A stretch of 64,000 nucleotides of DNA, from the IMG/VR virus record IMGVR_UViG_3300045988_138147; one strand, 5' to 3'. The stretch is from a virus. Positions 1 through 64,000 of this stretch are shown here, piece after piece (within the stretch, counting starts at the first letter, position 1; the number at the start of each line of letters is the position of its first letter). Under the pieces are notes generated by a model. The model made no database searches, had not been told where the DNA came from, and saw only the letters and a list, made by a program, of their open reading frames with translations. The position numbers were made by a program, and so were the translations under genes.

Positions 1-238
1 CCTCTATCACCAGCCGTGGCAGCACCTCTATCACCAGCCGTGGCAGCACCTCTATCACCAGCCGTGGCAGCACCTCTATCACCAGCCGTGGCAGCACCAC
101 TATCACCAGCCGTGGCAGCACCATACTCACCAGCCGTGGCAGCACCTCTATCACCAGCCGTGGCAGCACCTCTATCACCAGCCGTGGCAGCACCTCTATC
201 ACCAGCCGTGGCAGCACCATACTCACCAGCCGTGGCAG
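1..238. repeat. 24-bp tandem repeat, about 10 units (cctctatcaccagccgtggcagca; variants ccactatc / ccatactc)
   Basis: Read directly. The period is a multiple of 3 and lies inside the minus-strand ORF, encoding GAATAG(D/E)(R/Y/S) octapeptide repeats. Confidence 0.95.
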
Positions 239-587
239 GTTTTCCCGGTTCCGCATTACACTCGTTAGTACACCGTTCCTTGACAAAAGATACAGCTGCT
301 TTCACAAACCCCCTTATATCAAGCTCAGCACCTATTCTAATTTTTGAAGAACAAACCTTGTCACTTTCTGAATCGTCTATTTTACCGCTCTGTTCAACCT
401 CACAAAACCTTGACCCGGCTGGCACATAGTAACCAAAAACATCCAGAGGGTAAGGACATGCATGAAAACCTTTCTCACATGCCTTTATGTCGCCTGTTTC
501 TTCATACTCCTTACCTACCTCATACTTAAACCCTCTACAAGATAAATCTTTATCAAATGCTTTATAAGTCTTTAATTTCTGTTCCAT
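1..587 (-). CDS. repeat-containing phage protein, C-terminus beyond the window edge (DUF7666-like N-domain plus octapeptide repeats)
   Basis: Hand translation from ATG at 587: MEQKLKTYKAFDKDLSCRGFKYEVGKEYEETGDIKACEKGFHACPYPLDVFGYYVPAGSRFCEVEQSGK...PATAGEYGAATAGDRGAATAGDRG. The frame is open to position 1. It is absent from the ORF track because no stop lies in the window. Family name is from memory. Confidence 0.75.
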   Translation of the reverse strand, partial: MEQKLKTYKAFDKDLSCRGFKYEVGKEYEETGDIKACEKGFHACPYPLDVFGYYVPAGSRFCEVEQSGKIDDSESDKVCSSKIRIGAELDIRGFVKAAVSFVKERCTNECNAEPGKPATAGEYGAATAGDRGAATAGDRGAATAGDRGAATAGEYGAATAGDSGAATAGDRGAATAGDRGAATAGDRGAATAGDR

Positions 588-629
588 GATATTGTTTATT
601 TGTTGTTATTTTGATATTTTGATTATTTT

Positions 630-809
630 TTATTCAAAGATCGGGCATTTTCTTCTGCCCAACAGATGTATTCCATGAAGCCTGTAGCATGGCTTTTCGG
701 GAATCGAATCGTATTTACGATATATGGCACAACGGCGGCAGATGCGATGTATACTGTATTTCCCTTTTGCGCCGTAACATACCACAGGATAACCGTCAGC
801 AGTTTTCAT
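630..809 (-). CDS. small Cys/His-rich protein (59 aa)
   Basis: Hand translation: MKTADGYPVVCYGAKGKYSIHRICRRCAIYRKYDSIPEKPCYRLHGIHLLGRRKCPIFE. ATGA start/stop overlap with the upstream gene (806..1192). One codon below the ORF-track cutoff. Confidence 0.5.
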   Translation of the reverse strand: MKTADGYPVVCYGAKGKYSIHRICRRCAIYRKYDSIPEKPCYRLHGIHLLGRRKCPIFE

Positions 810-1192
810 GATTTTCTAAACAAATGACTGAACGCATTATCCAAATCCAGGTCCAAATTCAGTTTGGACGGGAAAGATTTAATGTATTCGTACATCTTAT
901 AAGCGAGGTTGTCATCATCACCGCATCTGTCAATCAGTGTGAGTAACATAGCATTCACCATGTCAGAATCATTGCCGAAGTTTTCCTGAGTGGATTCACT
1001 GCAATGATTCACATCACTTTTCAATCTCTTTATCGCGGCTATGGCTGTGTTGAAGTTTCTTTTTGGATCGTGTCTGAGTTCAAAGCCTTCCTTCTTGTAT
1101 TTCTGCTGCATTTCAAGAAGGTTGGTTTCTAAAACGTCCGTGAGGACAAATACGATGTTGGTTATCGTATTCAGTTTGTCTGTTCCTTGCAT
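806..1192 (-). CDS. hypothetical early protein (128 aa)
   Basis: ORF track. Co-oriented and tightly packed in the minus-strand operon. Confidence 0.7.
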   Translation of the reverse strand: MQGTDKLNTITNIVFVLTDVLETNLLEMQQKYKKEGFELRHDPKRNFNTAIAAIKRLKSDVNHCSESTQENFGNDSDMVNAMLLTLIDRCGDDDNLAYKMYEYIKSFPSKLNLDLDLDNAFSHLFRKS

Positions 1193-1272
1193 GATCGTGT
1201 ATTTTTTATCAATTATTTTATTTGATACAACCTATTTTAAAGCCGTATAATGAATTTTCCTGCATGAAAGTA

Positions 1273-1455
1273 TCAACTACAGGCTTTCTTGTTGAAAATC
1301 TTGTCACGGGGCTGGAAATGCTGTCTATCGTTTTCTTTCTTCGCCCTGTCAATCCATCTTTGGAATTTGGCGGCTACAAGAGGACAGTGGATGCGTAGGT
1401 TCCTGTCGCGTTCCGCTTCCCATTCACGTATCTTTGTCTGCATCTCGGTATTCAT
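1273..1455 (-). CDS. hypothetical small protein (60 aa)
   Basis: ORF track. AAGGAG-like motif 8 nt upstream of the ATG at 1455. Confidence 0.6.
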   Translation of the reverse strand: MNTEMQTKIREWEAERDRNLRIHCPLVAAKFQRWIDRAKKENDRQHFQPRDKIFNKKACS

Positions 1456-1473
1456 AAATTTCTCCTTTTTTCG

Positions 1474-1641
1474 TTATGATTCTTTCTTTTGAAAACTGTT
1501 ACAAATTTGCCCGTATCTGTCACAGGCGCACACTCTATGCCCTTTGGCCCTGCAATACGCAGAATTGTCCCCGAAGTCCGAAGCATTCTTGCAGTTCCGG
1601 CATTTGACATATACAATTTCCGGTTTGACTTTCTTTGCCAT
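1474..1641 (-). CDS. small Cys-rich (zinc-ribbon-like) protein (55 aa)
   Basis: Hand translation: MAKKVKPEIVYVKCRNCKNASDFGDNSAYCRAKGHRVCACDRYGQICNSFQKKES. CxxC plus further Cys pairs. Fills the gap between dnaB and the next ORF. Confidence 0.55.
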   Translation of the reverse strand: MAKKVKPEIVYVKCRNCKNASDFGDNSAYCRAKGHRVCACDRYGQICNSFQKKES

Positions 1642-1643
1642 AT

Positions 1644-3017
1644 TTAAAATGGATTGTTATCCTCTTCAGTGCTATTACTTGATATGGGAATAATGTTCAA
1701 GTCGTAAAAGTGAGTAGATGCGGCATTGAAACCACAGATAAACTTCAATAGCCCTATATTCCTGCCTTTAGCTATATCAATCATGGCAGTTCCTTTTGTG
1801 TCCACGTCTGAAAACTCATCAGGATAACGTTTCCCTTTTACCTCGGGGCGATAAATCAGCATGACTATATCTGCTGCTTCCGCTATCTGTCCACTATCCC
1901 TTAACCTTGCCAATGTAGGTACAGGGTTAAGATTATCCCTATTCATCTGTGACAATGCAATAATCCATATATCCAAATCCTTTGCCAGATTCTTCAGCCT
2001 TCTTGCAACCTCTCCCATCTGCTGTTCTTTGTTGCTTCCCTTCATGTTAACATTCAAAATCTGTAAATAATCAACCACAGCCCCGTCTATCCCATTTTTT
2101 AATTTCATTTGACGGATTGAGGATATTATCGTGTCGATATTGGACGTGCTCCTGTCATCGAAATAGATTTGCATTTTTGATACAGTATCCACAGCTCGGT
2201 CTACATTTTCCAACTGCATACCGGAAAGCGGTGAGTAAAGTATAACATTTGAAGGAATACCACTTATCATTGAAATGATTCTAGACGTAATCTGTTCCTT
2301 CTTCATCTCCATTGAATACATGGCTATCTTAGCACCTGCTATTGCAGCGTTTTTCATCATGCTTACAGCAAGGCTAGTTTTTCCTTGGCTTGTTTCACCC
2401 GCAATTATTATCAGGTCTGATTTTTGAAGCCCGCCTGTTTTCCCGTCTATCTTGTCAAATCCGGTCGGTGTACCTGTCAATTCTGTTTTTCCCGACATGT
2501 TGCGGTTTATCGTTTCATACACGGATTCTATGCTTTCCTTGACTGTGCTGATAGAATTACAATTGGATGAGAACAGATTAGCAAGCTGGTCTGACACTTT
2601 TTGCACGACATCGGCAATATCTTCCTTCTCATTAAAAGCGTTACTGTCAAGATAACTCCCAATATCAAAAAAACGTCTTCGTATCATCAGATCATGAAGT
2701 CTGCACGCATATTGATACAGATCGAATGTGTACATTCCTGAAATCTTTACCAGCTCATATAAACTAAAGTCCGGATAGGAGAACTCCAGTTTTGATTTCA
2801 CACTGACAGCATCGGCCCTTCCTCCGGAATCTGTTATCTCCAATACAGTCCTGTATATCTGTTTGTGAAAATCGTTATAGAAACAATTTTCAGTAAGGAT
2901 ATCCCTCACTTCGTAAATGGTATCTCTCTCGCTTAGAATGGTCCCAAGAACACGTTTCTCACATTCTTCATCTCTTGGTAATATACGCATTCCACTCGGT
3001 ATTATTTCATTTTTCAT
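1644..3017 (-). CDS. dnaB: replicative DNA helicase, DnaB family
   Basis: 457 aa. Walker A in GTPTGFDKIDGKTGGLQKSDLIIIAGETSQGKTSLAVSMM. C-terminal RDSGQIAEAADIVMLIYRPE motif typical of DnaB. Confidence 0.93.
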   Translation of the reverse strand: MKNEIIPSGMRILPRDEECEKRVLGTILSERDTIYEVRDILTENCFYNDFHKQIYRTVLEITDSGGRADAVSVKSKLEFSYPDFSLYELVKISGMYTFDLYQYACRLHDLMIRRRFFDIGSYLDSNAFNEKEDIADVVQKVSDQLANLFSSNCNSISTVKESIESVYETINRNMSGKTELTGTPTGFDKIDGKTGGLQKSDLIIIAGETSQGKTSLAVSMMKNAAIAGAKIAMYSMEMKKEQITSRIISMISGIPSNVILYSPLSGMQLENVDRAVDTVSKMQIYFDDRSTSNIDTIISSIRQMKLKNGIDGAVVDYLQILNVNMKGSNKEQQMGEVARRLKNLAKDLDIWIIALSQMNRDNLNPVPTLARLRDSGQIAEAADIVMLIYRPEVKGKRYPDEFSDVDTKGTAMIDIAKGRNIGLLKFICGFNAASTHFYDLNIIPISSNSTEEDNNPF

Positions 3018-4092
3018 CTTTCATAAACTCAAATTGTTTTAAAACAGCGTTATACAAAACATCCCATTTGGAACGGATGTCTACTCTGCCTTCAATTGTG
3101 CATAATGCGTTTTTAAACATATCGTTCCCATATTTGTCTCGTAAAAGCAAAAACTCTTCTTCCGTAGGCAATCGCATATTGGAAAAACAATACGGTGCTT
3201 GTTTCTTGATATACGACAGGAATTTGTGATATGTCTTGTTGCATTCGGAAGATTTCAGCAAAGCATCATTCGTATCCTGAAACAAATTTGTAGCCCCTCT
3301 TTTTATCTCAGTCAATATCCAGTTTCTGAAATGCTCCATAAAGCCTTTCCTGTCTTTCGAGATAGTTCCTCCGGCTTTTAGGCTTATCACGAACTTGTCA
3401 AGCCATAGAAGAAACATATCATGGTCGAAAACCTTTATCCCGTTACGGTACAAATGAAGCCTTATTGCTTCTTCCCATCCGCTATCTGCTGACAGCTCAT
3501 GTTGCAATTCACTGAGGGGTATATCACAACTTCCAAAATCAGAACCCATTTTTTCTTTTACTCTATTTATAGAGTTTTCTTTATTATTTCCTTTTCTTTT
3601 CTTTTGTGTACTTTTCGCGGAGTTTATAGGCTTTTTCTCGGAGGAAATGCCTATTTCTTCGGAGGAAATGCCTATTTCTTCGGAGGAAATGCCTATTTCT
3701 TCGGAGGAAATAAGTCCAAATTCATCAAATTGACATACACGTCTCAACTGGTCACAAATACTCTTATAACGTTCCTGAATCCCCTTCGATGTAATTACTT
3801 TGTCAGAATCATACAGTTTTTTAGAAAACAACCCGACTATCAGGCAGCATTTAAAGACTTCCTGTATATACGCCTCTTCAAACCCGGTTTGTTCCGAGAT
3901 AATAAAGGGCAACTCATCATCCCACCTCACGTAGTACCCTTGTTTGTAGATAATACATAGCAGGAGAGCATATACAGTTACAGCTTTACCGCCTTGATAC
4001 TTGATTAGTTTTCTAATGCGTATATCCTGAAAGAAATCCACGTCCATAGGGAAATAATCAAGTCCTAATTTTCTATTTCTTCCCATGACCAC
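3007..4092 (-). CDS. phage replication initiation / helicase-loading protein with DUF4373-type N-domain
   Basis: N-terminus GLDYFPMDVDFFQDIRIRKLIKYQGGKAVTVYALLLCIIYKQGYY matches the Lin1244/DUF4373 pattern (from memory). Sits directly upstream of dnaB with an 11-nt overlap. Confidence 0.75.
   Translation of the reverse strand: MVMGRNRKLGLDYFPMDVDFFQDIRIRKLIKYQGGKAVTVYALLLCIIYKQGYYVRWDDELPFIISEQTGFEEAYIQEVFKCCLIVGLFSKKLYDSDKVITSKGIQERYKSICDQLRRVCQFDEFGLISSEEIGISSEEIGISSEEIGISSEKKPINSAKSTQKKRKGNNKENSINRVKEKMGSDFGSCDIPLSELQHELSADSGWEEAIRLHLYRNGIKVFDHDMFLLWLDKFVISLKAGGTISKDRKGFMEHFRNWILTEIKRGATNLFQDTNDALLKSSECNKTYHKFLSYIKKQAPYCFSNMRLPTEEEFLLLRDKYGNDMFKNALCTIEGRVDIRSKWDVLYNAVLKQFEFMKDEK
3639..3711. 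repeat. 21-bp tandem repeat, 3.5 units (cggaggaaatgcctatttctt)
   Basis: Read directly. Encodes (ISSEEIG)x3 in the linker of the replication protein. Confidence 0.95.
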
Positions 4093-4256
4093 TTTTCATT
4101 ATTCCAATTAAATAAAGCAAATTGACTTCCCCACTTTTAGGGCATTTAGGTATATGTTCTATTTCATTCATTATTTCTCCTATTGTTTTCATGATTTATG
4201 ATATAAGAGGTGTGGCAGCCTTGTATAAGGCTACCAACACTTGGTTAATTATATTT

Positions 4257-4448
4257 TTATCTTATTTTGGTTATTTCCTCGTGTATGATGTACAGCGTGC
4301 CTACATCATCTTTAAACTGCCCAAATGATTCTTCGTCAACAATGGAAGCGTAGTTAAAGAGTAATTGCACGATATTCTTTGCTAATTCCTCAGGGGTAAT
4401 AAAATTGTTTAGCATCTCATTGAATGAAGTGAAGTCGTACTGTTTCAT
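4257..4448 (-). CDS. hypothetical small protein (63 aa from MKQYDFTSF)
   Basis: ORF track 4257..4481. The internal ATG at 4448 gives an ATGA overlap with the stop of the upstream ORF. Confidence 0.55.
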   Translation of the reverse strand: MKQYDFTSFNEMLNNFITPEELAKNIVQLLFNYASIVDEESFGQFKDDVGTLYIIHEEITKIR

Positions 4449-4627
4449 AGAAGACCTCCTTTCTTCACTGAGATAAAGCACAATAAAAAGGGAATTATAA
4501 ACAAGATAGGGTTAATGATAGTGAGTACTAGCATTAATAACATGAAAATGGCTTTTACGTTAGCCGATAACGTAGATGTAGAAGTTACTGTACTTCGCTT
4601 CTGCTCTAATTTCATGGAGTTTGGCAT
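4445..4627 (-). CDS. small membrane protein (60 aa)
   Basis: Hydrophobic stretch AIFMLLMLVLTIINPILFIIPFLLCFI. First ORF after the internal promoter box. Confidence 0.5.
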   Translation of the reverse strand: MPNSMKLEQKRSTVTSTSTLSANVKAIFMLLMLVLTIINPILFIIPFLLCFISVKKGGLL

Positions 4628-4826
4628 ACGATGAAATTTGAGTTATGTATAAAAGGAAAGCCGTTAGCCTCCCAAAGTCGCCAAACTCCGACTAAATTCG
4701 CATAACGAAAGCAGTCCGTAGGGAAAACTAACGGCTATATCTTTGCGATAAAAGCTGTCAAGTAGATATAAAAATATCCACTTTCGATATGCTATATAAA
4801 ATCAAAGTTTGGCGAACTTTTCACCG

Positions 4827-4834
4827 CAAAGATA
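4827..4834 (-). promoter_or_regulatory. Bacteroides-type -7 box TAtcTTTG (minus strand)
   Basis: Plus strand reads caaagata, the reverse complement of TATCTTTG. Lies in the 237-bp intergenic gap upstream of the 4627 start. Confidence 0.45.
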
Positions 4835-4864
4835 CAACTCAAATTCAAAACACCAAAATAAAAT

Positions 4865-5272
4865 TCAAATATCTTTCAAATAATTATCCACCACTTTAAT
4901 AAACTCGTCCAATGATCGGACAACAACGTACTTGTTACCATTCGCCTCACATTCCTTTTGCCATTCTTTTTGTACCGGCCTTTGGTATTCTCCAGGCTTT
5001 TTCATTTCCACACACAAAGCTCCATAGAAGCGGTTGCTCTTTAGAAGTATCAAATCTGCAACTCCGGGAAGCATACCTTCATCTTTCATATAAGCACCAT
5101 TCCTTGCAGAACGTCTTGCCGCATTAGGAACAGCAAACAACATATTCCTGAGATGGGGATATTTTAAACGGAAATATTTAACACAAGAACATTGTATTTT
5201 ATGCTCTTCATTTTTGGGCTTACTACGGCTGCTTGCCACACAAGCCTTGGATTTCATCTCTTCGTATGTCAT
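4865..5272 (-). CDS. VRR-NUC domain nuclease
   Basis: GVADLILLKSNRFYGALCVEMKKPGEYQRPVQKEWQKECEANGNKYVVVRSLDEF fits the PD-(D/E)xK VRR-NUC pattern (D..E.K, Q..W). Confidence 0.8.
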   Translation of the reverse strand: MTYEEMKSKACVASSRSKPKNEEHKIQCSCVKYFRLKYPHLRNMLFAVPNAARRSARNGAYMKDEGMLPGVADLILLKSNRFYGALCVEMKKPGEYQRPVQKEWQKECEANGNKYVVVRSLDEFIKVVDNYLKDI

Positions 5273-5284
5273 AGTTTTATTTCT

Positions 5285-5554
5285 TTATGTAGTATGGCAT
5301 TGTTTCAACAATTTATTTATCTCTCTTATTTCTATCTTCTTCCGACGAATAGAGACGGTTAAATCATGAACTTTTTTATCGTTGCTTACTATAGCAAGTC
5401 TTTCTCTATAAACCTCTATTTTATCAAATATAGAATCTCTTAGATTTTGCAATTCTTCTTTTGACAGACCTATTATTTTATCTTTAAAAGTATCTGCGTA
5501 TGTCTTCATAATTTTCCTAATTAAAAGACCCGAAGCGTATTCTCCGGGGCACAA
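5285..5554 (-). CDS. hypothetical coiled-coil protein (likely start MKTYADTF at 5509)
   Basis: ORF track. Confidence 0.6.
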   Translation of the reverse strand: MCPGEYASGLLIRKIMKTYADTFKDKIIGLSKEELQNLRDSIFDKIEVYRERLAIVSNDKKVHDLTVSIRRKKIEIREINKLLKQCHTT

Positions 5555-5600
5555 CCATTATTTATTAACCCATGCCATTGATGTGTGGCTCACATTTATG

Positions 5601-5764
5601 TGGAGATGGGGCGATTCGAACACCCAATTAAGGACTTATCCTTTTGCGCTACTTCTAAGGTTAATTACTCCTTATATCTCACGTACCGTACTTTCTACCA
5701 TGTGCACCTCTCGAAAGTCAAAAGCACTCCACTGCGCACCCCCATTTTCGCCCGCCCCATCTTC
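5601..5764 (-). ncRNA. tRNA-like structured element (~164 nt): T-arm plus acceptor-like closing stem, not a canonical tRNA
   Basis: Minus strand ends ...GGGTGTTCGAATCGCCCCATCTCCA (T-stem GGGTG/CGCCC, T-loop TTCGAAT). The 5' end GAAGATGGGGCG pairs with CGCCCCATCT(C)C. The region is ORF-free on the coding strand. Confidence 0.4.
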
Positions 5765-5895
5765 ACAGACCGGACAGGCAGGTTAACAAAAGATTCAATC
5801 AAAATTGAAATTATCTTCATCATCCGGTTCTTCATCCGGCAGGTCATTACCGAAGTCCATAGGAATAAACCAGTCTGAAATAAACTCTTCCATAA

Positions 5896-6303
5896 CTAAA
5901 TCAAATCAATTATTTTGGTTTTAACAATCGCATCCAATCTCATATCAGACAAACCTTGTGAAAGGTGTTGTTCCATCAAAGTGTTTGCCTCCTTTAAATC
6001 TTTTGCACAAACCAAATTATAGTATTTCAATTCTTTCTCATTGCCGTTCTCATCAATCTGAATATCTACAATGGTAGCCTTGAAGAATGGTTTGTCTTCT
6101 GTCTTTTCGTTGATTATCTCAATGATGTTTGAACGTGAAATGGAGAAGACATCAGATTCCATATTATCAGATGCGTACTGTTCAAGCCCTTTGGCTTCCG
6201 CTTCTGCAAAAAGTGAGCAGTCTGTAATGAAGTGTTCTTTTACTTCTTTTTCAAGACCGTCCTTGTTAGGTTTCATTACCTTTAACTTTACCTCGTAATA
6301 CAT
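5896..6303 (-). CDS. hypothetical protein, DUF4494-like
   Basis: MYYEVKLKVMKPNKDGLEKEVKEHFITDCSLFAEAEAKG resembles the DUF4494 N-terminal pattern (from memory). Confidence 0.6.
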   Translation of the reverse strand: MYYEVKLKVMKPNKDGLEKEVKEHFITDCSLFAEAEAKGLEQYASDNMESDVFSISRSNIIEIINEKTEDKPFFKATIVDIQIDENGNEKELKYYNLVCAKDLKEANTLMEQHLSQGLSDMRLDAIVKTKIIDLI

Positions 6304-6304
6304 A

Positions 6305-6526
6305 TTATTCCTCCTTTGTCTTGTTACGTTCCTTAATCATCGCATCAGCTATCTGATAAGCTGATTTAGCCTGTCCTTCATAGTAGTAGTTTGTAACACT
6401 AGCTTCTTTGGACGGGAAAAACAATGTTACAACTCTATTCCATAAAGTTCTTCTGCGTTTTGCTGTCATCATCATACACTTCATCGCTTCAAGCGCAATA
6501 TGATCTCGTGATATGTTGCTTTCCAT
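6305..6526 (-). CDS. hypothetical protein (73 aa)
   Basis: ORF track. Packed within the operon. Confidence 0.6.
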   Translation of the reverse strand: MESNISRDHIALEAMKCMMMTAKRRRTLWNRVVTLFFPSKEASVTNYYYEGQAKSAYQIADAMIKERNKTKEE

Positions 6527-6530
6527 AATT

Positions 6531-6692
6531 TTATTGCTTTAATTGATTAATAACTTGTCTTTTGATTTTCTTGTACAGCTTCCCGACAAAACGTCCATGC
6601 TTCTCTGTCACGTCATCGGGCAAGTCGTTTTTATAAATATGAAGAAGTAACTGAATGAGAAGCACTTCTTGTTTTGTCAAAGTAAGTTTCAT
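6531..6692 (-). CDS. hypothetical small protein (53 aa)
   Basis: Hand translation: MKLTLTKQEVLLIQLLLHIYKNDLPDDVTEKHGRFVGKLYKKIKRQVINQLKQ. Exactly fills the gap between neighbouring ORFs. Confidence 0.5.
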   Translation of the reverse strand: MKLTLTKQEVLLIQLLLHIYKNDLPDDVTEKHGRFVGKLYKKIKRQVINQLKQ

Positions 6693-6695
6693 TTT

Positions 6696-7130
6696 TTAAA
6701 GATATTTACTCATTCTATCAACCTCTATTTGGGCTAATTGTAACAGGGATTCTTCATTAGGGGCAGGAAGATATACAGGGAATACATCATTCATAACCGA
6801 CCAGTTTCTCCATTTCTCAACAGATAAGGACATTTCTTTTGTATCGAGTTCGTATGTGTGCCTGACATATATTGTCTTTATACCAGCTATTTCTTTCTCT
6901 ACAAAATAAATGTCCTTGTTTACTTCCTTGTATATGAACTCTGCTTCGTCCTTTGTATATCCAGTTTGTGTAGCCCAATATTCAATAAGAAGCCATAAGT
7001 ATTTGTTCTGATTTAAAGATCTTTGCGGTTTCTTTTCCGTCAGTTCAAATACCTTCTGTTCCTTTATCAACTTCTCCAGCTTCGCTCTTGCCTGCTGGAC
7101 GTGGAGAGGATTGGAACCATCGTATTTCAT
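6696..7130 (-). CDS. NinB/Orf-like recombination mediator
   Basis: RSLNQNKYLWLLIEYWA resembles the lambda NinB motif RSLDQNRKLWA. Lies in the recombination module. Confidence 0.55.
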   Translation of the reverse strand: MKYDGSNPLHVQQARAKLEKLIKEQKVFELTEKKPQRSLNQNKYLWLLIEYWATQTGYTKDEAEFIYKEVNKDIYFVEKEIAGIKTIYVRHTYELDTKEMSLSVEKWRNWSVMNDVFPVYLPAPNEESLLQLAQIEVDRMSKYL

Positions 7131-7447
7131 CAGAAGGGCAAATCTAGATCATCATCCTGGGAAACACTCGGAGCAGCTTCTACTTCTGTGGAAGATGGAT
7201 ATTTATTAGAATCAACAGTTTCTGATAAATCTGCTATGATGTATCTTACACCCTCTTTTCTCTCTTCTTTCTTAGGAGCGCAACTCATAAAATGAGTATA
7301 AGTAATATCTCCAAATGTAGCAGGTTCTTTCCGCTTGAAGATTGCGAAGTTTAAAAAACATCTTTCCTTACCATCTTTACACTTTACTTTCTTTATTAAT
7401 TCCTTTGGAATGTCTGATAAACAAATACTTCCTCTTAACATAATCAA
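7130..7447 (-). CDS. putative ssDNA-binding / SSB-interactome protein with SSB-type acidic tip
   Basis: C-terminus ...SQDDDLDLPF mimics the bacterial SSB tip DDDIPF. Lies between the exonuclease/annealase genes and the NinB-like gene. Confidence 0.45.
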   Translation of the reverse strand: MIMLRGSICLSDIPKELIKKVKCKDGKERCFLNFAIFKRKEPATFGDITYTHFMSCAPKKEERKEGVRYIIADLSETVDSNKYPSSTEVEAAPSVSQDDDLDLPF

Positions 7448-8013
7448 ATAAATTTTAATTTATAACCTTTTACTGTTTTACTTTTAGATCTTAATGATTT
7501 AGATACGATAGATTCGGTAACACTAAAATAAGATGAGGTTTCTTTAATGCTGTCGAATACCCTCATAAGCACATTCAATGTTGGATGATACATTCCAACG
7601 GGCTTATATTTGGCTATTGCTGTCCTATGTGTCCTTGTGCCATAATTCATATTATATTTATGGGTACACCATTCCAAATTCTCAATAGAATTGTTTGTCG
7701 GATTCTCATCCTTATGATTTATGCAAGGATAGTTATTAGGATTAGGAATGAATGCCTGTGCTACAAGTCTATAAACAAGGAATTTCCTGTTTAAATTCCC
7801 CTTACTGAGTTCAACCCTTGGTCTTCCGTCTTTTTGATAAAAAATCGTCTTTATCCTTTCAGGTACAACTTTTAATCCTCCTTTGAAGTGTGGCACATAT
7901 CTTTTCAAACTTTTCACCCTGCCTAAATTGCTTATCTGATATAGTCCTTCATATCCGACAATATCTTTCCATATCTCAATTTCTTTAGATATAGAACCGC
8001 TTAAAATTGCCAT
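7444..8013 (-). CDS. HNH homing endonuclease (NUMOD4 + HNH)
   Basis: WKDIVGYEGLYQISNLGRVKSLKR (NUMOD4) and INHKDENPTNNSIENLEWCTHKYN (HNH). Confidence 0.88.
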   Translation of the reverse strand: MAILSGSISKEIEIWKDIVGYEGLYQISNLGRVKSLKRYVPHFKGGLKVVPERIKTIFYQKDGRPRVELSKGNLNRKFLVYRLVAQAFIPNPNNYPCINHKDENPTNNSIENLEWCTHKYNMNYGTRTHRTAIAKYKPVGMYHPTLNVLMRVFDSIKETSSYFSVTESIVSKSLRSKSKTVKGYKLKFI

Positions 8014-8015
8014 AA

Positions 8016-8912
8016 TTATATTGTTTTTAATGTTACACTTCCAACTACTGGAATCTCTTTTAAATATTTCTTATACAAATCAGGATAATCTTTCTCAAAC
8101 GCCTTCTTGTCGAAATCCTTTCTGATAGTGTCCTTTTTGCGAGTAAATGATATGATATCACCTTTCCAACTATATTCACCGGCTTCTACCATAGCCATCA
8201 TTACGCCATCAGTTATTTCTTTCTTTTTATCAGACCAATATTTTGCCTGTGACACAATTTCCTGTATTGTCCTCTCCATCTTTCGGTACTCGTCAGGAAG
8301 AGTAACAGGGGATATGGAATAGGGATTCACAAACTGTCTGCCTTCCGAATCACATTTCAACAGATTCATTACAACTTCTGATGGTATTCTCTCGACTTCT
8401 ACTATCTCATGGTTTTTGCCTCTCAACCATATACCTATAAGCCTTACCGCATTGCATCCCGGATTCTGCAACTCAAAAAGGTATGCATATATACTCAACT
8501 GCCATCTTACAGATTCCTTGTCAAGTACGTAGGTGGTCTTTATATCTCCCAAAGTAAAATCAGTTTCATTTTCGCGATAAACCTTGTCGATACAGCTTGC
8601 ATAGTGCTCATTGTCAGATACAAGATATTCGGAACATTCGTACCTCAATCCCCAATCGTCTTTCAGTTCCTTGTATCCTTGTGCTTCATCGCTGTCATGA
8701 GTTATCCCCATATCATCGACAAGTTCGCAGATACTATGGATCATAGTACCTCTTTCAGCCGCTTTCCTTAACACGTCTTCGGGAACATCACGGTATTTAT
8801 CGGGGAAAAGCTGTCTGCTTATCACGGAAGTAATACCACTTAGTTCCTTATCTCCTAGCATATAAGTATGTTCATCGGGATTGAAAACGACTTGTGATTT
8901 GATTAGTTTCAT
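8016..8912 (-). CDS. PD-(D/E)XK exonuclease (YqaJ/RecB-like recombination exonuclease)
   Basis: ERGTMIHSICELVDD ... LGDIKTTYVLD ... QLSIYAYL motifs. Overlaps the ERF gene. Confidence 0.75.
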   Translation of the reverse strand: MKLIKSQVVFNPDEHTYMLGDKELSGITSVISRQLFPDKYRDVPEDVLRKAAERGTMIHSICELVDDMGITHDSDEAQGYKELKDDWGLRYECSEYLVSDNEHYASCIDKVYRENETDFTLGDIKTTYVLDKESVRWQLSIYAYLFELQNPGCNAVRLIGIWLRGKNHEIVEVERIPSEVVMNLLKCDSEGRQFVNPYSISPVTLPDEYRKMERTIQEIVSQAKYWSDKKKEITDGVMMAMVEAGEYSWKGDIISFTRKKDTIRKDFDKKAFEKDYPDLYKKYLKEIPVVGSVTLKTI

Positions 8913-9481
8913 TTCAGTTCTCCTTTCCTTCTTGTCACCGCTTCAACAAAATGTTTGTCACTCTGTAATTCCTTATAATTTCCCCATACTACCTGTAATG
9001 TTTCGATTGACAGGCTTGATCTTACTTCCTGCAATGCCATCGCAAGGAAATCTGTTTCCTCTGGTATCGTGCTGTCAGGGTCCTTTTGCTCTTCTGTAGG
9101 AATCAGGAACAATTGAAGCAAAGAATATTTCAACGCTATGCTCATTGCTTTATTCATTCCTTTGTCACCTGCGTCCATCGCTTCACCTACATTTACAGTC
9201 TCCACAAAGCTGCCATCAGTGGTCATATACCTAAACTTTATCGTAGCCCTTGTGAATGTGTTCGTACCGCCGGATTTCGTTATCCTATTCTCCGTTGTGA
9301 AGTTCTGCACTTCCTGTAGTATGAACACCTCATTTTTTGAGAATAATTCATGAAGTTCGTTCATAACGTTGTCAATCCCACGGAATTTGAATCCCTGTTG
9401 CTGGTTCTTCTCCGATTTGGTGATAGCCTTTGTCTCTTTAAGGATATTGGCTATCTTACTGTATATTAACTGTTCACTCAT
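8909..9481 (-). CDS. erf: ERF-family single-strand annealing protein
   Basis: KAITKSEKNQQQGFKFRGIDNVMNELHELFSKNEVFI fits the ERF N-terminal pattern. Confidence 0.75.
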   Translation of the reverse strand: MSEQLIYSKIANILKETKAITKSEKNQQQGFKFRGIDNVMNELHELFSKNEVFILQEVQNFTTENRITKSGGTNTFTRATIKFRYMTTDGSFVETVNVGEAMDAGDKGMNKAMSIALKYSLLQLFLIPTEEQKDPDSTIPEETDFLAMALQEVRSSLSIETLQVVWGNYKELQSDKHFVEAVTRRKGELK

Positions 9482-9496
9482 TATAAAGTTATTATT

Positions 9497-9739
9497 TTAC
9501 CAACACAAAAAAGGCAGGTCCACAGTCCTTACAAAGTTCCGCTTCCTGCCATGATATCTCTCCGATTCTTCAAGCTCGTTTTCAAGAGAATCGATTTCTT
9601 CATTAAGCAAGGATATATATTTACCTTTACAGTCAGCGTTGAAGGTGAGCCTTACCGATTCCTCACTCATTGACTGGACTATATCAAGCTCTGAATAAAG
9701 TTTATCCAGTTCATCGCTTATCTGTCTTATAGTCCTCAT
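9497..9739 (-). CDS. hypothetical coiled-coil protein (80 aa)
   Basis: ORF track. Confidence 0.6.
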   Translation of the reverse strand: MRTIRQISDELDKLYSELDIVQSMSEESVRLTFNADCKGKYISLLNEEIDSLENELEESERYHGRKRNFVRTVDLPFLCW

Positions 9740-9879
9740 ACCTTTTCAAGAAATTGGACCGGCAACGAGCATACACCCTTCATATTAGGATATTTGACAT
9801 CAGCATACCCGTTAGCGATATAAACAATCGTACCTGTCAGCGTATCACCTATTTCACGTACTTTATCACCTTTCTTCAT
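9736..9879 (-). CDS. hypothetical small protein (47 aa)
   Basis: Hand translation: MKKGDKVREIGDTLTGTIVYIANGYADVKYPNMKGVCSLPVQFLEKV. ATGA overlaps at both ends. Confidence 0.5.
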   Translation of the reverse strand: MKKGDKVREIGDTLTGTIVYIANGYADVKYPNMKGVCSLPVQFLEKV

Positions 9880-10097
9880 AACCATTTTATTTTAAGTTCA
9901 ACTTTAACCGGAGGATTCTCCATCTTGGAAAATCCGTCAAGAATTTGCTCTTTAAGAAGTTTGGGAGGTCTGTCAGTAATCTTACTATCCAAGACAGACA
10001 GTTCCTCACGTTCTCCGTCATAAAACACAAGCGTTACGCCTTGAACTATATATGGATTCATGGCAGTTCGGTATAAGTAAGATTTACACCGACACAT
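9876..10097 (-). CDS. hypothetical protein (73 aa)
   Basis: ORF track. Confidence 0.55.
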   Translation of the reverse strand: MCRCKSYLYRTAMNPYIVQGVTLVFYDGEREELSVLDSKITDRPPKLLKEQILDGFSKMENPPVKVELKIKWL

Positions 10098-10231
10098 TCA
10101 TGTGTCGCACGGATACTGTTACGGTATTTCTCCAAATCATCCACCATAACAGGCATGAACAATTTTACTGTATCCCTGCCACCACTGGCATACACAAGCT
10201 GGTAACTTGTTATTTGATATTTCTTTTCCAT
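10058..10231 (-). CDS. hypothetical protein (likely start MEKKYQITSYQ at 10231)
   Basis: ORF track 10058..10324. The internal ATG avoids overlap with 10242..10547. Confidence 0.5.
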   Translation of the reverse strand: MEKKYQITSYQLVYASGGRDTVKLFMPVMVDDLEKYRNSIRATHECVGVNLTYTELP

Positions 10232-10241
10232 GATATTTATA

Positions 10242-10547
10242 TTATTGTGGCAATGGTTTCCAAAAATCAATGTCCCATGCCCGGTTAGTATTTCCACATA
10301 TCCAAATGTTCTTCTTATGCTCACTATCGAATACCAACATCCCGGTATTCACAAATTTCCCGGAACTCTTCACAAGCACTCTTGTGTCCAATGGTGGAGG
10401 ATCTTTTTCTGCATTCCTCCATTTCATGGATTCCAAAACAAATTGAGCACCTTTCTCAAAATCCACCGATGCTGTTCTTTTGTGCGTAATCCCATGTATA
10501 CCATTTGCATACTCTCTGGCTTTCTCCTTTATTATATTTATATCCAT
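10242..10547 (-). CDS. DUF551-like protein
   Basis: WRNAEKDPPPLDTRVLVKSSGKFVNTGMLVF... resembles the DUF551 pattern W..(E/D)..P.....VLV (from memory). Confidence 0.55.
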   Translation of the reverse strand: MDINIIKEKAREYANGIHGITHKRTASVDFEKGAQFVLESMKWRNAEKDPPPLDTRVLVKSSGKFVNTGMLVFDSEHKKNIWICGNTNRAWDIDFWKPLPQ

Positions 10548-10565
10548 AATTTAACTTGTTTCCTA

Positions 10566-10602
10566 TTAAAAAGCTCCTGTTATCTTCACAGACTACAGGA
10601 GC
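10566..10602 (-). terminator. intrinsic terminator inside the early operon
   Basis: Minus strand GCTCCTGTagtctgtgaagataACAGGAGC followed by TTTTTAAT. Confidence 0.6.
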
Positions 10603-10826
10603 AAAACCTAAACGACTTTATTATGACAACCTACAGCCACCGTCAGCGGAATCGGACCGCCATACTATCCGTTAAATGAAAGTAGAGATTAGAACAGATA
10701 ATTATTTATGCTTATTTCCTTAGACAGTACCAGCCATGGACGGTGAAATTCCGTACCTATATTCACACACCGGCACGGACAAATTATGCAATTAACATTA
10801 TAAACACAAAAAACTAGATGAAAAAA

Positions 10827-11009
10827 TCATTCATATTCCTTTAACTCCTTATATGTCATTGCCACCAATCTCACACACAATAATGAGATAATAGAAAATA
10901 TAATCACCGATACGGATTTTATAGGACTTTCCGTAACTATCGCACCATAAATCATTCCTAAGGAACATAGGGTGGCAAATATAGACAGGATAAAATTAGC
11001 TGTTTTCAT
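10827..11009 (-). CDS. small two-TM membrane protein (60 aa)
   Basis: FILSIFATLCSLGMIYGAIV and VSVIIFSIISLLCVRLVAM. Confidence 0.55.
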   Translation of the reverse strand: MKTANFILSIFATLCSLGMIYGAIVTESPIKSVSVIIFSIISLLCVRLVAMTYKELKEYE

Positions 11010-11029
11010 TATATTATTTTTGGGGAAGT

Positions 11030-11356
11030 TTACTGAACCACTGGTGGAAGCTCTTGTATTTGCTTCATAATGTTAGATACTTCATCCGCATCTACATAGC
11101 CGATTACATCATTTGTTATTGAAGTGTTATAGCAAATTCCATTATTATCAAGAACTTCAACCTCATAAGTATCAATACCGTTGGAGTAAAACAAAGTACC
11201 TTTTAAAACACTTATTCCATATCCGTTCTCAAACTGCATTTTAGCATGCTTTGCGTTCATATATTCCTCACGGATGGAAGAAGGTAAGAGAAATGCATCT
11301 TTAGTCATTTCATGTTGTTTAAAAACCAAATCCTTGAATTGTTTTAGTTCATTCAT
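11030..11356 (-). CDS. hypothetical protein (108 aa)
   Basis: ORF track. Confidence 0.65.
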   Translation of the reverse strand: MNELKQFKDLVFKQHEMTKDAFLLPSSIREEYMNAKHAKMQFENGYGISVLKGTLFYSNGIDTYEVEVLDNNGICYNTSITNDVIGYVDADEVSNIMKQIQELPPVVQ

Positions 11357-11379
11357 GTCATTTTAATTATAAGTTTGTT

Positions 11380-11427
11380 CCCCTCAACGGCTTAAACCGG
11401 TTGTCACCCCGAATCTTACGGGAGGGG
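11380..11427. repeat. copy 1 of a ~47-nt duplicated structured element
   Basis: cccctcaacggcttaaaccggttgtcaccccgaatcttacgggagggg. Ends can pair (CCCCTC/GAGGGG). Confidence 0.9.
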
Positions 11428-11706
11428 ATATATTAGATCTTTCAGCGATACTTGTGCCTAACCAAGCATACTCCCACGCTAAAGACAAATTGGCGTGCTG
11501 AAAGTAAAATCATTTCAACTTCGTGGCTTTACCACCATCAGACATTTACAACCATTCGACCGTTATCGTCTTATCTTCGGTTGCTATCGGTGTCAATTCC
11601 GTTCCACTTGCACCCACCACTATCCACCATCACTGGCTTCGCTTACGTGCCTTCGCAGAAATACATCTTTTTATCGTACCAATATGTCAAAGAACTTTAA
11701 GTAGCT

Positions 11707-11753
11707 CCCCTCAACGGCTTAAACCGGTTGTTACCACGAATCTTACGGGAGGG
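11707..11753. repeat. copy 2 of the ~47-nt duplicated structured element (2 mismatches)
   Basis: cccctcaacggcttaaaccggttgttaccacgaatcttacgggaggg. Confidence 0.9.
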
Positions 11754-11770
11754 AAGAAATAGTAATCAGA

Positions 11771-11983
11771 TCAAATCACTTTATGTTTCTCTATGTACCT
11801 TTGCAATGAATTTACATTGTACCATACCATTCTCCCATCGCGACAAAACGATACTTGCCCACTCTCCCTAACTTTGCGTAGGTAGTCATCGGCACATCCT
11901 AAAAACGCCATGGCCTCTTCTCTGCTCAGCCATATCTTATTGACAGGTTGAACTTTCCCGGAATTTATATTTACCTTTTTCAT
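11771..11983 (-). CDS. excisionase-family / MerR-like HTH DNA-binding protein
   Basis: IWLSREEAMAFLGCADDYLRKVRESGQVSFCRDGRMVWYNVNSLQRYIEKH fits the HTH_17 excisionase-type pattern. Confidence 0.65.
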   Translation of the reverse strand: MKKVNINSGKVQPVNKIWLSREEAMAFLGCADDYLRKVRESGQVSFCRDGRMVWYNVNSLQRYIEKHKVI

Positions 11984-12052
11984 ATTGTTTTTTTATTCAA
12001 ATCCTGATTTATCGCTTTCATAATCAATTTATTTTTGTAAAACCGGTTTTCT

Positions 12053-12063
12053 GGGGGGGGGGG
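12053..12063. repeat. G11 homopolymer
   Basis: Counted directly (ttttctGGGGGGGGGGGaag). Intergenic, about 70 nt upstream of the 11983 start. Confidence 0.95.
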
Positions 12064-12137
12064 AAGTTGTCAAGCCCTTAAATATCAGCTTAGCTTCCCT
12101 GGTCTTGTTTGTCATTATAAGTTCCATATTTCTAATT

Positions 12138-12446
12138 TTATTTCCCTATTGCAGTTATTGAAATGCTATTAGACTCCCAGTCTGTGGTAGTCGAGTAATT
12201 AGATATATCAGCAGGTTTCCTTGTTTTTTTTACGTAGCAAACCAATGAAACTGCCGAATGGCATTCTCTTGGATTTCCCAAAATGAATGTCTTTGTCTTT
12301 CCCGGTCTGATTTTTAAAATATCCTCTACTGTAACTTTCATATCTTTATTTGATTTTATTATCACAACAGTAGGCATGGTTTGCGAATTTTCGCTATATT
12401 TGCGATTGACGATTGCGATAAGGAGCGAATTATATCCGCATCCCAT
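12138..12446 (-). CDS. first gene of the leftward early operon, hypothetical (alternative start MPTVVIIK at 12377)
   Basis: ORF track. Divergent from the XRE repressor. Confidence 0.55.
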   Translation of the reverse strand: MGCGYNSLLIAIVNRKYSENSQTMPTVVIIKSNKDMKVTVEDILKIRPGKTKTFILGNPRECHSAVSLVCYVKKTRKPADISNYSTTTDWESNSISITAIGK

Positions 12447-12470
12447 GCCTTATTTGTTTGTTTTACGACG

Positions 12471-12478
12471 CAAATATA
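12471..12478 (-). promoter_or_regulatory. -7 box TAtaTTTG for the leftward early operon
   Basis: Plus strand reads caaatata, the reverse complement of TATATTTG. Lies in the 90-bp divergent region. Confidence 0.5.
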
Positions 12479-12483
12479 GTAGA

Positions 12484-12537
12484 TTATCGTAATAACACGA
12501 ATATGAAATACGATTTTTAACAAGTTTTATACGATAA
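12484..12537. promoter_or_regulatory. candidate operator half-sites (TTATCGTAA 12484-92; ATACGAT 12508-14; TATACGATAA 12528-37, inverted)
   Basis: Repeated TACGAT(A)/TATCGTA in both orientations between the divergent genes. Confidence 0.4.
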
Positions 12538-12953
12538 TGAATAGGAAAGATATTGGTTATAGGCTTAAATCCTTTATTAAGTCGCAAGGGCTAACACAAA
12601 GTACCCTTGCGATGCAAATGGGTAAAACACAGTCTGAAATATCAGAAATGATAAGTGGAAGAAGAAGATTCGAGCCACTTGCTACATATTTATGTGATAA
12701 ATACGGGGCAAGTATGGATTATTTCATTACAGGTGAAGAAAACAAGTTGAGCGATATTATCGCAAACAACGAAGAAGTAAGGAACGGATTATCGCATGAT
12801 GATAAAGTACAATTGCTTGATAAACTGGAAAGCTTGTATGAAAGACACCAAGCAATCCTGAAAACGATAAGCGATGCCACCAAAGAGAGTGGTGAGGTCT
12901 TAAAAGAGATAGCAACAATAAATAAATTGCTGATAGTTGGAACTCAAATTTAG
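12537..12953 (+). CDS. XRE-family HTH repressor (CI-like)
   Basis: IGYRLKSFIKSQGLTQSTLAMQMGKTQSEISEMISGRR is a canonical XRE HTH. Coiled-coil C-terminal half. Divergent from the early operon. Confidence 0.85.
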   Translation: MNRKDIGYRLKSFIKSQGLTQSTLAMQMGKTQSEISEMISGRRRFEPLATYLCDKYGASMDYFITGEENKLSDIIANNEEVRNGLSHDDKVQLLDKLESLYERHQAILKTISDATKESGEVLKEIATINKLLIVGTQI

Positions 12954-12956
12954 TGT

Positions 12957-13685
12957 TTGTATTACATGGATATTATGTGCATTGTTGAGTTTTTAAACAA
13001 AAATCAAGGAGTATTGAGCTTTCTTGTTTTCCTATTATTTGCTGTGTACATTTTGGCGGGCAATATAAAAAGGGTAAATAAGTTCATTCCTTGTATGAAT
13101 ATGATATTTGCTATATGCGCTTTTATTTTTAGCGTCTTATCATTGTGTTGGTCGTTCCCAAGAACAAATTTGGAGTTTGACTATATTGGATTTATATTAG
13201 GTGCACTATCTTTTCTCGTTGCAATATTGGCAATTATGTTCGGGTATAATATATTCAATTTTCAAGGTGAAATAAATAGGGGAATAGATAAGAAACTTGA
13301 AAAGGTAAAGGAAGAATGCTTAATTGAGACATATAGCAATTCAATAATTGAATCCGATTCTATGATGAAATATTATCTTGAAAATAAAAAGTGGAATGAA
13401 ATTCTGATATTAAAAAAGATAAATATGCTCAGGGAATTGAATTTGTCGGAAATTTCATGTTCTCATAGCATAAAAACTGATGGAGTTTTGCAGTTAACAA
13501 AAAGCATTATTGAGAATAGTGATACTTTTGATGATGGAACATATAACAATTATGTATTATATATGGATGTATTTAAGCGATTTTGTAAGGGGGCAGATAA
13601 TGCTCTTAATCTTTATAATGAATATATGGAGAAAAAGAAAAAACGTATTCATAACACAGAAATTGTACCAAATGAAATTCCGTAG
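12957..13685 (+). CDS. multi-pass membrane protein with cytoplasmic C-domain (likely ATG at 12966)
   Basis: Three hydrophobic helices (VLSFLVFLLFAVYILAG, MIFAICAFIFSVLSLCW, IGFILGALSFLVAILAIMFGY). Starts 4 nt after the repressor stop. Confidence 0.7.
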   Translation: MYYMDIMCIVEFLNKNQGVLSFLVFLLFAVYILAGNIKRVNKFIPCMNMIFAICAFIFSVLSLCWSFPRTNLEFDYIGFILGALSFLVAILAIMFGYNIFNFQGEINRGIDKKLEKVKEECLIETYSNSIIESDSMMKYYLENKKWNEILILKKINMLRELNLSEISCSHSIKTDGVLQLTKSIIENSDTFDDGTYNNYVLYMDVFKRFCKGADNALNLYNEYMEKKKKRIHNTEIVPNEIP

Positions 13686-13740
13686 CGATTCTTTCGACAT
13701 GTATTTTGAAGAAATAGCTTATAAATAAAATAATAATGAT

Positions 13741-14697
13741 ATGGCAAAACCGAGAGTTTTTATAAGTTCTACATTCTATGACCTAAAAACAATAAGACTT
13801 GAATTGGATAAGTTCTTAAAAAGTTTAGGATATGAGTCTGTAAGAAACGAGAAAGGAGATATACCGTATGGTTCCACTGAATCTATGCAGTCTTATTGTT
13901 ATAAGGAAATTTCAAATATTGATATATTAGTTTCTATTATTGGAAGTCGTTTTGGGTCTCCAAGCGAAAATGACAAGAGTCGCTCTGTTTCAAACATAGA
14001 ATTAAAAACAGCAATAGAGCAAAATAAACATGTATTTATTTTCATCGAAAAAAGTGTGTTTATTGAATATGAGACATATTTACTAAATGAGGATAGCGAT
14101 AAAATAAAATACAGATATGTTGATAATGCAAACACATACAAATTCATAAAGGAAATAAAAGCACTTAAAGCCAATAATAATATAAAAGAGTTTGAAAATG
14201 TAGATGATATAATATCTTATTTGCGTGAGCAATTTGCCGGACTAATGAAGCAGTTTTTTATACAAGAACAAAGACTTGGAGAAATAAATTTGATAAAGGG
14301 TATAAATTCGACTGCAAGTACATTAAAAGAATTAGTTGACTATATTCAAAACACAAATGAAAGCCAAAAAGAGAATTTGAAAGAAATTATAAAAACATTC
14401 CATCCTATTATAGGGGAGCTAAAGGAAATGCTTCACATACCTTACAAGTTTTATATCGAGGAATATAAAGATTTGAAAAATTTGTTAGAGTCAAGAGGCT
14501 TTAATCTGATAGACCATATCCAAGGAGAAAGTGGTAGTTTTGTTTTTGAAAAAGAAAAGGATAGTATATCTTCTTATAGAATGACTATTGATAAATTTAT
14601 ATTTGATAAAGATATGACCCTAAAACCGTTTCAACCCAATGAATGGAAATATTCATTTATAAAGATGGAAGAGCATTGTGATGAATTACCATTTTAA
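13741..14697 (+). CDS. DUF4062 (TIR-like) domain protein with uncharacterised C-domain
   Basis: PRVFISSTFYDLKTIRLELDKFL ... DILVSIIGSRFGS ... SNIELKTAIEQNKHVFIFIEK ... FENVDDIISYLREQFAGL track the DUF4062 consensus (VFISSTF.DL..ER, Y.LI.G.RYGS; from memory). Confidence 0.75.
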   Translation: MAKPRVFISSTFYDLKTIRLELDKFLKSLGYESVRNEKGDIPYGSTESMQSYCYKEISNIDILVSIIGSRFGSPSENDKSRSVSNIELKTAIEQNKHVFIFIEKSVFIEYETYLLNEDSDKIKYRYVDNANTYKFIKEIKALKANNNIKEFENVDDIISYLREQFAGLMKQFFIQEQRLGEINLIKGINSTASTLKELVDYIQNTNESQKENLKEIIKTFHPIIGELKEMLHIPYKFYIEEYKDLKNLLESRGFNLIDHIQGESGSFVFEKEKDSISSYRMTIDKFIFDKDMTLKPFQPNEWKYSFIKMEEHCDELPF

Positions 14698-14780
14698 TAA
14701 ATTGAAATAATTAACCCATTAAAAGCAACATTATAGACAATGTTTTTTTCTCATATTCTTCCATTTCTTTAAAATTTTGG

Positions 14781-14975
14781 GTGATGTTCGTACATGAAAG
14801 AAAAGAGACTGTGGGTAACTATAAAGCATGGATGGTTTCTTGGGTCTTTCATTGCGCTTTGATAGGGATCGCGGTCATGTTAAGAAGAACGTTGTCAAGT
14901 TGTGAGCGGCAAAGTTATAAAAAAAGAATACAAACTGAAATAACTAAAAAGATGGAACGTATCGTTTTATTATGA
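14781..14975 (+). CDS. possible small TM protein (64 aa, non-ATG start in track)
   Basis: The stop overlaps the next ATG (ATGA). Hydrophobic WMVSWVFHCALIGIAVML. Weak support. Confidence 0.3.
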   Translation: MMFVHERKETVGNYKAWMVSWVFHCALIGIAVMLRRTLSSCERQSYKKRIQTEITKKMERIVLL

Positions 14976-15289
14976 AAAGTGTTAATAAATTCATAACAGA
15001 GAATAAAGGGGTATTATCTTTGTTTGGAATTTTACTTGGTATAGTATTTAGTGCAGGATTATTCGTTGGTTCTAACAATATGGATAGATATGATACTATA
15101 AAATATGGTCATGAAAGTCTTGATAAAAGAACTAACAAAATTGAAGGTCAAATAAATAATATACAAGAACAAGTAAAAGACATTCAAAATAAGATTGAAA
15201 GTTTACGAGATGATATTCATAAGAACGCTGAAAAGCAACAAGATAATATTCATAAATTGGAAATAGAATTTTATAAAAATAAAAAGTGA
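14972..15289 (+). CDS. single-TM coiled-coil protein (105 aa)
   Basis: VLSLFGILLGIVFSAGLFVG followed by heptad-like IEGQINNIQEQVKDIQNKIESLRDDI. Confidence 0.7.
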   Translation: MKSVNKFITENKGVLSLFGILLGIVFSAGLFVGSNNMDRYDTIKYGHESLDKRTNKIEGQINNIQEQVKDIQNKIESLRDDIHKNAEKQQDNIHKLEIEFYKNKK

Positions 15290-15290
15290 T

Positions 15291-15812
15291 ATGAGCAATA
15301 AGAACTATACAATAAGTAAATATTCAATAGTTTATACTTTGTCTATTTTTATAGGGTTAACTTCATTGATTTTTATATATTATTCTTCAAGGAATAGTGA
15401 TTTCCTTAAAAATGAATTAGCGCAAAAAGAATATAATATAAACATTCTAAATGAAAAAATAAATGAATTACAAGAAATATACAAAAAAAAATATGACGAA
15501 AAATCTGAAAACATATGTTTAGTGTCATATAGTTTTAATATAAAGCGTAGTAAGTTAGTTGTAAAATATAACAATAAGTTTAATCTAAAAAATGGAGATA
15601 GAATTGAACTTACTTATAAGAATGGGAATGTAAAAACGACTATTGAGCTATATGTTTCAATAGACCCCAACATAGATAAAACAGATAAGTCTGATTTTAT
15701 AATAAGCTATGGGGATTTACGCATATTGACAAATAGAAGAAAAAACACAAAGGGCATTTATGAAATGACATTTAAGAGAACTACAACAGATAGTGTAACT
15801 GATAATAACTAA
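15291..15812 (+). CDS. single-TM protein with coiled-coil and beta-rich C-domain (173 aa)
   Basis: IVYTLSIFIGLTSLIFIYY followed by LAQKEYNINILNEKINELQEIYKK. Starts 2 nt after the previous stop. Confidence 0.7.
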   Translation: MSNKNYTISKYSIVYTLSIFIGLTSLIFIYYSSRNSDFLKNELAQKEYNINILNEKINELQEIYKKKYDEKSENICLVSYSFNIKRSKLVVKYNNKFNLKNGDRIELTYKNGNVKTTIELYVSIDPNIDKTDKSDFIISYGDLRILTNRRKNTKGIYEMTFKRTTTDSVTDNN

Positions 15813-15817
15813 TAAAT

Positions 15818-15847
15818 CAGTGCGATAATCGCTGAGTTATCGCACTG
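15818..15847 (+). terminator. perfect 11-bp hairpin closing the accessory operon
   Basis: CAGTGCGATAAtcgctgagTTATCGCACTG, 6 nt after the stop at 15812. No clear T-run. Confidence 0.55.
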
Positions 15848-15942
15848 AAAAATTATAAACAATGAACATATACAACATCATTAGTAAAAAACGAAATGAT
15901 TAAGGAAAATAGAAGGGTTACTTTTGGATAACTAACATCAAA

Positions 15943-16371
15943 TCATTCCAATTGTATCTTATTTTTTTTGCAATATTTCTCAAAAGCACGCTTCCCACCT
16001 TTAATACATTTTACATCAACTCTTATTTCATTACTCCCCAATTTTATTTGAAGCATCTTTAAAGGAGGTGTTTTCTGAATCATAAATTCATATTCACAAT
16101 CGTCCGGGACTTGTTGTTTATCTACAAAATTATAAAACAATTTAATCTCGTTATACACATCTTGCGGACTACCAGATTTCACATGAAAGCCATTCCCCCA
16201 AAATGATTTCATAAAATCAACGGAAAAAACTTCTCTCCCATCATCATATTTTGTTGATGTTATAGAATATCCGCATTGAGAATATATGGAAACCACCTCC
16301 TTGGCGCAAATTTTAGTGTTAAATCCTAAAGATAAACAAGTTAATAAGAAAATTAATAAGCTATTCTTCAT
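15943..16371 (-). CDS. secreted/lipoprotein-like hypothetical protein
   Basis: Signal-like MKNSLLIFLLTCLSLGFNTKICA from the ATG at 16371. Confidence 0.6.
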   Translation of the reverse strand: MKNSLLIFLLTCLSLGFNTKICAKEVVSIYSQCGYSITSTKYDDGREVFSVDFMKSFWGNGFHVKSGSPQDVYNEIKLFYNFVDKQQVPDDCEYEFMIQKTPPLKMLQIKLGSNEIRVDVKCIKGGKRAFEKYCKKNKIQLE

Positions 16372-16413
16372 ATGATATAATTTTAAGTTAGTAATATTCA
16401 AATATCTATTCTT

Positions 16414-16629
16414 TTATCCTACCGTTTTCGTCAAATTCAAAAGGCAGTTCCATCTGCCCAATGTGGCTATATCGTTTATTGCTCCATATAAGGACAACTG
16501 TAAATTCACCTTTTGAAGCAAATTCCTGTCAGTACATCCTTTCAGCTCGGTATCTGTAAAGATTACTTCCCATCCTCTCTGAAAGGCTTGTCTTATTATC
16601 CTTTCAGATATTTCCTCTTCTATATCCAT
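16414..16629 (-). CDS. hypothetical protein (71 aa)
   Basis: ORF track. Confidence 0.5.
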   Translation of the reverse strand: MDIEEEISERIIRQAFQRGWEVIFTDTELKGCTDRNLLQKVNLQLSLYGAINDIATLGRWNCLLNLTKTVG

Positions 16630-16747
16630 ATTCTTTTTAACAACATTACATTTTAGTTAAACGTTGCAAAATTACAACATAATTCCAAACTGTCCAAAAA
16701 TAAGAGGTATGTTAGATCGCATGAAAAAAAACTAAATAAAAATTTGT

Positions 16748-16781
16748 CTTTGCAATATAATGTATTACTTTTGCAGTATAA
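16748..16781 (+). promoter_or_regulatory. promoter/operator of the TA operon (-7 box TActTTTG at 16766-73; direct repeats cTTTGCAaTATAA / TTTGCAgTATAA)
   Basis: Read directly, 27 nt upstream of the ATG at 16800. Confidence 0.5.
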
Positions 16782-16799
16782 CATAATACAATATATAGA

Positions 16800-17054
16800 A
16801 TGGAAACAGTAATAAGAAAACAAACATCGTTCCGGCTACGTGAAGATTTGCTTCAAGTATTGCAGGAACACGCAAAGAAGGCAAACAGAAGCCTAAACAA
16901 TTTTGTAGAGAGCACTTTGATGGATGCGATGTATTCTTCACCAAATGAAGAAACGGTTGCAGCCATAAACGAAGCGCGTTCTGGCAAGTATTCTGGAACG
17001 ATAGACACTACAGATTTTGATTCATTCATGAAATCTATCAACGAAATAGAATGA
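16800..17054 (+). CDS. ribbon-helix-helix antitoxin (RelB/DinJ-like)
   Basis: TSFRLREDLLQVLQEHAKKANRSLNNFVESTLMDAM is a typical RHH. Overlaps the toxin gene by 4 nt. Confidence 0.8.
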   Translation: METVIRKQTSFRLREDLLQVLQEHAKKANRSLNNFVESTLMDAMYSSPNEETVAAINEARSGKYSGTIDTTDFDSFMKSINEIE

Positions 17055-17320
17055 AGACGATCCGTTATAGTACAAAGGCAAAGAAAGATTTGAAGAAGTA
17101 TAGGAATGACGTCCAGCTAATGAAAGCCTTATATGATATATTGAAAAAGTTAGCAAACGGTGACATCCTTCCCAAAGAATATAAAGCACATGCCCTAATA
17201 GGAAACTACAAGGACTGCAGGGAATGCCATATCAAAAATGATTTTCTTCTGATATGGATGGACACAGAACACGATGCAATAGAAGTTATCAGAATCGGAA
17301 GTCATTCCGAATTGTTCTAA
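17051..17320 (+). CDS. yafQ: YafQ/RelE-family mRNA interferase toxin
   Basis: KAHALIGNYKDCRECHIKNDFLLIWMDTEHDAIEVIRIGSHSELF matches the YafQ motif (H.L.G....RE.HI..D.LLIY......RTGSHSDLF). Confidence 0.85.
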   Translation: MKTIRYSTKAKKDLKKYRNDVQLMKALYDILKKLANGDILPKEYKAHALIGNYKDCRECHIKNDFLLIWMDTEHDAIEVIRIGSHSELF

Positions 17321-17465
17321 ACATATATTTACTCAAATTTCGCCCTCAATACAGACAAGCATATTAGATTTTCTTTTGTCAATCCTACACCTTTAATGCG
17401 AATCAATCCCAAACAGCCCCCACAATCGGAAATCAATATACCGAGTTGGAGGCTAATATTAATTA

Positions 17466-17702
17466 TTATTTCTCAATATTAGCTCTGATCTGTTTAAGTA
17501 ACAAAAATGCCCCTTCCATCTTATAATTACCCAGACATTGTTGGGCTTGCATAATACAGCTTTCGACAGTGAGAGCTAAATCGGGAGTAAATGCAGATTT
17601 ATTTATTTGCATTGTTTTGGGAAGTTGGCTAGCATGATCATTGAACCATGCAATCATTTCATTCAATTCTTCCTCTGTGTAACTTTGTCTTTTCTCAGCC
17701 AT
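17466..17702 (-). CDS. hypothetical protein (78 aa)
   Basis: ORF track. Confidence 0.55.
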   Translation of the reverse strand: MAEKRQSYTEEELNEMIAWFNDHASQLPKTMQINKSAFTPDLALTVESCIMQAQQCLGNYKMEGAFLLLKQIRANIEK

Positions 17703-17785
17703 ACTATAAAAATTTAAGCTATTATTACAGGAACAGCAAAATTAAAAATCTTGTTTAAAATATGCATATTATGAGATTGATTTAT

Positions 17786-19009
17786 TCATGATTTAGACTT
17801 TTTTAAGCCACCCGATATATAATCTATCACTTTCCTGTTAGCCTCATCAATCTTATCCCTGTCGAAATCAATGTATATATCTGTAACATCACAACCAAAG
17901 GAGTGTCCCAAAGCTAAAGATATCACATCTTTAGGGACATCCGCCTTATGTGCTAACGTAGCCCAGGTATGCCGGGCCCAATATGTTGAAAGTTCGGGGA
18001 ACAATGGTTGCTTACTCTTTTTCCCACCAAGCCCTTTTCGTTCAAACGGACCTATCCCTTTAAGATTCTTATTCATCCTATGGGTAAAATCATGATAGTC
18101 TCCATAGTTATCTAATATATCTAGCAAATGAGTTTTACCTTGATACCTATCCAATATAGCTTGTGCTTCCGGCTCTATTTTAATAGAGTAAAACTTCTTT
18201 GTTTTCTGCCGATAATATTCTATACGTCCATCTATTATATCCTTGTGTTCAAGTAAAAGCAAATCACCTATATTTATTCCAACAAGATATACAATCAACA
18301 TAAATATATCCCTGTATTTCTTTTCAAACTCCTCACAAGGATAATCACGCAATAATCTCAATTGTTCAACAGATAAAGCACGTTTTCTAGTTTCTTCTTT
18401 TTTTATCTTATACTTTCGAAAAGGATATAAGGTAGTAATTTCTTCATCAATAGCATAATTGAATACTGCACGAATGTTACGCAGGTGAATAGAATAAGCG
18501 TTTACTTTCATCCCTGATTCAGCCATCCAACTTTCAAAATTAGACAGCCATTTCCTATCCATTGTGTCAAAGGTGCATTCCGGATCATATTCAAGCAGTT
18601 TATTTCTAGTTGTATTATAAACCGTTTTTGTTCCTGTATTACTCTTTATGGAAACAAACTCATCAAGATAATCTATAAAACATCTTGTTTTTTTTACAAC
18701 CTTTTCATCAAATACATATTCGCTGATTATCTCCTTGGCTTTAGCGGAAGGCAAAGAAGATAATCTAGCTTCATCGTCAATAATCAACTTTTCAGCTTTA
18801 TTCTTCAAACTGACAAGCCTTACATTCTTCACTTTATACTGTGGTACAGATTTGTCCAAATAAGACACTTCATTAAACTTTTCAGAAGACGGTGTAGATA
18901 TTCCGGTGGAGAAAACAAACCTCGTTTTCCCTATCCGTATCACAAGAAGAATCATCTGAGACCCATCCTTCTTTGCTCTTGTATCAGGTATCAATCTTAC
19001 TGTTGCCAT
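17786..19009 (-). CDS. int: tyrosine integrase (likely start MATVRLIPD at 19009; the track extends to 19108)
   Basis: WARHTWATLAHKADVPKDVISLALGHSFGCDVTDIYI contains the R-H..R / GH / Y catalytic pattern. Adjacent to the tRNA fragment. Confidence 0.9.
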   Translation of the reverse strand: MATVRLIPDTRAKKDGSQMILLVIRIGKTRFVFSTGISTPSSEKFNEVSYLDKSVPQYKVKNVRLVSLKNKAEKLIIDDEARLSSLPSAKAKEIISEYVFDEKVVKKTRCFIDYLDEFVSIKSNTGTKTVYNTTRNKLLEYDPECTFDTMDRKWLSNFESWMAESGMKVNAYSIHLRNIRAVFNYAIDEEITTLYPFRKYKIKKEETRKRALSVEQLRLLRDYPCEEFEKKYRDIFMLIVYLVGINIGDLLLLEHKDIIDGRIEYYRQKTKKFYSIKIEPEAQAILDRYQGKTHLLDILDNYGDYHDFTHRMNKNLKGIGPFERKGLGGKKSKQPLFPELSTYWARHTWATLAHKADVPKDVISLALGHSFGCDVTDIYIDFDRDKIDEANRKVIDYISGGLKKSKS

Positions 19010-19013
19010 TGTT

Positions 19014-19030
19014 TTGTGACGTTTTTGTGA
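19014..19030. repeat. 17-bp direct repeat TTGTGACGTTTTTGTGA, copy 1 (candidate arm-type site)
   Basis: Identical to 19242..19258. Confidence 0.85.
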
Positions 19031-19140
19031 CGATAAAGATACATAATACCCCCCAAATAACCATCTTAAACGGAATATTTTCTTTGATAATAATATAAAA
19101 AAAAGCACTTACCATTAGATAAGTGCTTGATATTCAGCAG

Positions 19141-19182
19141 AGCGGCAAACGGGACTCGAACCCGCGACCCTCAGCTTGGGAA
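19141..19182 (-). other. 3' 42 nt of a tRNA-Gly(CCC)-like gene (att core). No 5' half is present
   Basis: Minus strand TTCCCAA|GCTGA|GGGTC|GCGGG TTCGAGT CCCGT|TTGCCGC|T reads as anticodon loop, 3' anticodon stem, variable loop, T-arm, acceptor 3' strand and U73. Upstream sequence (tttaaaattt) cannot form the 5' half. Confidence 0.8.
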
Positions 19183-19241
19183 ATTTAAAATTTAAAATAT
19201 AACATACTGATTATAACATATTTAAAAAATCATTATTTTTA

Positions 19242-19258
19242 TTGTGACGTTTTTGTGA
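19242..19258. repeat. 17-bp direct repeat TTGTGACGTTTTTGTGA, copy 2
   Basis: Identical to 19014..19030. The two copies bracket the tRNA fragment. Confidence 0.85.
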
Positions 19259-19312
19259 TTATACTATATTATTTTCTTTGATTTGTGAAGATAAATATTG
19301 TTTCCCTTATTA

Positions 19313-19341
19313 CAAAAAATAACCGGCAATTAATGCCGGTT
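19313..19341 (-). terminator. intrinsic terminator (minus strand)
   Basis: AACCGGCAttaatTGCCGGTT followed by ATTTTTTGT on the minus strand. Confidence 0.6.
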
Positions 19342-19690
19342 ACTGTGATAGAATCTTATAGCCTCATTGACATATAATGATACTGATTGCTCCTTATCCA
19401 AGATAGCAGCCACATCCTCCTCTCTATCCCATTCACAATAGCAAAGATATCAATTCCAGAACGAAATACAAAAAGAAAACTATATTAATTAGTTATAGAG
19501 AGCCAATTTTGAAACAAAAACCAATCTTCTTAAAAAATTGCCATTAATGCAATATTTTTTACTTGCAGGATGAATGAAGAGAATTAATAGAACGGCAAGA
19601 CTGGCGAGTTTGTATTTTTATTGACAGGAAACGAATGTTATGGATTGGGTTCGGAAAAACAAGTATAAAACAGATAGCCTCTATAGATTT

Positions 19691-20971
19691 CTACTGTCTG
19701 AGGTATTTTTCCGGAGATTTTTGAGGTTTTATTTGATTTTGTTTTACATTCCTGCGCTTAGAATATATTTGGTTAGCCCTTGTCAGATCCTTGATGACCG
19801 TTTCATCGAACACCTCGGAATATATCTCTGTTGTCTTGACCGATGTATGCCCCAAGAGTTTTTGGACGGTGGTTATCGGAACGCCTTGATGTACCAACAG
19901 AGTAGCACAAGTGTGTCTGCTGGTATGGTAGGTGAACTTCTTGCCGATATGCGCCATTCTTCCCAATTTCTGCAATGTCCGATTAGTGTCCGAATTGCAA
20001 CCTAATGCAGCCAGTTGTTCGATGCTGTCGTACTTCCGCATTATGCCCAGTGCCTTTCCGTTAAATAATAGATATAGCGGGATATTAAGTTTCACGCCTG
20101 TTTTGACGCTGTTCAACACTAACCATTCTTTTCCGTCTATCGTTATCAGATTTTTATAGGTAAGTTGTTTAAAATCGGAGAATCTCAATCCGCAATAGCA
20201 GCAGAAGAGAAATGCGTCCAGTATGTGCCGGCTGTTGTTCTTCCTGTCCGGCAGTTTAAGATTTTCCAATTTTTCCAAGTCGACGGGCATTAGGAAGTTA
20301 TGTTCCTTCTTCTCCCGCTTGATCTTGAACTTACGGAAAGGATATGCCTCCTGTAATATATAACCTTCATTTATTGCTTCGTTGACCAAGGTACGAAGTA
20401 TTCTCATGTGTTTCCCTACCGTGTTTACTTTCAATCCCTTGTTGCGGAGGAATGCGTCAAACTCCTTTAGAAACGTATAATTGATGTCCGTGAACTCTAT
20501 CACGTTCCGAAATTCCTTCAATGTGGCTACTGTGCCCAGCATGTTATCCTTGGTTCCCGGTTTCCTATCGGAATTCACTATAACCTGTTGGGCGAACTTA
20601 AGAAACGAAACCACGGGTTTTACCCCCTTCCTTACAGCTTCCTTCAATGTGGATAAGTTAGATTCAAGACCTCTCTTCCAATAGCTTAACTCTATAGCCT
20701 GTAATTCCAATATATGCTCATATAGCATTGCATTAAGTTCTTGCGACTGCGGATGGTTGATTACTTGGGCACCATCCTTACTCCAACATTCCGGCTTTAG
20801 ATAGACATTGGTTTTAAAGTATACCTTCCTCTGATTCAGATAGGCTTCTATTTGTACAAGGGCTGTCCCCTGTCGGTTTAACTTGTTTTGCCGGTTATAA
20901 ACTAAACGATATCTGATCTTCTCTAACATACTCAACTTTTTGTTTTTAAAGTTAAAAAAATTCTTCTGCAT
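19691..20971 (-). CDS. second tyrosine recombinase (candidate shufflon/inversion recombinase)
   Basis: GLRFSDF ... YHTSRHTCATLLVHQGVPITTVQKLLGHTSVKTTEIYSEV contains the R, H..R, GH and Y catalytic pattern. The start lies 27 bp from the outermost crossover motif. Confidence 0.9.
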   Translation of the reverse strand: MQKNFFNFKNKKLSMLEKIRYRLVYNRQNKLNRQGTALVQIEAYLNQRKVYFKTNVYLKPECWSKDGAQVINHPQSQELNAMLYEHILELQAIELSYWKRGLESNLSTLKEAVRKGVKPVVSFLKFAQQVIVNSDRKPGTKDNMLGTVATLKEFRNVIEFTDINYTFLKEFDAFLRNKGLKVNTVGKHMRILRTLVNEAINEGYILQEAYPFRKFKIKREKKEHNFLMPVDLEKLENLKLPDRKNNSRHILDAFLFCCYCGLRFSDFKQLTYKNLITIDGKEWLVLNSVKTGVKLNIPLYLLFNGKALGIMRKYDSIEQLAALGCNSDTNRTLQKLGRMAHIGKKFTYHTSRHTCATLLVHQGVPITTVQKLLGHTSVKTTEIYSEVFDETVIKDLTRANQIYSKRRNVKQNQIKPQKSPEKYLRQ

Positions 20972-20982
20972 TTACAAAATAA

Positions 20983-21402
20983 ACCACAAAAATTGTTCTG
21001 GGGGGACTCCTGCCGATATCGACGAATACTAACAAGGGATTAGCAATGAGAACAGCATATTACGATCTTATTCAAGGCAAATTATACAAGATTTCATATA
21101 AAGAAGAATTACATGTATACAAACCTATAATATGTTTACTATATGTACTGAAAGATGGTATATCATCTTACTATGTAGCCTCATTAAGTGGATATCGTAA
21201 TGGGGTTTCCCATTATAAATTGATATGTGGAAATGAAATCCAATTTAAGCTGTATCAAAAGCTAAACAGTAGCAAATATGACTTTATACTGGAATGTCCT
21301 GAGAATTCAGGTGGTTTTATGGAAATAAAAGCCATGAATGATTTAACGGTTATTGAAACAACAGAATCATTAAGTGATTGGCAACAAATTGTAACAGAAT
21401 AA
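20983..21402 (+). CDS. silent alternative tail-fibre C-terminal cassette A (start-less; track ORF 21046..21402)
   Basis: The frame opens right after a stop at 20980 and reads TTKIVLGGLLPISTNTNKGLAMRTAYYDL... through the CTGGGGGGACT motif, in frame with the track ORF. Confidence 0.7.
   Translation, partial: TTKIVLGGLLPISTNTNKGLAMRTAYYDLIQGKLYKISYKEELHVYKPIICLLYVLKDGISSYYVASLSGYRNGVSHYKLICGNEIQFKLYQKLNSSKYDFILECPENSGGFMEIKAMNDLTVIETTESLSDWQQIVTE
20998..21008 (+). repeat. crossover motif CTGGGGGGACT, site A
   Basis: Read directly. Confidence 0.9.
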
Positions 21403-21415
21403 TAGCATAAGTTGA

Positions 21416-21724
21416 GAGCTGGGGGGACTGATTGGTACAGTAACAGCCAATAAGGATGGATTAATGTCTAAAAATGGTTTTCTTGAAAGAAGCAAGGGCA
21501 ACACATTAGACTTTAATGATTATACGATTTCAGGTATGTGGGTATTTTCTGATACGGGCTTTATTAATGGACCATCAGTGTATAAAGGGGGGATTTTATT
21601 AGTTTTTAAAACAACTAATGGGAATATATTGCAAATCTGTTGCGATTATACTAATTCTATTTTTATACGTATTTATTGGGGAGGATGGAAATCTTGGTCA
21701 CAAATCACAACAGTGGTGATATAA
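21416..21724 (+). CDS. silent alternative tail-fibre C-terminal cassette B (start-less; track ORF 21464..21724)
   Basis: The frame opens after a stop at 21413 and reads ELGGLIGTVTANKDGLMSKNGFLERS...IYWGGWKSWSQITTVVI. DGLMS and a W-rich end are typical of fibre tips. Confidence 0.7.
   Translation, partial: ELGGLIGTVTANKDGLMSKNGFLERSKGNTLDFNDYTISGMWVFSDTGFINGPSVYKGGILLVFKTTNGNILQICCDYTNSIFIRIYWGGWKSWSQITTVVI
21419..21429 (+). repeat. crossover motif CTGGGGGGACT, site B
   Basis: Read directly. Confidence 0.9.
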
Positions 21725-21735
21725 TTTCCCCACTT

Positions 21736-21746
21736 CTGGGGGGATT
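21736..21746 (+). repeat. crossover motif variant CTGGGGGGATT, site C
   Basis: Read directly. Confidence 0.85.
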
Positions 21747-21754
21747 CTTGGGTA

Positions 21755-21792
21755 TAAAAAACGGGTGGTCCGGTACAAGCCGGTTCCACCCG
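21755..21792 (-). terminator. intrinsic terminator of the tail-fibre operon
   Basis: CGGGTGG(t)CCGGtacaagCCGG(tt)CCACCCG hairpin. On the minus strand it is followed by TTTTTTATACC. Lies about 50 nt after the stop at 21841. Confidence 0.7.
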
Positions 21793-21840
21793 ATCCTGAT
21801 ATGCACAACGCCATGTGCGGTGCAAAGGTAATCCATGTTT

Positions 21841-22233
21841 CTAAGAAGCCAATACAAAAGTTCTAAAATCTCCCCACTCTCCGTTCAAACAACGTCTGAA
21901 ACCAGCAACATCAGCTCCCAAGCGGAATGCCATTTGAATTACATATCCTTGTCCATCGTTAAAAACTATCATTATGGAATAATTGAGAACAACACTAATT
22001 CCATTATTTCCGGTCACATGATACATTCCGCTTGCAGTTGCACTATTTACCTCTTCGTCTGTGGTCAATTTACGTTGTGGCATGAAAGGGTACAGATTCA
22101 AACTAGTGAAAAGTCCCCCCAGGATTGTAGCTAATTGCTGTTTTGTAACTTTTGCCACGTCATTTCCTTTTACAACCAACGCATAATCAAAGTCCGTCAA
22201 CTGCGATACTTCATTTAATTTTTTATCTGCCAT
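21841..22233 (-). CDS. tail-fibre tip / receptor-binding protein (expressed copy: constant N-terminus plus variable C-terminus)
   Basis: N-terminus MADKKLNEVSQLTDFDYALVVKGNDVAKVTKQQLATILGGL is a typical fibre N-terminal pattern. C-terminus ...FRRCLNGEWGDFRTF is knob-like. Confidence 0.75.
   Translation of the reverse strand: MADKKLNEVSQLTDFDYALVVKGNDVAKVTKQQLATILGGLFTSLNLYPFMPQRKLTTDEEVNSATASGMYHVTGNNGISVVLNYSIMIVFNDGQGYVIQMAFRLGADVAGFRRCLNGEWGDFRTFVLAS
22112..22122 (-). repeat. crossover motif CTGGGGGGACT in the expressed gene (site D, inverted relative to A-C)
   Basis: Plus strand reads agtccccccag. Encodes L38-G-G-L41. Confidence 0.9.
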
Positions 22234-22246
22234 AATCGTATTTTTT

Positions 22247-22891
22247 TTAATTATTTATTACTGCTTGATTTTCTACCACTTGAACATAGCCACCCGAAAC
22301 AAGATTTTCCAAATCGAATGCCATGCCTATTCCACTGTCACGGATACAGAGATAAAGGACTTCCTTATCGGTGTAATACTTGCCTTCTTCTAGCACCATG
22401 TTATGTGCCCAAGGTATAGGATCATCCAGTGTGCCGGAGTGCTCTATCTGCACAACCTTGTACAAGGATTCCGTACCCGTTCCCGGCTTCCAGTCCTCCT
22501 GCGGTGTATGTTTCTGTATAACCTCATAGAGCGTGCTGCCATAGCGGAAGCGGAACTGCACATCAACTTCCGTACCCATCAGATCCTCCCATGCCGGAAA
22601 ATAGTCTTTCTTCGACAATGCTTCTTCTGTAGTAAGCCCGGCATTGTTGATATTCGCTGAGATATCATTGAGCAGCGTATCCACACGGTCAAGTGCTTCA
22701 ACGTCTATAGCCGCCACATCAATAAATGATGCTTCGACAATCATCTGCTCCTTCTGCTTCGATGTGATCTCTTTCCACACGGCCACATCCTCAGGGCTGT
22801 TTATCAATACCTGATTTTCAAATCTTCGTTCCGACAGAGGCATATCCTCAACCTGTGTCAGATAACAATCATAACCTGCTTGTAATATCAT
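22247..22891 (-). CDS. hypothetical tail-fibre-associated protein (214 aa)
   Basis: ORF track. Position between two fibre genes. Confidence 0.6.
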   Translation of the reverse strand: MILQAGYDCYLTQVEDMPLSERRFENQVLINSPEDVAVWKEITSKQKEQMIVEASFIDVAAIDVEALDRVDTLLNDISANINNAGLTTEEALSKKDYFPAWEDLMGTEVDVQFRFRYGSTLYEVIQKHTPQEDWKPGTGTESLYKVVQIEHSGTLDDPIPWAHNMVLEEGKYYTDKEVLYLCIRDSGIGMAFDLENLVSGGYVQVVENQAVINN

Positions 22892-22896
22892 ATCTT

Positions 22897-25800
22897 TTAC
22901 TCAATTAAATCCATACGTGTTATATACCAATGGTTGTTAAAGGCCTTCATCTCCAAAACATAAGGCCTTGCCATCTGAATTTCTGTCTTATTGTTATATG
23001 ATCCCGCCAGTCCGCAGAAATAGTTCGTAGCCTTGTACTTGTCCGGATTCTTAGCCACCCTTGATGTCATGTCTACTACAAACTCCAGTTTCAATCCGTT
23101 CCATGATGATGCGGGAGGAAGGGTTATGGTTCCGCCAAGACCATCAGCAGAAAAGAATGTAGATCCCTGAGTGGAAGGATTCACAGTCATGTTACCTTCC
23201 GAATCAGCCAGATTATCCATATCGCTTCCCGGTGAATAGAAGAGAGTGGCGGTGATTATACCTGTCACATTTGCCTTCGTGGAAACAAATTCACCCAGTT
23301 CATTCACCCGGTACGGAGCACTGCCCGGAACACCACCGCCAGCCCATATCCTTACAGGTGTCGTACCGGCTTCCTTGCTGCTTCCTCCTGTAAGACCGGC
23401 TACAACATTGTTATTTGAGTCCTTTATTATCAGTTCATTGCCTTGGACGAAATCAAGACTGGCGTTCTTGGCAATAATAAGACTGGTATAGATAGGACCA
23501 ACATTACTTAATTCCGTCCAGTAGGTAGTGTTGGTATAGGTTATAGAAGACGAAGATGTATGTGTTTTAATACACTTATAAACATCCCATCCGTCCACCA
23601 CACTATTGTTTCTCACCATTACGATATCAATATACCGCGTGCCGCTTGTAAGGGCTTCGTCATTTCTGTACGTTACCCCGGTTGTCCATTCGGAATCCCG
23701 TATGATACAGCCCTGTATTCCTTGTACGCCCTGATCTCCCTTATCTCCTTTGTCCCCCTTTTCACCATCATCACCCTTGTCGCCTTTTTCTCCGGTATCG
23801 CCCTTCTCAGCCCATACGTCATATTCGGCTGTATTCACTTCACCCGTCAAGCAGTATCCGCCATCGCTGAACGTGAACCGGTTGCCGGCATTATCCGTCC
23901 AACACCACAAGGGAGGATTCGTAGTGGATGCCTTGGCTACATAAGAGCCACCACCCATCGAAACGACACCCATCTTGGGAACGACCATTCCGGTCTTGAA
24001 CTGCCCCATTTGGGTGTAACCCTGTCCATCCACGCCATCCTGAATCATCGGCACGCTCTCTATATCAACCAATACACCTTTCGCATCATAGAATGAAAAT
24101 ATGATTTTGGAAGAAATGGATGAAGAAGGAATAGAGGCACCATTACTGGTACTGATTTCAGAACCGTTATCTATGGCGTATTTCAAGGTTCCATCCGTAG
24201 TGACTTCCGAAACACCGCCAACTGTTTTCATCCTCGTTGCAGAAATCCCGGAAACGGAATACGTACCGTCTTTCTTCTTCACAATATTGCTCGCCGAAGT
24301 GACCAGACTATACAATACCGCATTCTTACCGCCACGTACACCGGCAAGCGTGAACTTGAGTACACGTGACTGTTCCACACCGTCAGCCATAGCCTTCACG
24401 GTAATTGATATCTCAGTACGGTCAGCAAGAGCCGTTCCTTTCGCTACAGATAATGTAATATCACCCGTAGACAAGTCATAAGAGGATGTTACACCTGTCA
24501 CGCTCTGCACGGATATGGAGGAAAGGGAAAGCTTTGTTGCTCCGTTCCACATGGATGCTGTTGTCGTAATTGACACCTCATCCACAGTTTTCCCATTTTC
24601 GTCCAATGCAGCATTATCCATCTGGTTATCCAAGTCGGCACTGATCGCATTGAACGAATGGTTAGCCCACGGTTCGGGAGTAGAGAAAGCACCCCATATA
24701 CCGTCCTTCTTCGTTCTTTTGCTTACCCATTCATAGGGTATGCTTGCCGACACGCCTACAGGATCATCATTCCAGCCGGAAGGCACATAATCGTCAGTCT
24801 GTGATGTTTCCGGAGTGGAAGGTCTTGTATTCGTCGTGGTGTTCGTGAAGATAAACTCATGATCTTTCGCATCCCTTCCGTCTTTTCCGCTTTGGACAAG
24901 AAGTTCATATTCATCGGTATTTATCTCTCCTGTAAGACAATAACCGCCATCGCTGAACGTAAACCGGTTGCCGGCATTGTCCGTCCAGCACCATAAGGGA
25001 GGATTTGTAGTGGCTACCTTGGAAAGGAATGAACTTCCTCCCATTGTAACGATACTCATTTTGGGAACAACCAAGCCGGAATACCACGGACCGCTATTGG
25101 TCACGCTCACACCGTCCTTTCCCGGTGCTCCCGGTGTTCCCGTATCACCTTTAGACGCAATTTCCAGCCAGTCGCCATTAGATCCCGGTACAGAGGACGA
25201 ACCATCCTCATTGATACACGCCCACATGCTTCCGTTATAAGACAAGCTGTCGTAGTAATCGTAATGTACGCCAGGTATATAGCCTTCCTCACGGAAATTC
25301 AAAGTCTGCACAGGTGTTCCATCCGGCTTTATCTGCTTGATGATACCTGTCATATATATATTATTCAGATACATGGAATAACCGTCCATGTTCAGTCCGA
25401 ATATATTCAGATTGGAAAGGTCGCCATATTGTAGGGCAACATTGGCGGCGGAGATCTCCCATGTATTCTGTTTCCACAACATACGGGTGTAAGTCCTTGT
25501 TTCGTAGACTGAGGTCTGGCGCTCCGTATTAGTGAAACTGCCGTATGCCACGAAAGTCATCATCTCAAAAGGATCGAAAGAAGAAGACCACGATGAAGAA
25601 GTGGGGCGCAACTGGTACTTGAATGTTTCGTTTCTTTCACCTGTAACTTCCGTAACCGTGAAATAGACTGTACAGAATCCGGCAAAACGTCTGTTGCCCT
25701 TTCCATCGTCGTAATCCTCCGTAGCGTTCCCGGTGATGTTATGATAGATACCCATACAGATATCTCCTACTGCGACAGCACCAATCTCACCATCTTCCAG

Positions 25801-26481
25801 CTTAAGTGTACATGTCTTGGTCCCTGTATCTACCGTTTCTATAATGCCGGCTCCGGGCGCACGCCACTTGTCGCCCAGCGTGACCATCACACGATTGTAT
25901 CTTAATTCGGGAACTTCGAGAAACCGGCGGATAAACATGCTCTCAAACTCCCCATGCCCTGTATCGAATATCTTGGCTCCGAATCCGGTTAAGCCGCTTG
26001 CAAAACCATTCTTTCCGAAAACAGCACCGGCAAACATACTGAGAAGAAATTTAGTGGAATCCGCCACGTCCTTCCGCAAGAATATCTCTTTCAGCTTCTC
26101 CGCACTGTTCTCTATCTCAGTCATTACACGCAACGCGCTCATCACATCTTCATCGGTGTAGGTGATATCTTCGTCACCCTGCTTTACGATGCGGTTTATC
26201 AGGTTTCCTGCTATCTTAAGCCCCTTAAGGTAATTAATGATCCCTTGCGCATCATCATCGTTCAATGCGGATAAGAACCAGTTTTGTACAGGTGTGTCCT
26301 CATCCAGCGTATATGCGGAATTGGCATGATCGGCATTGGTGACATCACCGCCGCCACCACTGCCGCCACCGCCGTTCTGCTTTATCTCTTCAACCTCAAT
26401 GGAGATCTTGCTAAAGTTGCTGTTGATGCGGTCTGCCGTTTCGCTCCAAGTTCCTGTTTTGTTTATTGTATTAAGCTCCAT
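22897..26481 (-). CDS. collagen-like tail fibre protein (likely start MELNTINK at 26481; the track extends to 26511)
   Basis: G-X-Y runs GDTGEKGDKGDDGEKGDKGDKGDQGVQGIQG and GDTGTPGAPGKDG. N-terminal module shared with 29577..29915. Carries an internal ~60-aa duplication. Confidence 0.85.
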   Translation of the reverse strand: MELNTINKTGTWSETADRINSNFSKISIEVEEIKQNGGGGSGGGGDVTNADHANSAYTLDEDTPVQNWFLSALNDDDAQGIINYLKGLKIAGNLINRIVKQGDEDITYTDEDVMSALRVMTEIENSAEKLKEIFLRKDVADSTKFLLSMFAGAVFGKNGFASGLTGFGAKIFDTGHGEFESMFIRRFLEVPELRYNRVMVTLGDKWRAPGAGIIETVDTGTKTCTLKLEDGEIGAVAVGDICMGIYHNITGNATEDYDDGKGNRRFAGFCTVYFTVTEVTGERNETFKYQLRPTSSSWSSSFDPFEMMTFVAYGSFTNTERQTSVYETRTYTRMLWKQNTWEISAANVALQYGDLSNLNIFGLNMDGYSMYLNNIYMTGIIKQIKPDGTPVQTLNFREEGYIPGVHYDYYDSLSYNGSMWACINEDGSSSVPGSNGDWLEIASKGDTGTPGAPGKDGVSVTNSGPWYSGLVVPKMSIVTMGGSSFLSKVATTNPPLWCWTDNAGNRFTFSDGGYCLTGEINTDEYELLVQSGKDGRDAKDHEFIFTNTTTNTRPSTPETSQTDDYVPSGWNDDPVGVSASIPYEWVSKRTKKDGIWGAFSTPEPWANHSFNAISADLDNQMDNAALDENGKTVDEVSITTTASMWNGATKLSLSSISVQSVTGVTSSYDLSTGDITLSVAKGTALADRTEISITVKAMADGVEQSRVLKFTLAGVRGGKNAVLYSLVTSASNIVKKKDGTYSVSGISATRMKTVGGVSEVTTDGTLKYAIDNGSEISTSNGASIPSSSISSKIIFSFYDAKGVLVDIESVPMIQDGVDGQGYTQMGQFKTGMVVPKMGVVSMGGGSYVAKASTTNPPLWCWTDNAGNRFTFSDGGYCLTGEVNTAEYDVWAEKGDTGEKGDKGDDGEKGDKGDKGDQGVQGIQGCIIRDSEWTTGVTYRNDEALTSGTRYIDIVMVRNNSVVDGWDVYKCIKTHTSSSSITYTNTTYWTELSNVGPIYTSLIIAKNASLDFVQGNELIIKDSNNNVVAGLTGGSSKEAGTTPVRIWAGGGVPGSAPYRVNELGEFVSTKANVTGIITATLFYSPGSDMDNLADSEGNMTVNPSTQGSTFFSADGLGGTITLPPASSWNGLKLEFVVDMTSRVAKNPDKYKATNYFCGLAGSYNNKTEIQMARPYVLEMKAFNNHWYITRMDLIE
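23818..23995. repeat. internal duplication, copy 2 (VVPKMGVVSMGGGSYVAKASTTNPPLWCWTDNAGNRFTFSDGGYCLTGEVNTAEY)
   Basis: Aligned by eye with 24905..25080. Long identical runs (ccatcgctgaacgt, aaccggttgccggcatt). Confidence 0.8.
24905..25080. repeat. internal duplication, copy 1 (VVPKMSIVTMGGSSFLSKVATTNPPLWCWTDNAGNRFTFSDGGYCLTGEINTDEY)
   Basis: See copy 2. Confidence 0.8.
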
Positions 26482-26614
26482 ATATTCTGTTCTACTTTTA
26501 CCATTCCGCATCCGGATGTACTTCTACGGACAGATGGTTCATTATTCTGATGATTAATTCTCGTATCATAAATATATGTTTTGAGTGTTACTGATAACTT
26601 TCCGGGTTACTCTA

Positions 26615-29032
26615 TTACATCGAAGCAATTCCCTCAACCGATATGGTCACATTCTCCATTATATTCTTCACTGTATAAATATCAAGTCCGGGAGCTGATA
26701 AAGTGCTGTCTTTGGCAACAGAGCTTCCATTAGCCTTTACGCTAGCCGAGTTACCATCGTATCCCTCCTGTATGGTCAGCTTTACACTAAACTCCCCACC
26801 TTCAGAAACGGGAGACACGCTGTTATTATATGCTTCAAGCTGATAGCCGTTTCCCTGCTGCATTGTAACAGTATATGTACGTGTGGAAGCCGCCATAGCC
26901 TCAATGTCTGCGACAGGAGTCATTTCCATCATTCGGGCAATTATTTCACGGGCGATCCTTTCATAGTAAGGTATGCCTCCGTGTGTCGGGTCAATGATGG
27001 TATTATCAGTATAATGGCTGTAAAACCAAGTCTTGTTCATATCATTGATACCGGTCTGCAATTTGGATTCAACGTATTTGATCCCCCACAGATTCAGAAC
27101 CTTGATCATGTCAGCGGAAATATTGTTTACCGCGGTAGAAGTTTCACACACGTGAGGAGGTAAGACAAACAGGATATTGATGTTACGTGCGACAGGCACC
27201 TGATTAATTCCGGTGTAATTCACCTCATCATAGTATCCTTTCACTTTCATATATCTGTAGTATAATTTGGACAAGAGCACATTGATCGCTCCGCAAAGTG
27301 TGTTTGTATCATGGTTTGACATGGAGATATCTCCCAATGTGTAGCCGCCTCTGTCGTTGGTTCCTCCTGCGACATTTATCAATACTGCATCTTCTGCGAG
27401 AGCATTGATACGGATATCCTGCCAGAAAGCATTACCATTTGAGCCGCTGATACGCGTTCCTCCGATTCCGTGCCATTGTGACATCGTACCTAACATCCGG
27501 TCTATAAAAAACTGGTATCCGGGATTCTGAGAGATGCTGTCCCCCAATGTATCAGTAATCTTGCCGGTCCACCATGTTCTGATATCCCAGTTACGGACTA
27601 TCCGGTAAAGATACAGATAGTCAGTCGGCACAGTCTGTTTCACATGACTGATATACGGTGTCCTGTCTCCACCTCCGCCCAGTTTTACCATCAAATCACC
27701 TGTCTTGTTATTAATGTGGAACTCAAACCGTATCTTAGAGGTTCCTTTACGGGCTGCGAACATAAGATAAGGGGAACTACCACCTTGTGTGTTCAGTTCC
27801 CGTTTCGGAATATATGTACCATCATCTGTATAACAATATATATGTCCTGATGTAACACCCTGAACGGAAATGACTCCTTCTGATGGACAGTCTATAAAAT
27901 CCGTGATACGGTATGAGGGATTGGATACAACCGCACCGGTTGACGCGTCAAGATACGCATTGGTCAGATTGCCGTTAAACAGATTGTATGTTTTTGTTTC
28001 AGCGAGTGACAGGCTCTCACCCATCTTCTCCCACTGTGCATTCTTTCTGCCATAAATACGGTCATCCACTGGCGCTTCTTCCACCGCATTGATTTCTTTC
28101 AGCAGATCGGGATTTTTAATCCAATACTCCGCAGAATTGGAAGGGGAGTCGTTGGTCACAACCAAAGAGGACACATTACTGGTTATAATCATGTTGACCT
28201 CTTCCATGTTTGCTATATCCACATAATCCGCAATCTGGAAATAGGATGCCGGAAGTCCCATGCCCGTCTGCGTCTTGAACGAACCGGTGGTTATTATAGC
28301 ACCCTTATAATCCAGAATAAAAAATGTCACGCTATAATATTGGTTTGCCCAAATTTTATCGGTATTCTTTACCTTAAATATCGGATAAATGGCCCATCCA
28401 TCAGAATTCTGCATATAGCCGGTAGCGCCTTTTATAAACCGCACATTCAGTAGTGCGTTTTCCATATCAAGCATGGAATTTCCTCTCACTCTATAATCAC
28501 TCAGAACATTGACCGGAAGATCGTACTCCTTGTTCCAGTAATTGACAAGGTTCTCAAGAAATATTTTACCACCATTCTTGGCAAAACACATTGAAACCTT
28601 GTTATACACGAGTTTGGTATTCAGAGTGAATGAGTACGTTCCAATTCCTGTATTATAACTGAAGCCTCCTGTATCATCATCTATATATGCCAACGCCGTA
28701 GGGGTGTTACCCGTATTCTTCAAAATATCCTTGAATAGAATAAACGCCGGACTGTCCTCCCTACTGACCTCAATACAAAGATAATCACTGTCATTTACAT
28801 ATTCTTTTGTTCCGGCAATAATCTTGACGTTATCTCTTATCACAATCTTGTCGTACAACGTTGTGGAATTATCAACAAGTTTCATCACATAATTAGAAAG
28901 GGAGTCATTTGGAGCTAATTCAGCTAGTTCCATAGCCAGACTCTTTCGTGTATTGGAGTTGACCACCGCATCATAGATGGTAGCCGGGAATATGGTTTGT
29001 CCACCCTTGGTCAGTTTATGCATTTTTACCAT
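26615..29032 (-). CDS. tail fibre/spike protein with SGNH (GDSL) esterase domain
   Basis: KITDTLGDSISQN (block I GDS), VAGGTNDRGG (block III GxND), IIDPTHGG (block V DxxH). N-terminus KLTKGGQTIFPATIYDAV is fibre-like. Confidence 0.75.
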   Translation of the reverse strand: MVKMHKLTKGGQTIFPATIYDAVVNSNTRKSLAMELAELAPNDSLSNYVMKLVDNSTTLYDKIVIRDNVKIIAGTKEYVNDSDYLCIEVSREDSPAFILFKDILKNTGNTPTALAYIDDDTGGFSYNTGIGTYSFTLNTKLVYNKVSMCFAKNGGKIFLENLVNYWNKEYDLPVNVLSDYRVRGNSMLDMENALLNVRFIKGATGYMQNSDGWAIYPIFKVKNTDKIWANQYYSVTFFILDYKGAIITTGSFKTQTGMGLPASYFQIADYVDIANMEEVNMIITSNVSSLVVTNDSPSNSAEYWIKNPDLLKEINAVEEAPVDDRIYGRKNAQWEKMGESLSLAETKTYNLFNGNLTNAYLDASTGAVVSNPSYRITDFIDCPSEGVISVQGVTSGHIYCYTDDGTYIPKRELNTQGGSSPYLMFAARKGTSKIRFEFHINNKTGDLMVKLGGGGDRTPYISHVKQTVPTDYLYLYRIVRNWDIRTWWTGKITDTLGDSISQNPGYQFFIDRMLGTMSQWHGIGGTRISGSNGNAFWQDIRINALAEDAVLINVAGGTNDRGGYTLGDISMSNHDTNTLCGAINVLLSKLYYRYMKVKGYYDEVNYTGINQVPVARNINILFVLPPHVCETSTAVNNISADMIKVLNLWGIKYVESKLQTGINDMNKTWFYSHYTDNTIIDPTHGGIPYYERIAREIIARMMEMTPVADIEAMAASTRTYTVTMQQGNGYQLEAYNNSVSPVSEGGEFSVKLTIQEGYDGNSASVKANGSSVAKDSTLSAPGLDIYTVKNIMENVTISVEGIASM

Positions 29033-29115
29033 AATATCTCCTGTTATTAGCCTAAGTTCCGGGGGAACTTAAGCTATTATTATTTTATGTAACTATTTAT
29101 TTAACTATTAAATCA

Positions 29116-29571
29116 TTATTTCTCTTCCGGTGGCAGAGGAGGTACAAAATCACTCAGCACATCATCATACTCCCTCTCTGACAGAGGGACGCTCTGCACC
29201 GCATTGTATGCGGCATAATCCGGATAGGACATGATCTCCGCCGTGCTCTCATCCGTCTTTCCGGCAACGAGGATAACACCTGTATTCTCCACCGATACAA
29301 GATTGCAGATGCCATCGGCAAAATCAGCATCGGAAAGATAGTATTCGCGTTTGACCGACAGAGCACCGGGACGTAGTCCATGCCTGTCAAAAATGACCAA
29401 CAGACCACCATCATCAAGCCTGCGGCAGTTCTTGTACCCGTGCCCGTCAAACTCCGCAACGACACACCCCGACAGGACTGTGCGGTAAGTAAATCGGAAG
29501 GGAGTATTTATATCTCCATTCAGGCTCTTCTCTATGATTTTAAAATCGGACTGATAATTAATTCTTATCAT
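29116..29571 (-). CDS. hypothetical virion-module protein (151 aa)
   Basis: ORF track. The overlapping 29154..29465 frame is judged a shadow ORF. Confidence 0.6.
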   Translation of the reverse strand: MIRINYQSDFKIIEKSLNGDINTPFRFTYRTVLSGCVVAEFDGHGYKNCRRLDDGGLLVIFDRHGLRPGALSVKREYYLSDADFADGICNLVSVENTGVILVAGKTDESTAEIMSYPDYAAYNAVQSVPLSEREYDDVLSDFVPPLPPEEK

Positions 29572-29576
29572 AACTC

Positions 29577-29915
29577 TTATAATATTGATGTTACATCGTT
29601 TATCTCCTCGGCTGTCAGGTATCCGTTCAAGTCAACACTTCCGCCACCTCCTGTCGTGCCTGTAGGACTCCATTTCCCCTTTATCTTGCATTCATATATA
29701 GGGCCCGGTATGGTATCCCCCACAATAGCCCAGTCACCCACAACAGGAGATGGAACAGCCTCTTCCAGCAATTTAAGACTAGAGAACAAGCCTTTGTTGC
29801 GGATGCCGTTCTGCTTGACCTTCTCCACTTCGGCGGACGTCTTGCTAAAGTTGTTGTTAAGACGGTCTGCCGCTTCGCTCCAAGTTCCCGTTTTGTTAAT
29901 ACTATTCAGTTCCAT
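29577..29915 (-). CDS. short fibre-anchor protein sharing the N-terminal module of the collagen-like fibre
   Basis: MELNSINKTGTWSEAADRLNNNFSKTSAEVEKVKQNG versus MELNTINKTGTWSETADRINSNFSKISIEVEEIKQNG. Confidence 0.7.
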   Translation of the reverse strand: MELNSINKTGTWSEAADRLNNNFSKTSAEVEKVKQNGIRNKGLFSSLKLLEEAVPSPVVGDWAIVGDTIPGPIYECKIKGKWSPTGTTGGGGSVDLNGYLTAEEINDVTSIL

Positions 29916-29916
29916 A

Positions 29917-32900
29917 TCACTTCTTTACTTTTAAAGTCCCGTTTGTCACGACTCCTTCTACTGTCTCATATTCCACATATACCTGACCTGACGAAACATC
30001 ATCTTTCCCCGGCCAATTACTGCAATCAATATTGGCCACATGCTTATACACATTCACCCCGTTGTATATCGGTTTCATCCCGACCAGCAGCATTTCGCCG
30101 TTGGAACCATAAAAGGATACGTTATTGGGATTAAGAATAATATCCGTATTTTCTACATAATTCTGTATTCTGATACGTTCCGGATATACAGTCGTTTCTT
30201 GTATCAATTGGTCTCCTACATATTTCCGTAGAATCAAATCACCATACTCCCATCCGTCTGATGATGTGTCGAACCTTAATATCAAGGTGGCATGTCCTTC
30301 AGTCGTGTACATTTCAAGAGTGTTTTTATCCGGATCAATGACAATGCGTTTCCCGTCAACAGATGTTTCTACTTTTCCGCGGAAAAATCCGCCCAAGGCT
30401 TCAACCACACCTCTGAACTTACCACCCAAGGCATAAATATAGCCACGAAGGAACGTATCGCCACCATGAGTGGCAACAAAGTTCGCCATATTCGCCCATT
30501 CCGTATCTGTGGGCTGGTAATCGGGGTCATTACGAAACTTCATTACGGTTAATATAGCCTGTTGAAGCGTGCCACCTGCCCAAAATGCCACATCATCATC
30601 ATCATTGTATATGCCGCTAACTCCGGCTGTGACCTTCTGCATCTTACCATCCTTGTAGTTGCCTAGTTGGATCATATTGGCAAGAATCAGACCACCAAGA
30701 ATATCCACAGAACCATCCTTGATCGCGCTGGCGATATAATTGATTGACTGAAAACCGGCTGTTGCCTTGTCGTTATCCAAAATGGACGGTTTCCAGTCTG
30801 TAGCGATGGTCCCTCTTTCTAACTGAAGGTCACAAACGGTTGCGGTACCACTGATGAGAAATATACCACTGCCATTGAAGGTAATCTTATGGGTATATCT
30901 TTGATAAGAGGATGTGAGAGGCTGAGTTGTGCTGAAATCACCGCACGAAACAGACACAGACGTACCTTTTGCTTTATAACTGATAACATAACTTTCCCCT
31001 TTGATTAATGATACGGACTGGGACAAACTACCGATTGCAGCAGAGTACCCGGAGCCGGCATCACTGTCCGCAGATACGGTAGCCACTCCCGTCCAATATT
31101 CCAGTTGCTTGCTAAAAAGTTCGGTATCCGCCGATAGCTCGGTAGCGGCAGACAGGTCCTCTGTCTCATAATCTCCGGTAAACCCGGAATTGCGCAACAG
31201 ATTGACACTTCCGACAGCCGCATTGTCTATCGCATCCTTGGCCTCTTGGGCAAGATCTGCGGCCGCCTGTATCTCATCCGGCAAGCCTTCCATGTTACGC
31301 CATCCGGTGGAACCCTGCTCGATATGAAACATACCCTTGATATCCACACCTTTATCCTGAGTGTATTCCATGTAAGTGGTCCGGTCCTTGTCGCCAATGT
31401 ACGTATCTCCGTACACCTTCATCCGGGCCTTGCCGGTAGATTTGTCAAAATCAAAAGAAATGACATCTTTCCCGGTCAAGGTAAAATCATTAATACCCTG
31501 ATACATGATGATGGACGGAGAAACTTCGTTCACCGAAGAGAGAATTATCGCCGCCTGTCGGGTGATATCGGTCTTATGGCCTAATCCCACGATATCATCA
31601 CCTGCCACCGGAACATCGTTCTCGACATTAGGATCACATACGGTCTTGGACAAGTCTATATAGTTCTCACCTACTGCTGTGACCAACCGCCAATAATAGC
31701 GGTTGCCGACATGATGAGAAACGCCTGTCTTGATATTGCACTCCTGAGCTATGGCAAGAGATCCCGGAGTAAACTGGTTCTCTATCTCAATTCCGTCTTC
31801 CTCTTCCTTGAAATAACAACGGTAGACATCATCCAACTCATCCACACGGTTGCATTTCATGCCTGCATGGGAAATCACCTGCTCGCCACCTACATACGTC
31901 TTCTTCTTTACTTCAAGCTCGTCAAAAACGGCTTTGACCTTGACATACAGATAATCAACAACAGCCTGTGACATACCGTTCTCAAGTACAGTAATTCCAC
32001 TACCGTTCTTACCAATCAAAAGACCTTTCAAAAAAGTGATCAGCTCATTAGCTGTGTCGTTATTTATCTTTGAGATAAAATAACGGGATATTCTGCCAAG
32101 AATATCTGACACGTTGAGAGAGACACCCATCCTCTCACCTATGATATCCCCGGCTATCTCTGTAATCGTACTTCTCAAAGCGGAAACATTGGCGGACAAC
32201 TTATCTGTTAGCTCCACGGATATATCATACAGGCAATTTTTATCCGCCTTACAAGTAAATGAGTTCACATACATGAAGTATTCCTTATCATTATACTTTA
32301 TGTATATACGCGAGTTCTCATTCAACAGACCAGCTAACATACTGTTTTCTGCAAGGAAGACACGTGAGAAACTTACGGAAAAAGAGAACTTCTCATCGTT
32401 GTTTTCAGACATATACTTTATCAACGCCTCATCTAATCTCTTCTCGGCGGCAAGCACAAGAGATTTCGGCATTTTAATACCTGTAATCACAAACTTATCC
32501 CCAACAGAAGGTTTATAGTTATTTGTGGCATTAGGCATAACAACCCCGAAAGTAGTATTGTCCTTTTTTACCGCAATCCAAACCTCATTTGTAGAAGTGT
32601 TTTGTTGGCTTTCTATATATTGGGATGTTTGTGAAGTAACCTTCTGTTCAAAATCTCCTGCTGGTAAGTTCCCGGAAGAATCCACCAATACAGGATTGAA
32701 TGCCCTTCCCGGCTCATTGTCCTTATAGGTAACTCCTATTTCAAACTCGCAAGCAGCACAATTACCCGTAGTCATATTGATTACAGCCGTACCACCTTCC
32801 AAACCTTGTTCGAACAGGTTAAAACCGTAATCCCCATTATATATATGTAATTTTATGTAGAAATAAGAATGTACATACTCATCCGTGCCATTGAATATAT

Positions 32901-33936
32901 TATTCCCTTCTCCTGTTCCGAGTTCGTCACTATCGTTATCATCAAAAGCAATATCCGCAATCTCACCAAATAACTGTCCCGAAGCGTTTGTTACATTTTC
33001 TATGGTAGGCTTTATATCGCTAAAATCTACCTTTATCTCTTTTACTTTCTTAGAAGAATATGTATTTTTGAAAAAATAGTAATCATTTGTACCGGGTATT
33101 TTATACGTATCGTTAAGTGCATTGTAGAATCTTTCCGCTCCATTTGTTTGTCTATAAATGGAAGGCATAAGGTTTTGCGTGCGTTCTATAGTACCTTTTT
33201 CATCATCATTCGGATAGTAGAAAGGTATGTTGTCAGAGCTACCAACACCAGTAACGCGATTGACGGTCTTATAATTGGCGTTTGTCTTTTTTATTGATAC
33301 AAGCCCTTTCTTGTACTCGAAAGGAGTAGAAATTACATTCTCTGTATATCCTATGTGACAAACCTTACCTACAAAGTAATAAGGAAGTTCGTATATGGTA
33401 TATATGGACTGTAACGCTTCTGCAAGGTATACGCTGTCAAGAGAAACAAGTTTGCTTTCAGAAGTAATATCTTCATCAATCACTATCGAATATCCGATAC
33501 CCGATTTTGCCATTGAAGCGTTAAGGCGACCAACAAACTCGTTTATATCCCCCATGAACTTGACGGAAGTGGAATTGGAGTGATATGTGTCTTCCCCGGC
33601 TGTCACCACGTCCATGAAATATACGTTTTCCAGCACGATACGTTCTGAAACGAATTGAAGCTCATGCTTGTACATGATACTCTTGTTGTCCTTTGAGGAT
33701 GTAGGCACTTGGTCAATATAATATTTTTCCCCCCTAAACTCAACAAACTCTTCTCCTGTCCATAGTTCGTCTAAGCATGAAGGATAGTTCAGTGTAGCGG
33801 TCAGTGTGGGAGTTCCTGCCATACGTTGTGCCGTATAGGTGTACTCACCTAATTTTGCAGGCATATCAGCATTCGGAAATTTTACTTTACTTCCTTGCGT
33901 ATCAAGTTTTAATATGTACAGACTTTCCTTTTCCAT
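29917..33936 (-). CDS. large tail/baseplate structural protein (Tal-like, 1339 aa)
   Basis: Size and position. The N-terminal region resembles phage minor-structural / tail-tip N-domains (weak, from memory). Confidence 0.6.
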   Translation of the reverse strand: MEKESLYILKLDTQGSKVKFPNADMPAKLGEYTYTAQRMAGTPTLTATLNYPSCLDELWTGEEFVEFRGEKYYIDQVPTSSKDNKSIMYKHELQFVSERIVLENVYFMDVVTAGEDTYHSNSTSVKFMGDINEFVGRLNASMAKSGIGYSIVIDEDITSESKLVSLDSVYLAEALQSIYTIYELPYYFVGKVCHIGYTENVISTPFEYKKGLVSIKKTNANYKTVNRVTGVGSSDNIPFYYPNDDEKGTIERTQNLMPSIYRQTNGAERFYNALNDTYKIPGTNDYYFFKNTYSSKKVKEIKVDFSDIKPTIENVTNASGQLFGEIADIAFDDNDSDELGTGEGNNIFNGTDEYVHSYFYIKLHIYNGDYGFNLFEQGLEGGTAVINMTTGNCAACEFEIGVTYKDNEPGRAFNPVLVDSSGNLPAGDFEQKVTSQTSQYIESQQNTSTNEVWIAVKKDNTTFGVVMPNATNNYKPSVGDKFVITGIKMPKSLVLAAEKRLDEALIKYMSENNDEKFSFSVSFSRVFLAENSMLAGLLNENSRIYIKYNDKEYFMYVNSFTCKADKNCLYDISVELTDKLSANVSALRSTITEIAGDIIGERMGVSLNVSDILGRISRYFISKINNDTANELITFLKGLLIGKNGSGITVLENGMSQAVVDYLYVKVKAVFDELEVKKKTYVGGEQVISHAGMKCNRVDELDDVYRCYFKEEEDGIEIENQFTPGSLAIAQECNIKTGVSHHVGNRYYWRLVTAVGENYIDLSKTVCDPNVENDVPVAGDDIVGLGHKTDITRQAAIILSSVNEVSPSIIMYQGINDFTLTGKDVISFDFDKSTGKARMKVYGDTYIGDKDRTTYMEYTQDKGVDIKGMFHIEQGSTGWRNMEGLPDEIQAAADLAQEAKDAIDNAAVGSVNLLRNSGFTGDYETEDLSAATELSADTELFSKQLEYWTGVATVSADSDAGSGYSAAIGSLSQSVSLIKGESYVISYKAKGTSVSVSCGDFSTTQPLTSSYQRYTHKITFNGSGIFLISGTATVCDLQLERGTIATDWKPSILDNDKATAGFQSINYIASAIKDGSVDILGGLILANMIQLGNYKDGKMQKVTAGVSGIYNDDDDVAFWAGGTLQQAILTVMKFRNDPDYQPTDTEWANMANFVATHGGDTFLRGYIYALGGKFRGVVEALGGFFRGKVETSVDGKRIVIDPDKNTLEMYTTEGHATLILRFDTSSDGWEYGDLILRKYVGDQLIQETTVYPERIRIQNYVENTDIILNPNNVSFYGSNGEMLLVGMKPIYNGVNVYKHVANIDCSNWPGKDDVSSGQVYVEYETVEGVVTNGTLKVKK

Positions 33937-35460
33937 TTATTCTTTTACCACATCAATTTGTTCCGTAACTCCTTTGTCCTTTTTTTGCTGTTTCTCCAAC
34001 AGCTTTTGAGCCTCTTCCTTCTCCTTTGCTATACGTTGTTCTTCATCGGGAACGGATTCGGTGTTTTTCTCAATGGCTGTTTTTGTGGAAAGAATGCCGG
34101 CTTGCTTCATTGAGATAAGTATGTTATTATACTCCGTTGCGCTGAACGGTTGCCATATTTTGAACTTACAGCTAACACGAAGTTTTTTAAACTCGGTGAC
34201 GGCATTAAGATTTTCACCTTTGTTTACAAGCTCTTTGGCAAGCCCTTCCTTGAACAGACGCATCATCTTGTCGGCGAAATTCTGCCACTCGATAACACCC
34301 TGTTGGGCGTTCTTCAAGTCCAAGTCACGGGTAAGCGTGATAGCCAGTGCGCTTATGTCACCGCTCGACTTGACATCCTTCGGTAAAAGGAAAGTGCAGG
34401 AAGTGTTTATCTGTATCTTCTCGAACAGGTCTTGCAGACTGTCAAGCATTCCTTGCGGACTGGGGGGTGCTTTAAACTCTGCACTTCCGTTCCCGTCCAT
34501 TGACTTGTCCTGCAAAATGATACTTCCGGCAAGTTTCTTGGTTGTCTCGGATATATTTCCTTTGATATACAGTATTCCCCAGCCATGCCTTTTCTGAATG
34601 ACAAAGAAGATGTTATAGATAATCTCGTAAATCTCAATAAGGCTTTGACCGTTGTTCCACGCCACATCACCACGTTTGGTGCACAATGGTATCTCGCTGA
34701 AACCGTGCTCAATCGGAGTTTCCCTTACAAAACCGTCCTCTGCGGCTTCTTCACCGTCTCTTGGCGTGTGCATACGGTACATGTAGGTATCATCGTAGCT
34801 GTCAATATATTCCACACCGTTTTCATCGGCATAGTAGACGCTTTCAAGAAGCCTGTCGCCGTTGTTGTCATTGTGCGATATGATAACGTAACCATCCTCA
34901 TAGCTTATCAGACGGCATTTGATACGTCCCTTATAGTCATAATAGAACAGAAGTCCGGCATCGCCTGTGGCAAGCTGCGAACGGACTGCCTTTGTACGCC
35001 ATCCATCCATATTCCTGTCTACCCAATACTCCTTGATTGTGGAATAGTTGGCTTTATCTTTCTCGGAAGGAGTGCCACCTCTCAAAGACAATGTACAGGG
35101 ATTTCCGCAAAGGTAGATTACGTGGCTCGCCAGTATCTGTTCTTGGAAAGCTAATGCCGTGCGCTGGAACTTGATTTCCTGATATCCCCCATCTTCTAAC
35201 TTGACGCAAATGCTCGGCAAGTTTTGATCAAATAATACCTCATGGCTCATCGGGTCAAGCTCTTTCAGAAACTTTTCCTGCGAAACGATATTCTTTTTTA
35301 CATTCGGAAGCCTTGCCGTGCGTGTTTCGGTAATGGTTGCGGACTGACTGTCGGAATAGTCGTTTGTAGAGCAAGTGTCACTTCCTCTGAAAAACGGTTT
35401 CTTCTGCAACAAGGCATTTACGTTCCGCAATAGATATGTTTTTTTCTCTTCCCGTGTCAT
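33937..35460 (-). CDS. portal protein
   Basis: 507 aa, two genes downstream of terL. Acidic coiled C-terminus. The assignment is mainly positional. Confidence 0.65.
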   Translation of the reverse strand: MTREEKKTYLLRNVNALLQKKPFFRGSDTCSTNDYSDSQSATITETRTARLPNVKKNIVSQEKFLKELDPMSHEVLFDQNLPSICVKLEDGGYQEIKFQRTALAFQEQILASHVIYLCGNPCTLSLRGGTPSEKDKANYSTIKEYWVDRNMDGWRTKAVRSQLATGDAGLLFYYDYKGRIKCRLISYEDGYVIISHNDNNGDRLLESVYYADENGVEYIDSYDDTYMYRMHTPRDGEEAAEDGFVRETPIEHGFSEIPLCTKRGDVAWNNGQSLIEIYEIIYNIFFVIQKRHGWGILYIKGNISETTKKLAGSIILQDKSMDGNGSAEFKAPPSPQGMLDSLQDLFEKIQINTSCTFLLPKDVKSSGDISALAITLTRDLDLKNAQQGVIEWQNFADKMMRLFKEGLAKELVNKGENLNAVTEFKKLRVSCKFKIWQPFSATEYNNILISMKQAGILSTKTAIEKNTESVPDEEQRIAKEKEEAQKLLEKQQKKDKGVTEQIDVVKE

Positions 35461-35981
35461 TTTTCCGCATCAATTAGGTTGTAATACTTCATACAGGCTT
35501 CCTTGCTCGGCATTGCAGAACACTCTCTCGAAGTCCATTTGCAGATAATGTCGTGCTTCTGCGGAACAACGATTATTCGCTTCTGCCCCTCTTCCTCTTC
35601 AATATTGAATTTATCGTTCAGCTTCACGCGTGCATCCAACACGACCTTACTTGCTTTGATAAAAGTGTCTGAATCTCCACTTGTTTTCGCATCGTCAGCA
35701 ATCTGTTTCATCTCCGATATTTCTTTCAGCAATGCTTCTCGGTTCTCATCTTTAGATATGGTAGTGATAGCACCGATGCCGAAAGGTTTCAGTTTCTCGG
35801 CAAGCATGGATAACACCTTGTTTGAAGGCTTTTCATCTTCTTGGTAAGCAACCTTTGCAGCAAGAGCCTTATCTACGAAAGAATCACACATTACCAAATA
35901 GGCAACATCTCTTACCCTTGCTTCAATTCCTTCTGTTTTAAGGGAATTGAGAATATCCTTTATGTCGTTATAGCTTATCAT
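35457..35981 (-). CDS. hypothetical packaging-module protein (174 aa)
   Basis: ORF track. Lies between terL and the portal gene, overlapping both by a few nt. Confidence 0.6.
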   Translation of the reverse strand: MISYNDIKDILNSLKTEGIEARVRDVAYLVMCDSFVDKALAAKVAYQEDEKPSNKVLSMLAEKLKPFGIGAITTISKDENREALLKEISEMKQIADDAKTSGDSDTFIKASKVVLDARVKLNDKFNIEEEEGQKRIIVVPQKHDIICKWTSRECSAMPSKEACMKYYNLIDAEK

Positions 35982-35984
35982 GTC

Positions 35985-37616
35985 CTAATACCATAAATGT
36001 TCATCGTAAATACTTCCTTCTGTCTGTGCATGGAACGCTTGTTTGGTTTCTTCTTCGTGATTGTAATACCCTGCTTGAATCTCATTCCCGTATTCAATGT
36101 TAGCGCACGGAAGCATTCTCATAGCGCATGGGTCTAACAAGTCCATCGATCTGCCTTTCCCCAACATCTGATTCATTTTCTTCTTGTTCCAAAGCCGTTT
36201 CTTTCCGCTCTGCATATCATCAAACCGTACAACAGAGCATTCTTCCATAAACTCGTTCTCAACCGTCACTTTGTATTTCAGGTTCTGGTGAGTGTATGTC
36301 TGTACGGCAAGTTTATCGTCAAAGGTTAGATTACCTTCCTCGATCATCTTGCATAATCTGATATAGCACATATCCTTTACTGTCATTGCGGTAAGTTGGT
36401 AAAGCCCGAAAGCTTTATTTAGTGAGATATAAGGTACTGCATCGGGAATGTAATCATTAAAATACCGTCCGGCAGTCGCGTCAAAAATGATATGGCTTTC
36501 AGCTGTTCCATGCTCAAATGCAAATGTCTTCACTGCCATAGCGTTTTCTCTCGGAGTGGACTTGCTAAGAATGAGAATGTCGTATGCGTGAAATCCATCC
36601 CATGCAAGTGCAACAAGGTTGTCTGTACCATAATCCGCCAAATCCACGGTAATCCATTTGTCACCGTTCACGGCTGGGTTGTTGTTGAATACGCCTTGCG
36701 CGGAAGTGGATGGAATAGGTATCTTTTCGTTTTCTTCGGGGTCAACGTTGAAGTTTCCCTCAATGATAGCTTGTGCCATTTTACCGCCCGAAGCGGCAAC
36801 AGAGCCTATGTAATTAGGATTATTTTCAAGCATAGCCCTATTTTCAGATAGCTTACCTTGATAGAATACGAATGACTTAATCATATTCGTATAGTCAAAA
36901 TCACCTCCAATACGGGCAAGTTTTCTATCAATATCTATCTTACACTTAGCATAAACTTCTTCTTTGGAATCACCCCAAACCACATCATCAACAGTAGAAC
37001 CGTTAACATAGAAGTATCTCACTTTCCCGTTTCTATCCGACATAATAGAACCGTCAACCCCAATGTACCAATCCAAGAACTTTCTCGTCCAATGGCTACG
37101 TTTCGGGTTAAGGGTACCAAAGAACTTTCCCGTAAACGTCTTTGAACGTCCACGGTTACGGGTCTGCACATAGCTGAATGCTTCCCAAGACATTTCGGTA
37201 ATCTCATCAATACATATCGCATCAATCTGTTTACCTTTCCATTGCTCACGCATTTTGTCAAGATTAGTATCATCTATATAGGTCAAGTCGCAATACGCAC
37301 CACTTGGGAATGATACGCGAGGACTATCGGCAGTCTTTACAGAACAATAGTCACCGAATATAGCCTTGAATGTATCTACGAATGAACCTCCCGTCTTTTG
37401 CGACTGCAAAGACCTACGTGTAATAACCGCACGGAAATCCCCATCTGTCATTAATGGCTCTGCAAGAGCGAGAACAAGAGCAAAAGATTTTCCACCGCCA
37501 AGATTCCCACCACCAAACACTACGTCCACACATGATGACACAAACTGCATTTGGAATCCTTCTTGCGGCTTGATTACGACTTCTCTATGTACTTCTTGTT
37601 CTTTCATCAAAAGCAA
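35985..37616 (-). CDS. terL: terminase large subunit
   Basis: Walker A VVFGGGNLGGGKSFAL, Walker B QIDAICIDEITEM, plus a C-terminal nuclease-size domain. Confidence 0.85.
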   Translation of the reverse strand: MLLMKEQEVHREVVIKPQEGFQMQFVSSCVDVVFGGGNLGGGKSFALVLALAEPLMTDGDFRAVITRRSLQSQKTGGSFVDTFKAIFGDYCSVKTADSPRVSFPSGAYCDLTYIDDTNLDKMREQWKGKQIDAICIDEITEMSWEAFSYVQTRNRGRSKTFTGKFFGTLNPKRSHWTRKFLDWYIGVDGSIMSDRNGKVRYFYVNGSTVDDVVWGDSKEEVYAKCKIDIDRKLARIGGDFDYTNMIKSFVFYQGKLSENRAMLENNPNYIGSVAASGGKMAQAIIEGNFNVDPEENEKIPIPSTSAQGVFNNNPAVNGDKWITVDLADYGTDNLVALAWDGFHAYDILILSKSTPRENAMAVKTFAFEHGTAESHIIFDATAGRYFNDYIPDAVPYISLNKAFGLYQLTAMTVKDMCYIRLCKMIEEGNLTFDDKLAVQTYTHQNLKYKVTVENEFMEECSVVRFDDMQSGKKRLWNKKKMNQMLGKGRSMDLLDPCAMRMLPCANIEYGNEIQAGYYNHEEETKQAFHAQTEGSIYDEHLWY

Positions 37617-37664
37617 AAATACCTCTTAATAATAAGGTAATATATACTTAAACCAATGTCTATT

Positions 37665-37681
37665 TATCATAGTGATAAATA
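37665..37681. promoter_or_regulatory. 17-mer TATCATAGTGATAAATA containing the palindrome TATCA-tag-TGATA (copy 1)
   Basis: Identical 17-mer at 63391..63407. Both lie about 80-90 nt upstream of the first gene of a plus-strand structural operon. Confidence 0.6.
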
Positions 37682-37756
37682 CAGTGATTTTTTTATAGTT
37701 ATACCTTTTTATTAAAGCATTACTTTCGCATATAATCATTATAAAACATATAGTGT

Positions 37757-38413
37757 ATGAAGTTTACGAAAGAGCAATTTTCAGAAGCACTGAAAGTGAA
37801 ACTCACCAACAACGGCAAGAAAAACTTAGCTATGAGTGAGAGAAGTTTCAACGGCAAAGTAGAAAGAATCTACAAGCGGTTGGAGAAAGCGAGTGATAAG
37901 GACGAGTTGGAACTGGATGATGTTGTTGCCGACTACTTGGATGACTTACAAGAGGACGATAACAACATACGAAATGACAACTCAAAATTTATAAAAGAGT
38001 GGGAAAAGAATCATCCGAACAAGGACGATAGAAGTGATAACAAGGATGACAAAGGAGACGAAAGCAAACTGGATAAGTTGCTCAAAGAACTCCAAGATTT
38101 GAAATCAGAGCGTGAGGAAGAGAAAAAGGTAAAAGCTATCTCAGACAAACGCAATCAACTCAAATTAGCCTTAAAAGGGAAAGAAGTCAAGAACGAGGAT
38201 TGGATTAACGACCAACTCGAATTGATTCACATTGATTCTGAAACAGATGTTGATGCTCTCACAGAAAGACTGCTCAAGAGCTACAATAAGTTTAATGCTA
38301 ACACTCCACCTGACATCACTCCAGGAGGCACGGGAAGCGGTAAGGAAAAGACCGATGACTTTGCCGATGTGGTTGCTGTCGTAAAGAAGCAATCGCACAG
38401 AGAAGAAAAGTAA
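37757..38413 (+). CDS. scaffolding-like acidic coiled-coil protein
   Basis: 218 aa, D/E/K-rich, first gene before the capsid genes. Confidence 0.55.
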   Translation: MKFTKEQFSEALKVKLTNNGKKNLAMSERSFNGKVERIYKRLEKASDKDELELDDVVADYLDDLQEDDNNIRNDNSKFIKEWEKNHPNKDDRSDNKDDKGDESKLDKLLKELQDLKSEREEEKKVKAISDKRNQLKLALKGKEVKNEDWINDQLELIHIDSETDVDALTERLLKSYNKFNANTPPDITPGGTGSGKEKTDDFADVVAVVKKQSHREEK

Positions 38414-38436
38414 TAATAATTTAAACCAAAAAGAAA

Positions 38437-39189
38437 ATGTCAGATTTTTATCAGCAAATTCTATTGAACAGTGGCTACCTTCCCGGTAGAGCATTGGTTC
38501 AGGCTCGCGGAAGCATTGGTGGACACCGCTATGTATTCGTGAAGTTACAGATGAGCGGAAAGGACGCACTTGTATTTCCTACCAGTGGTGGAATTGTTAA
38601 AAACCCATTCAAAGGTAATGCAAGAGCTTTTGCCGGAACGCTCGCTGAATATATTCCCAGTAATGGTTCTAATGGAAGCGAAATACGTATCCTAAAATCG
38701 TATGCGGTTGCAAAAGCTACAACTGAATCTACAGACACAGATATTTACCTGAAAAGAGACGGATATTCTCTTATCCCATTCGTAGGAGATATCCTCATGG
38801 TAGCACCTTCTACATTGACAGGAAAAGGCACAGCGGTAACAATTACAGCCGTTGAAAAAGCGACTGACGGAACGGCTGGCGATGTTTGGAAAGTTACATT
38901 GAGCGCAACCCTCGGATCATTAACAACTTCATCTGTCCTTGTTGAAGCGAAAGAAACAGGCTCTGGTAAAGAAGCGATGGTTACTAATCCTAACTCATAC
39001 CTTCCCTGCGACTTTGATTTTGTTTTTGACCCAGCTACATCCGAAGATGATTTCGATGGTGCAAGATACCTTATCACTCCTGCATTGGCATTAGGAGATG
39101 TATTCCTCTACGAAGACCGTATGCAACCTCTTTCGGCTGCATTAAAAGCTTTGAACAAGAGCAAGGTTAAGGGTTGGTTTAACATTTAA
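38437..39189 (+). CDS. head protein (decoration/scaffold-like), hypothetical
   Basis: Position immediately upstream of the major capsid gene. Confidence 0.5.
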   Translation: MSDFYQQILLNSGYLPGRALVQARGSIGGHRYVFVKLQMSGKDALVFPTSGGIVKNPFKGNARAFAGTLAEYIPSNGSNGSEIRILKSYAVAKATTESTDTDIYLKRDGYSLIPFVGDILMVAPSTLTGKGTAVTITAVEKATDGTAGDVWKVTLSATLGSLTTSSVLVEAKETGSGKEAMVTNPNSYLPCDFDFVFDPATSEDDFDGARYLITPALALGDVFLYEDRMQPLSAALKALNKSKVKGWFNI

Positions 39190-39202
39190 AATTGACGAGA
39201 CT

Positions 39203-40381
39203 ATGCCTAAATTTGATTTTAATAACAGCAGATATGCAAGATTTTTTTCTGACAAGACCAATCAACGTTTCTTGCAATCCTTTGTCAATACAGAAGGTCT
39301 GCTATACACTAATTATGGTTGGTACAAGACTCAAGGTGTAAAAGCTGGTGCTCCCACACCTACCGCCCCTAATGGCATCGCTACTTTTTCTGTGAAAGGA
39401 CGTGACTTGAAAGCCGCTCCTTTGATGGATTTGCGTGCACCTCTTGGTGACAGTAATCAAATGGATAAGGACGGTCTGTACTGGTACACCGCATCCATTC
39501 CTGATTTTATCGCTCCCGGTTTCGTTGAAACAGCTATGGAACGTGAAGCAAAAGAACAACAGTTTGAGTTGTTTGGAAACGATGCCGATTTGGTAGCCGC
39601 TTGGGTACATACATTACAGTCCCAGCTTGATAGTGCGGACACAACCATGAACTTCATGACTGCACAGTTAATGTCTAAAGGTAATATCGACTACCGCAAT
39701 ATCGCACGTGGTATTCAAATTCCGTTGCACAAAGCAGACATTCCGGATGAAAATTTCACTAAAGCAGGAACTAAGGTGTGGACTGACGCTGAATGCAAGA
39801 TTCTGAGCCAAATGGCGGAAAAGGAGAAAAAATATCGTGAAAGATGGGGATATGAAGGTGCAATGGAATGGCAGGTTACACGCAAGATGTTTTACGAAGT
39901 AATGTTGCAAAATGCCGAAGTTAAGGAATTGATTGAAAGTTTCAAGAAAAATCCTTTAGCTTACATCGCAACAACCGCTACTGCGCCTACTACACGTGAG
40001 TTGTTCTTAGCAGCTTTCCGTGATTATCCCAGTGTATCTCCAATTGAAATTGTAGAAGAGCGTGAGCGTAATCTTACCAATACTGGAGACACATTCGTGC
40101 AAGGTTGGGATGATAAGATTGCAGTTCTCCGTCCTGCCGGATATGCTTGTGAGTTTGAATACACCAATAACTTAGACAAACAGATGTTTGACAAGTATGG
40201 TTCAAGCGTAATAACTAAAATTTTTGCTCAGGCTAATGATGGTCTCTGCACGATTGTGAATACAACGACAAACAACGGGCTGTATAAGGAATGGCATACG
40301 GATGTGATGATGTCGGCTTGTCCTGCACTGAAAACATTCCGCAATCACGTCATTGTAGACACAAGTCAGGCAGACGATTAA
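39203..40381 (+). CDS. major capsid protein (lambda gpE-like by position and size)
   Basis: 392 aa. Gene order scaffold-decoration-capsid. Confidence 0.7.
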   Translation: MPKFDFNNSRYARFFSDKTNQRFLQSFVNTEGLLYTNYGWYKTQGVKAGAPTPTAPNGIATFSVKGRDLKAAPLMDLRAPLGDSNQMDKDGLYWYTASIPDFIAPGFVETAMEREAKEQQFELFGNDADLVAAWVHTLQSQLDSADTTMNFMTAQLMSKGNIDYRNIARGIQIPLHKADIPDENFTKAGTKVWTDAECKILSQMAEKEKKYRERWGYEGAMEWQVTRKMFYEVMLQNAEVKELIESFKKNPLAYIATTATAPTTRELFLAAFRDYPSVSPIEIVEERERNLTNTGDTFVQGWDDKIAVLRPAGYACEFEYTNNLDKQMFDKYGSSVITKIFAQANDGLCTIVNTTTNNGLYKEWHTDVMMSACPALKTFRNHVIVDTSQADD

Positions 40382-40409
40382 TGTACAACACATTGCAACA
40401 GTAGCAGTT

Positions 40410-40793
40410 ATGGAAAAATCATTTGACCCGATAGCATACCTCAATGGGCTTACGAGATTTGTCTTTGAAGATGATGCGCTTGAAAATATCGCATACGAAA
40501 ACGGTTTGATGTTTATTTCAGACCGTTCCGAAATAGACGAATGCACTAAAGACCATTGCCTTATCGCACTATATGAGCTTGTCATTAACGGTCCGTGGTC
40601 TGTGGCTTCATCATCACTCCAGCATGGCAGTTATAGACAGGACGTAGGCAGTGAAACGGTAACGGCTCCCATAATCCAAAACTTGAAAGACCGTCTGAAA
40701 GCACTGTACAAAAAGTATGGTGAAGAAGAAGCGTTGGGAAGCATGGATTCGGGTAGTATGAGTTGGGTCAATGAAAATTCATTAGATGTATAG
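40410..40793 (+). CDS. head-tail connector/neck protein (positional)
   Basis: ORF track. Order between the capsid and tail genes. Confidence 0.5.
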   Translation: MEKSFDPIAYLNGLTRFVFEDDALENIAYENGLMFISDRSEIDECTKDHCLIALYELVINGPWSVASSSLQHGSYRQDVGSETVTAPIIQNLKDRLKALYKKYGEEEALGSMDSGSMSWVNENSLDV

Positions 40794-40796
40794 CTT

Positions 40797-41249
40797 ATGC
40801 GTCTCAAAAGAAAAGCAATAGCAGAATATCCGTTTCATGGTATATTCTACACCGTGATAACGAAAAAGCCGGAGGACGGAGACCTTCTCGGTAACGGAGG
40901 ATTGCTTGACGGTGATTTGCTAGGCGGTGAAGATACGGATGGTTCTCTCAATGCGAAAATAACTGAGAAAAACGAAGGGAATACGGAAACTTTGGAAGAA
41001 ACCATCCTTCTTGAAACCGAATGCGATATACAGCAAGCCTCCAAGATGTTCAATGGCGGCACTATCATGGCAGACTATAACGTGTTTTTCCCATTAAAAA
41101 AAAGCAGCATTTCACCTGTAAAAATTGGAGATATGTTTAGATGTCCAAAGGAAAGTTACGGAATAGGCATTAACGGTCGTGTTATAGGAATGGAAATTAG
41201 CCAGCTTGGTGGCGTGAAAGTTAACATCAAAATGAGTGAAGTAGGTTAA
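40797..41249 (+). CDS. neck/head-closure protein (positional)
   Basis: ORF track. Confidence 0.5.
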   Translation: MRLKRKAIAEYPFHGIFYTVITKKPEDGDLLGNGGLLDGDLLGGEDTDGSLNAKITEKNEGNTETLEETILLETECDIQQASKMFNGGTIMADYNVFFPLKKSSISPVKIGDMFRCPKESYGIGINGRVIGMEISQLGGVKVNIKMSEVG

Positions 41250-41251
41250 GT

Positions 41252-41713
41252 ATGGCAAAGACCAAGCAAAGTGCAATCACCCGTATTGTTGATTTACTCG
41301 CAAACGAGGGACAGAAGATAGTGGCTAAGGAACTGGCTAAAGTTTCCTATACCTACCGAAGCCTCAATTTGAGAGATAGTTACGGTTGGGGAGTATATGT
41401 TGACGGAAAGCTTGCCAGAAAGGGATATACCGCCAGCTCTCCCGGAATAAAGAAAAAATGGTATGGTGAGGAAATTACCGGTTATGAAGCAGTGGTTGAA
41501 TACTTGGAATCCAAATATAAGCCACATCCGGGAATTGATTTGGTAGTTGTAGCCGCCATGCCTTACGGAGAAATACTACAAAATGCAGAAGGTAACGTGA
41601 AGAAGAAATATGAAGTGATAGCAGTGGCACGTAATGAAGTTAAGGCATTATCACGGAAATTCAAGAACGCGAAGTTCGGCATTATCAGTCACGGTAAACA
41701 AGACAATATATGA
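41252..41713 (+). CDS. neck/tail-completion protein (positional)
   Basis: ORF track. Confidence 0.5.
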   Translation: MAKTKQSAITRIVDLLANEGQKIVAKELAKVSYTYRSLNLRDSYGWGVYVDGKLARKGYTASSPGIKKKWYGEEITGYEAVVEYLESKYKPHPGIDLVVVAAMPYGEILQNAEGNVKKKYEVIAVARNEVKALSRKFKNAKFGIISHGKQDNI

Positions 41714-42108
41714 ATGATTTATATAAAACTGGCAGCATGATAGAGAATTTTCTATCCATGTTACTTACAAAAGCAAAGATTTCATCAATAATCTCTTTTG
41801 ATGAAACACCGCTGACAATAAGTAGTGACAGCACGGACATGATCGTTGTAGATGTTCTTAGCGTGAATGATTACGGAGGAGAGGCGAAATGTTCCGCCAA
41901 CATATTCCTCTATGCGAAGTCCACGGACAGTTTGGGATCAAAGCCAGTAAAAAAACTGTTCGACATGGAAAAAACACTATTCTCGGCAATTGACCAATCC
42001 AACGACAAGCATTTCGTCATAACAAGCTGTGAACTGATAGGGAAAGAAAGTAAAAATTCCGGAAACTTCTATTGCAATGTGTACAATATCGGGATAACAA
42101 TAAGATAA
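41710..42108 (+). CDS. tail-completion protein (positional)
   Basis: ORF track. 4-nt overlap with the upstream gene. Confidence 0.5.
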   Translation: MNDLYKTGSMIENFLSMLLTKAKISSIISFDETPLTISSDSTDMIVVDVLSVNDYGGEAKCSANIFLYAKSTDSLGSKPVKKLFDMEKTLFSAIDQSNDKHFVITSCELIGKESKNSGNFYCNVYNIGITIR

Positions 42109-42140
42109 ACAGATTATTAACAAGATAACACTTTTTAATT

Positions 42141-42716
42141 ATGGCAGTAAACAATACTGGCGCAACAGCCAAAAAATTTATCAAACCTTCTTACATCGTG
42201 GCAACTCTGTTCACTGGTACTGAAGAAGACGATGTGCCAAAGGGTGACTCTTACATTCTTGAAGATGTAGTTGAAGACACCACTTCAATCGCTCAAGACG
42301 ATAATGATGTAAACGACATCGAGTGTGAAACTTCCGACAGTCCTATTCTTTCCATCGTGAAACTCGGCAAATACCAATTTACAGCTGAGGTCGCAGATAC
42401 ACAAAAAGATCTGCTAATCGCTCTCATGGGATTTACGGCTGGAACTACTGTTTCTACCAAATACTTTGCTCCTGCTCAATACAAGAAATTGTATGCAAAG
42501 ATTGACGTAGTGTTTGAGGAAGGGGAAACGATGACAGCATTTGTGGTTCCAAAATTACAACTTAATTCCAAGCTAATGCTTGAATCATTAAACTCCAATA
42601 TTGGACGTATCAGTCTTGCAGGAACAGCGTATGATGCAAATGTCGCCGATGGAGCAAAGACTATCAGAACTCCGTTTTATGTGGATTCCGCTTATACCCT
42701 ACCATCGGCAGGATAA
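42141..42716 (+). CDS. major tail tube protein
   Basis: 191 aa. Pattern EDVVEDTTSIAQDDNDVNDIECETSDSPILSI resembles TP901-1/phi13-type major tail proteins. Lies two genes before the tape measure. Confidence 0.7.
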   Translation: MAVNNTGATAKKFIKPSYIVATLFTGTEEDDVPKGDSYILEDVVEDTTSIAQDDNDVNDIECETSDSPILSIVKLGKYQFTAEVADTQKDLLIALMGFTAGTTVSTKYFAPAQYKKLYAKIDVVFEEGETMTAFVVPKLQLNSKLMLESLNSNIGRISLAGTAYDANVADGAKTIRTPFYVDSAYTLPSAG

Positions 42717-42788
42717 CCCATAATAGATAAGAAGATTGTTTTACAGGGCGGTAGGCTGGATATGCCGCCGCCCTTCATGCTTATAATC

Positions 42789-43325
42789 ATGGCAGTATAT
42801 AGAGCAAAGAAAAAAGATACACAACCAAAGAAAGACGCTGTAACAGCTCATACTCCTGTATCCAATGAATCAATGGAGCGTTTGGCAAGGATAATGAACG
42901 ACAGCCCAAGTATTATGAAACTCCACGGTACGGAGTGGTGTATCAAAGGATTAAAGCCCGGTGTTCAATGGCTTATAGCCGAACAAGCGTGCCGGATCGT
43001 CAAAGGAGAGAAACTGAGCATGGGAGATGTTATCAAGGAGTTTGCAGTAAATCTACCAGCAGTGGCACATGTAATAACGCTTGCACTTCTCAATGACAAG
43101 GACAGGATATTCTCTGATTATGAGAAAAAAGAACTTTCAGATGACTACCACAAAGTCTATGACCTTCTAATGTGGGGGGAATACGACATAAAGGATTGGG
43201 CTTTATTGCTCGGTGAAATCCTTAACCTCATAAGCACGGATTTTTTTTTCGAGAGTATCAATGTGATTCAGACCGTGAGGGAGATGACACTGGCAAGGAA
43301 GATGAAGAAAACGGAACAAAGCTGA
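42789..43325 (+). CDS. tail assembly chaperone (gpG analogue; likely start MAVYRAKKKD)
   Basis: Position before the tape measure. Contains the slippery T9 run. Confidence 0.7.
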   Translation: MAVYRAKKKDTQPKKDAVTAHTPVSNESMERLARIMNDSPSIMKLHGTEWCIKGLKPGVQWLIAEQACRIVKGEKLSMGDVIKEFAVNLPAVAHVITLALLNDKDRIFSDYEKKELSDDYHKVYDLLMWGEYDIKDWALLLGEILNLISTDFFFESINVIQTVREMTLARKMKKTEQS

Positions 43326-43567
43326 TAATATCCCGTACCGAATGGGGGCAGATGATTGATTTTCTGCGCTCCAACACTTGGTGCTCTCGTGAAGAATATT
43401 TATGGGAAATGACGGTCGGGCAAGTCCGGTTAAGCTCGTTTGATTTTTCCCATGTAGAATACGGAAATAAGGATAAGAAAAAGAAGAAGGTCAACAAGAT
43501 AAGTTCGGTTGACGATTTGAAGAATTTGAATGATTTGGGTATGCCCATAATTAATAAAAAAGGATAA
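43226..43567 (+). CDS. -1 frame extension of the chaperone (gpGT analogue; track ORF 43352..43567)
   Basis: Hand check found no stop in the -1 frame between 43226 and 43567. This is the canonical arrangement upstream of tape-measure genes. Confidence 0.6.
   Translation, partial: PHKHGFFFREYQCDSDREGDDTGKEDEENGTKLIISRTEWGQMIDFLRSNTWCSREEYLWEMTVGQVRLSSFDFSHVEYGNKDKKKKKVNKISSVDDLKNLNDLGMPIINKKG
43241..43249 (+). promoter_or_regulatory. slippery T9 run for programmed -1 frameshift
   Basis: Zero frame reads GAT TTT TTT TTC (DFFF). The -1 frame is open from 43226 to 43567. Confidence 0.65.
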
Positions 43568-43571
43568 CGAT

Positions 43572-46500
43572 ATGCCAGATAATGAAGCAGGAGCATTCCT
43601 CAACATAACACCCGATGTATTAAAGAAGTTGGACAGTTTCGATGAGAAGCTGGAGAAGATAGAGAAACATGCACATACGGCTGCGGATGCGTTGAAAAAC
43701 GGGTTTGGCAGTGTGGTAGTAGATACTTCCAAATTGGAGAGCGCAATCGCTTCGTTAGCCAGCAAGATAAGTTCGATTGGGTCTAAAGGGAATCCGTTTG
43801 AGGGAGTAAGTAAAGGAGCTGGAGATACCGAAAAGAAAACCACATCCATGAACGAAAGCCTTTCACGTGCAGCAGATTTACTGAATCGGATAGGTGATAA
43901 AAAAATAGGGCAAGGTTCGTTTAGCGGATGGAATATAGCCGGACTGAAAGAAAGTATTTCTGACTTGAAAAAGTTTGTTGAGAATACACAGACTATTTCA
44001 AAACAACAGCAACAGACGGCCGTTAATGCCATGCGTTACATGAAAATGGAGCTTGACTACCAACGCCAAACTGACGAACAGAGAGTACAATCGGCAGAGA
44101 AAACCGCACAACGAAAAGAAGCAGCCGATAGGCGTGCGGCAAAAGCAGCAGAACAATTAGCGAGACAGCAAGAAATAGCTCAACGTACTACGCCGCAAGG
44201 TGCATTGGACTATTCAAGAAACGCCAAATATTTGCGTGACCAAGTAACAGCCATAAACTACTTGAAGCAGGCTCGTTTGTCTTTAAACACTACAGATGCC
44301 AACTACAGGCAGACACTTGAACAGATAAACCAAGCCATCGCCAAGCACAACCAAGCCTTGCAGCAAGCAGGAGTACAATCGCAGCAACTGGCCACACGCC
44401 ACCGGAACCTAATGGATACGGCTGGGCAATTAAGCCGTCAGCTTGCCTTGGTGTTCTCCGTATCACAGATTGAAGGGTATATCAGTAAGTTGGCAAATGT
44501 ACGTGGAGAATTTGAATTACAGCAGCGTTCCTTGGAAGCCATTTTACAGAATAAAGCGCAAGCAGACCAGATATTCAACAAGACCGTCCAACTTGCTGTA
44601 AAATCGCCATTCCAAATTAAGGAACTGGTTACATTCACAAAACAGCTTGCAGCATACCGTATTGAATCGGATAAGTTATATGACACGACAAAACGACTTG
44701 CCGATGTATCCGCTGGTTTAGGTGTTGATATGGGCAGACTTATTCTTGCTTATGGGCAGGTCAAAGCGGCAGCGTATTTGCGTGGTACGGAAGTTCGTCA
44801 GTTTACGGAAGCAGGTATCAATTTGTATGGAGAATTGCAACGCTACTTTGAAGAAGTTAAAGGCGAAGCATATACCACTGCCCAAATTGTGGATATGATT
44901 TCAAAACGAAAAGTAACCTTTGAAGATATTGAGAACATCTTCAAACGGTTAACTGACAGCGGAGGATTGTTCTACAATATGCAGGAAATTCAAGCCGAAA
45001 CTTTGCAGGGTAAAATTTCCAACTTGAAAGACAGTATTGATGTGATGCTTAACTCTATCGGTAAGGCTAACGAAGATACACTGAAAGGTTCTATTGATTC
45101 TATTAAGGTATTGATTGATAATTGGGAAACAGTTGTCGAAGTGGCAAAAGCGTTTGGCATTGTAGTTGGTTCAATGGTTTTACTCCCTAAGATAAAAGCC
45201 GCTGCAAATGGAGTTAGCTTGCTTTCCTTTGCTTTTACAAAAGCAGAAACCGCATTACGTTCTTTGGGATTAGCGTTCAAAACATCATTTCCGTTAATAG
45301 CACTTGGAGCGGCTTTACAACTTGTTAATGAGTTGTGGAATGTGCATTCTCAATACAACAAAATGTTACGAGAAAGTAGCAATAAATATTATACAGCTCA
45401 GTTAAGAATAGGAGAAATAGACGAAATAGCTAAAAATGATACAAGAAAAGCGTTATCATCCCTTGTAAAAGAGATGAATAATGAAGGATTTGAAATAGAG
45501 ATAAAGCCTAATATATCAGAAAAAGAAGCAAAAGAACAGTTTGAAGAGTATAAAAAACAATATACAGGATTCTTGGAAGATATTAGGAAGATTGAAGCCA
45601 ACTATGCAGAAAACAGAAAGAAAGGATGGCTGATAGGTAATGATGATATTGAAACAGATTTAGACGAATACGAAAACGCTTTCTATGACTTTATAGCGAA
45701 GGGTAACAAAATACAAGCTGAATTATTAAGGATTTCAGAAGAATCAACCTCCTTAGGCAAAGGAGCAAAAGAATACATACAAGAACTAGTAAAAGGAAAG
45801 AAAGAAGGAGAGAATTTAATTGACTACTACAAAAGACTTGCAGACTACTTGGAGAAGTTACAGAATGGTGTTCTTTTTGCAGGTAAGAAAAGTTCTATCG
45901 CCAGCTCATTTCTTGGAACAAAGAAAGATTTGGAGAAAGATAAAGAAGAAGCAACTAAAGAAATACGTGAAATCTTTGATTCCGTAAATGATGAGGTAAT
46001 AAAAGGTAATAAAACAAGAGAACAATTTAAGATTTTAATAGATAAAGGAGATTTTTCCAAACAATGGTCTGATATAAAGAAGCAACTTGCATACGATATA
46101 TATAACTTGGGAGATATAAAAGTTCCTCTTAGACCAGGAATAAATCAAGAAGATCCTCAATCAAACCCCAAACATGAACGTGACATATTAGCAGAACGCA
46201 TTTCTCTTATCAAAGAACTTAACAAGGAATACGAGAAGCTGAATAAGGTAATGGGCAGCGATAAGGCAGCTAAGACAGTCATGGAACGCTACGCATCCCA
46301 ATTGAAAGATGTTCAGATGCCTAAAAATATCATAGGGGAAGCATTCTTGCCTAATAAGGAAAATACGGCAAAGGCTTTGCAGGAACTTGCAAAGATTATT
46401 ACTGACTTTAGGAAGAAGATAGGAGCACAAAAAGATGCTAATGTCTTGTTTGACGAAAAGGATGCAGATGATTTTAAAAAGCAGCTAGACAAAACTAAAG

Positions 46501-48941
46501 ATAACATTGAATCCATGTTCAACAGCTTAGACTTACACCAGAAGCTGAAAGATGCAGGACTGTCCGAAGCCGAAGTGCAGGCTTTGTTCCCCGGACTTGC
46601 CAAGACCTTGGACGATGTGCAGAAAGGGATTGAAGCAGAATATCAGAAGAAATTTCCGAAAGGCGAATACCTTATTGCTGATACCGATGCCAACAAGCAA
46701 TATTTAGCAGACTTAAACAAGCTGAACCAGCAGCGTATAAAGGACAGTCAAGACCTTGTTATCGAACTGACTAAAGCTTATAAAACACAGCTTTCAGATC
46801 AGTTGCAGTTAGATATGTGGTATTATAAAGAAAGAAGCAAAATTTATACAAAGGTCTATGATGAACAAACAAAGACGTTTAAGGATGTGCTTACAAAAGA
46901 AATGCAAGAACAATACAGCAAAAATTTGAAAGCACAATATGACAAGAAATCGTCTGAAAATACATGGAAGGCATTTAAGGGTACAGATACCTATATGAAT
47001 ATGTTCGACAACTTGGAAAACGTTTCAACAAAAGCCATTGAGAATATGAAAGCCAAACTTGAAACGTTAAAAGAGCAGATGAAGAATCTTGATCCATCCC
47101 AGCTAAAGGAAGTAATGAACTTCTACAACAAAATGGATGAACAACTTTCTAAGAGAAGTCCGTTGGATTCTTTTATAACATCATACAAAGAAATAAAAAA
47201 ACTAAGTGAACAAGGCAGAACGGAAGATTTTCTCAATATGGATATTCTTAACAGAGAAAAACAGAATATTTCATTAGAGAAAGAAATATCTGCCATGAAA
47301 ACCATTATCGAATTAAAAAATGGTTCTATAAATAAAGATGCAGTCGGTATTGATTTTCTTGAAAAAAACAATGCTTTATTAAGCCTGTCCATTTCAGACC
47401 TTAAACAGCAAATAACCTTAAAGGAATCTTTGATAAATAATAATAAATCCACTATATCCTTAGATGAAAACGACCTAAAAAAATTTGATAAGGCAAGAGC
47501 CAATCTGTCGAATATGCAGGACGCATTTGAGCAGATAAGGAATATAGGGAAGCAGGCTATGGGGAGCATAGTGTCTATTCTTGAAACGATGGGGGAAGAC
47601 ACCGATAGCACAAGTATGAGGTTGTTAAACATGGTCGGGACTATTGGAGATTTGATTGTGCAAGCGGTAATGTTCCAATTGCAGTTAAAACTATGCGCAG
47701 CAGCGGCAACAGCTATGGGTGTTGCCATGAATGCTGCATTAGGACCAATTGGATGGGTACTAATTGCATTACAAGCTGTAGCCACCATTCTTTCATCTAT
47801 ATTCGGCAACCATGACAAAGATTTACAAAAAGAAATAGAAGAACATGAAAGAAAGATAAAGAAGCTGGAACGTGAATACGACAAGCTAAAAGAGAGTATA
47901 GACAATGTATGGGATATAACAAAGCTACAAGAATATGGGAATGAACTTGATGAGAACATAAACAAACAGATAGTATCTCTCAATGCCATGATAGCCGCCG
48001 AAAGAGATAAGAAAGATACTGACTGGGATAAAATAAACGAATGGCAGGAACAGATTGAAGATCTCAGGGATACTTTGGCTGACAGTGCTAATGACATGAT
48101 AGCGGAGCTTGGCGGTGTAGGTTCCGATGAAAATTTCAAAACATTGGCTGAGAATTTTGCATCGGCATGGTTGGAAGCGTTTCAAGAAACAGGGGATGGC
48201 TTGTCTGGACTTCAAGAAAGTTTTGATGATTTTATGGAAAACTATGTAAAACAACAGATACTTCTAAGATTATCTGACAAGTTCTTAAAACCTATGTTTG
48301 AAGAATTTGACAGTCTAATTGCAACAAGAACAGATATGGAGCAAGAGGATCAAGAAAGGTATTTTGAACTTCAAGCCCAAATAACCAAGCTAAGAAACAC
48401 AGCCAATAATTCGGTTGTGAAAAGTGTCGCAAAAAAGGCAAATGCCGCTGCTGATGAGATAGAAAATAGTGAGGAATATAAAAGACTTCAAAAGGCATAT
48501 ACGGATTTTTTAAAGCCGAATGATATTAATACCGAAGCCATCAAAGACTGGTCTGACAAGATGAAGGAAGTGTTTGGTGAATATAACGAGGCGGCAGAAG
48601 AAATTTTTAACCAAATAGGATGGGAACCCGGAGGTAAAGCAAATCTGTCCGCTCTCACCCAAAGCATACAAGGTATAACAGAGACTACTGCCGAGGCACT
48701 TGAGGCATTACTAAACTCTATCAGATTCTTTGTAAACCAGCAAACTACTGATATAACAGCTATCAGAAATCTGTTAGAAGCTCGATATAGTTTAGAATCA
48801 CAAGCTGAAACAAACCCCATGCTAATTGAATTGAAAGCGCAGACGGGATATTTGGAGATTATTTCAGATAGAATAGACCGTGTATTCGCACCAAATTCAA
48901 ATTCAAGGGGAGCAGGACTAAGAGTATTCATAAGTGACTAA
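43572..48941 (+). CDS. tail tape measure protein (1789 aa)
   Basis: Size, extensive coiled coil, and the hydrophobic segment AAATAMGVAMNAALGPIGWVLIALQAVATILSSIFG. Confidence 0.9.
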   Translation: MPDNEAGAFLNITPDVLKKLDSFDEKLEKIEKHAHTAADALKNGFGSVVVDTSKLESAIASLASKISSIGSKGNPFEGVSKGAGDTEKKTTSMNESLSRAADLLNRIGDKKIGQGSFSGWNIAGLKESISDLKKFVENTQTISKQQQQTAVNAMRYMKMELDYQRQTDEQRVQSAEKTAQRKEAADRRAAKAAEQLARQQEIAQRTTPQGALDYSRNAKYLRDQVTAINYLKQARLSLNTTDANYRQTLEQINQAIAKHNQALQQAGVQSQQLATRHRNLMDTAGQLSRQLALVFSVSQIEGYISKLANVRGEFELQQRSLEAILQNKAQADQIFNKTVQLAVKSPFQIKELVTFTKQLAAYRIESDKLYDTTKRLADVSAGLGVDMGRLILAYGQVKAAAYLRGTEVRQFTEAGINLYGELQRYFEEVKGEAYTTAQIVDMISKRKVTFEDIENIFKRLTDSGGLFYNMQEIQAETLQGKISNLKDSIDVMLNSIGKANEDTLKGSIDSIKVLIDNWETVVEVAKAFGIVVGSMVLLPKIKAAANGVSLLSFAFTKAETALRSLGLAFKTSFPLIALGAALQLVNELWNVHSQYNKMLRESSNKYYTAQLRIGEIDEIAKNDTRKALSSLVKEMNNEGFEIEIKPNISEKEAKEQFEEYKKQYTGFLEDIRKIEANYAENRKKGWLIGNDDIETDLDEYENAFYDFIAKGNKIQAELLRISEESTSLGKGAKEYIQELVKGKKEGENLIDYYKRLADYLEKLQNGVLFAGKKSSIASSFLGTKKDLEKDKEEATKEIREIFDSVNDEVIKGNKTREQFKILIDKGDFSKQWSDIKKQLAYDIYNLGDIKVPLRPGINQEDPQSNPKHERDILAERISLIKELNKEYEKLNKVMGSDKAAKTVMERYASQLKDVQMPKNIIGEAFLPNKENTAKALQELAKIITDFRKKIGAQKDANVLFDEKDADDFKKQLDKTKDNIESMFNSLDLHQKLKDAGLSEAEVQALFPGLAKTLDDVQKGIEAEYQKKFPKGEYLIADTDANKQYLADLNKLNQQRIKDSQDLVIELTKAYKTQLSDQLQLDMWYYKERSKIYTKVYDEQTKTFKDVLTKEMQEQYSKNLKAQYDKKSSENTWKAFKGTDTYMNMFDNLENVSTKAIENMKAKLETLKEQMKNLDPSQLKEVMNFYNKMDEQLSKRSPLDSFITSYKEIKKLSEQGRTEDFLNMDILNREKQNISLEKEISAMKTIIELKNGSINKDAVGIDFLEKNNALLSLSISDLKQQITLKESLINNNKSTISLDENDLKKFDKARANLSNMQDAFEQIRNIGKQAMGSIVSILETMGEDTDSTSMRLLNMVGTIGDLIVQAVMFQLQLKLCAAAATAMGVAMNAALGPIGWVLIALQAVATILSSIFGNHDKDLQKEIEEHERKIKKLEREYDKLKESIDNVWDITKLQEYGNELDENINKQIVSLNAMIAAERDKKDTDWDKINEWQEQIEDLRDTLADSANDMIAELGGVGSDENFKTLAENFASAWLEAFQETGDGLSGLQESFDDFMENYVKQQILLRLSDKFLKPMFEEFDSLIATRTDMEQEDQERYFELQAQITKLRNTANNSVVKSVAKKANAAADEIENSEEYKRLQKAYTDFLKPNDINTEAIKDWSDKMKEVFGEYNEAAEEIFNQIGWEPGGKANLSALTQSIQGITETTAEALEALLNSIRFFVNQQTTDITAIRNLLEARYSLESQAETNPMLIELKAQTGYLEIISDRIDRVFAPNSNSRGAGLRVFISD

Positions 48942-48971
48942 TTAATTTAATACATTTAAATAATCATTCTG

Positions 48972-49445
48972 ATGGTAAGAGATAGTATAACGACCCAAGC
49001 CATACCGGGTGGCTTCTCCGTAATAGTAAGCGGTTTTATAGCAGAATCATTGGAGCACATGATACCTTGGATTATTGTATCATTTGCAGTAGTGATATGT
49101 GATTTGGCTTTTGGAATAAGGAAAAGCCTTTTAATGGGCGAAAAGGTTCGTTTCTCTAGTGCAATACGCCGCACAATGGGTAAACTTGTAACCTACTTCG
49201 CCTTTGTTTGTATGGTTGTCATGATAAACATTGCATCCGGCAGCAAATGGGATATAGACATATACTCCTGTTTGTTAGTTTGCTTCATTGAATTTTGCTC
49301 TATCATATCAAATATATTGAAGCCCAAAGGATACAGCTTTAATATGCTTAAGGCGTTAGGTCTGTTTGGTAAGAAGGTGCTTGATGTAGAAAAAGAGGAT
49401 ATAAATGAAATAATAACAGAAAATAAAAAGGAGGAAAAGAAATGA
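48972..49445 (+). CDS. holin-like membrane protein
   Basis: Three TM segments (GGFSVIVSGFIAESL.., IPWIIVSFAVVICDLAFGI, LVTYFAFVCMVVMINIA, LLVCFIEFCSIISNIL). Lies between the tape measure and the lysin. Confidence 0.6.
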   Translation: MVRDSITTQAIPGGFSVIVSGFIAESLEHMIPWIIVSFAVVICDLAFGIRKSLLMGEKVRFSSAIRRTMGKLVTYFAFVCMVVMINIASGSKWDIDIYSCLLVCFIEFCSIISNILKPKGYSFNMLKALGLFGKKVLDVEKEDINEIITENKKEEKK

Positions 49446-49447
49446 GT

Positions 49448-49900
49448 TTAATTGATTTTATTTTTATTGCGCCTTTTGCACTTTATGCCATAATCTACGC
49501 ATTTTCGGTAAAAGAATCCTGTAATTCCGATGAATCCATAGAAATATGACGTGCATTTAAGCGCTATTCTTAATACATATTCATGCCCGTTTAAATAGCT
49601 TTCTGGCGAACGCAGTAAAAGAAATGCAGCTGTCAATGTTGGCATAATAAGTATAGGTATTTCCATATTAAACCTGTATCGGGAACAAACGGAGCATAAA
49701 CATAACAAACAAAAAGAATAATAAATAGATAATGTAGACGCAGATATGGCAAAAATTACTTGCAAATAAAGCTCTAAGGATTTAAAAGCAGGTATGTATA
49801 AATACATTATAGTAAATATTAATGGTAGTTGGATGAGAAAAGCACTGAACACATTTTTCTGTTCAGGAGTATAGCTTCTAATAAGTTCTGATAAGTCCAT
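49448..49900 (-). CDS. antisense-oriented polytopic membrane protein (accessory insert)
   Basis: 150 aa, 4 hydrophobic segments, AT-rich. Converges on the holin stop with a 2-nt gap. Confidence 0.6.
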   Translation of the reverse strand: MDLSELIRSYTPEQKNVFSAFLIQLPLIFTIMYLYIPAFKSLELYLQVIFAISASTLSIYYSFCLLCLCSVCSRYRFNMEIPILIMPTLTAAFLLLRSPESYLNGHEYVLRIALKCTSYFYGFIGITGFFYRKCVDYGIKCKRRNKNKIN

Positions 49901-49959
49901 ATTTTTTGCGACAAAAATAATAGTAATTTTATAATTTAAAGATAAGGAGGAAAAGAAAA

Positions 49960-50538
49960 ATGGCTAATATTGAACATTTCATACCATTTCTTATAAAATG
50001 GGAAGCTGGTATAAGTAAGAAAAGCAATGAAACCAATGAGTCTCTTTTTCAAAGAGCAAGAAAAACAGGATGGGCTGATGATCCCGATGATTTAGGAGGA
50101 CAAACTATGGTAGGTGTGACAATGGCTACCTATGAGGAATATTGTCGTAGAAAAGGTTATCCAAAACCTACGACCGGAAGGTTGATGGATTTGTCATATA
50201 ACGATTGGAAAAGTATCTTGAAGATGTTGTATTGGGATAGATGGAATGCGGATGAAATAAGAAGCCAAAGTATAGCAGAGATAGTATGCGATTTTGTATG
50301 GGCTTCTGGGGTACATGGTATTAAAGTACCGCAGGATTTGGTTGGTGTGATTCCTGATGGCATTGTCGGGCCTAAGACACTCGCCGCAGTAAATTCCCGT
50401 AATCCCCGTGAATTGTTTGACCAGATCAAGATTGCACGGTTTGATTTCATCGAGGATATATGCCGGAAACGTCCTGCAAACAATAAATTCAAACGGGGCT
50501 GGATGAACCGTATAAATGATATAAAATTTGAGGAATAA
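49960..50538 (+). CDS. endolysin, GH108 lysozyme + PG_binding_3
   Basis: FLIKWEAG...WADDPDDLGGQTMVGVT (GH108 N-terminal motif) and PDGIVGPKTLAAVN (peptidoglycan-binding motif). Confidence 0.85.
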   Translation: MANIEHFIPFLIKWEAGISKKSNETNESLFQRARKTGWADDPDDLGGQTMVGVTMATYEEYCRRKGYPKPTTGRLMDLSYNDWKSILKMLYWDRWNADEIRSQSIAEIVCDFVWASGVHGIKVPQDLVGVIPDGIVGPKTLAAVNSRNPRELFDQIKIARFDFIEDICRKRPANNKFKRGWMNRINDIKFEE

Positions 50539-50690
50539 CATAAAACAATAAGGCGTTCTTTGACATGATGGGATTGTAGTAGAAAAAAAGTTATCATTTT
50601 ACTTGTGTAATAGTAGAATAATAGTTATCTTTGTGGCGTTAATCCATGCAACTAACAATAGTTGTTTCAGTGAAACTAATTTTTTTAGAA

Positions 50691-50906
50691 ATGAAAGTTT
50701 TAAAAGTAAAAGTTGTAATGACTATCTTGGAAGCGAATGGATGGATACATGTTCGGACAAGAGGGGACCATTGGATTTATAGAAAAGAGGGTGAGGCTCG
50801 TCCTATCCCCGTTCCTGGGAATCCCAATGATGATCTTGCTATCGGAACATTGAAATCAATATTTCGGCAAGCCGGAATAACGGATGAGGACTTGAAGAAT
50901 TATTGA
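50691..50906 (+). CDS. hicA: HicA mRNA interferase toxin (start MKVLKVKVVMTILEANGW)
   Basis: LEANGWIHVRTRGDHWIYRKEG..PIPVPGNPNDDLAIGTLKSIFRQAGI is a canonical HicA sequence. Confidence 0.85.
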   Translation: MKVLKVKVVMTILEANGWIHVRTRGDHWIYRKEGEARPIPVPGNPNDDLAIGTLKSIFRQAGITDEDLKNY

Positions 50907-50991
50907 ACGTCCATTAAGGGGCAGGGTAATTTAACCCTGCATCCTTTTATTGGATTGGGAATGATAAAATAACCCTTAAAAAATAAGAGAT

Positions 50992-51396
50992 ATGAAAACT
51001 TTAACTGTAATCATCGAACGCACAGAAAATAACTATTCTGCTTATATAGAAGGCGTTGATGGTGTTGTGGTGACAGGACAAAGTGTAAAAGAGATTAAAA
51101 GAAACATTATTAGTGCTATCGACGCGCTAAAAGATGAATGCAAGGAATTTGGTGGCGAAATTCCGGAAGAATTGGAAGGTGATTACTCTTTAACATTCAA
51201 AATGGATGTGAAATCAGTTCTGGATTTTTATTCCCATGTTTTTACAAAATCCGGATTGGAGAGAATTACGGGAATAAATCAAAAACAGCTATGGCATTAT
51301 GCTTCTGGTAATAGAACTCCAAGACCGGAACAAGCTTTGAAATTGGAAAACGCTTTGCATGATTTAGGTGAAGAATTATTAGCAATAAACTTATAA
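50992..51396 (+). CDS. hicB: HicB antitoxin with C-terminal HTH
   Basis: MKTLTVIIERTENNYSAYIEGVDGVVVTGQSVKEIKRNIISAI (HicB fold pattern) plus ITGINQKQLWHYASGNRTP (HTH). Confidence 0.85.
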   Translation: MKTLTVIIERTENNYSAYIEGVDGVVVTGQSVKEIKRNIISAIDALKDECKEFGGEIPEELEGDYSLTFKMDVKSVLDFYSHVFTKSGLERITGINQKQLWHYASGNRTPRPEQALKLENALHDLGEELLAINL

Positions 51397-51486
51397 GTTC
51401 CAACGCTTCCAAGAGCTTGAACTTTCTCAATGGCAATCCCATCATTTCTTAGGGGTTGCCATTTTTTTATGTAAAGAATTTAAGTT

Positions 51487-51894
51487 ATGAGACAAAGAGT
51501 CTATATATGGATTGCGGTAGGGATAGCATTGCTATTGCTGTTTGGATCATGCCGGAGCATAAGGTATGTCCCAGTAGAAACTATAAGGACTGACAGTCTT
51601 TATCTTACCGTACACGAACGTGATTCCATTCACATTAAGGATTCTGTCTATATAAGGGAGAAAGGCGATTCAGTGTTTGTTGACAAGTGGCATATAGTCT
51701 ACCGTGACAGGATGATTCGCGATACAGCCTATATAGAGAAGGAGAAAGAGTTAGAAGTCCCCTACCCTGTGGAGAAGGAATTAACATGGTGGCAGAAGAC
51801 GAAATTAGAACTAGGAGAGTTTTCAATAGGTATTATATTAATATTATTAATCGTAGTCATTTGGCTGGTAAAGAAGAAGGGAGGTGCAAGATGA
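51487..51894 (+). CDS. candidate unimolecular spanin (N-terminal lipoprotein signal + C-terminal TM)
   Basis: IAVGIALLLLFGSC lipobox-like. C-terminal FSIGIILILLIVVIWLV followed by KKKGG. Beta-rich middle. 135 aa. Confidence 0.5.
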   Translation: MRQRVYIWIAVGIALLLLFGSCRSIRYVPVETIRTDSLYLTVHERDSIHIKDSVYIREKGDSVFVDKWHIVYRDRMIRDTAYIEKEKELEVPYPVEKELTWWQKTKLELGEFSIGIILILLIVVIWLVKKKGGAR

Positions 51895-52152
51895 AATAGT
51901 AACCAGAATGCCACAGGTAGAAGCGTGGCACATAAAAAAACTCATTTAACAAAAGTAATTCTTTCAGGGGCTTAGAATCAAAAAAAAGCCCCCAACGCTC
52001 ATATTAATATTGCCACATAAAAACATGATAAAAGCATAAGACACTGCACGTTGGAGGCTAAATATCTTCAACAAAATGTCTTATGCTTTGTTCATCGATA
52101 TATCTTGTTTTATGTGGCATGGCAAAGATAAGAATAAAAAATTAGAAAAAAC

Positions 52153-52446
52153 ATGTGCAAGTCAGAAATCTTTGCCAAAATAATTAATATTGTTTCAAAA
52201 GAAACAGAAGTGTCTGTAGACCAAATATTATCGTCTGATAAGAATATGGAAACAGTGGATGCCCGGTATCTTCTTGTATTTTTTCTTTTCGAAAGCGGTA
52301 TGTACCCTTCACAAATAGCCGCTCATATCCATAAGACTAAACGTGCTGTCAACTACATGATATCCAATTTCCATGAGAGGATGGAGAGTGGGAAAATGAT
52401 GAGAATATATTGGGACGATATAAAGAATTTGTTGGGAAACAACTGA
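52153..52446 (+). CDS. DnaA-C-terminal-like HTH protein
   Basis: ILSSDKNMETVDARYLLVFFLFESGMYPSQIAAHIHKTKRAVNYMISNF parallels the DnaA domain IV pattern (R...V.AR.IAMYL....T..S...IG..F.rdHtTV). Confidence 0.55.
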   Translation: MCKSEIFAKIINIVSKETEVSVDQILSSDKNMETVDARYLLVFFLFESGMYPSQIAAHIHKTKRAVNYMISNFHERMESGKMMRIYWDDIKNLLGNN

Positions 52447-52517
52447 TTTTCCATGAGTTATGATCTATATACTTTTGTGCACGGTCGATTTTGACCGGAT
52501 ACAAAATACAAATACTT

Positions 52518-53486
52518 ATGGAACGAACTTATGTTTTTAACCAAGACGGTGGAACCGGCGCAAACAATGGCCTGCTTGCGTCCATTCTTCCGTCCTTGCA
52601 GAACCGTGGAATTGACACTGGCTATCTGATGGGGCTGATGGGAGGAAACGGAAACGGAGGTTTCTTCGGAAACAATGGCGGTTTTCAGGACATCATCGCA
52701 TTGATTGTGATTGCAGCCATCTTCGGTAACGGGAACTTCGGATTTGGTGGCAACAACAACCAAGGAGCGAACGAAGGAAGAGAAATGATCATGCAGACAC
52801 TTAACCGAAACGGTGTCGACATTGCAGCATTAGCACAAGCTGTGAACACATCATCAGACCAAATCCTTGCCGGTATTAACTCTGTATCACAGGCTATCTG
52901 CGGTCTCGGCAACCAAATGGGCCAGAACACCAACAGTATCCTCACTGCGATCATGCAAGGTAACAACGCTCTGACATCTCAGATCTGTAGCTGTTGCTGC
53001 GACATGAAACAGCTTGTAACCACACAGGGATACGAGAACCAGCTTGCAATGTGCAACCAGACTAACACATTAGTCAACACTGCTAACCAGAACACATTGT
53101 CATTGCGTGATGGTGCGACAGCCAACACGAATGCCATCCTTGCCAAACTTGACGCTATTCAGAATCAGGCATTGCAGGACAAGATCGCATCTCTTACTGC
53201 GGAAAAGGCTACTTTGACAGCCGAAATCTCTCAGCGTAACCAGAACGCCACTATCCTGAGTGCGGTAGGACAACAGATCGCTCCTTTAGCAGCCGGATTG
53301 CAGGCATTGCAGAGCGATGTTGATGGTATAAAATGTAAATTACCTAACACTGTCCCGGTACAATACCCTAATATTGTAGGTGTGAACGTGGATACATATC
53401 GTGCCGCAGCATACGGTGCTTATGCAGGTGATGCTGTATATGGCCGTGGTGGTTACGGATGCGGTTGCAATAACTACTGGGGTTAA
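52518..53486 (+). CDS. N/Q/G-rich low-complexity protein with one hydrophobic segment and a Gly/Cys/aromatic tail (start MERTYVF)
   Basis: GGNGNGGFFGNNGGFQDIIALIVIAAIFGNGNFGFGGNNNQG ... CSCCCDMKQL ... GRGGYGCGCNNYWG. No family recognised. Confidence 0.65.
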   Translation: MERTYVFNQDGGTGANNGLLASILPSLQNRGIDTGYLMGLMGGNGNGGFFGNNGGFQDIIALIVIAAIFGNGNFGFGGNNNQGANEGREMIMQTLNRNGVDIAALAQAVNTSSDQILAGINSVSQAICGLGNQMGQNTNSILTAIMQGNNALTSQICSCCCDMKQLVTTQGYENQLAMCNQTNTLVNTANQNTLSLRDGATANTNAILAKLDAIQNQALQDKIASLTAEKATLTAEISQRNQNATILSAVGQQIAPLAAGLQALQSDVDGIKCKLPNTVPVQYPNIVGVNVDTYRAAAYGAYAGDAVYGRGGYGCGCNNYWG

Positions 53487-53508
53487 TCCGGTGAGAAAGG
53501 AGGTAGAT

Positions 53509-53925
53509 ATGTGGCCTAACTTTTTTACAGGATTTCCGTTCCCGTTTCCCTCCCTTGGCAGAGTGAATTACAACACTCTCCCTACGGTGGCTGTAACAGT
53601 CGGTACTGAGAATGTGACTTTGGAGCTTCCTAACCATGCGTTCCGCAACAGGGATTATGTCGGAGGGTTCTATGTCAATCTTCGTCAGGCGATCCCTGCC
53701 GGTACGACTGCCACGCTGCCTATATTGATAGGGACCAACGGGGATACAAGACCGTTGTTAGCTTACAACAACGAGCCTATTACGGTTGCCAACCTTGCCG
53801 GAACCGGTATTTATGAAATCCACTATAACAAATACACCAACGAGCTGTTCCTTGTTAATGGCGGATACAGACCTACCGCTACTCCGGCTGCAACGGCAGA
53901 AGCAATGTCAAGCAAAAGCAAGTAG
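53509..53925 (+). CDS. hypothetical protein (start MWPNFFTGFPFPFP; AGGAGG 6 nt upstream)
   Basis: ORF track 53401..53925, trimmed to the ATG that follows the previous stop and an SD-like motif. Confidence 0.6.
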   Translation: MWPNFFTGFPFPFPSLGRVNYNTLPTVAVTVGTENVTLELPNHAFRNRDYVGGFYVNLRQAIPAGTTATLPILIGTNGDTRPLLAYNNEPITVANLAGTGIYEIHYNKYTNELFLVNGGYRPTATPAATAEAMSSKSK

Positions 53926-53973
53926 TTAACACGGGTGCCGGGGTTCTTGGCACCCTATTAAAATTAAACCAAT

Positions 53974-54516
53974 ATGTTTCAATCACTTCGTACCAATAAC
54001 CAGTTATATATACTTCATAAGGATGCTAACCCGTTTATCGAATACGGCCCGGTAGTCAGCGTTTCCGCTCCCAAGCCGAAATATCCTATGGCATCCCCTA
54101 TGGGACAGTTGCCCCAAATGGAAATGGTTGTGGATGTTGTTGTATGTGTCAACGGGCAGAACACGACTTTCCAAAATCTTCCTGCCGGCATGGATATAGC
54201 CGACTTCGGACAGAACGGCAATATCGTAGTGTCATGCTCACGTGATGCGATGAATAACGAGGTCGCTTCTATGAAACAGAAAAGCATAGACATCATCAAC
54301 AGCATGGATTTTCACAATTCCGTCATTGCAGGGTGTGACAAGATGCTTACGCTCTTGAACCCTGAATTTGCCGAGAAACAACGTCAGGAGCAGGAAATAT
54401 CCTCTCTGAAAGGGCAAATGTCGGAAATGAGCAAGAACATGTCTGACCTTATGGAATTGAACAAACGGCTTATGGAACAGCTCGGAGTGGTTGAAACATC
54501 CAAAACAAAGAAATGA
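53974..54516 (+). CDS. hypothetical protein with C-terminal coiled coil (180 aa)
   Basis: ORF track. Confidence 0.65.
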   Translation: MFQSLRTNNQLYILHKDANPFIEYGPVVSVSAPKPKYPMASPMGQLPQMEMVVDVVVCVNGQNTTFQNLPAGMDIADFGQNGNIVVSCSRDAMNNEVASMKQKSIDIINSMDFHNSVIAGCDKMLTLLNPEFAEKQRQEQEISSLKGQMSEMSKNMSDLMELNKRLMEQLGVVETSKTKK

Positions 54517-54800
54517 TTATGGGAATGTGGGAAATATTAGAAGAAGGGCGTGACGATTACGGACGCGGCTTCGGTATGAGAGGTGACGAGGTGGAAGAAG
54601 CCTACAAGGAAGGCTGCCGCCACGGTTACGAAAAGGCCATGAGAGAGATTCATGGAGACATGGGCTTCCGTGATGGCGGAAGAAATTATTCAGGATCAGG
54701 TATGGGAGAACGCAGATATCCCGGCTATTTCCCTGAATATCCCCGCATGGATGACATGGGAGAACGCAGACGCAGACGCACCAACGGTGAGTTTTATTAA
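54513..54800 (+). CDS. R/G/E/M-rich small protein (95 aa)
   Basis: Repeated MG(E/F)R units. The 4-nt overlap suggests coupling. Confidence 0.55.
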   Translation: MIMGMWEILEEGRDDYGRGFGMRGDEVEEAYKEGCRHGYEKAMREIHGDMGFRDGGRNYSGSGMGERRYPGYFPEYPRMDDMGERRRRRTNGEFY

Positions 54801-54840
54801 TGGTGGAGGGGTGGAATGCCCCTCTTTTTAAACAAAGGTT

Positions 54841-55260
54841 ATGGAACAGAGATTGGATACATACAGCAGATTCCCATCTGGCATGAGGGAATATCTGGAA
54901 GCATACGGCTTTCATTTCAGCAAGAAACTTTATGAATGGGCCGTCTCAAAAATGAAAGTGAAAGACGAAACCATGGGTAAAGAAAAAAAGTTGGAGCCGT
55001 GGAGCAAAGATGAAGTGGACGATATGCTGAAAGCGAACGGAATTACCATCGAGCACGACAAGGGTTATGACGTTGCTTATGTCGCAAACATGCTGAAAGC
55101 GGATTTCTATAAAAAATCATTGGTTGACGAGGCACATTTGTGCAAGCATATAAAATGCTACCTTGATGATATTGATGGCGATCCTTGCAGGGCGTTTGAC
55201 GAGTTCTTTGCCACCTGTATAGGTAAAGGGATTCCTGTAATCTGGTCGGATGTGATATGA
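54841..55260 (+). CDS. hypothetical protein (139 aa)
   Basis: ORF track. Confidence 0.65.
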   Translation: MEQRLDTYSRFPSGMREYLEAYGFHFSKKLYEWAVSKMKVKDETMGKEKKLEPWSKDEVDDMLKANGITIEHDKGYDVAYVANMLKADFYKKSLVDEAHLCKHIKCYLDDIDGDPCRAFDEFFATCIGKGIPVIWSDVI

Positions 55261-55727
55261 TTGTTCAGGAGTTCTACATACCAAAATATGGGGACTGGCA
55301 CGTCAAAGTGTATTATGCGGTACACACCTATTGGGCGGATCGGATCATTATGGACCTGTACCGTATAGGATGCAGGGGGAATTCCCTCAAGCGTGCGTAT
55401 CGCAATCTGACCGAAGGCAGAATGAATACCGGTCTAACCTATTCGGACTACAGGAGAAGAGAGACGGTAATGGTGATCTCTTTGACTTCTACCCCCGAAG
55501 AGTTTCAAAATTCGTGGGACCACGAAAAAGGTCATTTGTGCCGGCATATCTCCAAGGCTTTCGGGATTGATCCCTATGGGAGGAAGCGCAGTATCTTAGC
55601 GGATATGTGGGGCAGAAGATGTTCCCTGTTGCCAAGAAGTTCTTATGTGAACATTGCAGAAAGGGACTGGAAAAATAATAATCGAACAGAAGCGTTCTTT
55701 GACTTGTTGGAATTACCGCTGAATTAA
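55257..55727 (+). CDS. small HExxH metallopeptidase-like protein, probably frameshifted near 55578-55580
   Basis: WDHEKGHLCRH carries an HExxH motif. After GGG at 55578-80 the -1 frame reads (W)EEAQYLSGYVGQKMFPVAKKFLCEHCRKGLEK* (stop at 55676-78), which looks far more protein-like than the annotated tail. Confidence 0.55.
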   Translation: MIVQEFYIPKYGDWHVKVYYAVHTYWADRIIMDLYRIGCRGNSLKRAYRNLTEGRMNTGLTYSDYRRRETVMVISLTSTPEEFQNSWDHEKGHLCRHISKAFGIDPYGRKRSILADMWGRRCSLLPRSSYVNIAERDWKNNNRTEAFFDLLELPLN

Positions 55728-55802
55728 AAGTGTTAAATATCTGGTTTGAGTTTATAAAATCAAATTATTTTTCTACTTTTGTAAACTCAAAAAAAACAAA
55801 AT

Positions 55803-56855
55803 GTGCACATGAAAGACATATTTTCAAGACGATTAAAGATTGCCAGAAAGATAAAAGGTATGTCTTTAATGAAACTAAGTAAGGCTATGGACGGCATAGT
55901 TTCAGCTAATGCATTAGCTAAATATGAGAGAGGGGAAATATTCCCTTCCAGCAATGTTATGATAAAGCTGTCATCTGTCCTAGACGTTTCTGTTGATGAT
56001 TTTTTCAGACCTGTTACTGTATGCATAGATGTCGATAGCATAAAATATCGGAAACGGGCTTCTTTAGGTAAAAAAGAAATAGAGTCGATAAATTGTTACG
56101 CTTCGGCTCGTTTAGAGAAATATCTCGAAGTGGAGAAAATGAGTGGGGAGACCTCTGTTTTCTCAATAAACTATTTTGATGTACCTATAAAAAGTGAAAG
56201 TGATGTACTGACTATAGCATCAAGATTTAGACAAGATTTTAATCTTGGCAATTCTCCCATTTCAAATCCAATAGAGATACTTGAAAGTGCTGGAGTCAAA
56301 ATTATAGAAGTTGATGCTTCTCCAAAATTTGATGGCGATAGTTTTACTTGTGGAGATGTGTTTGTGATCGTACTAAACAAGAATTTTACAGCTGAAAGAA
56401 AAAGAATGTCATTGTTTCATGAAACAGGGCATAAAGTTATGAATATTCCTGATGGAATGAATGAGGAACGGTTATGTAACGTATTTGCAAATGAAGTGCT
56501 TTTGCCATCAGATATCTTTATTCAAAAGATAGGAAAGATAAGAAAAGATATTTCATTAGTTGAACTGAAAGATTTACAACGTCAATATGGTATATCGGTA
56601 GAAGCTATGATGGTAAAGGCAAGACAGTTGGGAATTATATCAGAGAATAGATACACCTGTTTTTACAAACACAAGAATTCCTCCAAGAAGTTCAAAAAGG
56701 AAGTTGAGGATAGTGTCTTTCATGAGGAGTATTGCAAAAGATATGAACGTCTAGTATTTAAACTTCTTTCAAATGAAATTATTACGGAGTCAAAATGTGC
56801 CTCATTGTTGGAAACTAACCTTTCTGATGTTCATAATAGATTAAATCTGATATAA
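55803..56855 (+). CDS. XRE HTH fused to ImmA/IrrE (COG2856) metallopeptidase
   Basis: FSRRLKIARKIKGMSLMKLSKAM...ALAKYERGE (HTH) and SLFHETGHKVM (HExxH) in the C-terminal half. Confidence 0.8.
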   Translation: MHMKDIFSRRLKIARKIKGMSLMKLSKAMDGIVSANALAKYERGEIFPSSNVMIKLSSVLDVSVDDFFRPVTVCIDVDSIKYRKRASLGKKEIESINCYASARLEKYLEVEKMSGETSVFSINYFDVPIKSESDVLTIASRFRQDFNLGNSPISNPIEILESAGVKIIEVDASPKFDGDSFTCGDVFVIVLNKNFTAERKRMSLFHETGHKVMNIPDGMNEERLCNVFANEVLLPSDIFIQKIGKIRKDISLVELKDLQRQYGISVEAMMVKARQLGIISENRYTCFYKHKNSSKKFKKEVEDSVFHEEYCKRYERLVFKLLSNEIITESKCASLLETNLSDVHNRLNLI

Positions 56856-57373
56856 TGGATGTAGTAGTAAACGACACAAATATATTCATTGATTTGTTAT
56901 CAGTAGAACTCTTGGAAGAAGCATTCAAACTGCCAATCGATTTTCATACGGTAGATTATGTTGTATCAGAGATTGTTGATAGCTATCAGAAAGAATGTAT
57001 TATGAGCTTGGTTGATAGGGGATTGTTGACAGTAAAGGAGTTTAATGAAATTGAATCATATGAAATCATAAATATGTACGGAAAACGAAGCAATAACGTA
57101 TCTGTTACAGACTGTTCGGTATGGTACTATGCAAAACAGAACAACTACCGACTACTTACTGGAGACGGAAAACTGAGATATAGTGCCATTAATGACGGTG
57201 TTATGGTTTCCGGGATTTTATTCATTACAGATATGCTTGTTGATTATGGAATAGTTGACCCAATTACGATGACTTCAAAACTCAATGAATTATCCAGTGT
57301 AAACAAGAGGCTATCTAAAAAGTTGATTGAGGAATATGTTTCTAAGTATATGAATATGAAAAAGATGTCTTAA
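56855..57373 (+). CDS. PIN-domain protein
   Basis: MDVVVNDTNIFIDLLSVELL is a typical PIN N-terminus with an acidic residue. TAATG overlap with the upstream gene. Confidence 0.65.
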   Translation: MDVVVNDTNIFIDLLSVELLEEAFKLPIDFHTVDYVVSEIVDSYQKECIMSLVDRGLLTVKEFNEIESYEIINMYGKRSNNVSVTDCSVWYYAKQNNYRLLTGDGKLRYSAINDGVMVSGILFITDMLVDYGIVDPITMTSKLNELSSVNKRLSKKLIEEYVSKYMNMKKMS

Positions 57374-57414
57374 AGACAAGTATTGATAAAGTCTTGTTAA
57401 TTCAAAATAAATCA

Positions 57415-57449
57415 AAGCGGTAATTCCCAACGGTTTTACCGCTTTTTTT
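57415..57449 (+). terminator. intrinsic terminator
   Basis: AAGCGGTAAttcccaacggtTTTACCGCTT followed by TTTTTA. Confidence 0.8.
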
Positions 57450-57735
57450 ATGTTAACAGAATATGGAAGAAGATAAGTTGAACATATTGCTTGAGCAGGC
57501 TGATGATGTGCCTCACTGGTATTTCTGCCGTTTACTTGCTGTGATGCGATGGAACGTATAGAGAGGTTCATTTATAGACTGATACCCTTTGTCGTGTTGG
57601 CAAGGGTGATATCGTTGTGCCTGTAATTCCCGTTTTTTCTACCCCCAAAAAGATTAAAGAAAGACCAAGGATATTTCCCCTAGTTTTATAAGAGTTCGCA
57701 TTTGAAAGCCCCTAAATCTTTAGTTTAGCGGTAAT

Positions 57736-58134
57736 TCACTCTATAACCAAATAATAAACCTCTCTATCAGCGTCTGAACAAGTGAATGTCGGCTCATCGA
57801 AGAAGTTCATGTTTAAATGTGCTTTAATAAATTTGTCCTTCCCGTCAGAATCCAACAGCATCAATGTTTTGTCTACTGTTTCAAGTTGTTTCTCTGACAT
57901 ATACGACTTCCAATAGTCAGCACGTGATTCATATCCTTCACAAGGTTGGCTTGAATAATATTCAAGTTCTGATACTATATCACCGACCTTCATTTCTTGC
58001 ACTTCGTTTTCGTTTCCTGAATATCCGAAATAGAACCAATATATTTTCTTCCCTTTCAGTTTCTTGGCTTCTTCAACTGTTAGAACCTTTGCTTCTCCGT
58101 TCTCTATTCTATGTATAAATTCGTTCGTTTTCAT
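57736..58134 (-). CDS. hypothetical protein (132 aa)
   Basis: ORF track. Confidence 0.65.
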   Translation of the reverse strand: MKTNEFIHRIENGEAKVLTVEEAKKLKGKKIYWFYFGYSGNENEVQEMKVGDIVSELEYYSSQPCEGYESRADYWKSYMSEKQLETVDKTLMLLDSDGKDKFIKAHLNMNFFDEPTFTCSDADREVYYLVIE

Positions 58135-58138
58135 AACC

Positions 58139-58348
58139 TTACTTTTTTATTACTGTGTAAAACGGTGCTTCCATCCCTACTTGGCAATACGCCGTTCCTT
58201 TTTCGTCTACCCAAACAGCCTGTCCGTAGCTACTGTCAGGGTGATTGGTTGTGGCGGTTACTTCTACTTCTTCACCGTTCACATTGTTTTTCAATATCGC
58301 TTCCATCAATTGTTCCGCATCATTTACAAATTCTTCAATTTGATTCAT
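58139..58348 (-). CDS. hypothetical protein (69 aa)
   Basis: ORF track. Confidence 0.55.
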   Translation of the reverse strand: MNQIEEFVNDAEQLMEAILKNNVNGEEVEVTATTNHPDSSYGQAVWVDEKGTAYCQVGMEAPFYTVIKK

Positions 58349-58437
58349 AATAAATTGCCCGTCATGCCGATAGCTAAGCGTTAATTGTTTGCAAAATTAT
58401 CATTTATAAATCAGTAATTCGTTTTATAAAGTATGTT

Positions 58438-59202
58438 TTAAAGCATACTTTTAGCGTATTCCGCACGTCTGTTTATCTTAGTGCGCAATGCGGTAAGGCG
58501 ATTCCGTGTAAACTCTTTATTGGTAGCCGTCCTTAATCCCATTGCATTTAGCTTGTCCGCTACTTTGTCAACATCCTGCGGTGTTTGGCAGTCTTGCAGC
58601 ATTACGGCAATCGTCCGGTTTAGCTTGTCGTCCATCGCTTCTTTTCTTCTCTTTTCCCCGTTCACCTTACCTCCTTTTGCCTGTCCGGATGTAGTACCAC
58701 CCAAAGAGGTGCACCAGTTGCCCGATTTTGAGTAAAAGCCGCCTTCTTGCTCTATCTTTTTCTTTCTTGCTTCCAATGCAGCTTTAGTACGGTTCTTTAT
58801 ATTAAGTCGTTCTATCTTAGCAAAAGTTGCCATCATGGATAATTGCAGCTCTATAAGTGGATTCATGTCGGAGCAATCAATATCAAGATTCACGTTTGAG
58901 ATGATTAACCGCAACCCCTTTGGGGCGAAAAATTCGGCTATCATATCACTAAGTTCTATAATGCCACCTCTTGTAAGGCGTGAAACTTCCGACACTATAA
59001 TAGTATCTCCTTTATTCGTCTTTGATAACAATTCGGATAGGTTTCTTTTTTTGTACGAAACGCTTCCGCTTATTCCTTCATCGGAAATAATCTCATCAAT
59101 TTGCAGCCCTTTTGATTCGGCATACTTTGCTATTATATTTCTCTGGCTTTGTGCGTCTTGCTCGTCAGTCGAGAAGCGGTGATAGGCATATATCTTTCCC
59201 AT
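58438..59202 (-). CDS. small serine recombinase (resolvase/invertase family)
   Basis: MGKIYAYHRFSTDEQDAQSQ... (catalytic Ser in the Y.R.ST..Q motif), VSEVSRLTRG, and a C-terminal HTH-like region. Confidence 0.85.
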   Translation of the reverse strand: MGKIYAYHRFSTDEQDAQSQRNIIAKYAESKGLQIDEIISDEGISGSVSYKKRNLSELLSKTNKGDTIIVSEVSRLTRGGIIELSDMIAEFFAPKGLRLIISNVNLDIDCSDMNPLIELQLSMMATFAKIERLNIKNRTKAALEARKKKIEQEGGFYSKSGNWCTSLGGTTSGQAKGGKVNGEKRRKEAMDDKLNRTIAVMLQDCQTPQDVDKVADKLNAMGLRTATNKEFTRNRLTALRTKINRRAEYAKSML

Positions 59203-59340
59203 AATTCAATATCCGTTTTTAAGTTAATACAATTCGTTTAATTCTTCTTAGAAACCGTTGTGCCCCGTCATTTCCTTCAATGTTCCGCACACTATCCAAA
59301 TTACCACCAGTATAAAAAACATAGTTCGTTCCTCCTTATT

Positions 59341-59556
59341 TTAGTTAATAGAAATTTCGGTTTGCTGTTTCTCCCAATCGTATGTGAATGTGGCTGCATA
59401 TTGTTCACGGTCGTACACAAACACCTGATAACCTATTTGCCCGTAACAGCAAAACAATGGTTGTGTACGCAGCATTATGCCGTTCCATGTCTTACCGTTC
59501 AGATACCTTTCCCATGCGAATTTTCCTGCCTCAATGGCGTTTTTTAATCTGTTCAT
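59341..59556 (-). CDS. hypothetical protein (71 aa)
   Basis: ORF track. Confidence 0.55.
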   Translation of the reverse strand: MNRLKNAIEAGKFAWERYLNGKTWNGIMLRTQPLFCCYGQIGYQVFVYDREQYAATFTYDWEKQQTEISIN

Positions 59557-59635
59557 ATCTTTATAATTTTAGTTTGTTATCAGTTCCCGGCGGCGGTGTC
59601 GCTCCGCTTGTTGTCCCCCACGCCGGGATAGTTGG

Positions 59636-59875
59636 TTATTTAAACACATGGTCTATAAATACCGTATTAGTTTGCCATTCTCCGCGCTTTTTGAAAACGA
59701 AATACCCGCGTATAGTTGCCGTTTCTTTCATTCCGTTTGCAAAGTCATAGGCTGCTTGCTGGTTCTTGCCAAACTCTTTATTTATTGATCCGCTGTTATT
59801 GCTTACCCTATAGTGCAGCTTTGCAGGGGCTTTTGTTCTATCTGTAATAATATTCATACTTTCCGTTTTGTGCAA
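59636..59875 (-). CDS. hypothetical protein (79 aa)
   Basis: ORF track. Confidence 0.55.
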   Translation of the reverse strand: MHKTESMNIITDRTKAPAKLHYRVSNNSGSINKEFGKNQQAAYDFANGMKETATIRGYFVFKKRGEWQTNTVFIDHVFK

Positions 59876-59911
59876 TTGCTTGCGGTTAATAATTCGTTAT
59901 TAATATCCTGC

Positions 59912-60124
59912 CTACACCTTGCGCGGTGTAGGCGCGTTGTTTCCTTCCGTGTATTGGTAGCCTGTATTTATTGGCCAATAAGGCGATGAGCCTAAATACT
60001 TTGCCATGCGGTTACGATAACGTGCGTATATGCGAAAGTATTCCATAAATCTGCCGCGCTGCCTTACATAGCTGCTTATTCGCTTCCATTGCTTATTTAA
60101 TTGTTCGGGTGTTTTCGTTCTCAT
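59912..60124 (-). CDS. hypothetical basic protein (70 aa)
   Basis: ORF track. Confidence 0.5.
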   Translation of the reverse strand: MRTKTPEQLNKQWKRISSYVRQRGRFMEYFRIYARYRNRMAKYLGSSPYWPINTGYQYTEGNNAPTPRKV

Positions 60125-60273
60125 ATTCGCTTTGATTTAATTGTAAATAATTCGTTTTTTAATCCTTTTCCGCAATCCCGGCAGCCGTATTACTGCCGGG
60201 GTGTCATAAGATGATATGTTGGCAAAAAGCCCCAACGTACGTCTATGCTAACATGTGGCAATATATTTTATAT

Positions 60274-60522
60274 TTATTCATTTATTACTTCGTATGTTGG
60301 ATATATCCATCTCACTAAATCAGCATTTTGCGTTTCACCGCCATAAAGCCTGAAATATGGTTCTCTCCCCTGCTTTATTCGGTATTCTATATCTGTATGC
60401 TCAAGAATTTGTTCAGGTGTGAAAAATCGTTCATGGATGAAGCATTTTTCACCGCATACATCAATTTGTTTGCCTTGCAAGGCTTTATATCCATTCTTGT
60501 GTATAAATTCGTATATATTCAT
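60274..60522 (-). CDS. hypothetical protein (82 aa)
   Basis: ORF track. Confidence 0.55.
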   Translation of the reverse strand: MNIYEFIHKNGYKALQGKQIDVCGEKCFIHERFFTPEQILEHTDIEYRIKQGREPYFRLYGGETQNADLVRWIYPTYEVINE

Positions 60523-60756
60523 GATTTAATGTTTTTAAGTTCATAAAACTAGTTCCCGTATATTCATCAAAGACCACGGTTAAGCCGATACGGGATAATT
60601 GGTTACTTTTGGTTTTTCCATGTATTGTAGTCATTCGTAGACTCAAAACACATGAAGCCTCCACACACTTTGGCGACATTTGAAGGCGTAAACGGACATT
60701 CTTTAATCGCTTGATATCTTGTTTTTACTTCTGCAAAATAAACTCTCATAATCACT

Positions 60757-61011
60757 TTATTTTATTTGCAATGCTGCGTAGTATCCTCCGATCCATATTA
60801 ATAACTCTTTCGGGGTGAAATACCCGCTTATACGCTTATTCGGGTAACGTGTTGTTATTTCGCCGTTGTCACCATCCGCCAATATTATAGAGTATGTTTG
60901 TTTCGGCAAACTTGATGGATAGAGGGCGAAACCATTTGCCGCACAATATACTTGCAATTGCTTTAATGCTTCTTTTGATGTCATATCCTTAAAACTTATC
61001 TGATTCATCAT
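60757..61011 (-). CDS. hypothetical protein (84 aa)
   Basis: ORF track. Confidence 0.55.
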   Translation of the reverse strand: MMNQISFKDMTSKEALKQLQVYCAANGFALYPSSLPKQTYSIILADGDNGEITTRYPNKRISGYFTPKELLIWIGGYYAALQIK

Positions 61012-61106
61012 TTTTGTTTAAAAATTCGCGTAACTTATCCCTGTCGGTGCCGGAAATGAATATCACAGCACCGAATAACAAAACCAACAAAACCATATTC
61101 AGCTAA

Positions 61107-62366
61107 TTAAATGACCGTCTTTAATCGTCCGTTACCATCCGTAAACCCGTTAAGTATTTCCGCCTCTTTTTCGGCTTCTTCCTTAGTCGGATAGCATTCT
61201 ATTATACAGTTGTCCAAATTATCTAATATGCCGTAATATCCAAGTGTTAACGGCTTATCCTTGACGGTGTAACGCTTTCCTTTTACTTTCTTCTCATAAA
61301 ATTCCACTCCCTCAGTAAGCGGGGTATAATGTGATGAAGCGCTAAGCGTGCCCGATTCTATTTTGCAATTAAACTCAATTATACCGGGCAGATCGTTTTT
61401 TAAACTGCTTTCCAGGCTTACACCGTCATAAGTTACACTATATTTTCGCTCCTTATCTGTGTACACGTTGAAAATATCGCCCGGCTGCATGTCCTCGCGT
61501 ACTTTCGCACTGGTTATGATTCCAGCGCCTTCAATGTTATAATAGCGCACGCCGTTAAAGTTGCCCATTTCGGTTAAATGGATATTACCTAACTTCTCCG
61601 GTTGTTTCGTTTCTTCCTCTAATTCCGGGATGTATATTTCTTCAGAAAGTGCCGGAAGTTCTTCCACGGCTTCCACCTTTTCGGAAGCCATCAGGTTGCG
61701 CACTTCGTCCGCTTTCTTCTTACTGAATATCCATCCGGCACGCTTTTCACCGTTGTAATTTAAAGACGGGTTAAAGCGTCCACCCAGTTCCTTTAATTGC
61801 TCTTTGATAGCCTTCGTATCACCAAAAACTGCAATCGCCTTTTCTGAATAGTCCACCATTTCCAAACCTTCAACCGTCACGGCTTCCATTTCTTTGGCTT
61901 CCTCAGCCTTTTCAGTCTTAATGCTGCTTTTCTTTGCTTTCGGCTCTATAACCTTATATTCGTCGCTTACTTCTATATGGATGTAAAAATTAGTATCAAA
62001 ATAGTCTTGCATGCCGTCTGAATCATTATAACGGAAAGAACTAGCATAAGTCGTAACAGCGTCCAACACTTTAAACATTTCCGGCGTTAACTCATTTTCC
62101 CAGCCCTTTACGGTTGACATTGTGGACATATAACCACGTTCCGCGCTTCTTGATCCTTCAACGAAAGGAACACAAGGGCCGGATTTTAATTCGATATACA
62201 TTGAATCAGTGTACATGCTCCATTCAGAACGAACCGAGAATTTAAACTCCGGGAAATTCTTCTTAGCATAAGATCTAACCTTTGCGGATATTTCTTTAGT
62301 TGATAACTTGCTGTCATAATTTGAACCAGCCCAACCGTTTGCGGTGTAGAAATTCATTGCTTTCAT
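61107..62366 (-). CDS. multi-domain hypothetical protein (419 aa), first gene of the minus-strand array
   Basis: ORF track. Central module VDYSEKAIAVFGDTKAIKEQLKELGGRFNPSLNYNGEKRAGWIFS recurs in mobile-element polyvalent proteins (from memory, unnamed). Confidence 0.7.
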   Translation of the reverse strand: MKAMNFYTANGWAGSNYDSKLSTKEISAKVRSYAKKNFPEFKFSVRSEWSMYTDSMYIELKSGPCVPFVEGSRSAERGYMSTMSTVKGWENELTPEMFKVLDAVTTYASSFRYNDSDGMQDYFDTNFYIHIEVSDEYKVIEPKAKKSSIKTEKAEEAKEMEAVTVEGLEMVDYSEKAIAVFGDTKAIKEQLKELGGRFNPSLNYNGEKRAGWIFSKKKADEVRNLMASEKVEAVEELPALSEEIYIPELEEETKQPEKLGNIHLTEMGNFNGVRYYNIEGAGIITSAKVREDMQPGDIFNVYTDKERKYSVTYDGVSLESSLKNDLPGIIEFNCKIESGTLSASSHYTPLTEGVEFYEKKVKGKRYTVKDKPLTLGYYGILDNLDNCIIECYPTKEEAEKEAEILNGFTDGNGRLKTVI

Positions 62367-62503
62367 AATGCTATAGTTTAAATTGTTTATAATTCAACAT
62401 TATAGCGTGATTAATAGCCTACTAATACCATGTACAGCCTATACACTCAATAGCTGTATGTTATCGTAATATCAGCAAACCAAAGAAAATAAATGGAAGA
62501 ATA

Positions 62504-62615
62504 TTTGCAAGAATCAAAACAGAGAAGTACCTTTGTCCCGTGTGATAGGAATGAGGTACTTTAGTATTTCGATCCTTTGAGAGCTTTAACATTGCCGTGT
62601 TAAGGCTCTCTTTTT
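62504..62615 (+). ncRNA. candidate ~75-nt sRNA with full Bacteroides promoter and intrinsic terminator
   Basis: -33 TTTG at 62504-07. -7 TAccTTTG at 62528-35, 20 nt after the -33 box. Terminator GAGAGC(t)TTAACattgccgtGTTAA(g)GCTCTC + TTTTT at 62579-62615. No ORF. Confidence 0.45.
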
Positions 62616-63187
62616 ATTCCAACACTTAATAACACGCTTTTGGATATCACGTATACGCTTCGCTTTACGTTTACCCTTGTGAAAAGTAATCGGATATCTT
62701 GTGTTATCACTATGTGATATCCTTTCCTTTTCACAATACAAAGGTACAAAAAAGTTACCATTCTACCAAATATTTGCCTGCTAAATTTGTAAAATTACAT
62801 GTTAAATAACATACAATTAGAAGCCTAATCAGTGCAATATTAAGCCCTTTTGCTTTCATCTTCACAATGTATCGCCTACACCTATCTTTGCCCTATATTG
62901 CCCTTATTAAAGCCGTATACAACGAATCAAACGAGCGCTGCAATGCGTTGCAAGTATACCCCGCCCCCTCTATGCCAGTGCAGCCGTAAACATCCGCCCT
63001 CTCCCGATTTTTTTTAATTTTTTTTCTGAATTTTCACGTCTTACAGTGTTGCAATATTTCGTATCTACAACATAATTTATTATGTAAAATAATATTATTC
63101 ATCATTATATCAATATTCATGTTTTGCGTTGATGCTTTCCTATGCAGATTGCTTTTATTCCCCTTTGTTTATTTAAATAATCAAAGG

Positions 63188-63220
63188 GAGTGAGGTGTTC
63201 GCTGTGCTCACTCTTTCTTT
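63188..63220 (+). terminator. intrinsic terminator in the ORF-free region
   Basis: GAGTGAGgtgttcgctgtgCTCACTC followed by TTTCTTT. Confidence 0.55.
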
Positions 63221-63390
63221 ATGTTACTTTCTTTCTATGTATTTTGGATTAGACATTTTTCCTTTATTTATATAGGGTATGTCTAATATGCAATGATGTA
63301 GTACTATGCAATACAAAGTACAGATATCAATATTACAAATATGCTTTTACTTTTAAGATTAAAAACTTAATGTTGAAACGGATTTAAATA

Positions 63391-63407
63391 TATCATAGTG
63401 ATAAATA
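63391..63407. promoter_or_regulatory. 17-mer TATCATAGTGATAAATA (copy 2), followed by the -7 box TAtaTTTG at 63443-50
   Basis: Identical to 37665..37681. Lies 65 nt upstream of the ATG at 63472. Confidence 0.6.
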
Positions 63408-63471
63408 TTAAAGTAAAGCTTTAATATATGAATTTAATTAATTATATTTGCGTGTATTATAATATTATAAT

Positions 63472-63939
63472 ATGAATGACTATAAGTTTTATATGATGCG
63501 TTACGGTGAGCTTGGTGCCGTTTGGAAAGACTTGGAAACGGGTTTTCCCGGATTGCGGTATAAAGAATGTACAGGCCTTAATTCGTATGGAGAGCCTACA
63601 AATATGTATGCAGAGGATTTTGCCGAAACAAGTAAGGCGGAGGTGTATGTTTCCAGCACACCGGCATACAAGCAGACAACTATAAAACTGACATTGATAT
63701 TCTTGGAGGATGATACCAAGGATGATAAGTCTTACCGTGACTTTATGGCTTTCATTACTGGCTCCAAGATTGCCTACCGTGATACAGCGAGGAAGAGAAA
63801 GGTTCTGATGTACCTTTCAGGAGCCACAGAGCCTAAAAGCGACACCCTTTACGGGCAGAAATACAAGGAAGTGACGTTTACGTTCAAGAACGTTTACGGA
63901 CATTCCTTCGGATATGACGAAACTTTTCCTAACGAATAA
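63472..63939 (+). CDS. virion structural protein, possibly distal-tail-like (155 aa)
   Basis: ORF track. First gene of a plus-strand operon carrying the same upstream 17-mer as the capsid operon. The product guess is weak. Confidence 0.5.
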   Translation: MNDYKFYMMRYGELGAVWKDLETGFPGLRYKECTGLNSYGEPTNMYAEDFAETSKAEVYVSSTPAYKQTTIKLTLIFLEDDTKDDKSYRDFMAFITGSKIAYRDTARKRKVLMYLSGATEPKSDTLYGQKYKEVTFTFKNVYGHSFGYDETFPNE

Positions 63940-64000
63940 AATTAAATTCTATATTGCTATGTTTTTAGAAACAGAGACCTTATCAGAAGCATTGTCTTTC

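Follow-up and report, generated by a model that had tools for sequence, protein, structure and literature searches.

Does the AT-rich cassette behind a prophage repressor gene encode one multi-component defence system, or does a single gene within it act alone? We explored this question in a 64,000-nucleotide stretch of viral DNA (IMG/VR record IMGVR_UViG_3300045988_138147; hereafter the window), where the cassette is carried by a temperate gut phage. An earlier note, made from the letters alone, had proposed that a multi-transmembrane (TM) protein, a TIR-like DUF4062 protein and two single-TM coiled-coil proteins form a candidate defence or exclusion system. The same-strand reading frames that it described were recovered by an ORF scan, and its CI-like XRE repressor was supported by matches to Pfam HTH_3 (E = 1.3e-5) and to PHROG transcriptional regulator/repressor families (best E = 1e-10), with an orientation divergent from the minus-strand early genes. 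Its TM counts were likewise reproduced by a hydropathy scan, with three helices in the 239-aa protein, for which gene callers favour the ATG at 12966, and one each in the 105-aa and 173-aa proteins. The repressor and 3-TM genes are 3-12 nt apart; downstream of these follow gaps of 55 nt and 83 nt, then a 4-nt overlap and finally a 1-nt gap before the 173-aa gene. The block is indeed AT-rich, with GC contents of 0.290 (3-TM), 0.285 (DUF4062), 0.248 (105-aa) and 0.239 (173-aa), compared with 0.362 for the repressor, 0.392 for the whole phage and 0.439 for the structural genes. The closing hairpin, described before as a perfect 11-bp stem at 15818..15847, is real and slightly larger, with a stem of 12-13 bp (dG -18.9 kcal/mol, z = -5.97; none of 200 shuffled sequences reached this stability). 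It has a T-run on its minus-strand side and an A-run after the stem on the plus strand, lies between convergent genes and is likely a bidirectional terminator.

Features of the repressor-proximal cassette in the window
Feature	Coordinates	Strand	Basis
XRE-type HTH repressor, 138 aa, CI-like by position	12537..12953	+	ORF scan, Pfam, PHROG
3-TM protein	12966..13685 (239 aa, ATG) or 12957..13685 (242 aa, TTG)	+	ORF scan, gene callers
3' remnant of a DUF2971 (PADLOC candidate PDC-S31) gene	13659..13728	+	blastn vs L102
DUF4062/NIR TIR-like NADase-type protein, 318 aa	13741..14697	+	PF13271, AlphaFold, Foldseek
GAA codon of E87, putative catalytic Glu	13999..14001	+	alignment, conservation
Doubtful 64-aa ORF, GTG start	14781..14975	+	ORF scan
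105-aa protein, one TM helix and coiled coil	14972..15289	+	hydropathy, coiled-coil family matches
173-aa protein, one TM helix, short coiled coil, beta-rich C-terminal part; ORFan	15291..15812	+	
Strong hairpin between convergent genes	15817..15848	.	folding
Convergent 152-aa secreted-type protein	15943..16401	-	ORF, hydrophobic signal-like N-terminal segment

The 318-aa protein carries the DUF4062 domain proposed in the earlier note, matching all 82 positions of Pfam PF13271 across residues 5-91 (57.7 bits, cut-off 24.7 bits; E = 1.3e-15). The span of about 180 aa first given for this domain was roughly right, because the structural TIR-like domain reaches approximately residue 152. A full-length AlphaFold model of moderate confidence (pLDDT 70.6) divides the protein into a core (~1-152), a stalk helix (154-205) and a globular C-terminal domain (~220-318), here termed AUX. 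Foldseek matched the protein to TIR domains, including those of SARM1 and SPARTA, and to nucleoside 2-deoxyribosyltransferases (NDT) and DNPH1 (best E = 1.9e-5), in agreement with the suggested TIR-like fold; the AUX model found no match in the PDB and does not resemble a classical winged helix, so that the description of a standalone DUF4062 protein with an unfamiliar C-terminal domain stands. Homologs fall into at least 1215 clusters, the best 120 of which are mostly full length, and full-length conservation extends down to 35% identity and across phyla, with an invariant C-terminal P-F. Furthermore, all 354 representative clusters found with an AUX profile share the same ~320-aa architecture or are fragments thereof, showing that AUX is strictly coupled to the core. 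The 318-aa protein is thus a self-contained unit of DUF4062/TIR-like core, helical stalk and its own AUX domain.

Conservation within the core centres on a glutamate. All 90 of the homologs compared, which reach down to 35% identity, keep E87 together with F7, S9, S10, T11 and D14. In the AlphaFold model E87 belongs to the helix that follows strand C (residues 83-93), the same placement as in TIR NADases. It aligns with E87 of the Evangelion protein Eva01 and sits in the motif corresponding to S-F-T-E of the Swarozyc protein KpSwz. Eva01, KpSwz, PsAvs2, Vulcan and Vesta all lose defence when the equivalent glutamate is mutated (2026 preprints), and we regard E87 as the putative catalytic residue. 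The Q/W/E motif, DUF4062-specific according to the Evangelion authors (Ibarra-Chavez et al., bioRxiv 10.64898/2026.06.25.731849), is not kept in the lineage of the 318-aa protein, which has Q/E-x-Y-C-Y-K-E in its place.

Whether this unit requires its neighbours can be judged from its genomic contexts. If the 3-TM, DUF4062 and single-TM coiled-coil proteins formed one TIR-plus-TM system, in which membrane effectors either control the enzyme or receive its signal, the single strand, tight spacing, low GC and shared terminal hairpin of the cassette would be explained. So would its joint inheritance: a block at 13659-16405, comprising the DUF4062, 64-aa, 105-aa, 173-aa and convergent 152-aa genes, is 98.8% identical by blastn in the sibling phage L102. 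Against this, the 105-aa, 173-aa and other cassette neighbours recur among 149-154 DUF4062 homolog loci only in near-identical copies of this phage. Any same-strand TM neighbour is present in only 14 of 97 non-redundant homolog loci. Moreover, a DUF4062 homolog is the sole cargo of a small, very widespread mobilizable element, and in defence islands the gene can likewise stand alone, for example beside an Eco47II restriction-modification system. Nucleotide homology with diverged phages starts only 12-20 nt upstream of the DUF4062 ATG. No cassette protein matches any PADLOC model; for the 318-aa protein, a lack of matches in PADLOC and PHROG is no surprise, as its family was discovered after both libraries had been compiled. 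Characterised DUF4062+AUX proteins also function as single genes (Osinski et al., bioRxiv 10.64898/2026.05.01.722283; Ibarra-Chavez et al.). The comparative data have largely refuted the multi-component reading, which we hold to be extremely improbable; a new four- or five-gene system was rejected, as DUF4062 lacks conserved neighbours. What is left as the functional unit is the DUF4062 gene by itself, autonomous and surrounded by separate, interchangeable cargo. The sole neighbour of a DUF4062 homolog labelled ‘Metalloenzyme’ (in locus L083) is a unique phosphopentomutase-like gene.

The comparison with L102 shows how this cargo is exchanged. The shared block does not take in the 3-TM gene, in whose place L102 carries a 258-aa gene (7212-7988 in L102) matching DUF2971 (E = 9.6e-10) and PDC-S31 (E = 9e-33). 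Homology begins inside that gene, at window position 13659 and L102 position 7919, and the peptide tails match; the right end of the co-inherited block is formed by the 152-aa gene. The L102 repressor allele is only 34% identical to that of the window, and other genes replace the window's toxin-antitoxin pair. An HSDR_N protein, and a ParA-like ATPase accompanied by a RelA_SpoT protein, are further cargo seen at this slot. The repressor-to-integrase region is a cargo hotspot in which the 3-TM, 105-aa, 173-aa and secreted proteins and the YafQ pair are interchangeable.

A narrower partnership, facultative and limited to a sub-clade of Bacteroides phages, might still join DUF4062 to the 3-TM-family protein as anchor, second effector or modulator, given that a 3-TM-family gene adjoins DUF4062 in four of seven sampled metagenome contexts. 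We consider this improbable. Only one of 27 IMG/VR viral contigs with the 3-TM family has DUF4062 within 5 kb, and it represents the same phage; 3-TM-family genes occur without DUF4062 in L152, L153 and L160-162, and most DUF4062 homologs have no 3-TM neighbour. Gene order also varies, the 3-TM gene being upstream of DUF4062 in the window and downstream in L016, L150/151 and L157-159 (gaps of -20 to +15 nt). The closest relative of the window's 3-TM protein is that of L152, without DUF4062, and there is therefore no co-divergence with DUF4062. The family itself is small (18 homolog clusters sharing a TM core of ~70 aa), and its members combine a membrane hairpin of two helices, which is conserved, with a variable C-terminal part that is unrelated between copies; its match to Pfam DUF4231/SLATT is not significant (E = 0.089). 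Both families simply favour the slot just 3' of the repressor, and the 3-TM gene is independent hotspot cargo.

The 64-aa ORF is doubtful as a real gene: its GC of 0.364 differs from the 0.24-0.29 of its neighbours, it is called in some contigs only and it is frameshifted in L103. Among viral contigs, the 105-aa protein occurs only in the window's phage; it matches many coiled-coil families and, weakly, the Rz-like spanin PHROG 739 (E = 1.3e-4), and is lineage-specific cargo, possibly of an exclusion type. The 173-aa protein has just two homolog clusters, both at least 93% identical, among 5.8 billion proteins. Searches of Pfam, PADLOC and PHROG returned no matches for the 64-aa and 152-aa proteins and no significant ones for the 173-aa protein. 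By inference alone, some of the cassette TM proteins may act in superinfection exclusion. A YafQ toxin-antitoxin pair adjoins the cassette.

Linkage to the repressor extends well beyond the window. At least eight different prophage repressors have a DUF4062 gene immediately behind them, and in nine loci an HTH or S24 repressor gene ends 0-9 nt 5' of DUF4062. The repressor-proximal position is thus a recurrent arrangement that resembles lambda rexAB, the parallel drawn in the earlier note. Neither a terminator nor a Bacteroides -7 motif was found between repressor and DUF4062, and the spacing indicates that the gene is most likely transcribed together with the CI-like repressor, which would head the operon. 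Given this place in the lysogeny module, the gene would therefore be expressed in lysogens.

The contexts also bear on function. DUF4062 homologs adjoin genes for TIR-NLR, GmrSD, a PtuA-like ATPase, ThsB, Schlafen-type proteins, PDC-M26A and PDC-S41, matching the published enrichment of the family near defence genes (2026 preprints). For Swarozyc, Evangelion and NIR/Vulcan/Vesta, published work shows DUF4062 proteins to be NADases whose depletion of NAD+ leads to abortive infection, with both the glutamate and the AUX domain required (Osinski et al.; Ibarra-Chavez et al.; Le Mouellic et al., bioRxiv 10.64898/2026.09.04.749371). Its defence-island and mobile-element contexts and this family function make the 318-aa protein a strong candidate for defence, as first suggested. 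It could instead be a toxin-like addiction or stabilisation module, or an enzyme serving the phage by acting on host NAD+ or nucleotide pools or on the lysis-lysogeny decision. Addiction would also explain a sole cargo gene on a widespread mobilizable element and would suit the adjacent toxin-antitoxin pair; the fold is common to nucleoside 2-deoxyribosyltransferases and DNPH1 hydrolases, and several eukaryotic DUF4062 proteins (human NWD1, NWD2 and NPHP3) lack NADase activity in vitro (2026 preprint). Such non-defensive roles seem very unlikely to us, however: the homologs adjoin no conserved antitoxin-like partner, their neighbours are enriched for known defence genes, the sensor-like AUX is strictly coupled to the core, and every bacterial DUF4062 system for which a phenotype could be detected, five in all, is an anti-phage NADase system that depends on the Glu, Eva02 having shown no detectable defence (Ibarra-Chavez et al.).

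We therefore favour, with reasonable though incomplete confidence, a single-gene, lysogen-expressed abortive-infection defence of the DUF4062 NADase type, whose neighbours are separate hotspot cargo. By analogy with Swarozyc and Evangelion, the protein, a DUF4062 (NIR) TIR-like NAD+ hydrolase core joined via a long helical stalk to a lineage-specific AUX, would be kept inactive in the lysogen. AUX would recognise a cue from an infecting phage and the core would be activated through rearrangement or oligomerisation; the resulting NAD+ depletion would arrest or kill the infected cell before the phage cycle is completed.

The statement that this combination is no named system is out of date for the DUF4062 gene, since preprints of 2026 have given names to DUF4062+AUX defence systems that consist of one gene. 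Swarozyc (KpSwz, Klebsiella pneumoniae; PDB 10wc/11cq/11cv), which is triggered by the portal protein (Osinski et al.), is likewise a single protein found in defence islands (326 aa versus 318 aa), with an N-terminal DUF4062 TIR-like core, a helical stalk and a compact C-terminal AUX, and its FxSSTF-D motif and catalytic Glu align with the window protein. Similarity is confined to core residues ~5-100 (profile vs PDB E = 0.0095; hhalign 94%, 29% identity), however; the QWE motif is not conserved, AUX has no detectable sequence similarity, and a repressor-linked prophage context has not been described for Swarozyc. Eva01 of S. aureus pMW2 (WP_000072390.1; 324 aa) is also a mobile-element single gene with a DUF4062 core and AUX; its F11 and E87 align with F7 and E87, AUX is strictly co-inherited with the core in the window lineage as the Evangelion authors propose, and prophages are among the contexts of DUF4062 lineages (Ibarra-Chavez et al.). 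Identity to Eva01 is only 26% over 105 aa, and the window protein lacks the QWE motif and an equivalent of the G-W-I-R segment around W162. Both relationships are remote (hhalign probability 92-94%, 26-29% identity over ~100 aa), the AUX domain and second half of the core being unrelated to either protein, whereas a much closer relationship links Eva01 with the Swarozyc type (E = 2e-31, 36% over 166 aa). The NIR systems, namely Avs2-NIR, Vulcan (NIR+HEAT) and Vesta (the small NIR protein VstA with the alkaline phosphatase VstB; Le Mouellic et al.), share the effector family PF13271 and the conserved catalytic Glu; VstA, compared by description, is likewise small and adds to its NIR domain an uncharacterised C-terminal domain with a possible role in ligand binding. 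Unlike these systems, the window protein has no STAND NTPase, TPR domains or HEAT repeats, and no alkaline-phosphatase partner was found in ~150 homolog loci.

Resemblance to Rst_2TM_1TM_TIR, a three-gene TIR-plus-TM system to which the cassette had been likened, is superficial and limited to gene content (a phage-derived element with TIR-like, multi-TM and single-TM proteins): DUF4062, rather than a canonical TIR, supplies the TIR-like domain here, and conservation does not mark the TM genes as partners. Lambda rexAB and the sie genes of lactococcal and streptococcal temperate phages are expressed in lysogens, with or next to the repressor, and protect the lysogen against other phages; RexAB is a two-protein sensor plus ion channel. 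The cassette shares their position and logic within the lysogeny module, and the small proteins anchored in the membrane that it encodes between repressor and integrase are similar to Sie-type proteins in where they lie and how they are built; neither sequence nor fold shows any relationship, and the effector here is a soluble NADase-type enzyme. Judged against the sequences of Swarozyc and Eva01, the 318-aa protein represents a new lineage, linked to prophage repressors, within a family of single-gene defences that was described only recently.

The window holds the complete genome of a temperate phage of the Bacteroidales type; its main features are collected in the table. A protein identical to its DUF4062 protein is labelled 'Caudoviricetes sp.' in one source and originates from gut metagenomes. 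Comparison with GenBank phages at nucleotide and protein level returned no annotated relatives, only 57 nt matching Bacteroides phage BS-TP2 and, with 24.5% identity, one protein from an Acinetobacter phage. All elements that the earlier note had listed for a cassette behind the CI-like repressor are present, namely the ORFs, the AT-rich block and the closing hairpin, with a GC content of 0.24-0.29 in the 13-16 kb block versus 0.39 for the phage. The 64-aa ORF may not be a gene, because its GC content of 0.364 is out of line with the surrounding region (0.22-0.29) and it is frameshifted in a compared locus (L103). The 274-nt gap between the DUF4062 gene and the 105-aa protein gene (14698-14975) contains no Rfam match and no significant structure, and neither Rfam families nor tRNAs were detected anywhere in the window.

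Principal features of the phage genome and its lysogeny module
Feature	Position	Strand	Remarks
Replication/recombination module	1-12 kb	minus	
DnaB helicase	1644-3017		
ERF	8909-9481		
Lysogeny module	12.5-21 kb		
XRE repressor	12537-12953	plus	
3-TM protein gene	12966-13685		
DUF4062 gene	13741-14697		
Doubtful 64-aa ORF	14781-14975		GTG start
Two single-TM coiled-coil protein genes	14972-15289 and 15291-15812		105 and 173 aa
Strong hairpin	15817-15848		dG -18.9 kcal/mol, z = -6; far beyond chance
Convergent secreted-type gene	15943-16401	minus	152 aa
RHH/YafQ toxin-antitoxin pair	16800-17320	plus	type II
DUF6965 gene	lysogeny module		followed by the two integrases
Tyrosine integrase	17786-19108	minus	SAM_5 domain; weak catalytic-domain match
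Tyrosine integrase	19691-20971	minus	Arm-DNA-bind_5, SAM_5 and full catalytic domain
Collagen-repeat ORF, probably tail fibre	22897-26511	minus	tail region; 1204 aa; collagen triple-helix repeat (E=5e-6)
Portal	33937-35460		
TerL	35985-37616		
Tape measure	43572-48941		

Some further features of the genome deserve mention in their own right. The toxin-antitoxin pair consists of an 84-aa RHH antitoxin and an 89-aa toxin of the YafQ/ParE family (PF15738, E=2e-28), and other genes occupy its place in the sibling phage L102. The tandem arrangement of the integrases suggests nested or adjacent elements, or else that one of the two is a degenerate duplicate.

The 318-aa product of the DUF4062 gene matches the full Pfam model PF13271 across residues 5-91 (E=1.3e-15; 57.7 bits versus a cut-off of 24.7), and this domain is present in every homolog among the matches listed. 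An AlphaFold model built on 63 homologs begins with a beta-alpha domain of five strands (residues 1-152), continues in a very long stalk helix (154-205) and ends in a compact alpha/beta C-terminal domain (~220-318), hereafter AUX, which reached a pLDDT of 87-93 when modelled separately. In Foldseek searches the N-terminal domain matched the plant TIR of RPS4 (E=1.9e-5), along with nucleoside 2-deoxyribosyltransferases, DNPH1, SARM1 and the SPARTA TIR-APAZ. The active-site glutamate is conserved: E87 aligns with catalytic E87 of the Evangelion protein Eva01, falls within two residues of E97 of the Swarozyc protein KpSwz in an S-x-T/S-x-x-E segment, and is invariant in 90/90 homologs. Equally invariant in this set are F7, S9, S10, T11 and D14 of the N-terminal V-F-I-S-S-T-F-Y-D-L, which corresponds to the FISST motif with Eva01 F11. 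The Q/W/E motif, DUF4062-specific according to the Evangelion authors, is absent, its aligned positions being M49-Q50-S51; its place is taken by Q/E-x-Y-C-Y-K-E, which in the family consensus reads E/Q-x followed by near-invariant Y52-C53-Y54-x-E56. Judged by sequence and predicted fold, the protein is a member of the DUF4062/NIR superfamily.

The family is large, with at least 1215 clusters at 90% identity (E below 1e-3), the best 120 of which are almost all full length. Its ~320-aa architecture is kept at 35-100% identity across Bacteroidota, Bacillota, Acidobacteriota, Chloroflexota, Nitrospirota and Proteobacteria, and H221-P222, W302 and a C-terminal L-P-F are invariant in AUX. When only the C-terminal half was used for an exhaustive profile search, 354 representative clusters were recovered, all of this architecture or its fragments save one outlier, with no other effector domain fused to AUX among them. 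AUX is thus found only with this core, and the two therefore form one co-inherited module. The sole outlier, the 494-aa homolog P0142, was rejected as a new domain architecture, since its Peptidase_C25 (gingipain-like) fragment in frame with the second half of DUF4062 represents a truncation/recombination chimera or an assembly artefact. The AUX sequence has no similarity to PDB entries, KpSwz included, and its model yielded no significant fold match in either PDB or BFVD; closest was a SIRV AcrID1-like small alpha/beta fold (E=0.03-0.25).

The earlier note had interpreted the 3-TM, DUF4062 and single-TM proteins as one candidate TIR-plus-TM defence or exclusion system. Among the ~190 loci collected for comparison, the gene company of DUF4062 speaks against this. 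When each cassette protein was searched by tblastn against 149-154 DUF4062-homolog loci, the neighbours appeared only in near-identical copies of the same phage, and just 14 of 97 non-redundant full-length DUF4062 loci have a same-strand TM neighbour. The 173-aa protein is an ORFan, and the 105-aa protein occurs in this phage only, among 2.9 million viral contigs. Conversely, DUF4062 genes stand alone elsewhere. For example, a small integrative mobilizable element, found in 369 collection blocks at varied chromosomal insertion sites, combines relaxase, MobC, primase, VapE, excisionases (HTH_17 genes) and integrase with one 53%-identical homolog (P0098; gene 6001-6954 in L010-L015) as its sole cargo. 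Another 53% homolog lies alone beside an Eco47II restriction-modification system, and other chromosomal homologs adjoin TIR-NLR, GmrSD, PtuA/AriA-like ATPase, ThsB, Schlafen-type, PDC-M26A and PDC-S41 proteins. PADLOC (2023) and PHROGs gave no match for the DUF4062, 3-TM, 64-aa, 173-aa and 152-aa proteins; in the same resources, LmuB, LeoBC and Rz-like spanins were rejected as identities for the coiled-coil proteins, the matches being weak and at architecture level only. From the earlier interpretation, the DUF4062 gene behind the repressor survives as a defence candidate, and the multi-gene TIR-plus-TM system falls away as a false lead, an accident of hotspot co-residence.

A looser association, in which a 3-TM-family gene is a facultative partner of DUF4062, would account for their direct adjacency in 4/7 metagenome contexts. 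Among 27 independently sampled viral contigs with 11 distinct 3-TM proteins, however, DUF4062 was found in only one, the same phage as the window, and the family occurs without DUF4062 in L152, L153 and L160-162. The closest relative of the window copy resides in one of these, a prophage (L152), and a test for co-divergence found none. Moreover, only a two-helix membrane hairpin is conserved among 3-TM copies, the C-terminal parts being mutually unrelated, and genes of both families tend to lie in the position right after the repressor. We consider such a partnership quite improbable and read the adjacency as hotspot co-residence. The 3-TM and TM/coiled-coil proteins are best regarded as separate lysogen-expressed cargo. 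Sie-type exclusion genes of comparable position and architecture are known in other temperate phages, and by this analogy the window proteins may be of exclusion type.

The 3-TM family itself (L152, L153, L160-L189) combines a nearly invariant hairpin, GFDYIGxIxGxLSFLVAxLAIMFGYNI, with unrelated C-terminal domains, and in many Bacteroides-type phages its genes lie immediately 3' of the repressor, at gaps of -23 to +3 nt. The family stands by itself, is uncharacterised and is possibly of exclusion type. Assignment of the window protein to DUF4231/SLATT was rejected (Pfam E=0.089; 13.7 bits versus a cut-off of 24.7; no other support).

The linkage of DUF4062 to the repressor is real and is found repeatedly. 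Many phage loci have the gene 0-9 nt behind a repressor gene, and the preceding protein varies: 137 aa with HTH_19 (L022, L107, L109), 127 aa with HTH_3 (L104), 115 aa (L105), 130 aa (L106), 97 aa of HTH_3/CI type (L075), or 129 aa with no Pfam HTH match (L150). In proteobacterial prophages (L114, L115) a 224-aa Peptidase_S24 repressor of CI/LexA type takes this position, with a DUF4062 protein 43% identical to that of the window. A Bacteroides -7 motif (TAnnTTTG) lies upstream of the window repressor at 12395. Between the repressor and DUF4062 neither a terminator nor a -7 motif was found, so that co-transcription of the two in the lysogen can reasonably be inferred from the sequence. No -7 motif was found directly upstream of DUF4062 or of the 105-aa gene, nor was a full -33/-7 pair, and a sigma-70 promoter scan performed no better than chance. 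The search for an intrinsic terminator after DUF4062 gave nothing that surpassed shuffled sequence: a weak 6-bp stem and, behind it, a U7 run.

The surroundings of the gene record replacement of cargo. The sibling phage L102 shares the block 13659-16405, from DUF4062 through the convergent 152-aa gene, at 98.8% identity; it differs in its repressor allele (34% identical) and in carrying a DUF2971/PDC-S31 gene at the 3-TM position. Positions 13659-13728 of the window are the last 70 nt of that gene, intact in L102 (7212-7988; PADLOC candidate PDC-S31, E=9e-33), and this remnant is a visible scar of cargo replacement. More distant phages have only the DUF4062 gene in common, with homology starting 12-20 nt before the ATG.

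Modules are also exchanged within and around DUF4062 genes. In L136 (7583-9119) the gene behind the familiar 137-aa repressor belongs to another DUF4062 lineage (372 aa, 29% identical), whose product still ends in G-L-P-F. In L122 (8001-8939) a core of the window's lineage (53% identity) is joined to another C-terminal region. Both are natural cases of module swapping. The same repressor-proximal hotspot in a related phage (L164, 6623-8451) holds a ParA-like AAA_31 ATPase and then a 232-aa RelA_SpoT-domain protein, which looks like a small alarmone synthetase or a toxSAS-like protein. A further phage-borne DUF4062 lineage (L123-L149, e.g. L124 1422-2546; 354-379 aa; ~30-37% core identity; helical C-terminal region) has its place between the gene for a sigma-70-region-4 late regulator and that for the small terminase, and is a late-region moron, not a lysogeny-module gene. 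In L006-L008, different contigs, IS66-family elements (TnpB_IS66 plus DDE transposase) lie immediately up- or downstream of a 63%-identical DUF4062 gene, suggesting IS-mediated movement or disruption around it.

The human gut abounds in Bacteroides prophages, whose defence cargo is little known. Tentatively, and with slightly more doubt than confidence in the whole, we combine these observations as follows. The window gene would belong to a distinct and very widespread DUF4062 lineage (>1,200 clusters at 90% identity, Bacteroidota to Proteobacteria/Acidobacteriota), with an AUX fold unseen in solved structures. AUX, with its invariant H221-P222, W302 and L-P-F tail, would respond to a phage cue other than those of Swarozyc (the portal) and Eva01 (recombination intermediates). 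Temperate phages would have the gene wired firmly into the repressor operon, making NADase abortive infection a lysogenic-conversion trait of gut Bacteroides prophages, and the repressor-proximal slot would be a general defence hotspot where different DUF4062 lineages, PDC-S31, 3-TM proteins and toxSAS-like genes replace one another. The mechanism itself, which we consider fairly likely, is proposed by extension from characterised relatives. The DUF4062 protein would be expressed in the lysogen and held inactive until AUX detects some product made by a superinfecting phage; the stalk would pass a rearrangement or oligomerisation to the core, NAD+ would be hydrolysed and the infected cell would arrest.

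If this is true, the DUF4062/NIR NADase family would gain a Bacteroidota-centred lineage that is large, uncharacterised and equipped with a sensor domain of its own. Prophages would place a DUF4062 gene directly in the repressor operon, which predicts lysogen-specific immunity to other gut phages and bears on phage therapy and on phage-host dynamics in the microbiome, and the slot would be a hotspot to mine for further defence genes. The case owes its value to how large and gut-relevant the lineage is, to an AUX domain without known fold match, and to the repressor-proximal hotspot.

Characterised DUF4062 systems have been described in three 2026 preprints, none of which mentions Bacteroides or repressor-linked prophage lineages. 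Osinski et al. identified DUF4062 proteins as TIR-like NADases; in Swarozyc, KpSwz consists of a core, a stalk and a winged-helix AUX, is autoinhibited, is activated by a phage portal, and depletes NAD+ through catalytic residue E97 to abort infection (bioRxiv 10.64898/2026.05.01.722283). Ibarra-Chavez et al. described Evangelion, a single-gene DUF4062+AUX system on plasmids, prophages and satellites, which needs F11, E87, W162 and AUX and is escaped through mutations in recombination genes (bioRxiv 10.64898/2026.06.25.731849). Le Mouellic et al. renamed the domain NIR and added Avs2-NIR, Vulcan (NIR+HEAT) and Vesta, which pairs an alkaline phosphatase with a small NIR protein (bioRxiv 10.64898/2026.09.04.749371). 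Across these studies, demonstrations of NAD+ hydrolase activity and of NAD+ depletion triggered by phage are confined to KpSwz, Eva01 (by metabolomics), PsAvs2, Vulcan, Vesta and TEP1 (bioRxiv 10.64898/2026.05.01.722283, 10.64898/2026.06.25.731849, 10.64898/2026.09.04.749371).

As references for comparison we used Eva01 from pMW2 (324 aa) and, from a Vibrio plasmid, a complete homolog of Swarozyc that matches KpSwz over its full length (E=2e-97). The window family is alignable with either only over residues ~5-104, at 26-29% identity and an hhalign probability of 92-94%, whereas between Eva01 and the Swarozyc type the identity is 36% over 166 aa (E=2e-31). To Swarozyc, the window core is only remotely related (E=0.0095 versus 10wc; hhalign 94% over ~96 columns, N-terminal region only); the overall core-stalk-AUX layout is similar, and a comparison of the AUX domains by sequence showed no similarity. 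With Eva01, BLASTP gave 26% identity over 105 aa (E=3e-4), and hhalign covered only columns 7-103, leaving AUX unaligned. On these alignments, the window protein falls outside both the Swarozyc and the Eva01 lineages.

It also lacks the partners and fusions that define Vesta, Vulcan and Avs2. The vstB alkaline-phosphatase partner of Vesta is missing in the window and in ~150 homolog loci; a Metalloenzyme-family neighbour was rejected as a Vesta-type phosphatase partner, being a single case unique to L083. Unlike Vulcan and Avs2-NIR, with their HEAT repeats or STAND NTPase and TPR, the window protein devotes its C-terminal 170 aa to the stalk helix and a small alpha/beta domain, and no HEAT, STAND NTPase or TPR Pfam domains were found in it. 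Rst_2TM_1TM_TIR differs as well, since the cassette proteins have no PADLOC match and the genes beside DUF4062 are not conserved with it. The lineage does fit Evangelion in a broad sense, as one gene with a core and a co-inherited, diversified AUX on mobile elements; it is found solo on the mobilizable element, in prophages and within defence islands. Rather than a categorically new system, it is a new repressor-linked, sensor-divergent lineage of a defence family described months earlier, situated in a mosaic cargo hotspot.

Follow-up and report, generated by a model that had tools for sequence, protein, structure and literature searches.

A 64,000-nt stretch of the virus record IMGVR_UViG_3300045988_138147 (hereafter the window) contains, at positions 19,691-22,233, a tyrosine recombinase gene, a small tail gene on the same strand and, between them, open reading frames on the opposite strand. 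The question raised by this locus is whether the tail gene exchanges its 3' end by DNA inversion, as had been proposed in a sequence-only reading. The window and its relatives were compared, and we conclude that the locus is very probably a tyrosine-recombinase-driven phage shufflon, through which a small tail (fibre-tip) protein varies its distal part.

Four copies of an asymmetric site

A pattern search for CTGGGGGGAYT across the whole window yielded exactly four matches, all within 1.1 kb, and the copies of the 11-mer described in the sequence-only reading were thus recovered. Shuffled sequence gave a mean of 0.02 matches, and four was reached in none of 100 shuffles. Three copies lie on the plus strand, each heading a start-less frame. 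The fourth lies on the minus strand inside the gene for a 130-aa protein (21841-22233), which is the currently expressed fibre-tip gene and in which the motif is read as Leu-Gly-Gly-Leu. The features of the locus are as follows.

19691..20971, minus strand: shufflon-associated tyrosine recombinase, 426 aa from the first ATG, 412 aa from the second ATG at 20929
20998..21008, plus strand: site A, CTGGGGGGACT, the outermost site, fixed beside the recombinase
20998..21402, plus strand: silent cassette A (cluster c47), LGGLLPISTNTNKGLAMRTAYY...QQIVTE, 134 codons, site without a start codon
21419..21429, plus strand: site B, CTGGGGGGACT
21419..21724, plus strand: silent cassette B (cluster c6), LGGLIGTVTANKDGLMSKNGF...ITTVVI, 101 codons
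21736..21746, plus strand: site C, CTGGGGGGATT, directly downstream of the fibre-gene terminator
21736..21831, plus strand: stub cassette C (cluster c4), 31 codons, reading through the terminator hairpin
21756..21791, minus strand: intrinsic terminator of the expressed fibre-tip gene, GGGUGGAACCGG...CCGGACCACCC followed by UUUUUU (fold of the minus-strand RNA)
21841..22111, minus strand: module D, the expressed variable C-terminus (cluster c1), FTSLNLYPFMPQRK...FVLAS and stop
22112..22122, minus strand: site D, the expressed site, CTGGGGGGACT on the minus strand, coding for L38-G39-G40-L41
22123..22233, minus strand: constant N-terminal exon, MADKKLNEVSQLTDFDYALVVKGNDVAKVTKQQLATI, 37 codons
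22247..22891, minus strand: upstream tail gene for a 214-aa protein, same orientation as the fibre-tip gene
22897..26511, minus strand: upstream collagen-repeat tail fibre gene, 1204 aa, same orientation as the fibre-tip gene

The 11-mer is exact at three of the four sites, and the exact repeat that site D has in common with sites A, B and C measures only 11, 11 and 9 bp, respectively, a shortness that counts against the shufflon reading. The left flank of site A, AAAATAAACCACAAAAATTGTT, is kept in relatives. The sites of the window, (C)TGGGGGGACT or ending in ...GATT, differ by two or three substitutions from TGGGAGAACT, the published motif of BV01-like phages. In the relatives the site family is CTGGGRGRAYT, with CTGGGAGAACT as its commonest form (104 of 303 sites). 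This degenerate pattern was used for the family scan; a search allowing at most one mismatch to CTGGGGGGACT misses CTGGGAGAACT, and several loci then appear site-less.

Start-less cassettes opposite a constant exon

The frames that read the motif as L-G-G open where the sequence-only reading had placed their beginnings, one to five codons upstream of the sites: in-frame stops lie at 20980-20982 (five codons before site A) and at 21413-21415 (one codon before site B), no start codon occurs between either stop and its site, and the frames run to 21402, 21724 and, for cassette C, 21831. Cassette C had been counted as a third receptor-binding end, which did not hold up; it is vestigial, a stub overlapping the terminator of the fibre gene; it is locked tail-to-tail with module D and is probably the remnant of a cassette of the LGIN(D)TW type. 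The position of the terminator is the single turnaround point of the shufflon. Scans for sigma-70 promoters and simple terminators were uninformative for this Bacteroidota phage and missed the real terminator hairpin.

The constant exon, the presumed anchor to the tail, is 100% identical in three related contigs (L002-L004) whose cassette sets differ. Module D is also found behind N-termini of 38 aa, 39 aa and about 90 aa, and elsewhere as a silent cassette after unrelated upstream sequence. The upstream tail genes (22247..26511) have matches in tail-fibre families of PHROGs and to the Collagen repeat of Pfam, and their synteny is kept in relatives. No match to the tip protein or the cassettes was obtained in Pfam, PHROGs or NCBIfam. 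For the 130-aa protein, the AF2 model reached a pLDDT of 48.6 and was set aside; the model of the N-terminus joined to cassette A reached 71.6 and consists of a beta-hairpin and a helix, followed by a low-confidence linker at the LGG junction. A fold search, run with the latter model only, gave weak matches (TM-scores of 0.35-0.5), which together with the gene position suggest that the variable domain binds the host surface.

The adjacent recombinase and the separate integrase

All three Pfam domains Arm-DNA-bind_5, Phage_int_SAM_5 and Phage_integrase are present in the recombinase, its ORF is intact, and its translation shows the catalytic motifs GLRFSD, HTSRH and GH...EIY. Pfam found tyrosine-recombinase domains only and no serine-recombinase (Resolvase) domain, and neither an invertase family nor any other model of NCBIfam matched at cut-off. 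When the protein was compared with 72,556 plasmids by tblastn (E<=1e-5), 205 records matched, led by Acinetobacter, Bacteroides, Parabacteroides and Phocaeicola; neither Escherichia nor Salmonella was among the ten genera named. By its sequence, the enzyme is classed as an intact Bacteroidota-type tyrosine recombinase that is not detectably related to Rci. The Rci-like placement described in the sequence-only reading holds for the layout, as an analogy, and the enzyme itself is of another tyrosine-recombinase lineage, given the domains and the plasmid search. The enzyme is 93% identical in protein sequence to the copy on contig L086 of the P. vulgatus isolate ATCC 8482.

From the first ATG of the recombinase to site A there are 27 nt, as the sequence-only reading had it, but on an identical contig the public gene call uses the second ATG (412 aa), some 69 nt from the site, and the exact distance is therefore uncertain. 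Adjacency and co-occurrence point to this recombinase as the probable invertase. A different integrase had also been noted beside attP, and a separate integrase does adjoin an attP-like region with a tRNA 3' fragment and flanking arm-type repeats. The 25-bp attP of BV01, GTCTAGTTTAGTTTTTGTGTTGTAA, is absent from the window even with three mismatches allowed.

Fusions and inversion isomers in related phages

The phage is a gut Phocaeicola/Bacteroides phage, and 84 related contigs were available for comparison. A nucleotide search of the GenBank phage collection, which apparently does not include BV01, found no close relative. The lysis module of the window lies elsewhere in the genome than in relatives, and a search for inverted repeats that might explain this found none.

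Readable DNA beyond the recombinase start was present in 78 of these loci, which together hold 303 sites and 79 cassette families. In 78 of 78, a site lies 27-28 nt upstream of the first ATG of the recombinase ORF, and the motif stands at every cassette boundary, as it should if it marks the points of exchange proposed earlier. The view that the plus-strand ORFs are alternative C-termini is borne out by proteins from public assemblies: P0121 consists of the same N-terminus fused at LGGL to cassette A (100% identity), and P0242, P0244 and P0260 consist of the same N-terminus fused at LGGL to cassette B (95-97% identity). Cassette A is also fused to a 90-aa N-terminus in proteins of 226 aa. At the DNA level, cassette A is found in L089-L091, 99.8% identical, inverted and abutting the N-terminal exon exactly at the site.

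That cassettes would be permuted among related phages was likewise found on alignment. In the pair L019/L017 the flanks are 99.3-99.8% identical, and an internal segment of 1097 nt is 100% identical but inverted; this segment ends on two inverted sites, and the expressed cassette is swapped. L051 and L076 form a second exact pair of inversion isomers.

All 73 loci with two or more sites follow the order +...+-...-, without violation, as a system limited to inversions has to. Cluster c1 occupies the turnaround in 28 of 29 occurrences, c2 in 18 of 19 and c4 in 10 of 10 (paired with c1 in seven of these), as against 0 of 10 for c6. Cassettes thus occur almost always or never at the turnaround, as inversion-only dynamics would predict. 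Among 42 complete loci, c4 was never found in the expressed position. Within the core of the site, position 5 is uniform inside 51 of 57 loci, where shuffling would predict about 47 heterogeneous loci, while position 7 varies inside 40 of 57 and travelled with the cassette in the L019/L017 pair. Arrays also interrupt assemblies: 27 of the 84 related contigs break inside the array, within 1.6 kb past the recombinase start. Such breaks, and the occurrence of isomers in different samples, are indirect signs that several configurations may coexist in one population. Since turnaround partners differ between lineages and the junctions in L001 and L008 are irregular, deletion or homologous exchange also reshapes arrays. 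L001 was considered as a direct product of inversion between C and D and rejected; its right half comes from a phage with a long N-terminus and its stub site is eroded, so it serves as supporting evidence only.

Proposed mechanism

The fixed 5' exon (22233-22123, 37 codons) ends in the site translated as Leu-Gly-Gly-Leu, and each of the promoter-less, start-less cassettes downstream begins with this asymmetric site in opposite orientation. In the mechanism that we propose, the neighbouring recombinase would pair the site in the expressed gene with any silent site that is inverted relative to it and flip the intervening DNA, placing a different cassette in frame after the fixed exon. Strand exchange would most likely occur within the first seven bases, CTGGGRG, and the bases that follow, RAYTnnT, would move along with the cassette. 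Since each cassette has its site at its 5' end and only inverted sites would recombine, a single permanent turnaround, bearing the terminator, is expected, and the two cassettes there (here D and stub C) would remain paired. For the window, 12 configurations and four C-termini would be reachable; one of the latter, that from stub C, would make a truncated and probably non-functional protein. We infer that this copy is currently active, and the switch probably alters which bacteria the phage can attach to.

A more far-reaching combination of three proposals, going beyond a three-way exchange of tips, seems rather unlikely to be right in its entirety. The array may draw on a horizontally shared pool of at least 79 interchangeable tip domains in Phocaeicola/Bacteroides phages, which may plug into at least three different N-terminal anchors; stub site C may be a programmed 'tip-less' OFF state; and the recombinase, which has no room for a fixed promoter of its own upstream of site A, may depend for its expression on read-through from the late tail operon. 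If the read-through were true, shuffling would be coupled to lytic growth, with mixed tips in each burst.

Alternative explanations

The array might be a frozen relic of past site-specific inversions, in which this copy no longer switches and the plus-strand cassettes are stored remnants. Such decay has a precedent in the sister lineage L002-L004, where the recombinase is cut to 92 aa while the sites persist, in the same arrangement in three independent contigs, and cassette C has itself already decayed to a stub. The recombinase ORF of the window, however, is intact with its catalytic motifs, and exact 11-mers make up three of its four sites. The near-identical isomer pairs show that close relatives, with recombinases of 96% nucleotide identity, have undergone inversion very recently, and short contigs that carry the identical 130-aa gene break off at the array, about 50 nt beyond the stop codon of the gene. 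Active switching has moreover been reported for BV01-like phages (PMC13596623), and we regard a frozen array as improbable. It is also very improbable that homologous or illegitimate recombination of co-infecting phages at the conserved LGGL-coding sequence accounts for most cassette exchange, with the recombinase serving, for example, as a second integrase or dimer resolvase. Horizontal exchange certainly happens, given that the same cassettes stand behind three or four N-terminal exons in many lineages and that turnaround partners vary. As the main route it meets several obstacles: RecA-type exchange needs more than the 9-18 bp of identity available, the isomers with 100% identical inverted segments and the single-turnaround order, kept in 73 of 73 loci, bear the signature of site-specific inversion, the fixed linkage of site and recombinase, found in 78 of 78 loci, speaks against an unrelated role of the enzyme, and the phage has a separate integrase with an attP of its own.

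Scarcely any weight falls on the idea that the plus-strand ORFs 21046-21402 and 21464-21724 are independent small genes, such as fibre chaperones, with the motif as a conserved coding or regulatory element. Gene callers do annotate genes of 118 aa and 86 aa here, each from an internal ATG 15-16 codons after the site. Yet the codons between site and ATG are kept as coding sequence in the fusions (e.g., LGGLLPISTNTNKGLA-M in P0121), stops lie one to five codons upstream of each site, and the same modules are fused to N-terminal exons in many genomes. An invertase of the host acting in trans would be an alternative source of the inversion itself. Site-specific inversion by the adjacent recombinase is the reading that we carry forward.

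Comparison with known systems

An active recombinase-flanked tail-fibre shufflon with the motif TGGGAGAACT has been reported for BV01-like phages of Phocaeicola vulgatus, its activity being seen from junction-spanning reads, with three cassettes and six isoforms described (Research Square preprint, 16 Sep 2026, PMC13596623). In view of this report, the present locus is a further member of an already described system. The layout is the same, from recombinase through multi-cassette region to the distal end of a tail gene; here too the recombinase flanks the array, and the array overlaps the tail gene's distal end, so that inversion changes the C-terminus and the stop codon. The motif family is also the same, with TGGGAGAACT as the commonest variant among the relatives of the window (104/303 sites). 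In contrast to the BV01-like system, this phage has CTGGGGGGAYT sites, a 37-codon N-terminal exon, another cassette set that includes a stub, and a tRNA-type attP without the 25-bp BV01 attP; its lysis module lies elsewhere. It is a relative that carries another integration module. Beyond the preprint, the present comparison adds the pool of 79 cassette clusters across the family and the rule of the single turnaround.

The Rin shufflon of Bifidobacterium prophages uses the rix site TTCCCTAACCC, and Rin has no arm-type N-terminal domain (Mavrich et al. 2018, PMC6109161). Common to both systems are a phage tyrosine invertase flanking tandem variable C-terminal cassettes for a receptor-binding protein and short asymmetric 11-bp sites between the cassettes, opposite the constant N-terminal part of the gene. 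Here, however, the site is unrelated to rix, Arm-DNA-bind_5 is present, and host phylum and cassette folds differ. The R64/IncI shufflon (Rci, sfx, pilV tips) likewise has a tyrosine recombinase beside invertible segments that give one N-terminus alternative C-termini, and inversion-only behaviour with multiple inversions at asymmetric sites, which for our locus is read from comparative isomers and array order. The sfx sites of R64 are asymmetric, with a short conserved core and one conserved arm. Unlike R64, the target here is a phage tail protein rather than a pilus adhesin, the recombinase has no detectable kinship with Rci and is of the Bacteroidota type with an arm-binding domain, and the site CTGGGRGRAYT differs from the sfx consensus.

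With Gin/Mu G, Cin/P1 C and Min/p15B the locus shares the logic that inversion swaps the host-range-determining C-terminal part of a tail fibre; in p15B, multiple crossover sites allow many isomers. Inversion in those systems is the work of serine invertases (Resolvase domain plus HTH) together with an enhancer and Fis, whereas the enzyme here, compared with Gin, Cin, Pin and Min, is a tyrosine recombinase in which no Resolvase domain was found. The chromosomal tyrosine invertases of Bacteroides (Tsr family; SusC/D and hsdS shufflons) share the host clade, the recombinase superfamily and intragenic inversions that swap protein parts, but they are host-encoded and their targets are outer-membrane or restriction-specificity genes.

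Implications

Assemblies break at such loci, and in annotations the silent cassettes turn into separate hypothetical genes and the invertase into an 'integrase'; the cultured phage BS-TP2 was found to be misannotated in this manner. Such arrays can be recognised and annotated by a simple rule: one site lies 27-28 nt from the recombinase, there is only one turnaround, and the terminal pair is locked. The short asymmetric site and the compact recombinase are also candidates for an inversion-only tool in Bacteroides genetics. In Bacteroidaceae, capsules and surface proteins vary through DNA inversion, and a phage whose attachment tip varies by like chemistry would be the mirror image of this host strategy. 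Tip shuffling may explain the broad or shifting host range of abundant temperate phages of the gut.

Recombination sites and reading frames of the window

The 19400-22700 region was read and its ORFs were listed, and all coordinates of the sequence-only reading, which had proposed a shufflon-like tail-fibre-tip locus with a tyrosine recombinase, were confirmed. The locus and its neighbourhood comprise:

17786-19108, second tyrosine recombinase, probable start at an internal ATG near 19009
19691-20971, minus, tyrosine recombinase ORF (Arm-DNA-bind_5, Phage_int_SAM_5, Phage_integrase; catalytic motifs readable)
20998, plus, site A, CTGGGGGGACT
21419, plus, site B, CTGGGGGGACT
21736, plus, site C, CTGGGGGGATT
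21756-21791, minus, hairpin then U-run adjoining site C, the terminator of the 130-aa gene
21841-22233, minus, 130-aa ORF
22112-22122, minus, site D (expressed), CTGGGGGGACT
upstream of the 130-aa gene, minus, a 214-aa gene and then a 1204-aa collagen-repeat tail fibre

The pattern CTGGGGGGAYT matched the whole 64 kb four times, at sites A to D; the mean in shuffled sequences was 0.02, and none of 100 shuffles reached four. Within the 130-aa ORF the motif encodes L38-G-G-L41. On the plus strand, a stop closes the L-G-G frame 5 codons before site A and 1 codon before site B, and no start codon lies between stop and site at either. The L-G-G frames of cassettes A, B and C span 134, 101 and 31 codons, with stops at 21402, 21724 and 21831, respectively.

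Cassettes as alternative C-termini

With the 130-aa protein as query, module D, the currently expressed C-terminus, was found in three contexts: preceded by the window's own 38-aa N-terminus, preceded by another N-terminus, of ~90 aa (MSDLNLDNIVGF...), and, as a silent cassette, preceded by unrelated out-of-frame sequence. Searches with cassettes A and B found a related protein (P0121) that reads MADKKLNEV...LLGGL and then cassette A at 100% identity, and three others (P0242, P0244 and P0260) in which the window's N-terminus is followed by cassette B at 95-97% identity; the 90-aa N-terminus and a third one, of 39 aa, were likewise found joined to either cassette. In contigs L089-L091, window segment 20998-21429 is present at 99.8% identity, inverted, and its border with the N-terminal exon falls precisely on the site; the same holds for the inverted cassette B segment in L092. 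These fusion proteins and inverted junctions bear out the proposal that cassettes A and B are alternative C-termini.

At least four N-terminal exon types draw on one cassette pool (loci L015, L036 and L059; proteins P0202 and P0247), namely those of 38 aa (MADKKLNEVSQL...), 39 aa (MADKKLNEVPVV...), ~90 aa (MSDLNLDNIVGF...) and 16 aa (MEKMELSEALKANAS). Loci L043 and L041 carry an identical pair of cassettes behind different N-terminal exons.

Inversion in related loci

The related set consisted of 80 viral and 4 genome contigs with a recombinase 74-100% identical to that of the window, at least 93% in all but one. With the relaxed site CTGGGRGRAYT and cassettes clustered at 70% identity, it yielded 303 sites and 300 cassettes in 79 clusters. 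Related phages do have permuted cassettes. Loci L019 and L017 share flanks of 99.3-99.8% identity around a 1097-nt inner segment that is 100% identical and inverted, ends on sites at +316 and +1402, and switches the expressed cassette from cluster c15 to c28. L051 and L076 form a second inversion-isomer pair, and L014 and L020 differ by an inversion in which the expressed site took no part.

If every site lies 5' of its own cassette and oppositely oriented sites invert, arrays must always read +...+-...-, and the cassette pair at the turnaround, where site orientation switches, would never leave it. All 73 loci that have at least two sites kept this order. Of 29 copies of cluster c1 (module D), 28 were at the turnaround, as were 18 of 19 copies of c2 and all 10 of c4 (cassette C); none of the 10 copies of c6 (cassette B) was. 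By enumeration, the window has 12 reachable configurations, with C and D paired in all.

The sequence comparisons thus support inversion as the mechanism of cassette exchange, and with it the earlier interpretation; the fusions and isomers likewise support its Mu G/P1 C/R64 logic of a constant N-terminus with swapped C-termini. Switching in the window's own phage, with the adjoining recombinase as invertase, is a candidate.

In L019/L017, a G/A difference at core position 7 travelled with the cassette, so that the crossover fell inside CTGGGGG. Core position 5 was uniform within 51 of 57 arrays, with ~47 heterogeneous arrays expected from shuffling, and position 7 was variable within 40 of 57. 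From one informative pair, and with lineage effects as a confounder, we infer a putative overlap of ~7 bp (CTGGGRG) with a conserved right arm (RAYTnnT).

Cassette C, whose 31 codons are read through the terminator hairpin, starts with FLGIKNGW, resembling LGINDTW-type cassettes, and was in the expressed position in none of 42 complete arrays. We read it as the leftover of a deleted cassette whose site was retained; inversion via cassette C would yield a truncated 68-aa protein.

Several related loci were irregular. The sister lineage L002-L004 (L002 7734-8012) has an identical N-terminal exon, five sites and a truncated recombinase of only 92 aa; its array may be frozen, because the arrangement does not differ between the three independent contigs. 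In L008 (+27), CTGGGGG, the left half of site A, runs straight into the 3' end of an inverted cassette, and in L001 (916-940) the site of the stub has eroded (TAATTGGGATT); both junctions could be recombination products that are aberrant or have decayed. A 98% identical recombinase occurs in L088 (an 841-nt Acinetobacter lwoffii scaffold) and L085 (an 'uncultured Clostridia' MAG contig), labels that most likely reflect contamination or mis-binning, not host range.

Tip protein and neighbouring regions

The tip protein and cassettes had no match in any profile library searched. In an AF2 model of the N-terminus with cassette A (pLDDT 71.6), a beta-hairpin and helix are followed by a linker, disordered and placed precisely at the LGG junction, and then by an all-beta domain. 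The closest folds were an Acinetobacter phage tailspike, T4 gp9 and assorted tail fibres, at TM-scores of only 0.35-0.5. Portal and terminase genes lie further upstream on the same strand, beyond the 1204-aa tail fibre, and from gene context the tip protein is likely a tail-tip or receptor-binding protein.

Beside the second tyrosine recombinase lies the reverse complement of a tRNA 3' end (T-arm GGTTCGAGTCC and acceptor; 19137-19182), on either side of which a 17-27-nt element, TTGTGACGTTTTTGTGA, is repeated (19009-19035 and 19237-19263). Region 19009-19290, adjoining this integrase, is thus attP-like. Homology with nearly all relatives begins only at ~19288. Because of this classical attP layout, it is reasonable that integration would be served by its own separate enzyme, as had been argued.

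Other repeats were observed. The 1204-aa fibre gene contains a 175-nt internal duplication (78%; 23819-23993 and 24905-25079; motif SNPPLWCWTDNAGNRFTFSDGGYCLTGE). A 113-nt repeat (80%; 26371-26483 and 29805-29917) occurs in the 5' ends of both this gene and a 112-aa ORF (29577-29915), which suggests an N-terminal adaptor common to both products. The window start (1-238) is a ~72-nt tandem repeat with copies 92-96% alike, and the regulatory region has a 48-nt direct repeat (96%; 11379-11426 and 11706-11753).

Comparison with known systems

BV01-like P. vulgatus phages carry a 1.7-kb recombinase-flanked multi-cassette shufflon that overlaps the end of a tail-fibre gene, has the directional motif TGGGAGAACT, and showed all configurations in junction-spanning reads (PMC13596623, Research Square preprint, 16 Sep 2026). 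Since TGGGAGAACT is the most frequent site variant among the window's relatives and the window's recombinase shares 93% identity with the one on a contig of a P. vulgatus ATCC 8482 isolate, the window locus is a relative of this described system. Site variant, N-terminal exon, cassette set, attP and gene order are not those of BV01. Three PF00589 genes were already known in BV01, the one adjoining attP being needed for excision (PMC8354205). Earlier analogues are the Rin shufflon of Bifidobacterium prophages (PMC6109161), whose invertase is of the tyrosine type and whose rix sites are 11 bp long, the R64 shufflon with Rci and sfx, and Gin, Cin and Min, which are systems with serine invertases. 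The window's recombinase had no detectable relationship to Rci.

The window's block 51486-55718 (plus) was compared with L009, L013, L017, L018, L020, L024 and L025; in most relatives it adjoins the recombinase and has the reverse orientation. It is probably a lysis module, because holin and endolysin genes occupy this position in BS-TP2 (PQ571275), a cultured phage of Bacteroides salyersiae. The window instead has integrase, attP and replication module beside the recombinase, a layout matched only by L015. The block's break points showed no inverted repeats.

In the annotation of BS-TP2, a temperate phage (L096/L097; PQ571275.1, 56724-57555 and 1-3000), the shufflon is represented only by hypothetical proteins, a 'PepSY-like' protein and an 'integrase'. 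The last is a recombinase 60.7% identical to the window's. The expressed gene is gp85 (MEKMELSEALKANASV-LEEL-...), and four inverted CTGGAAGRACT sites, translated LEEL/LEGL, each precede a silent cassette from families also found in the window's relatives. Judged from this recombinase, these sites and these cassette families, the shufflon system extends beyond BV01-like phages and into a growable isolate.
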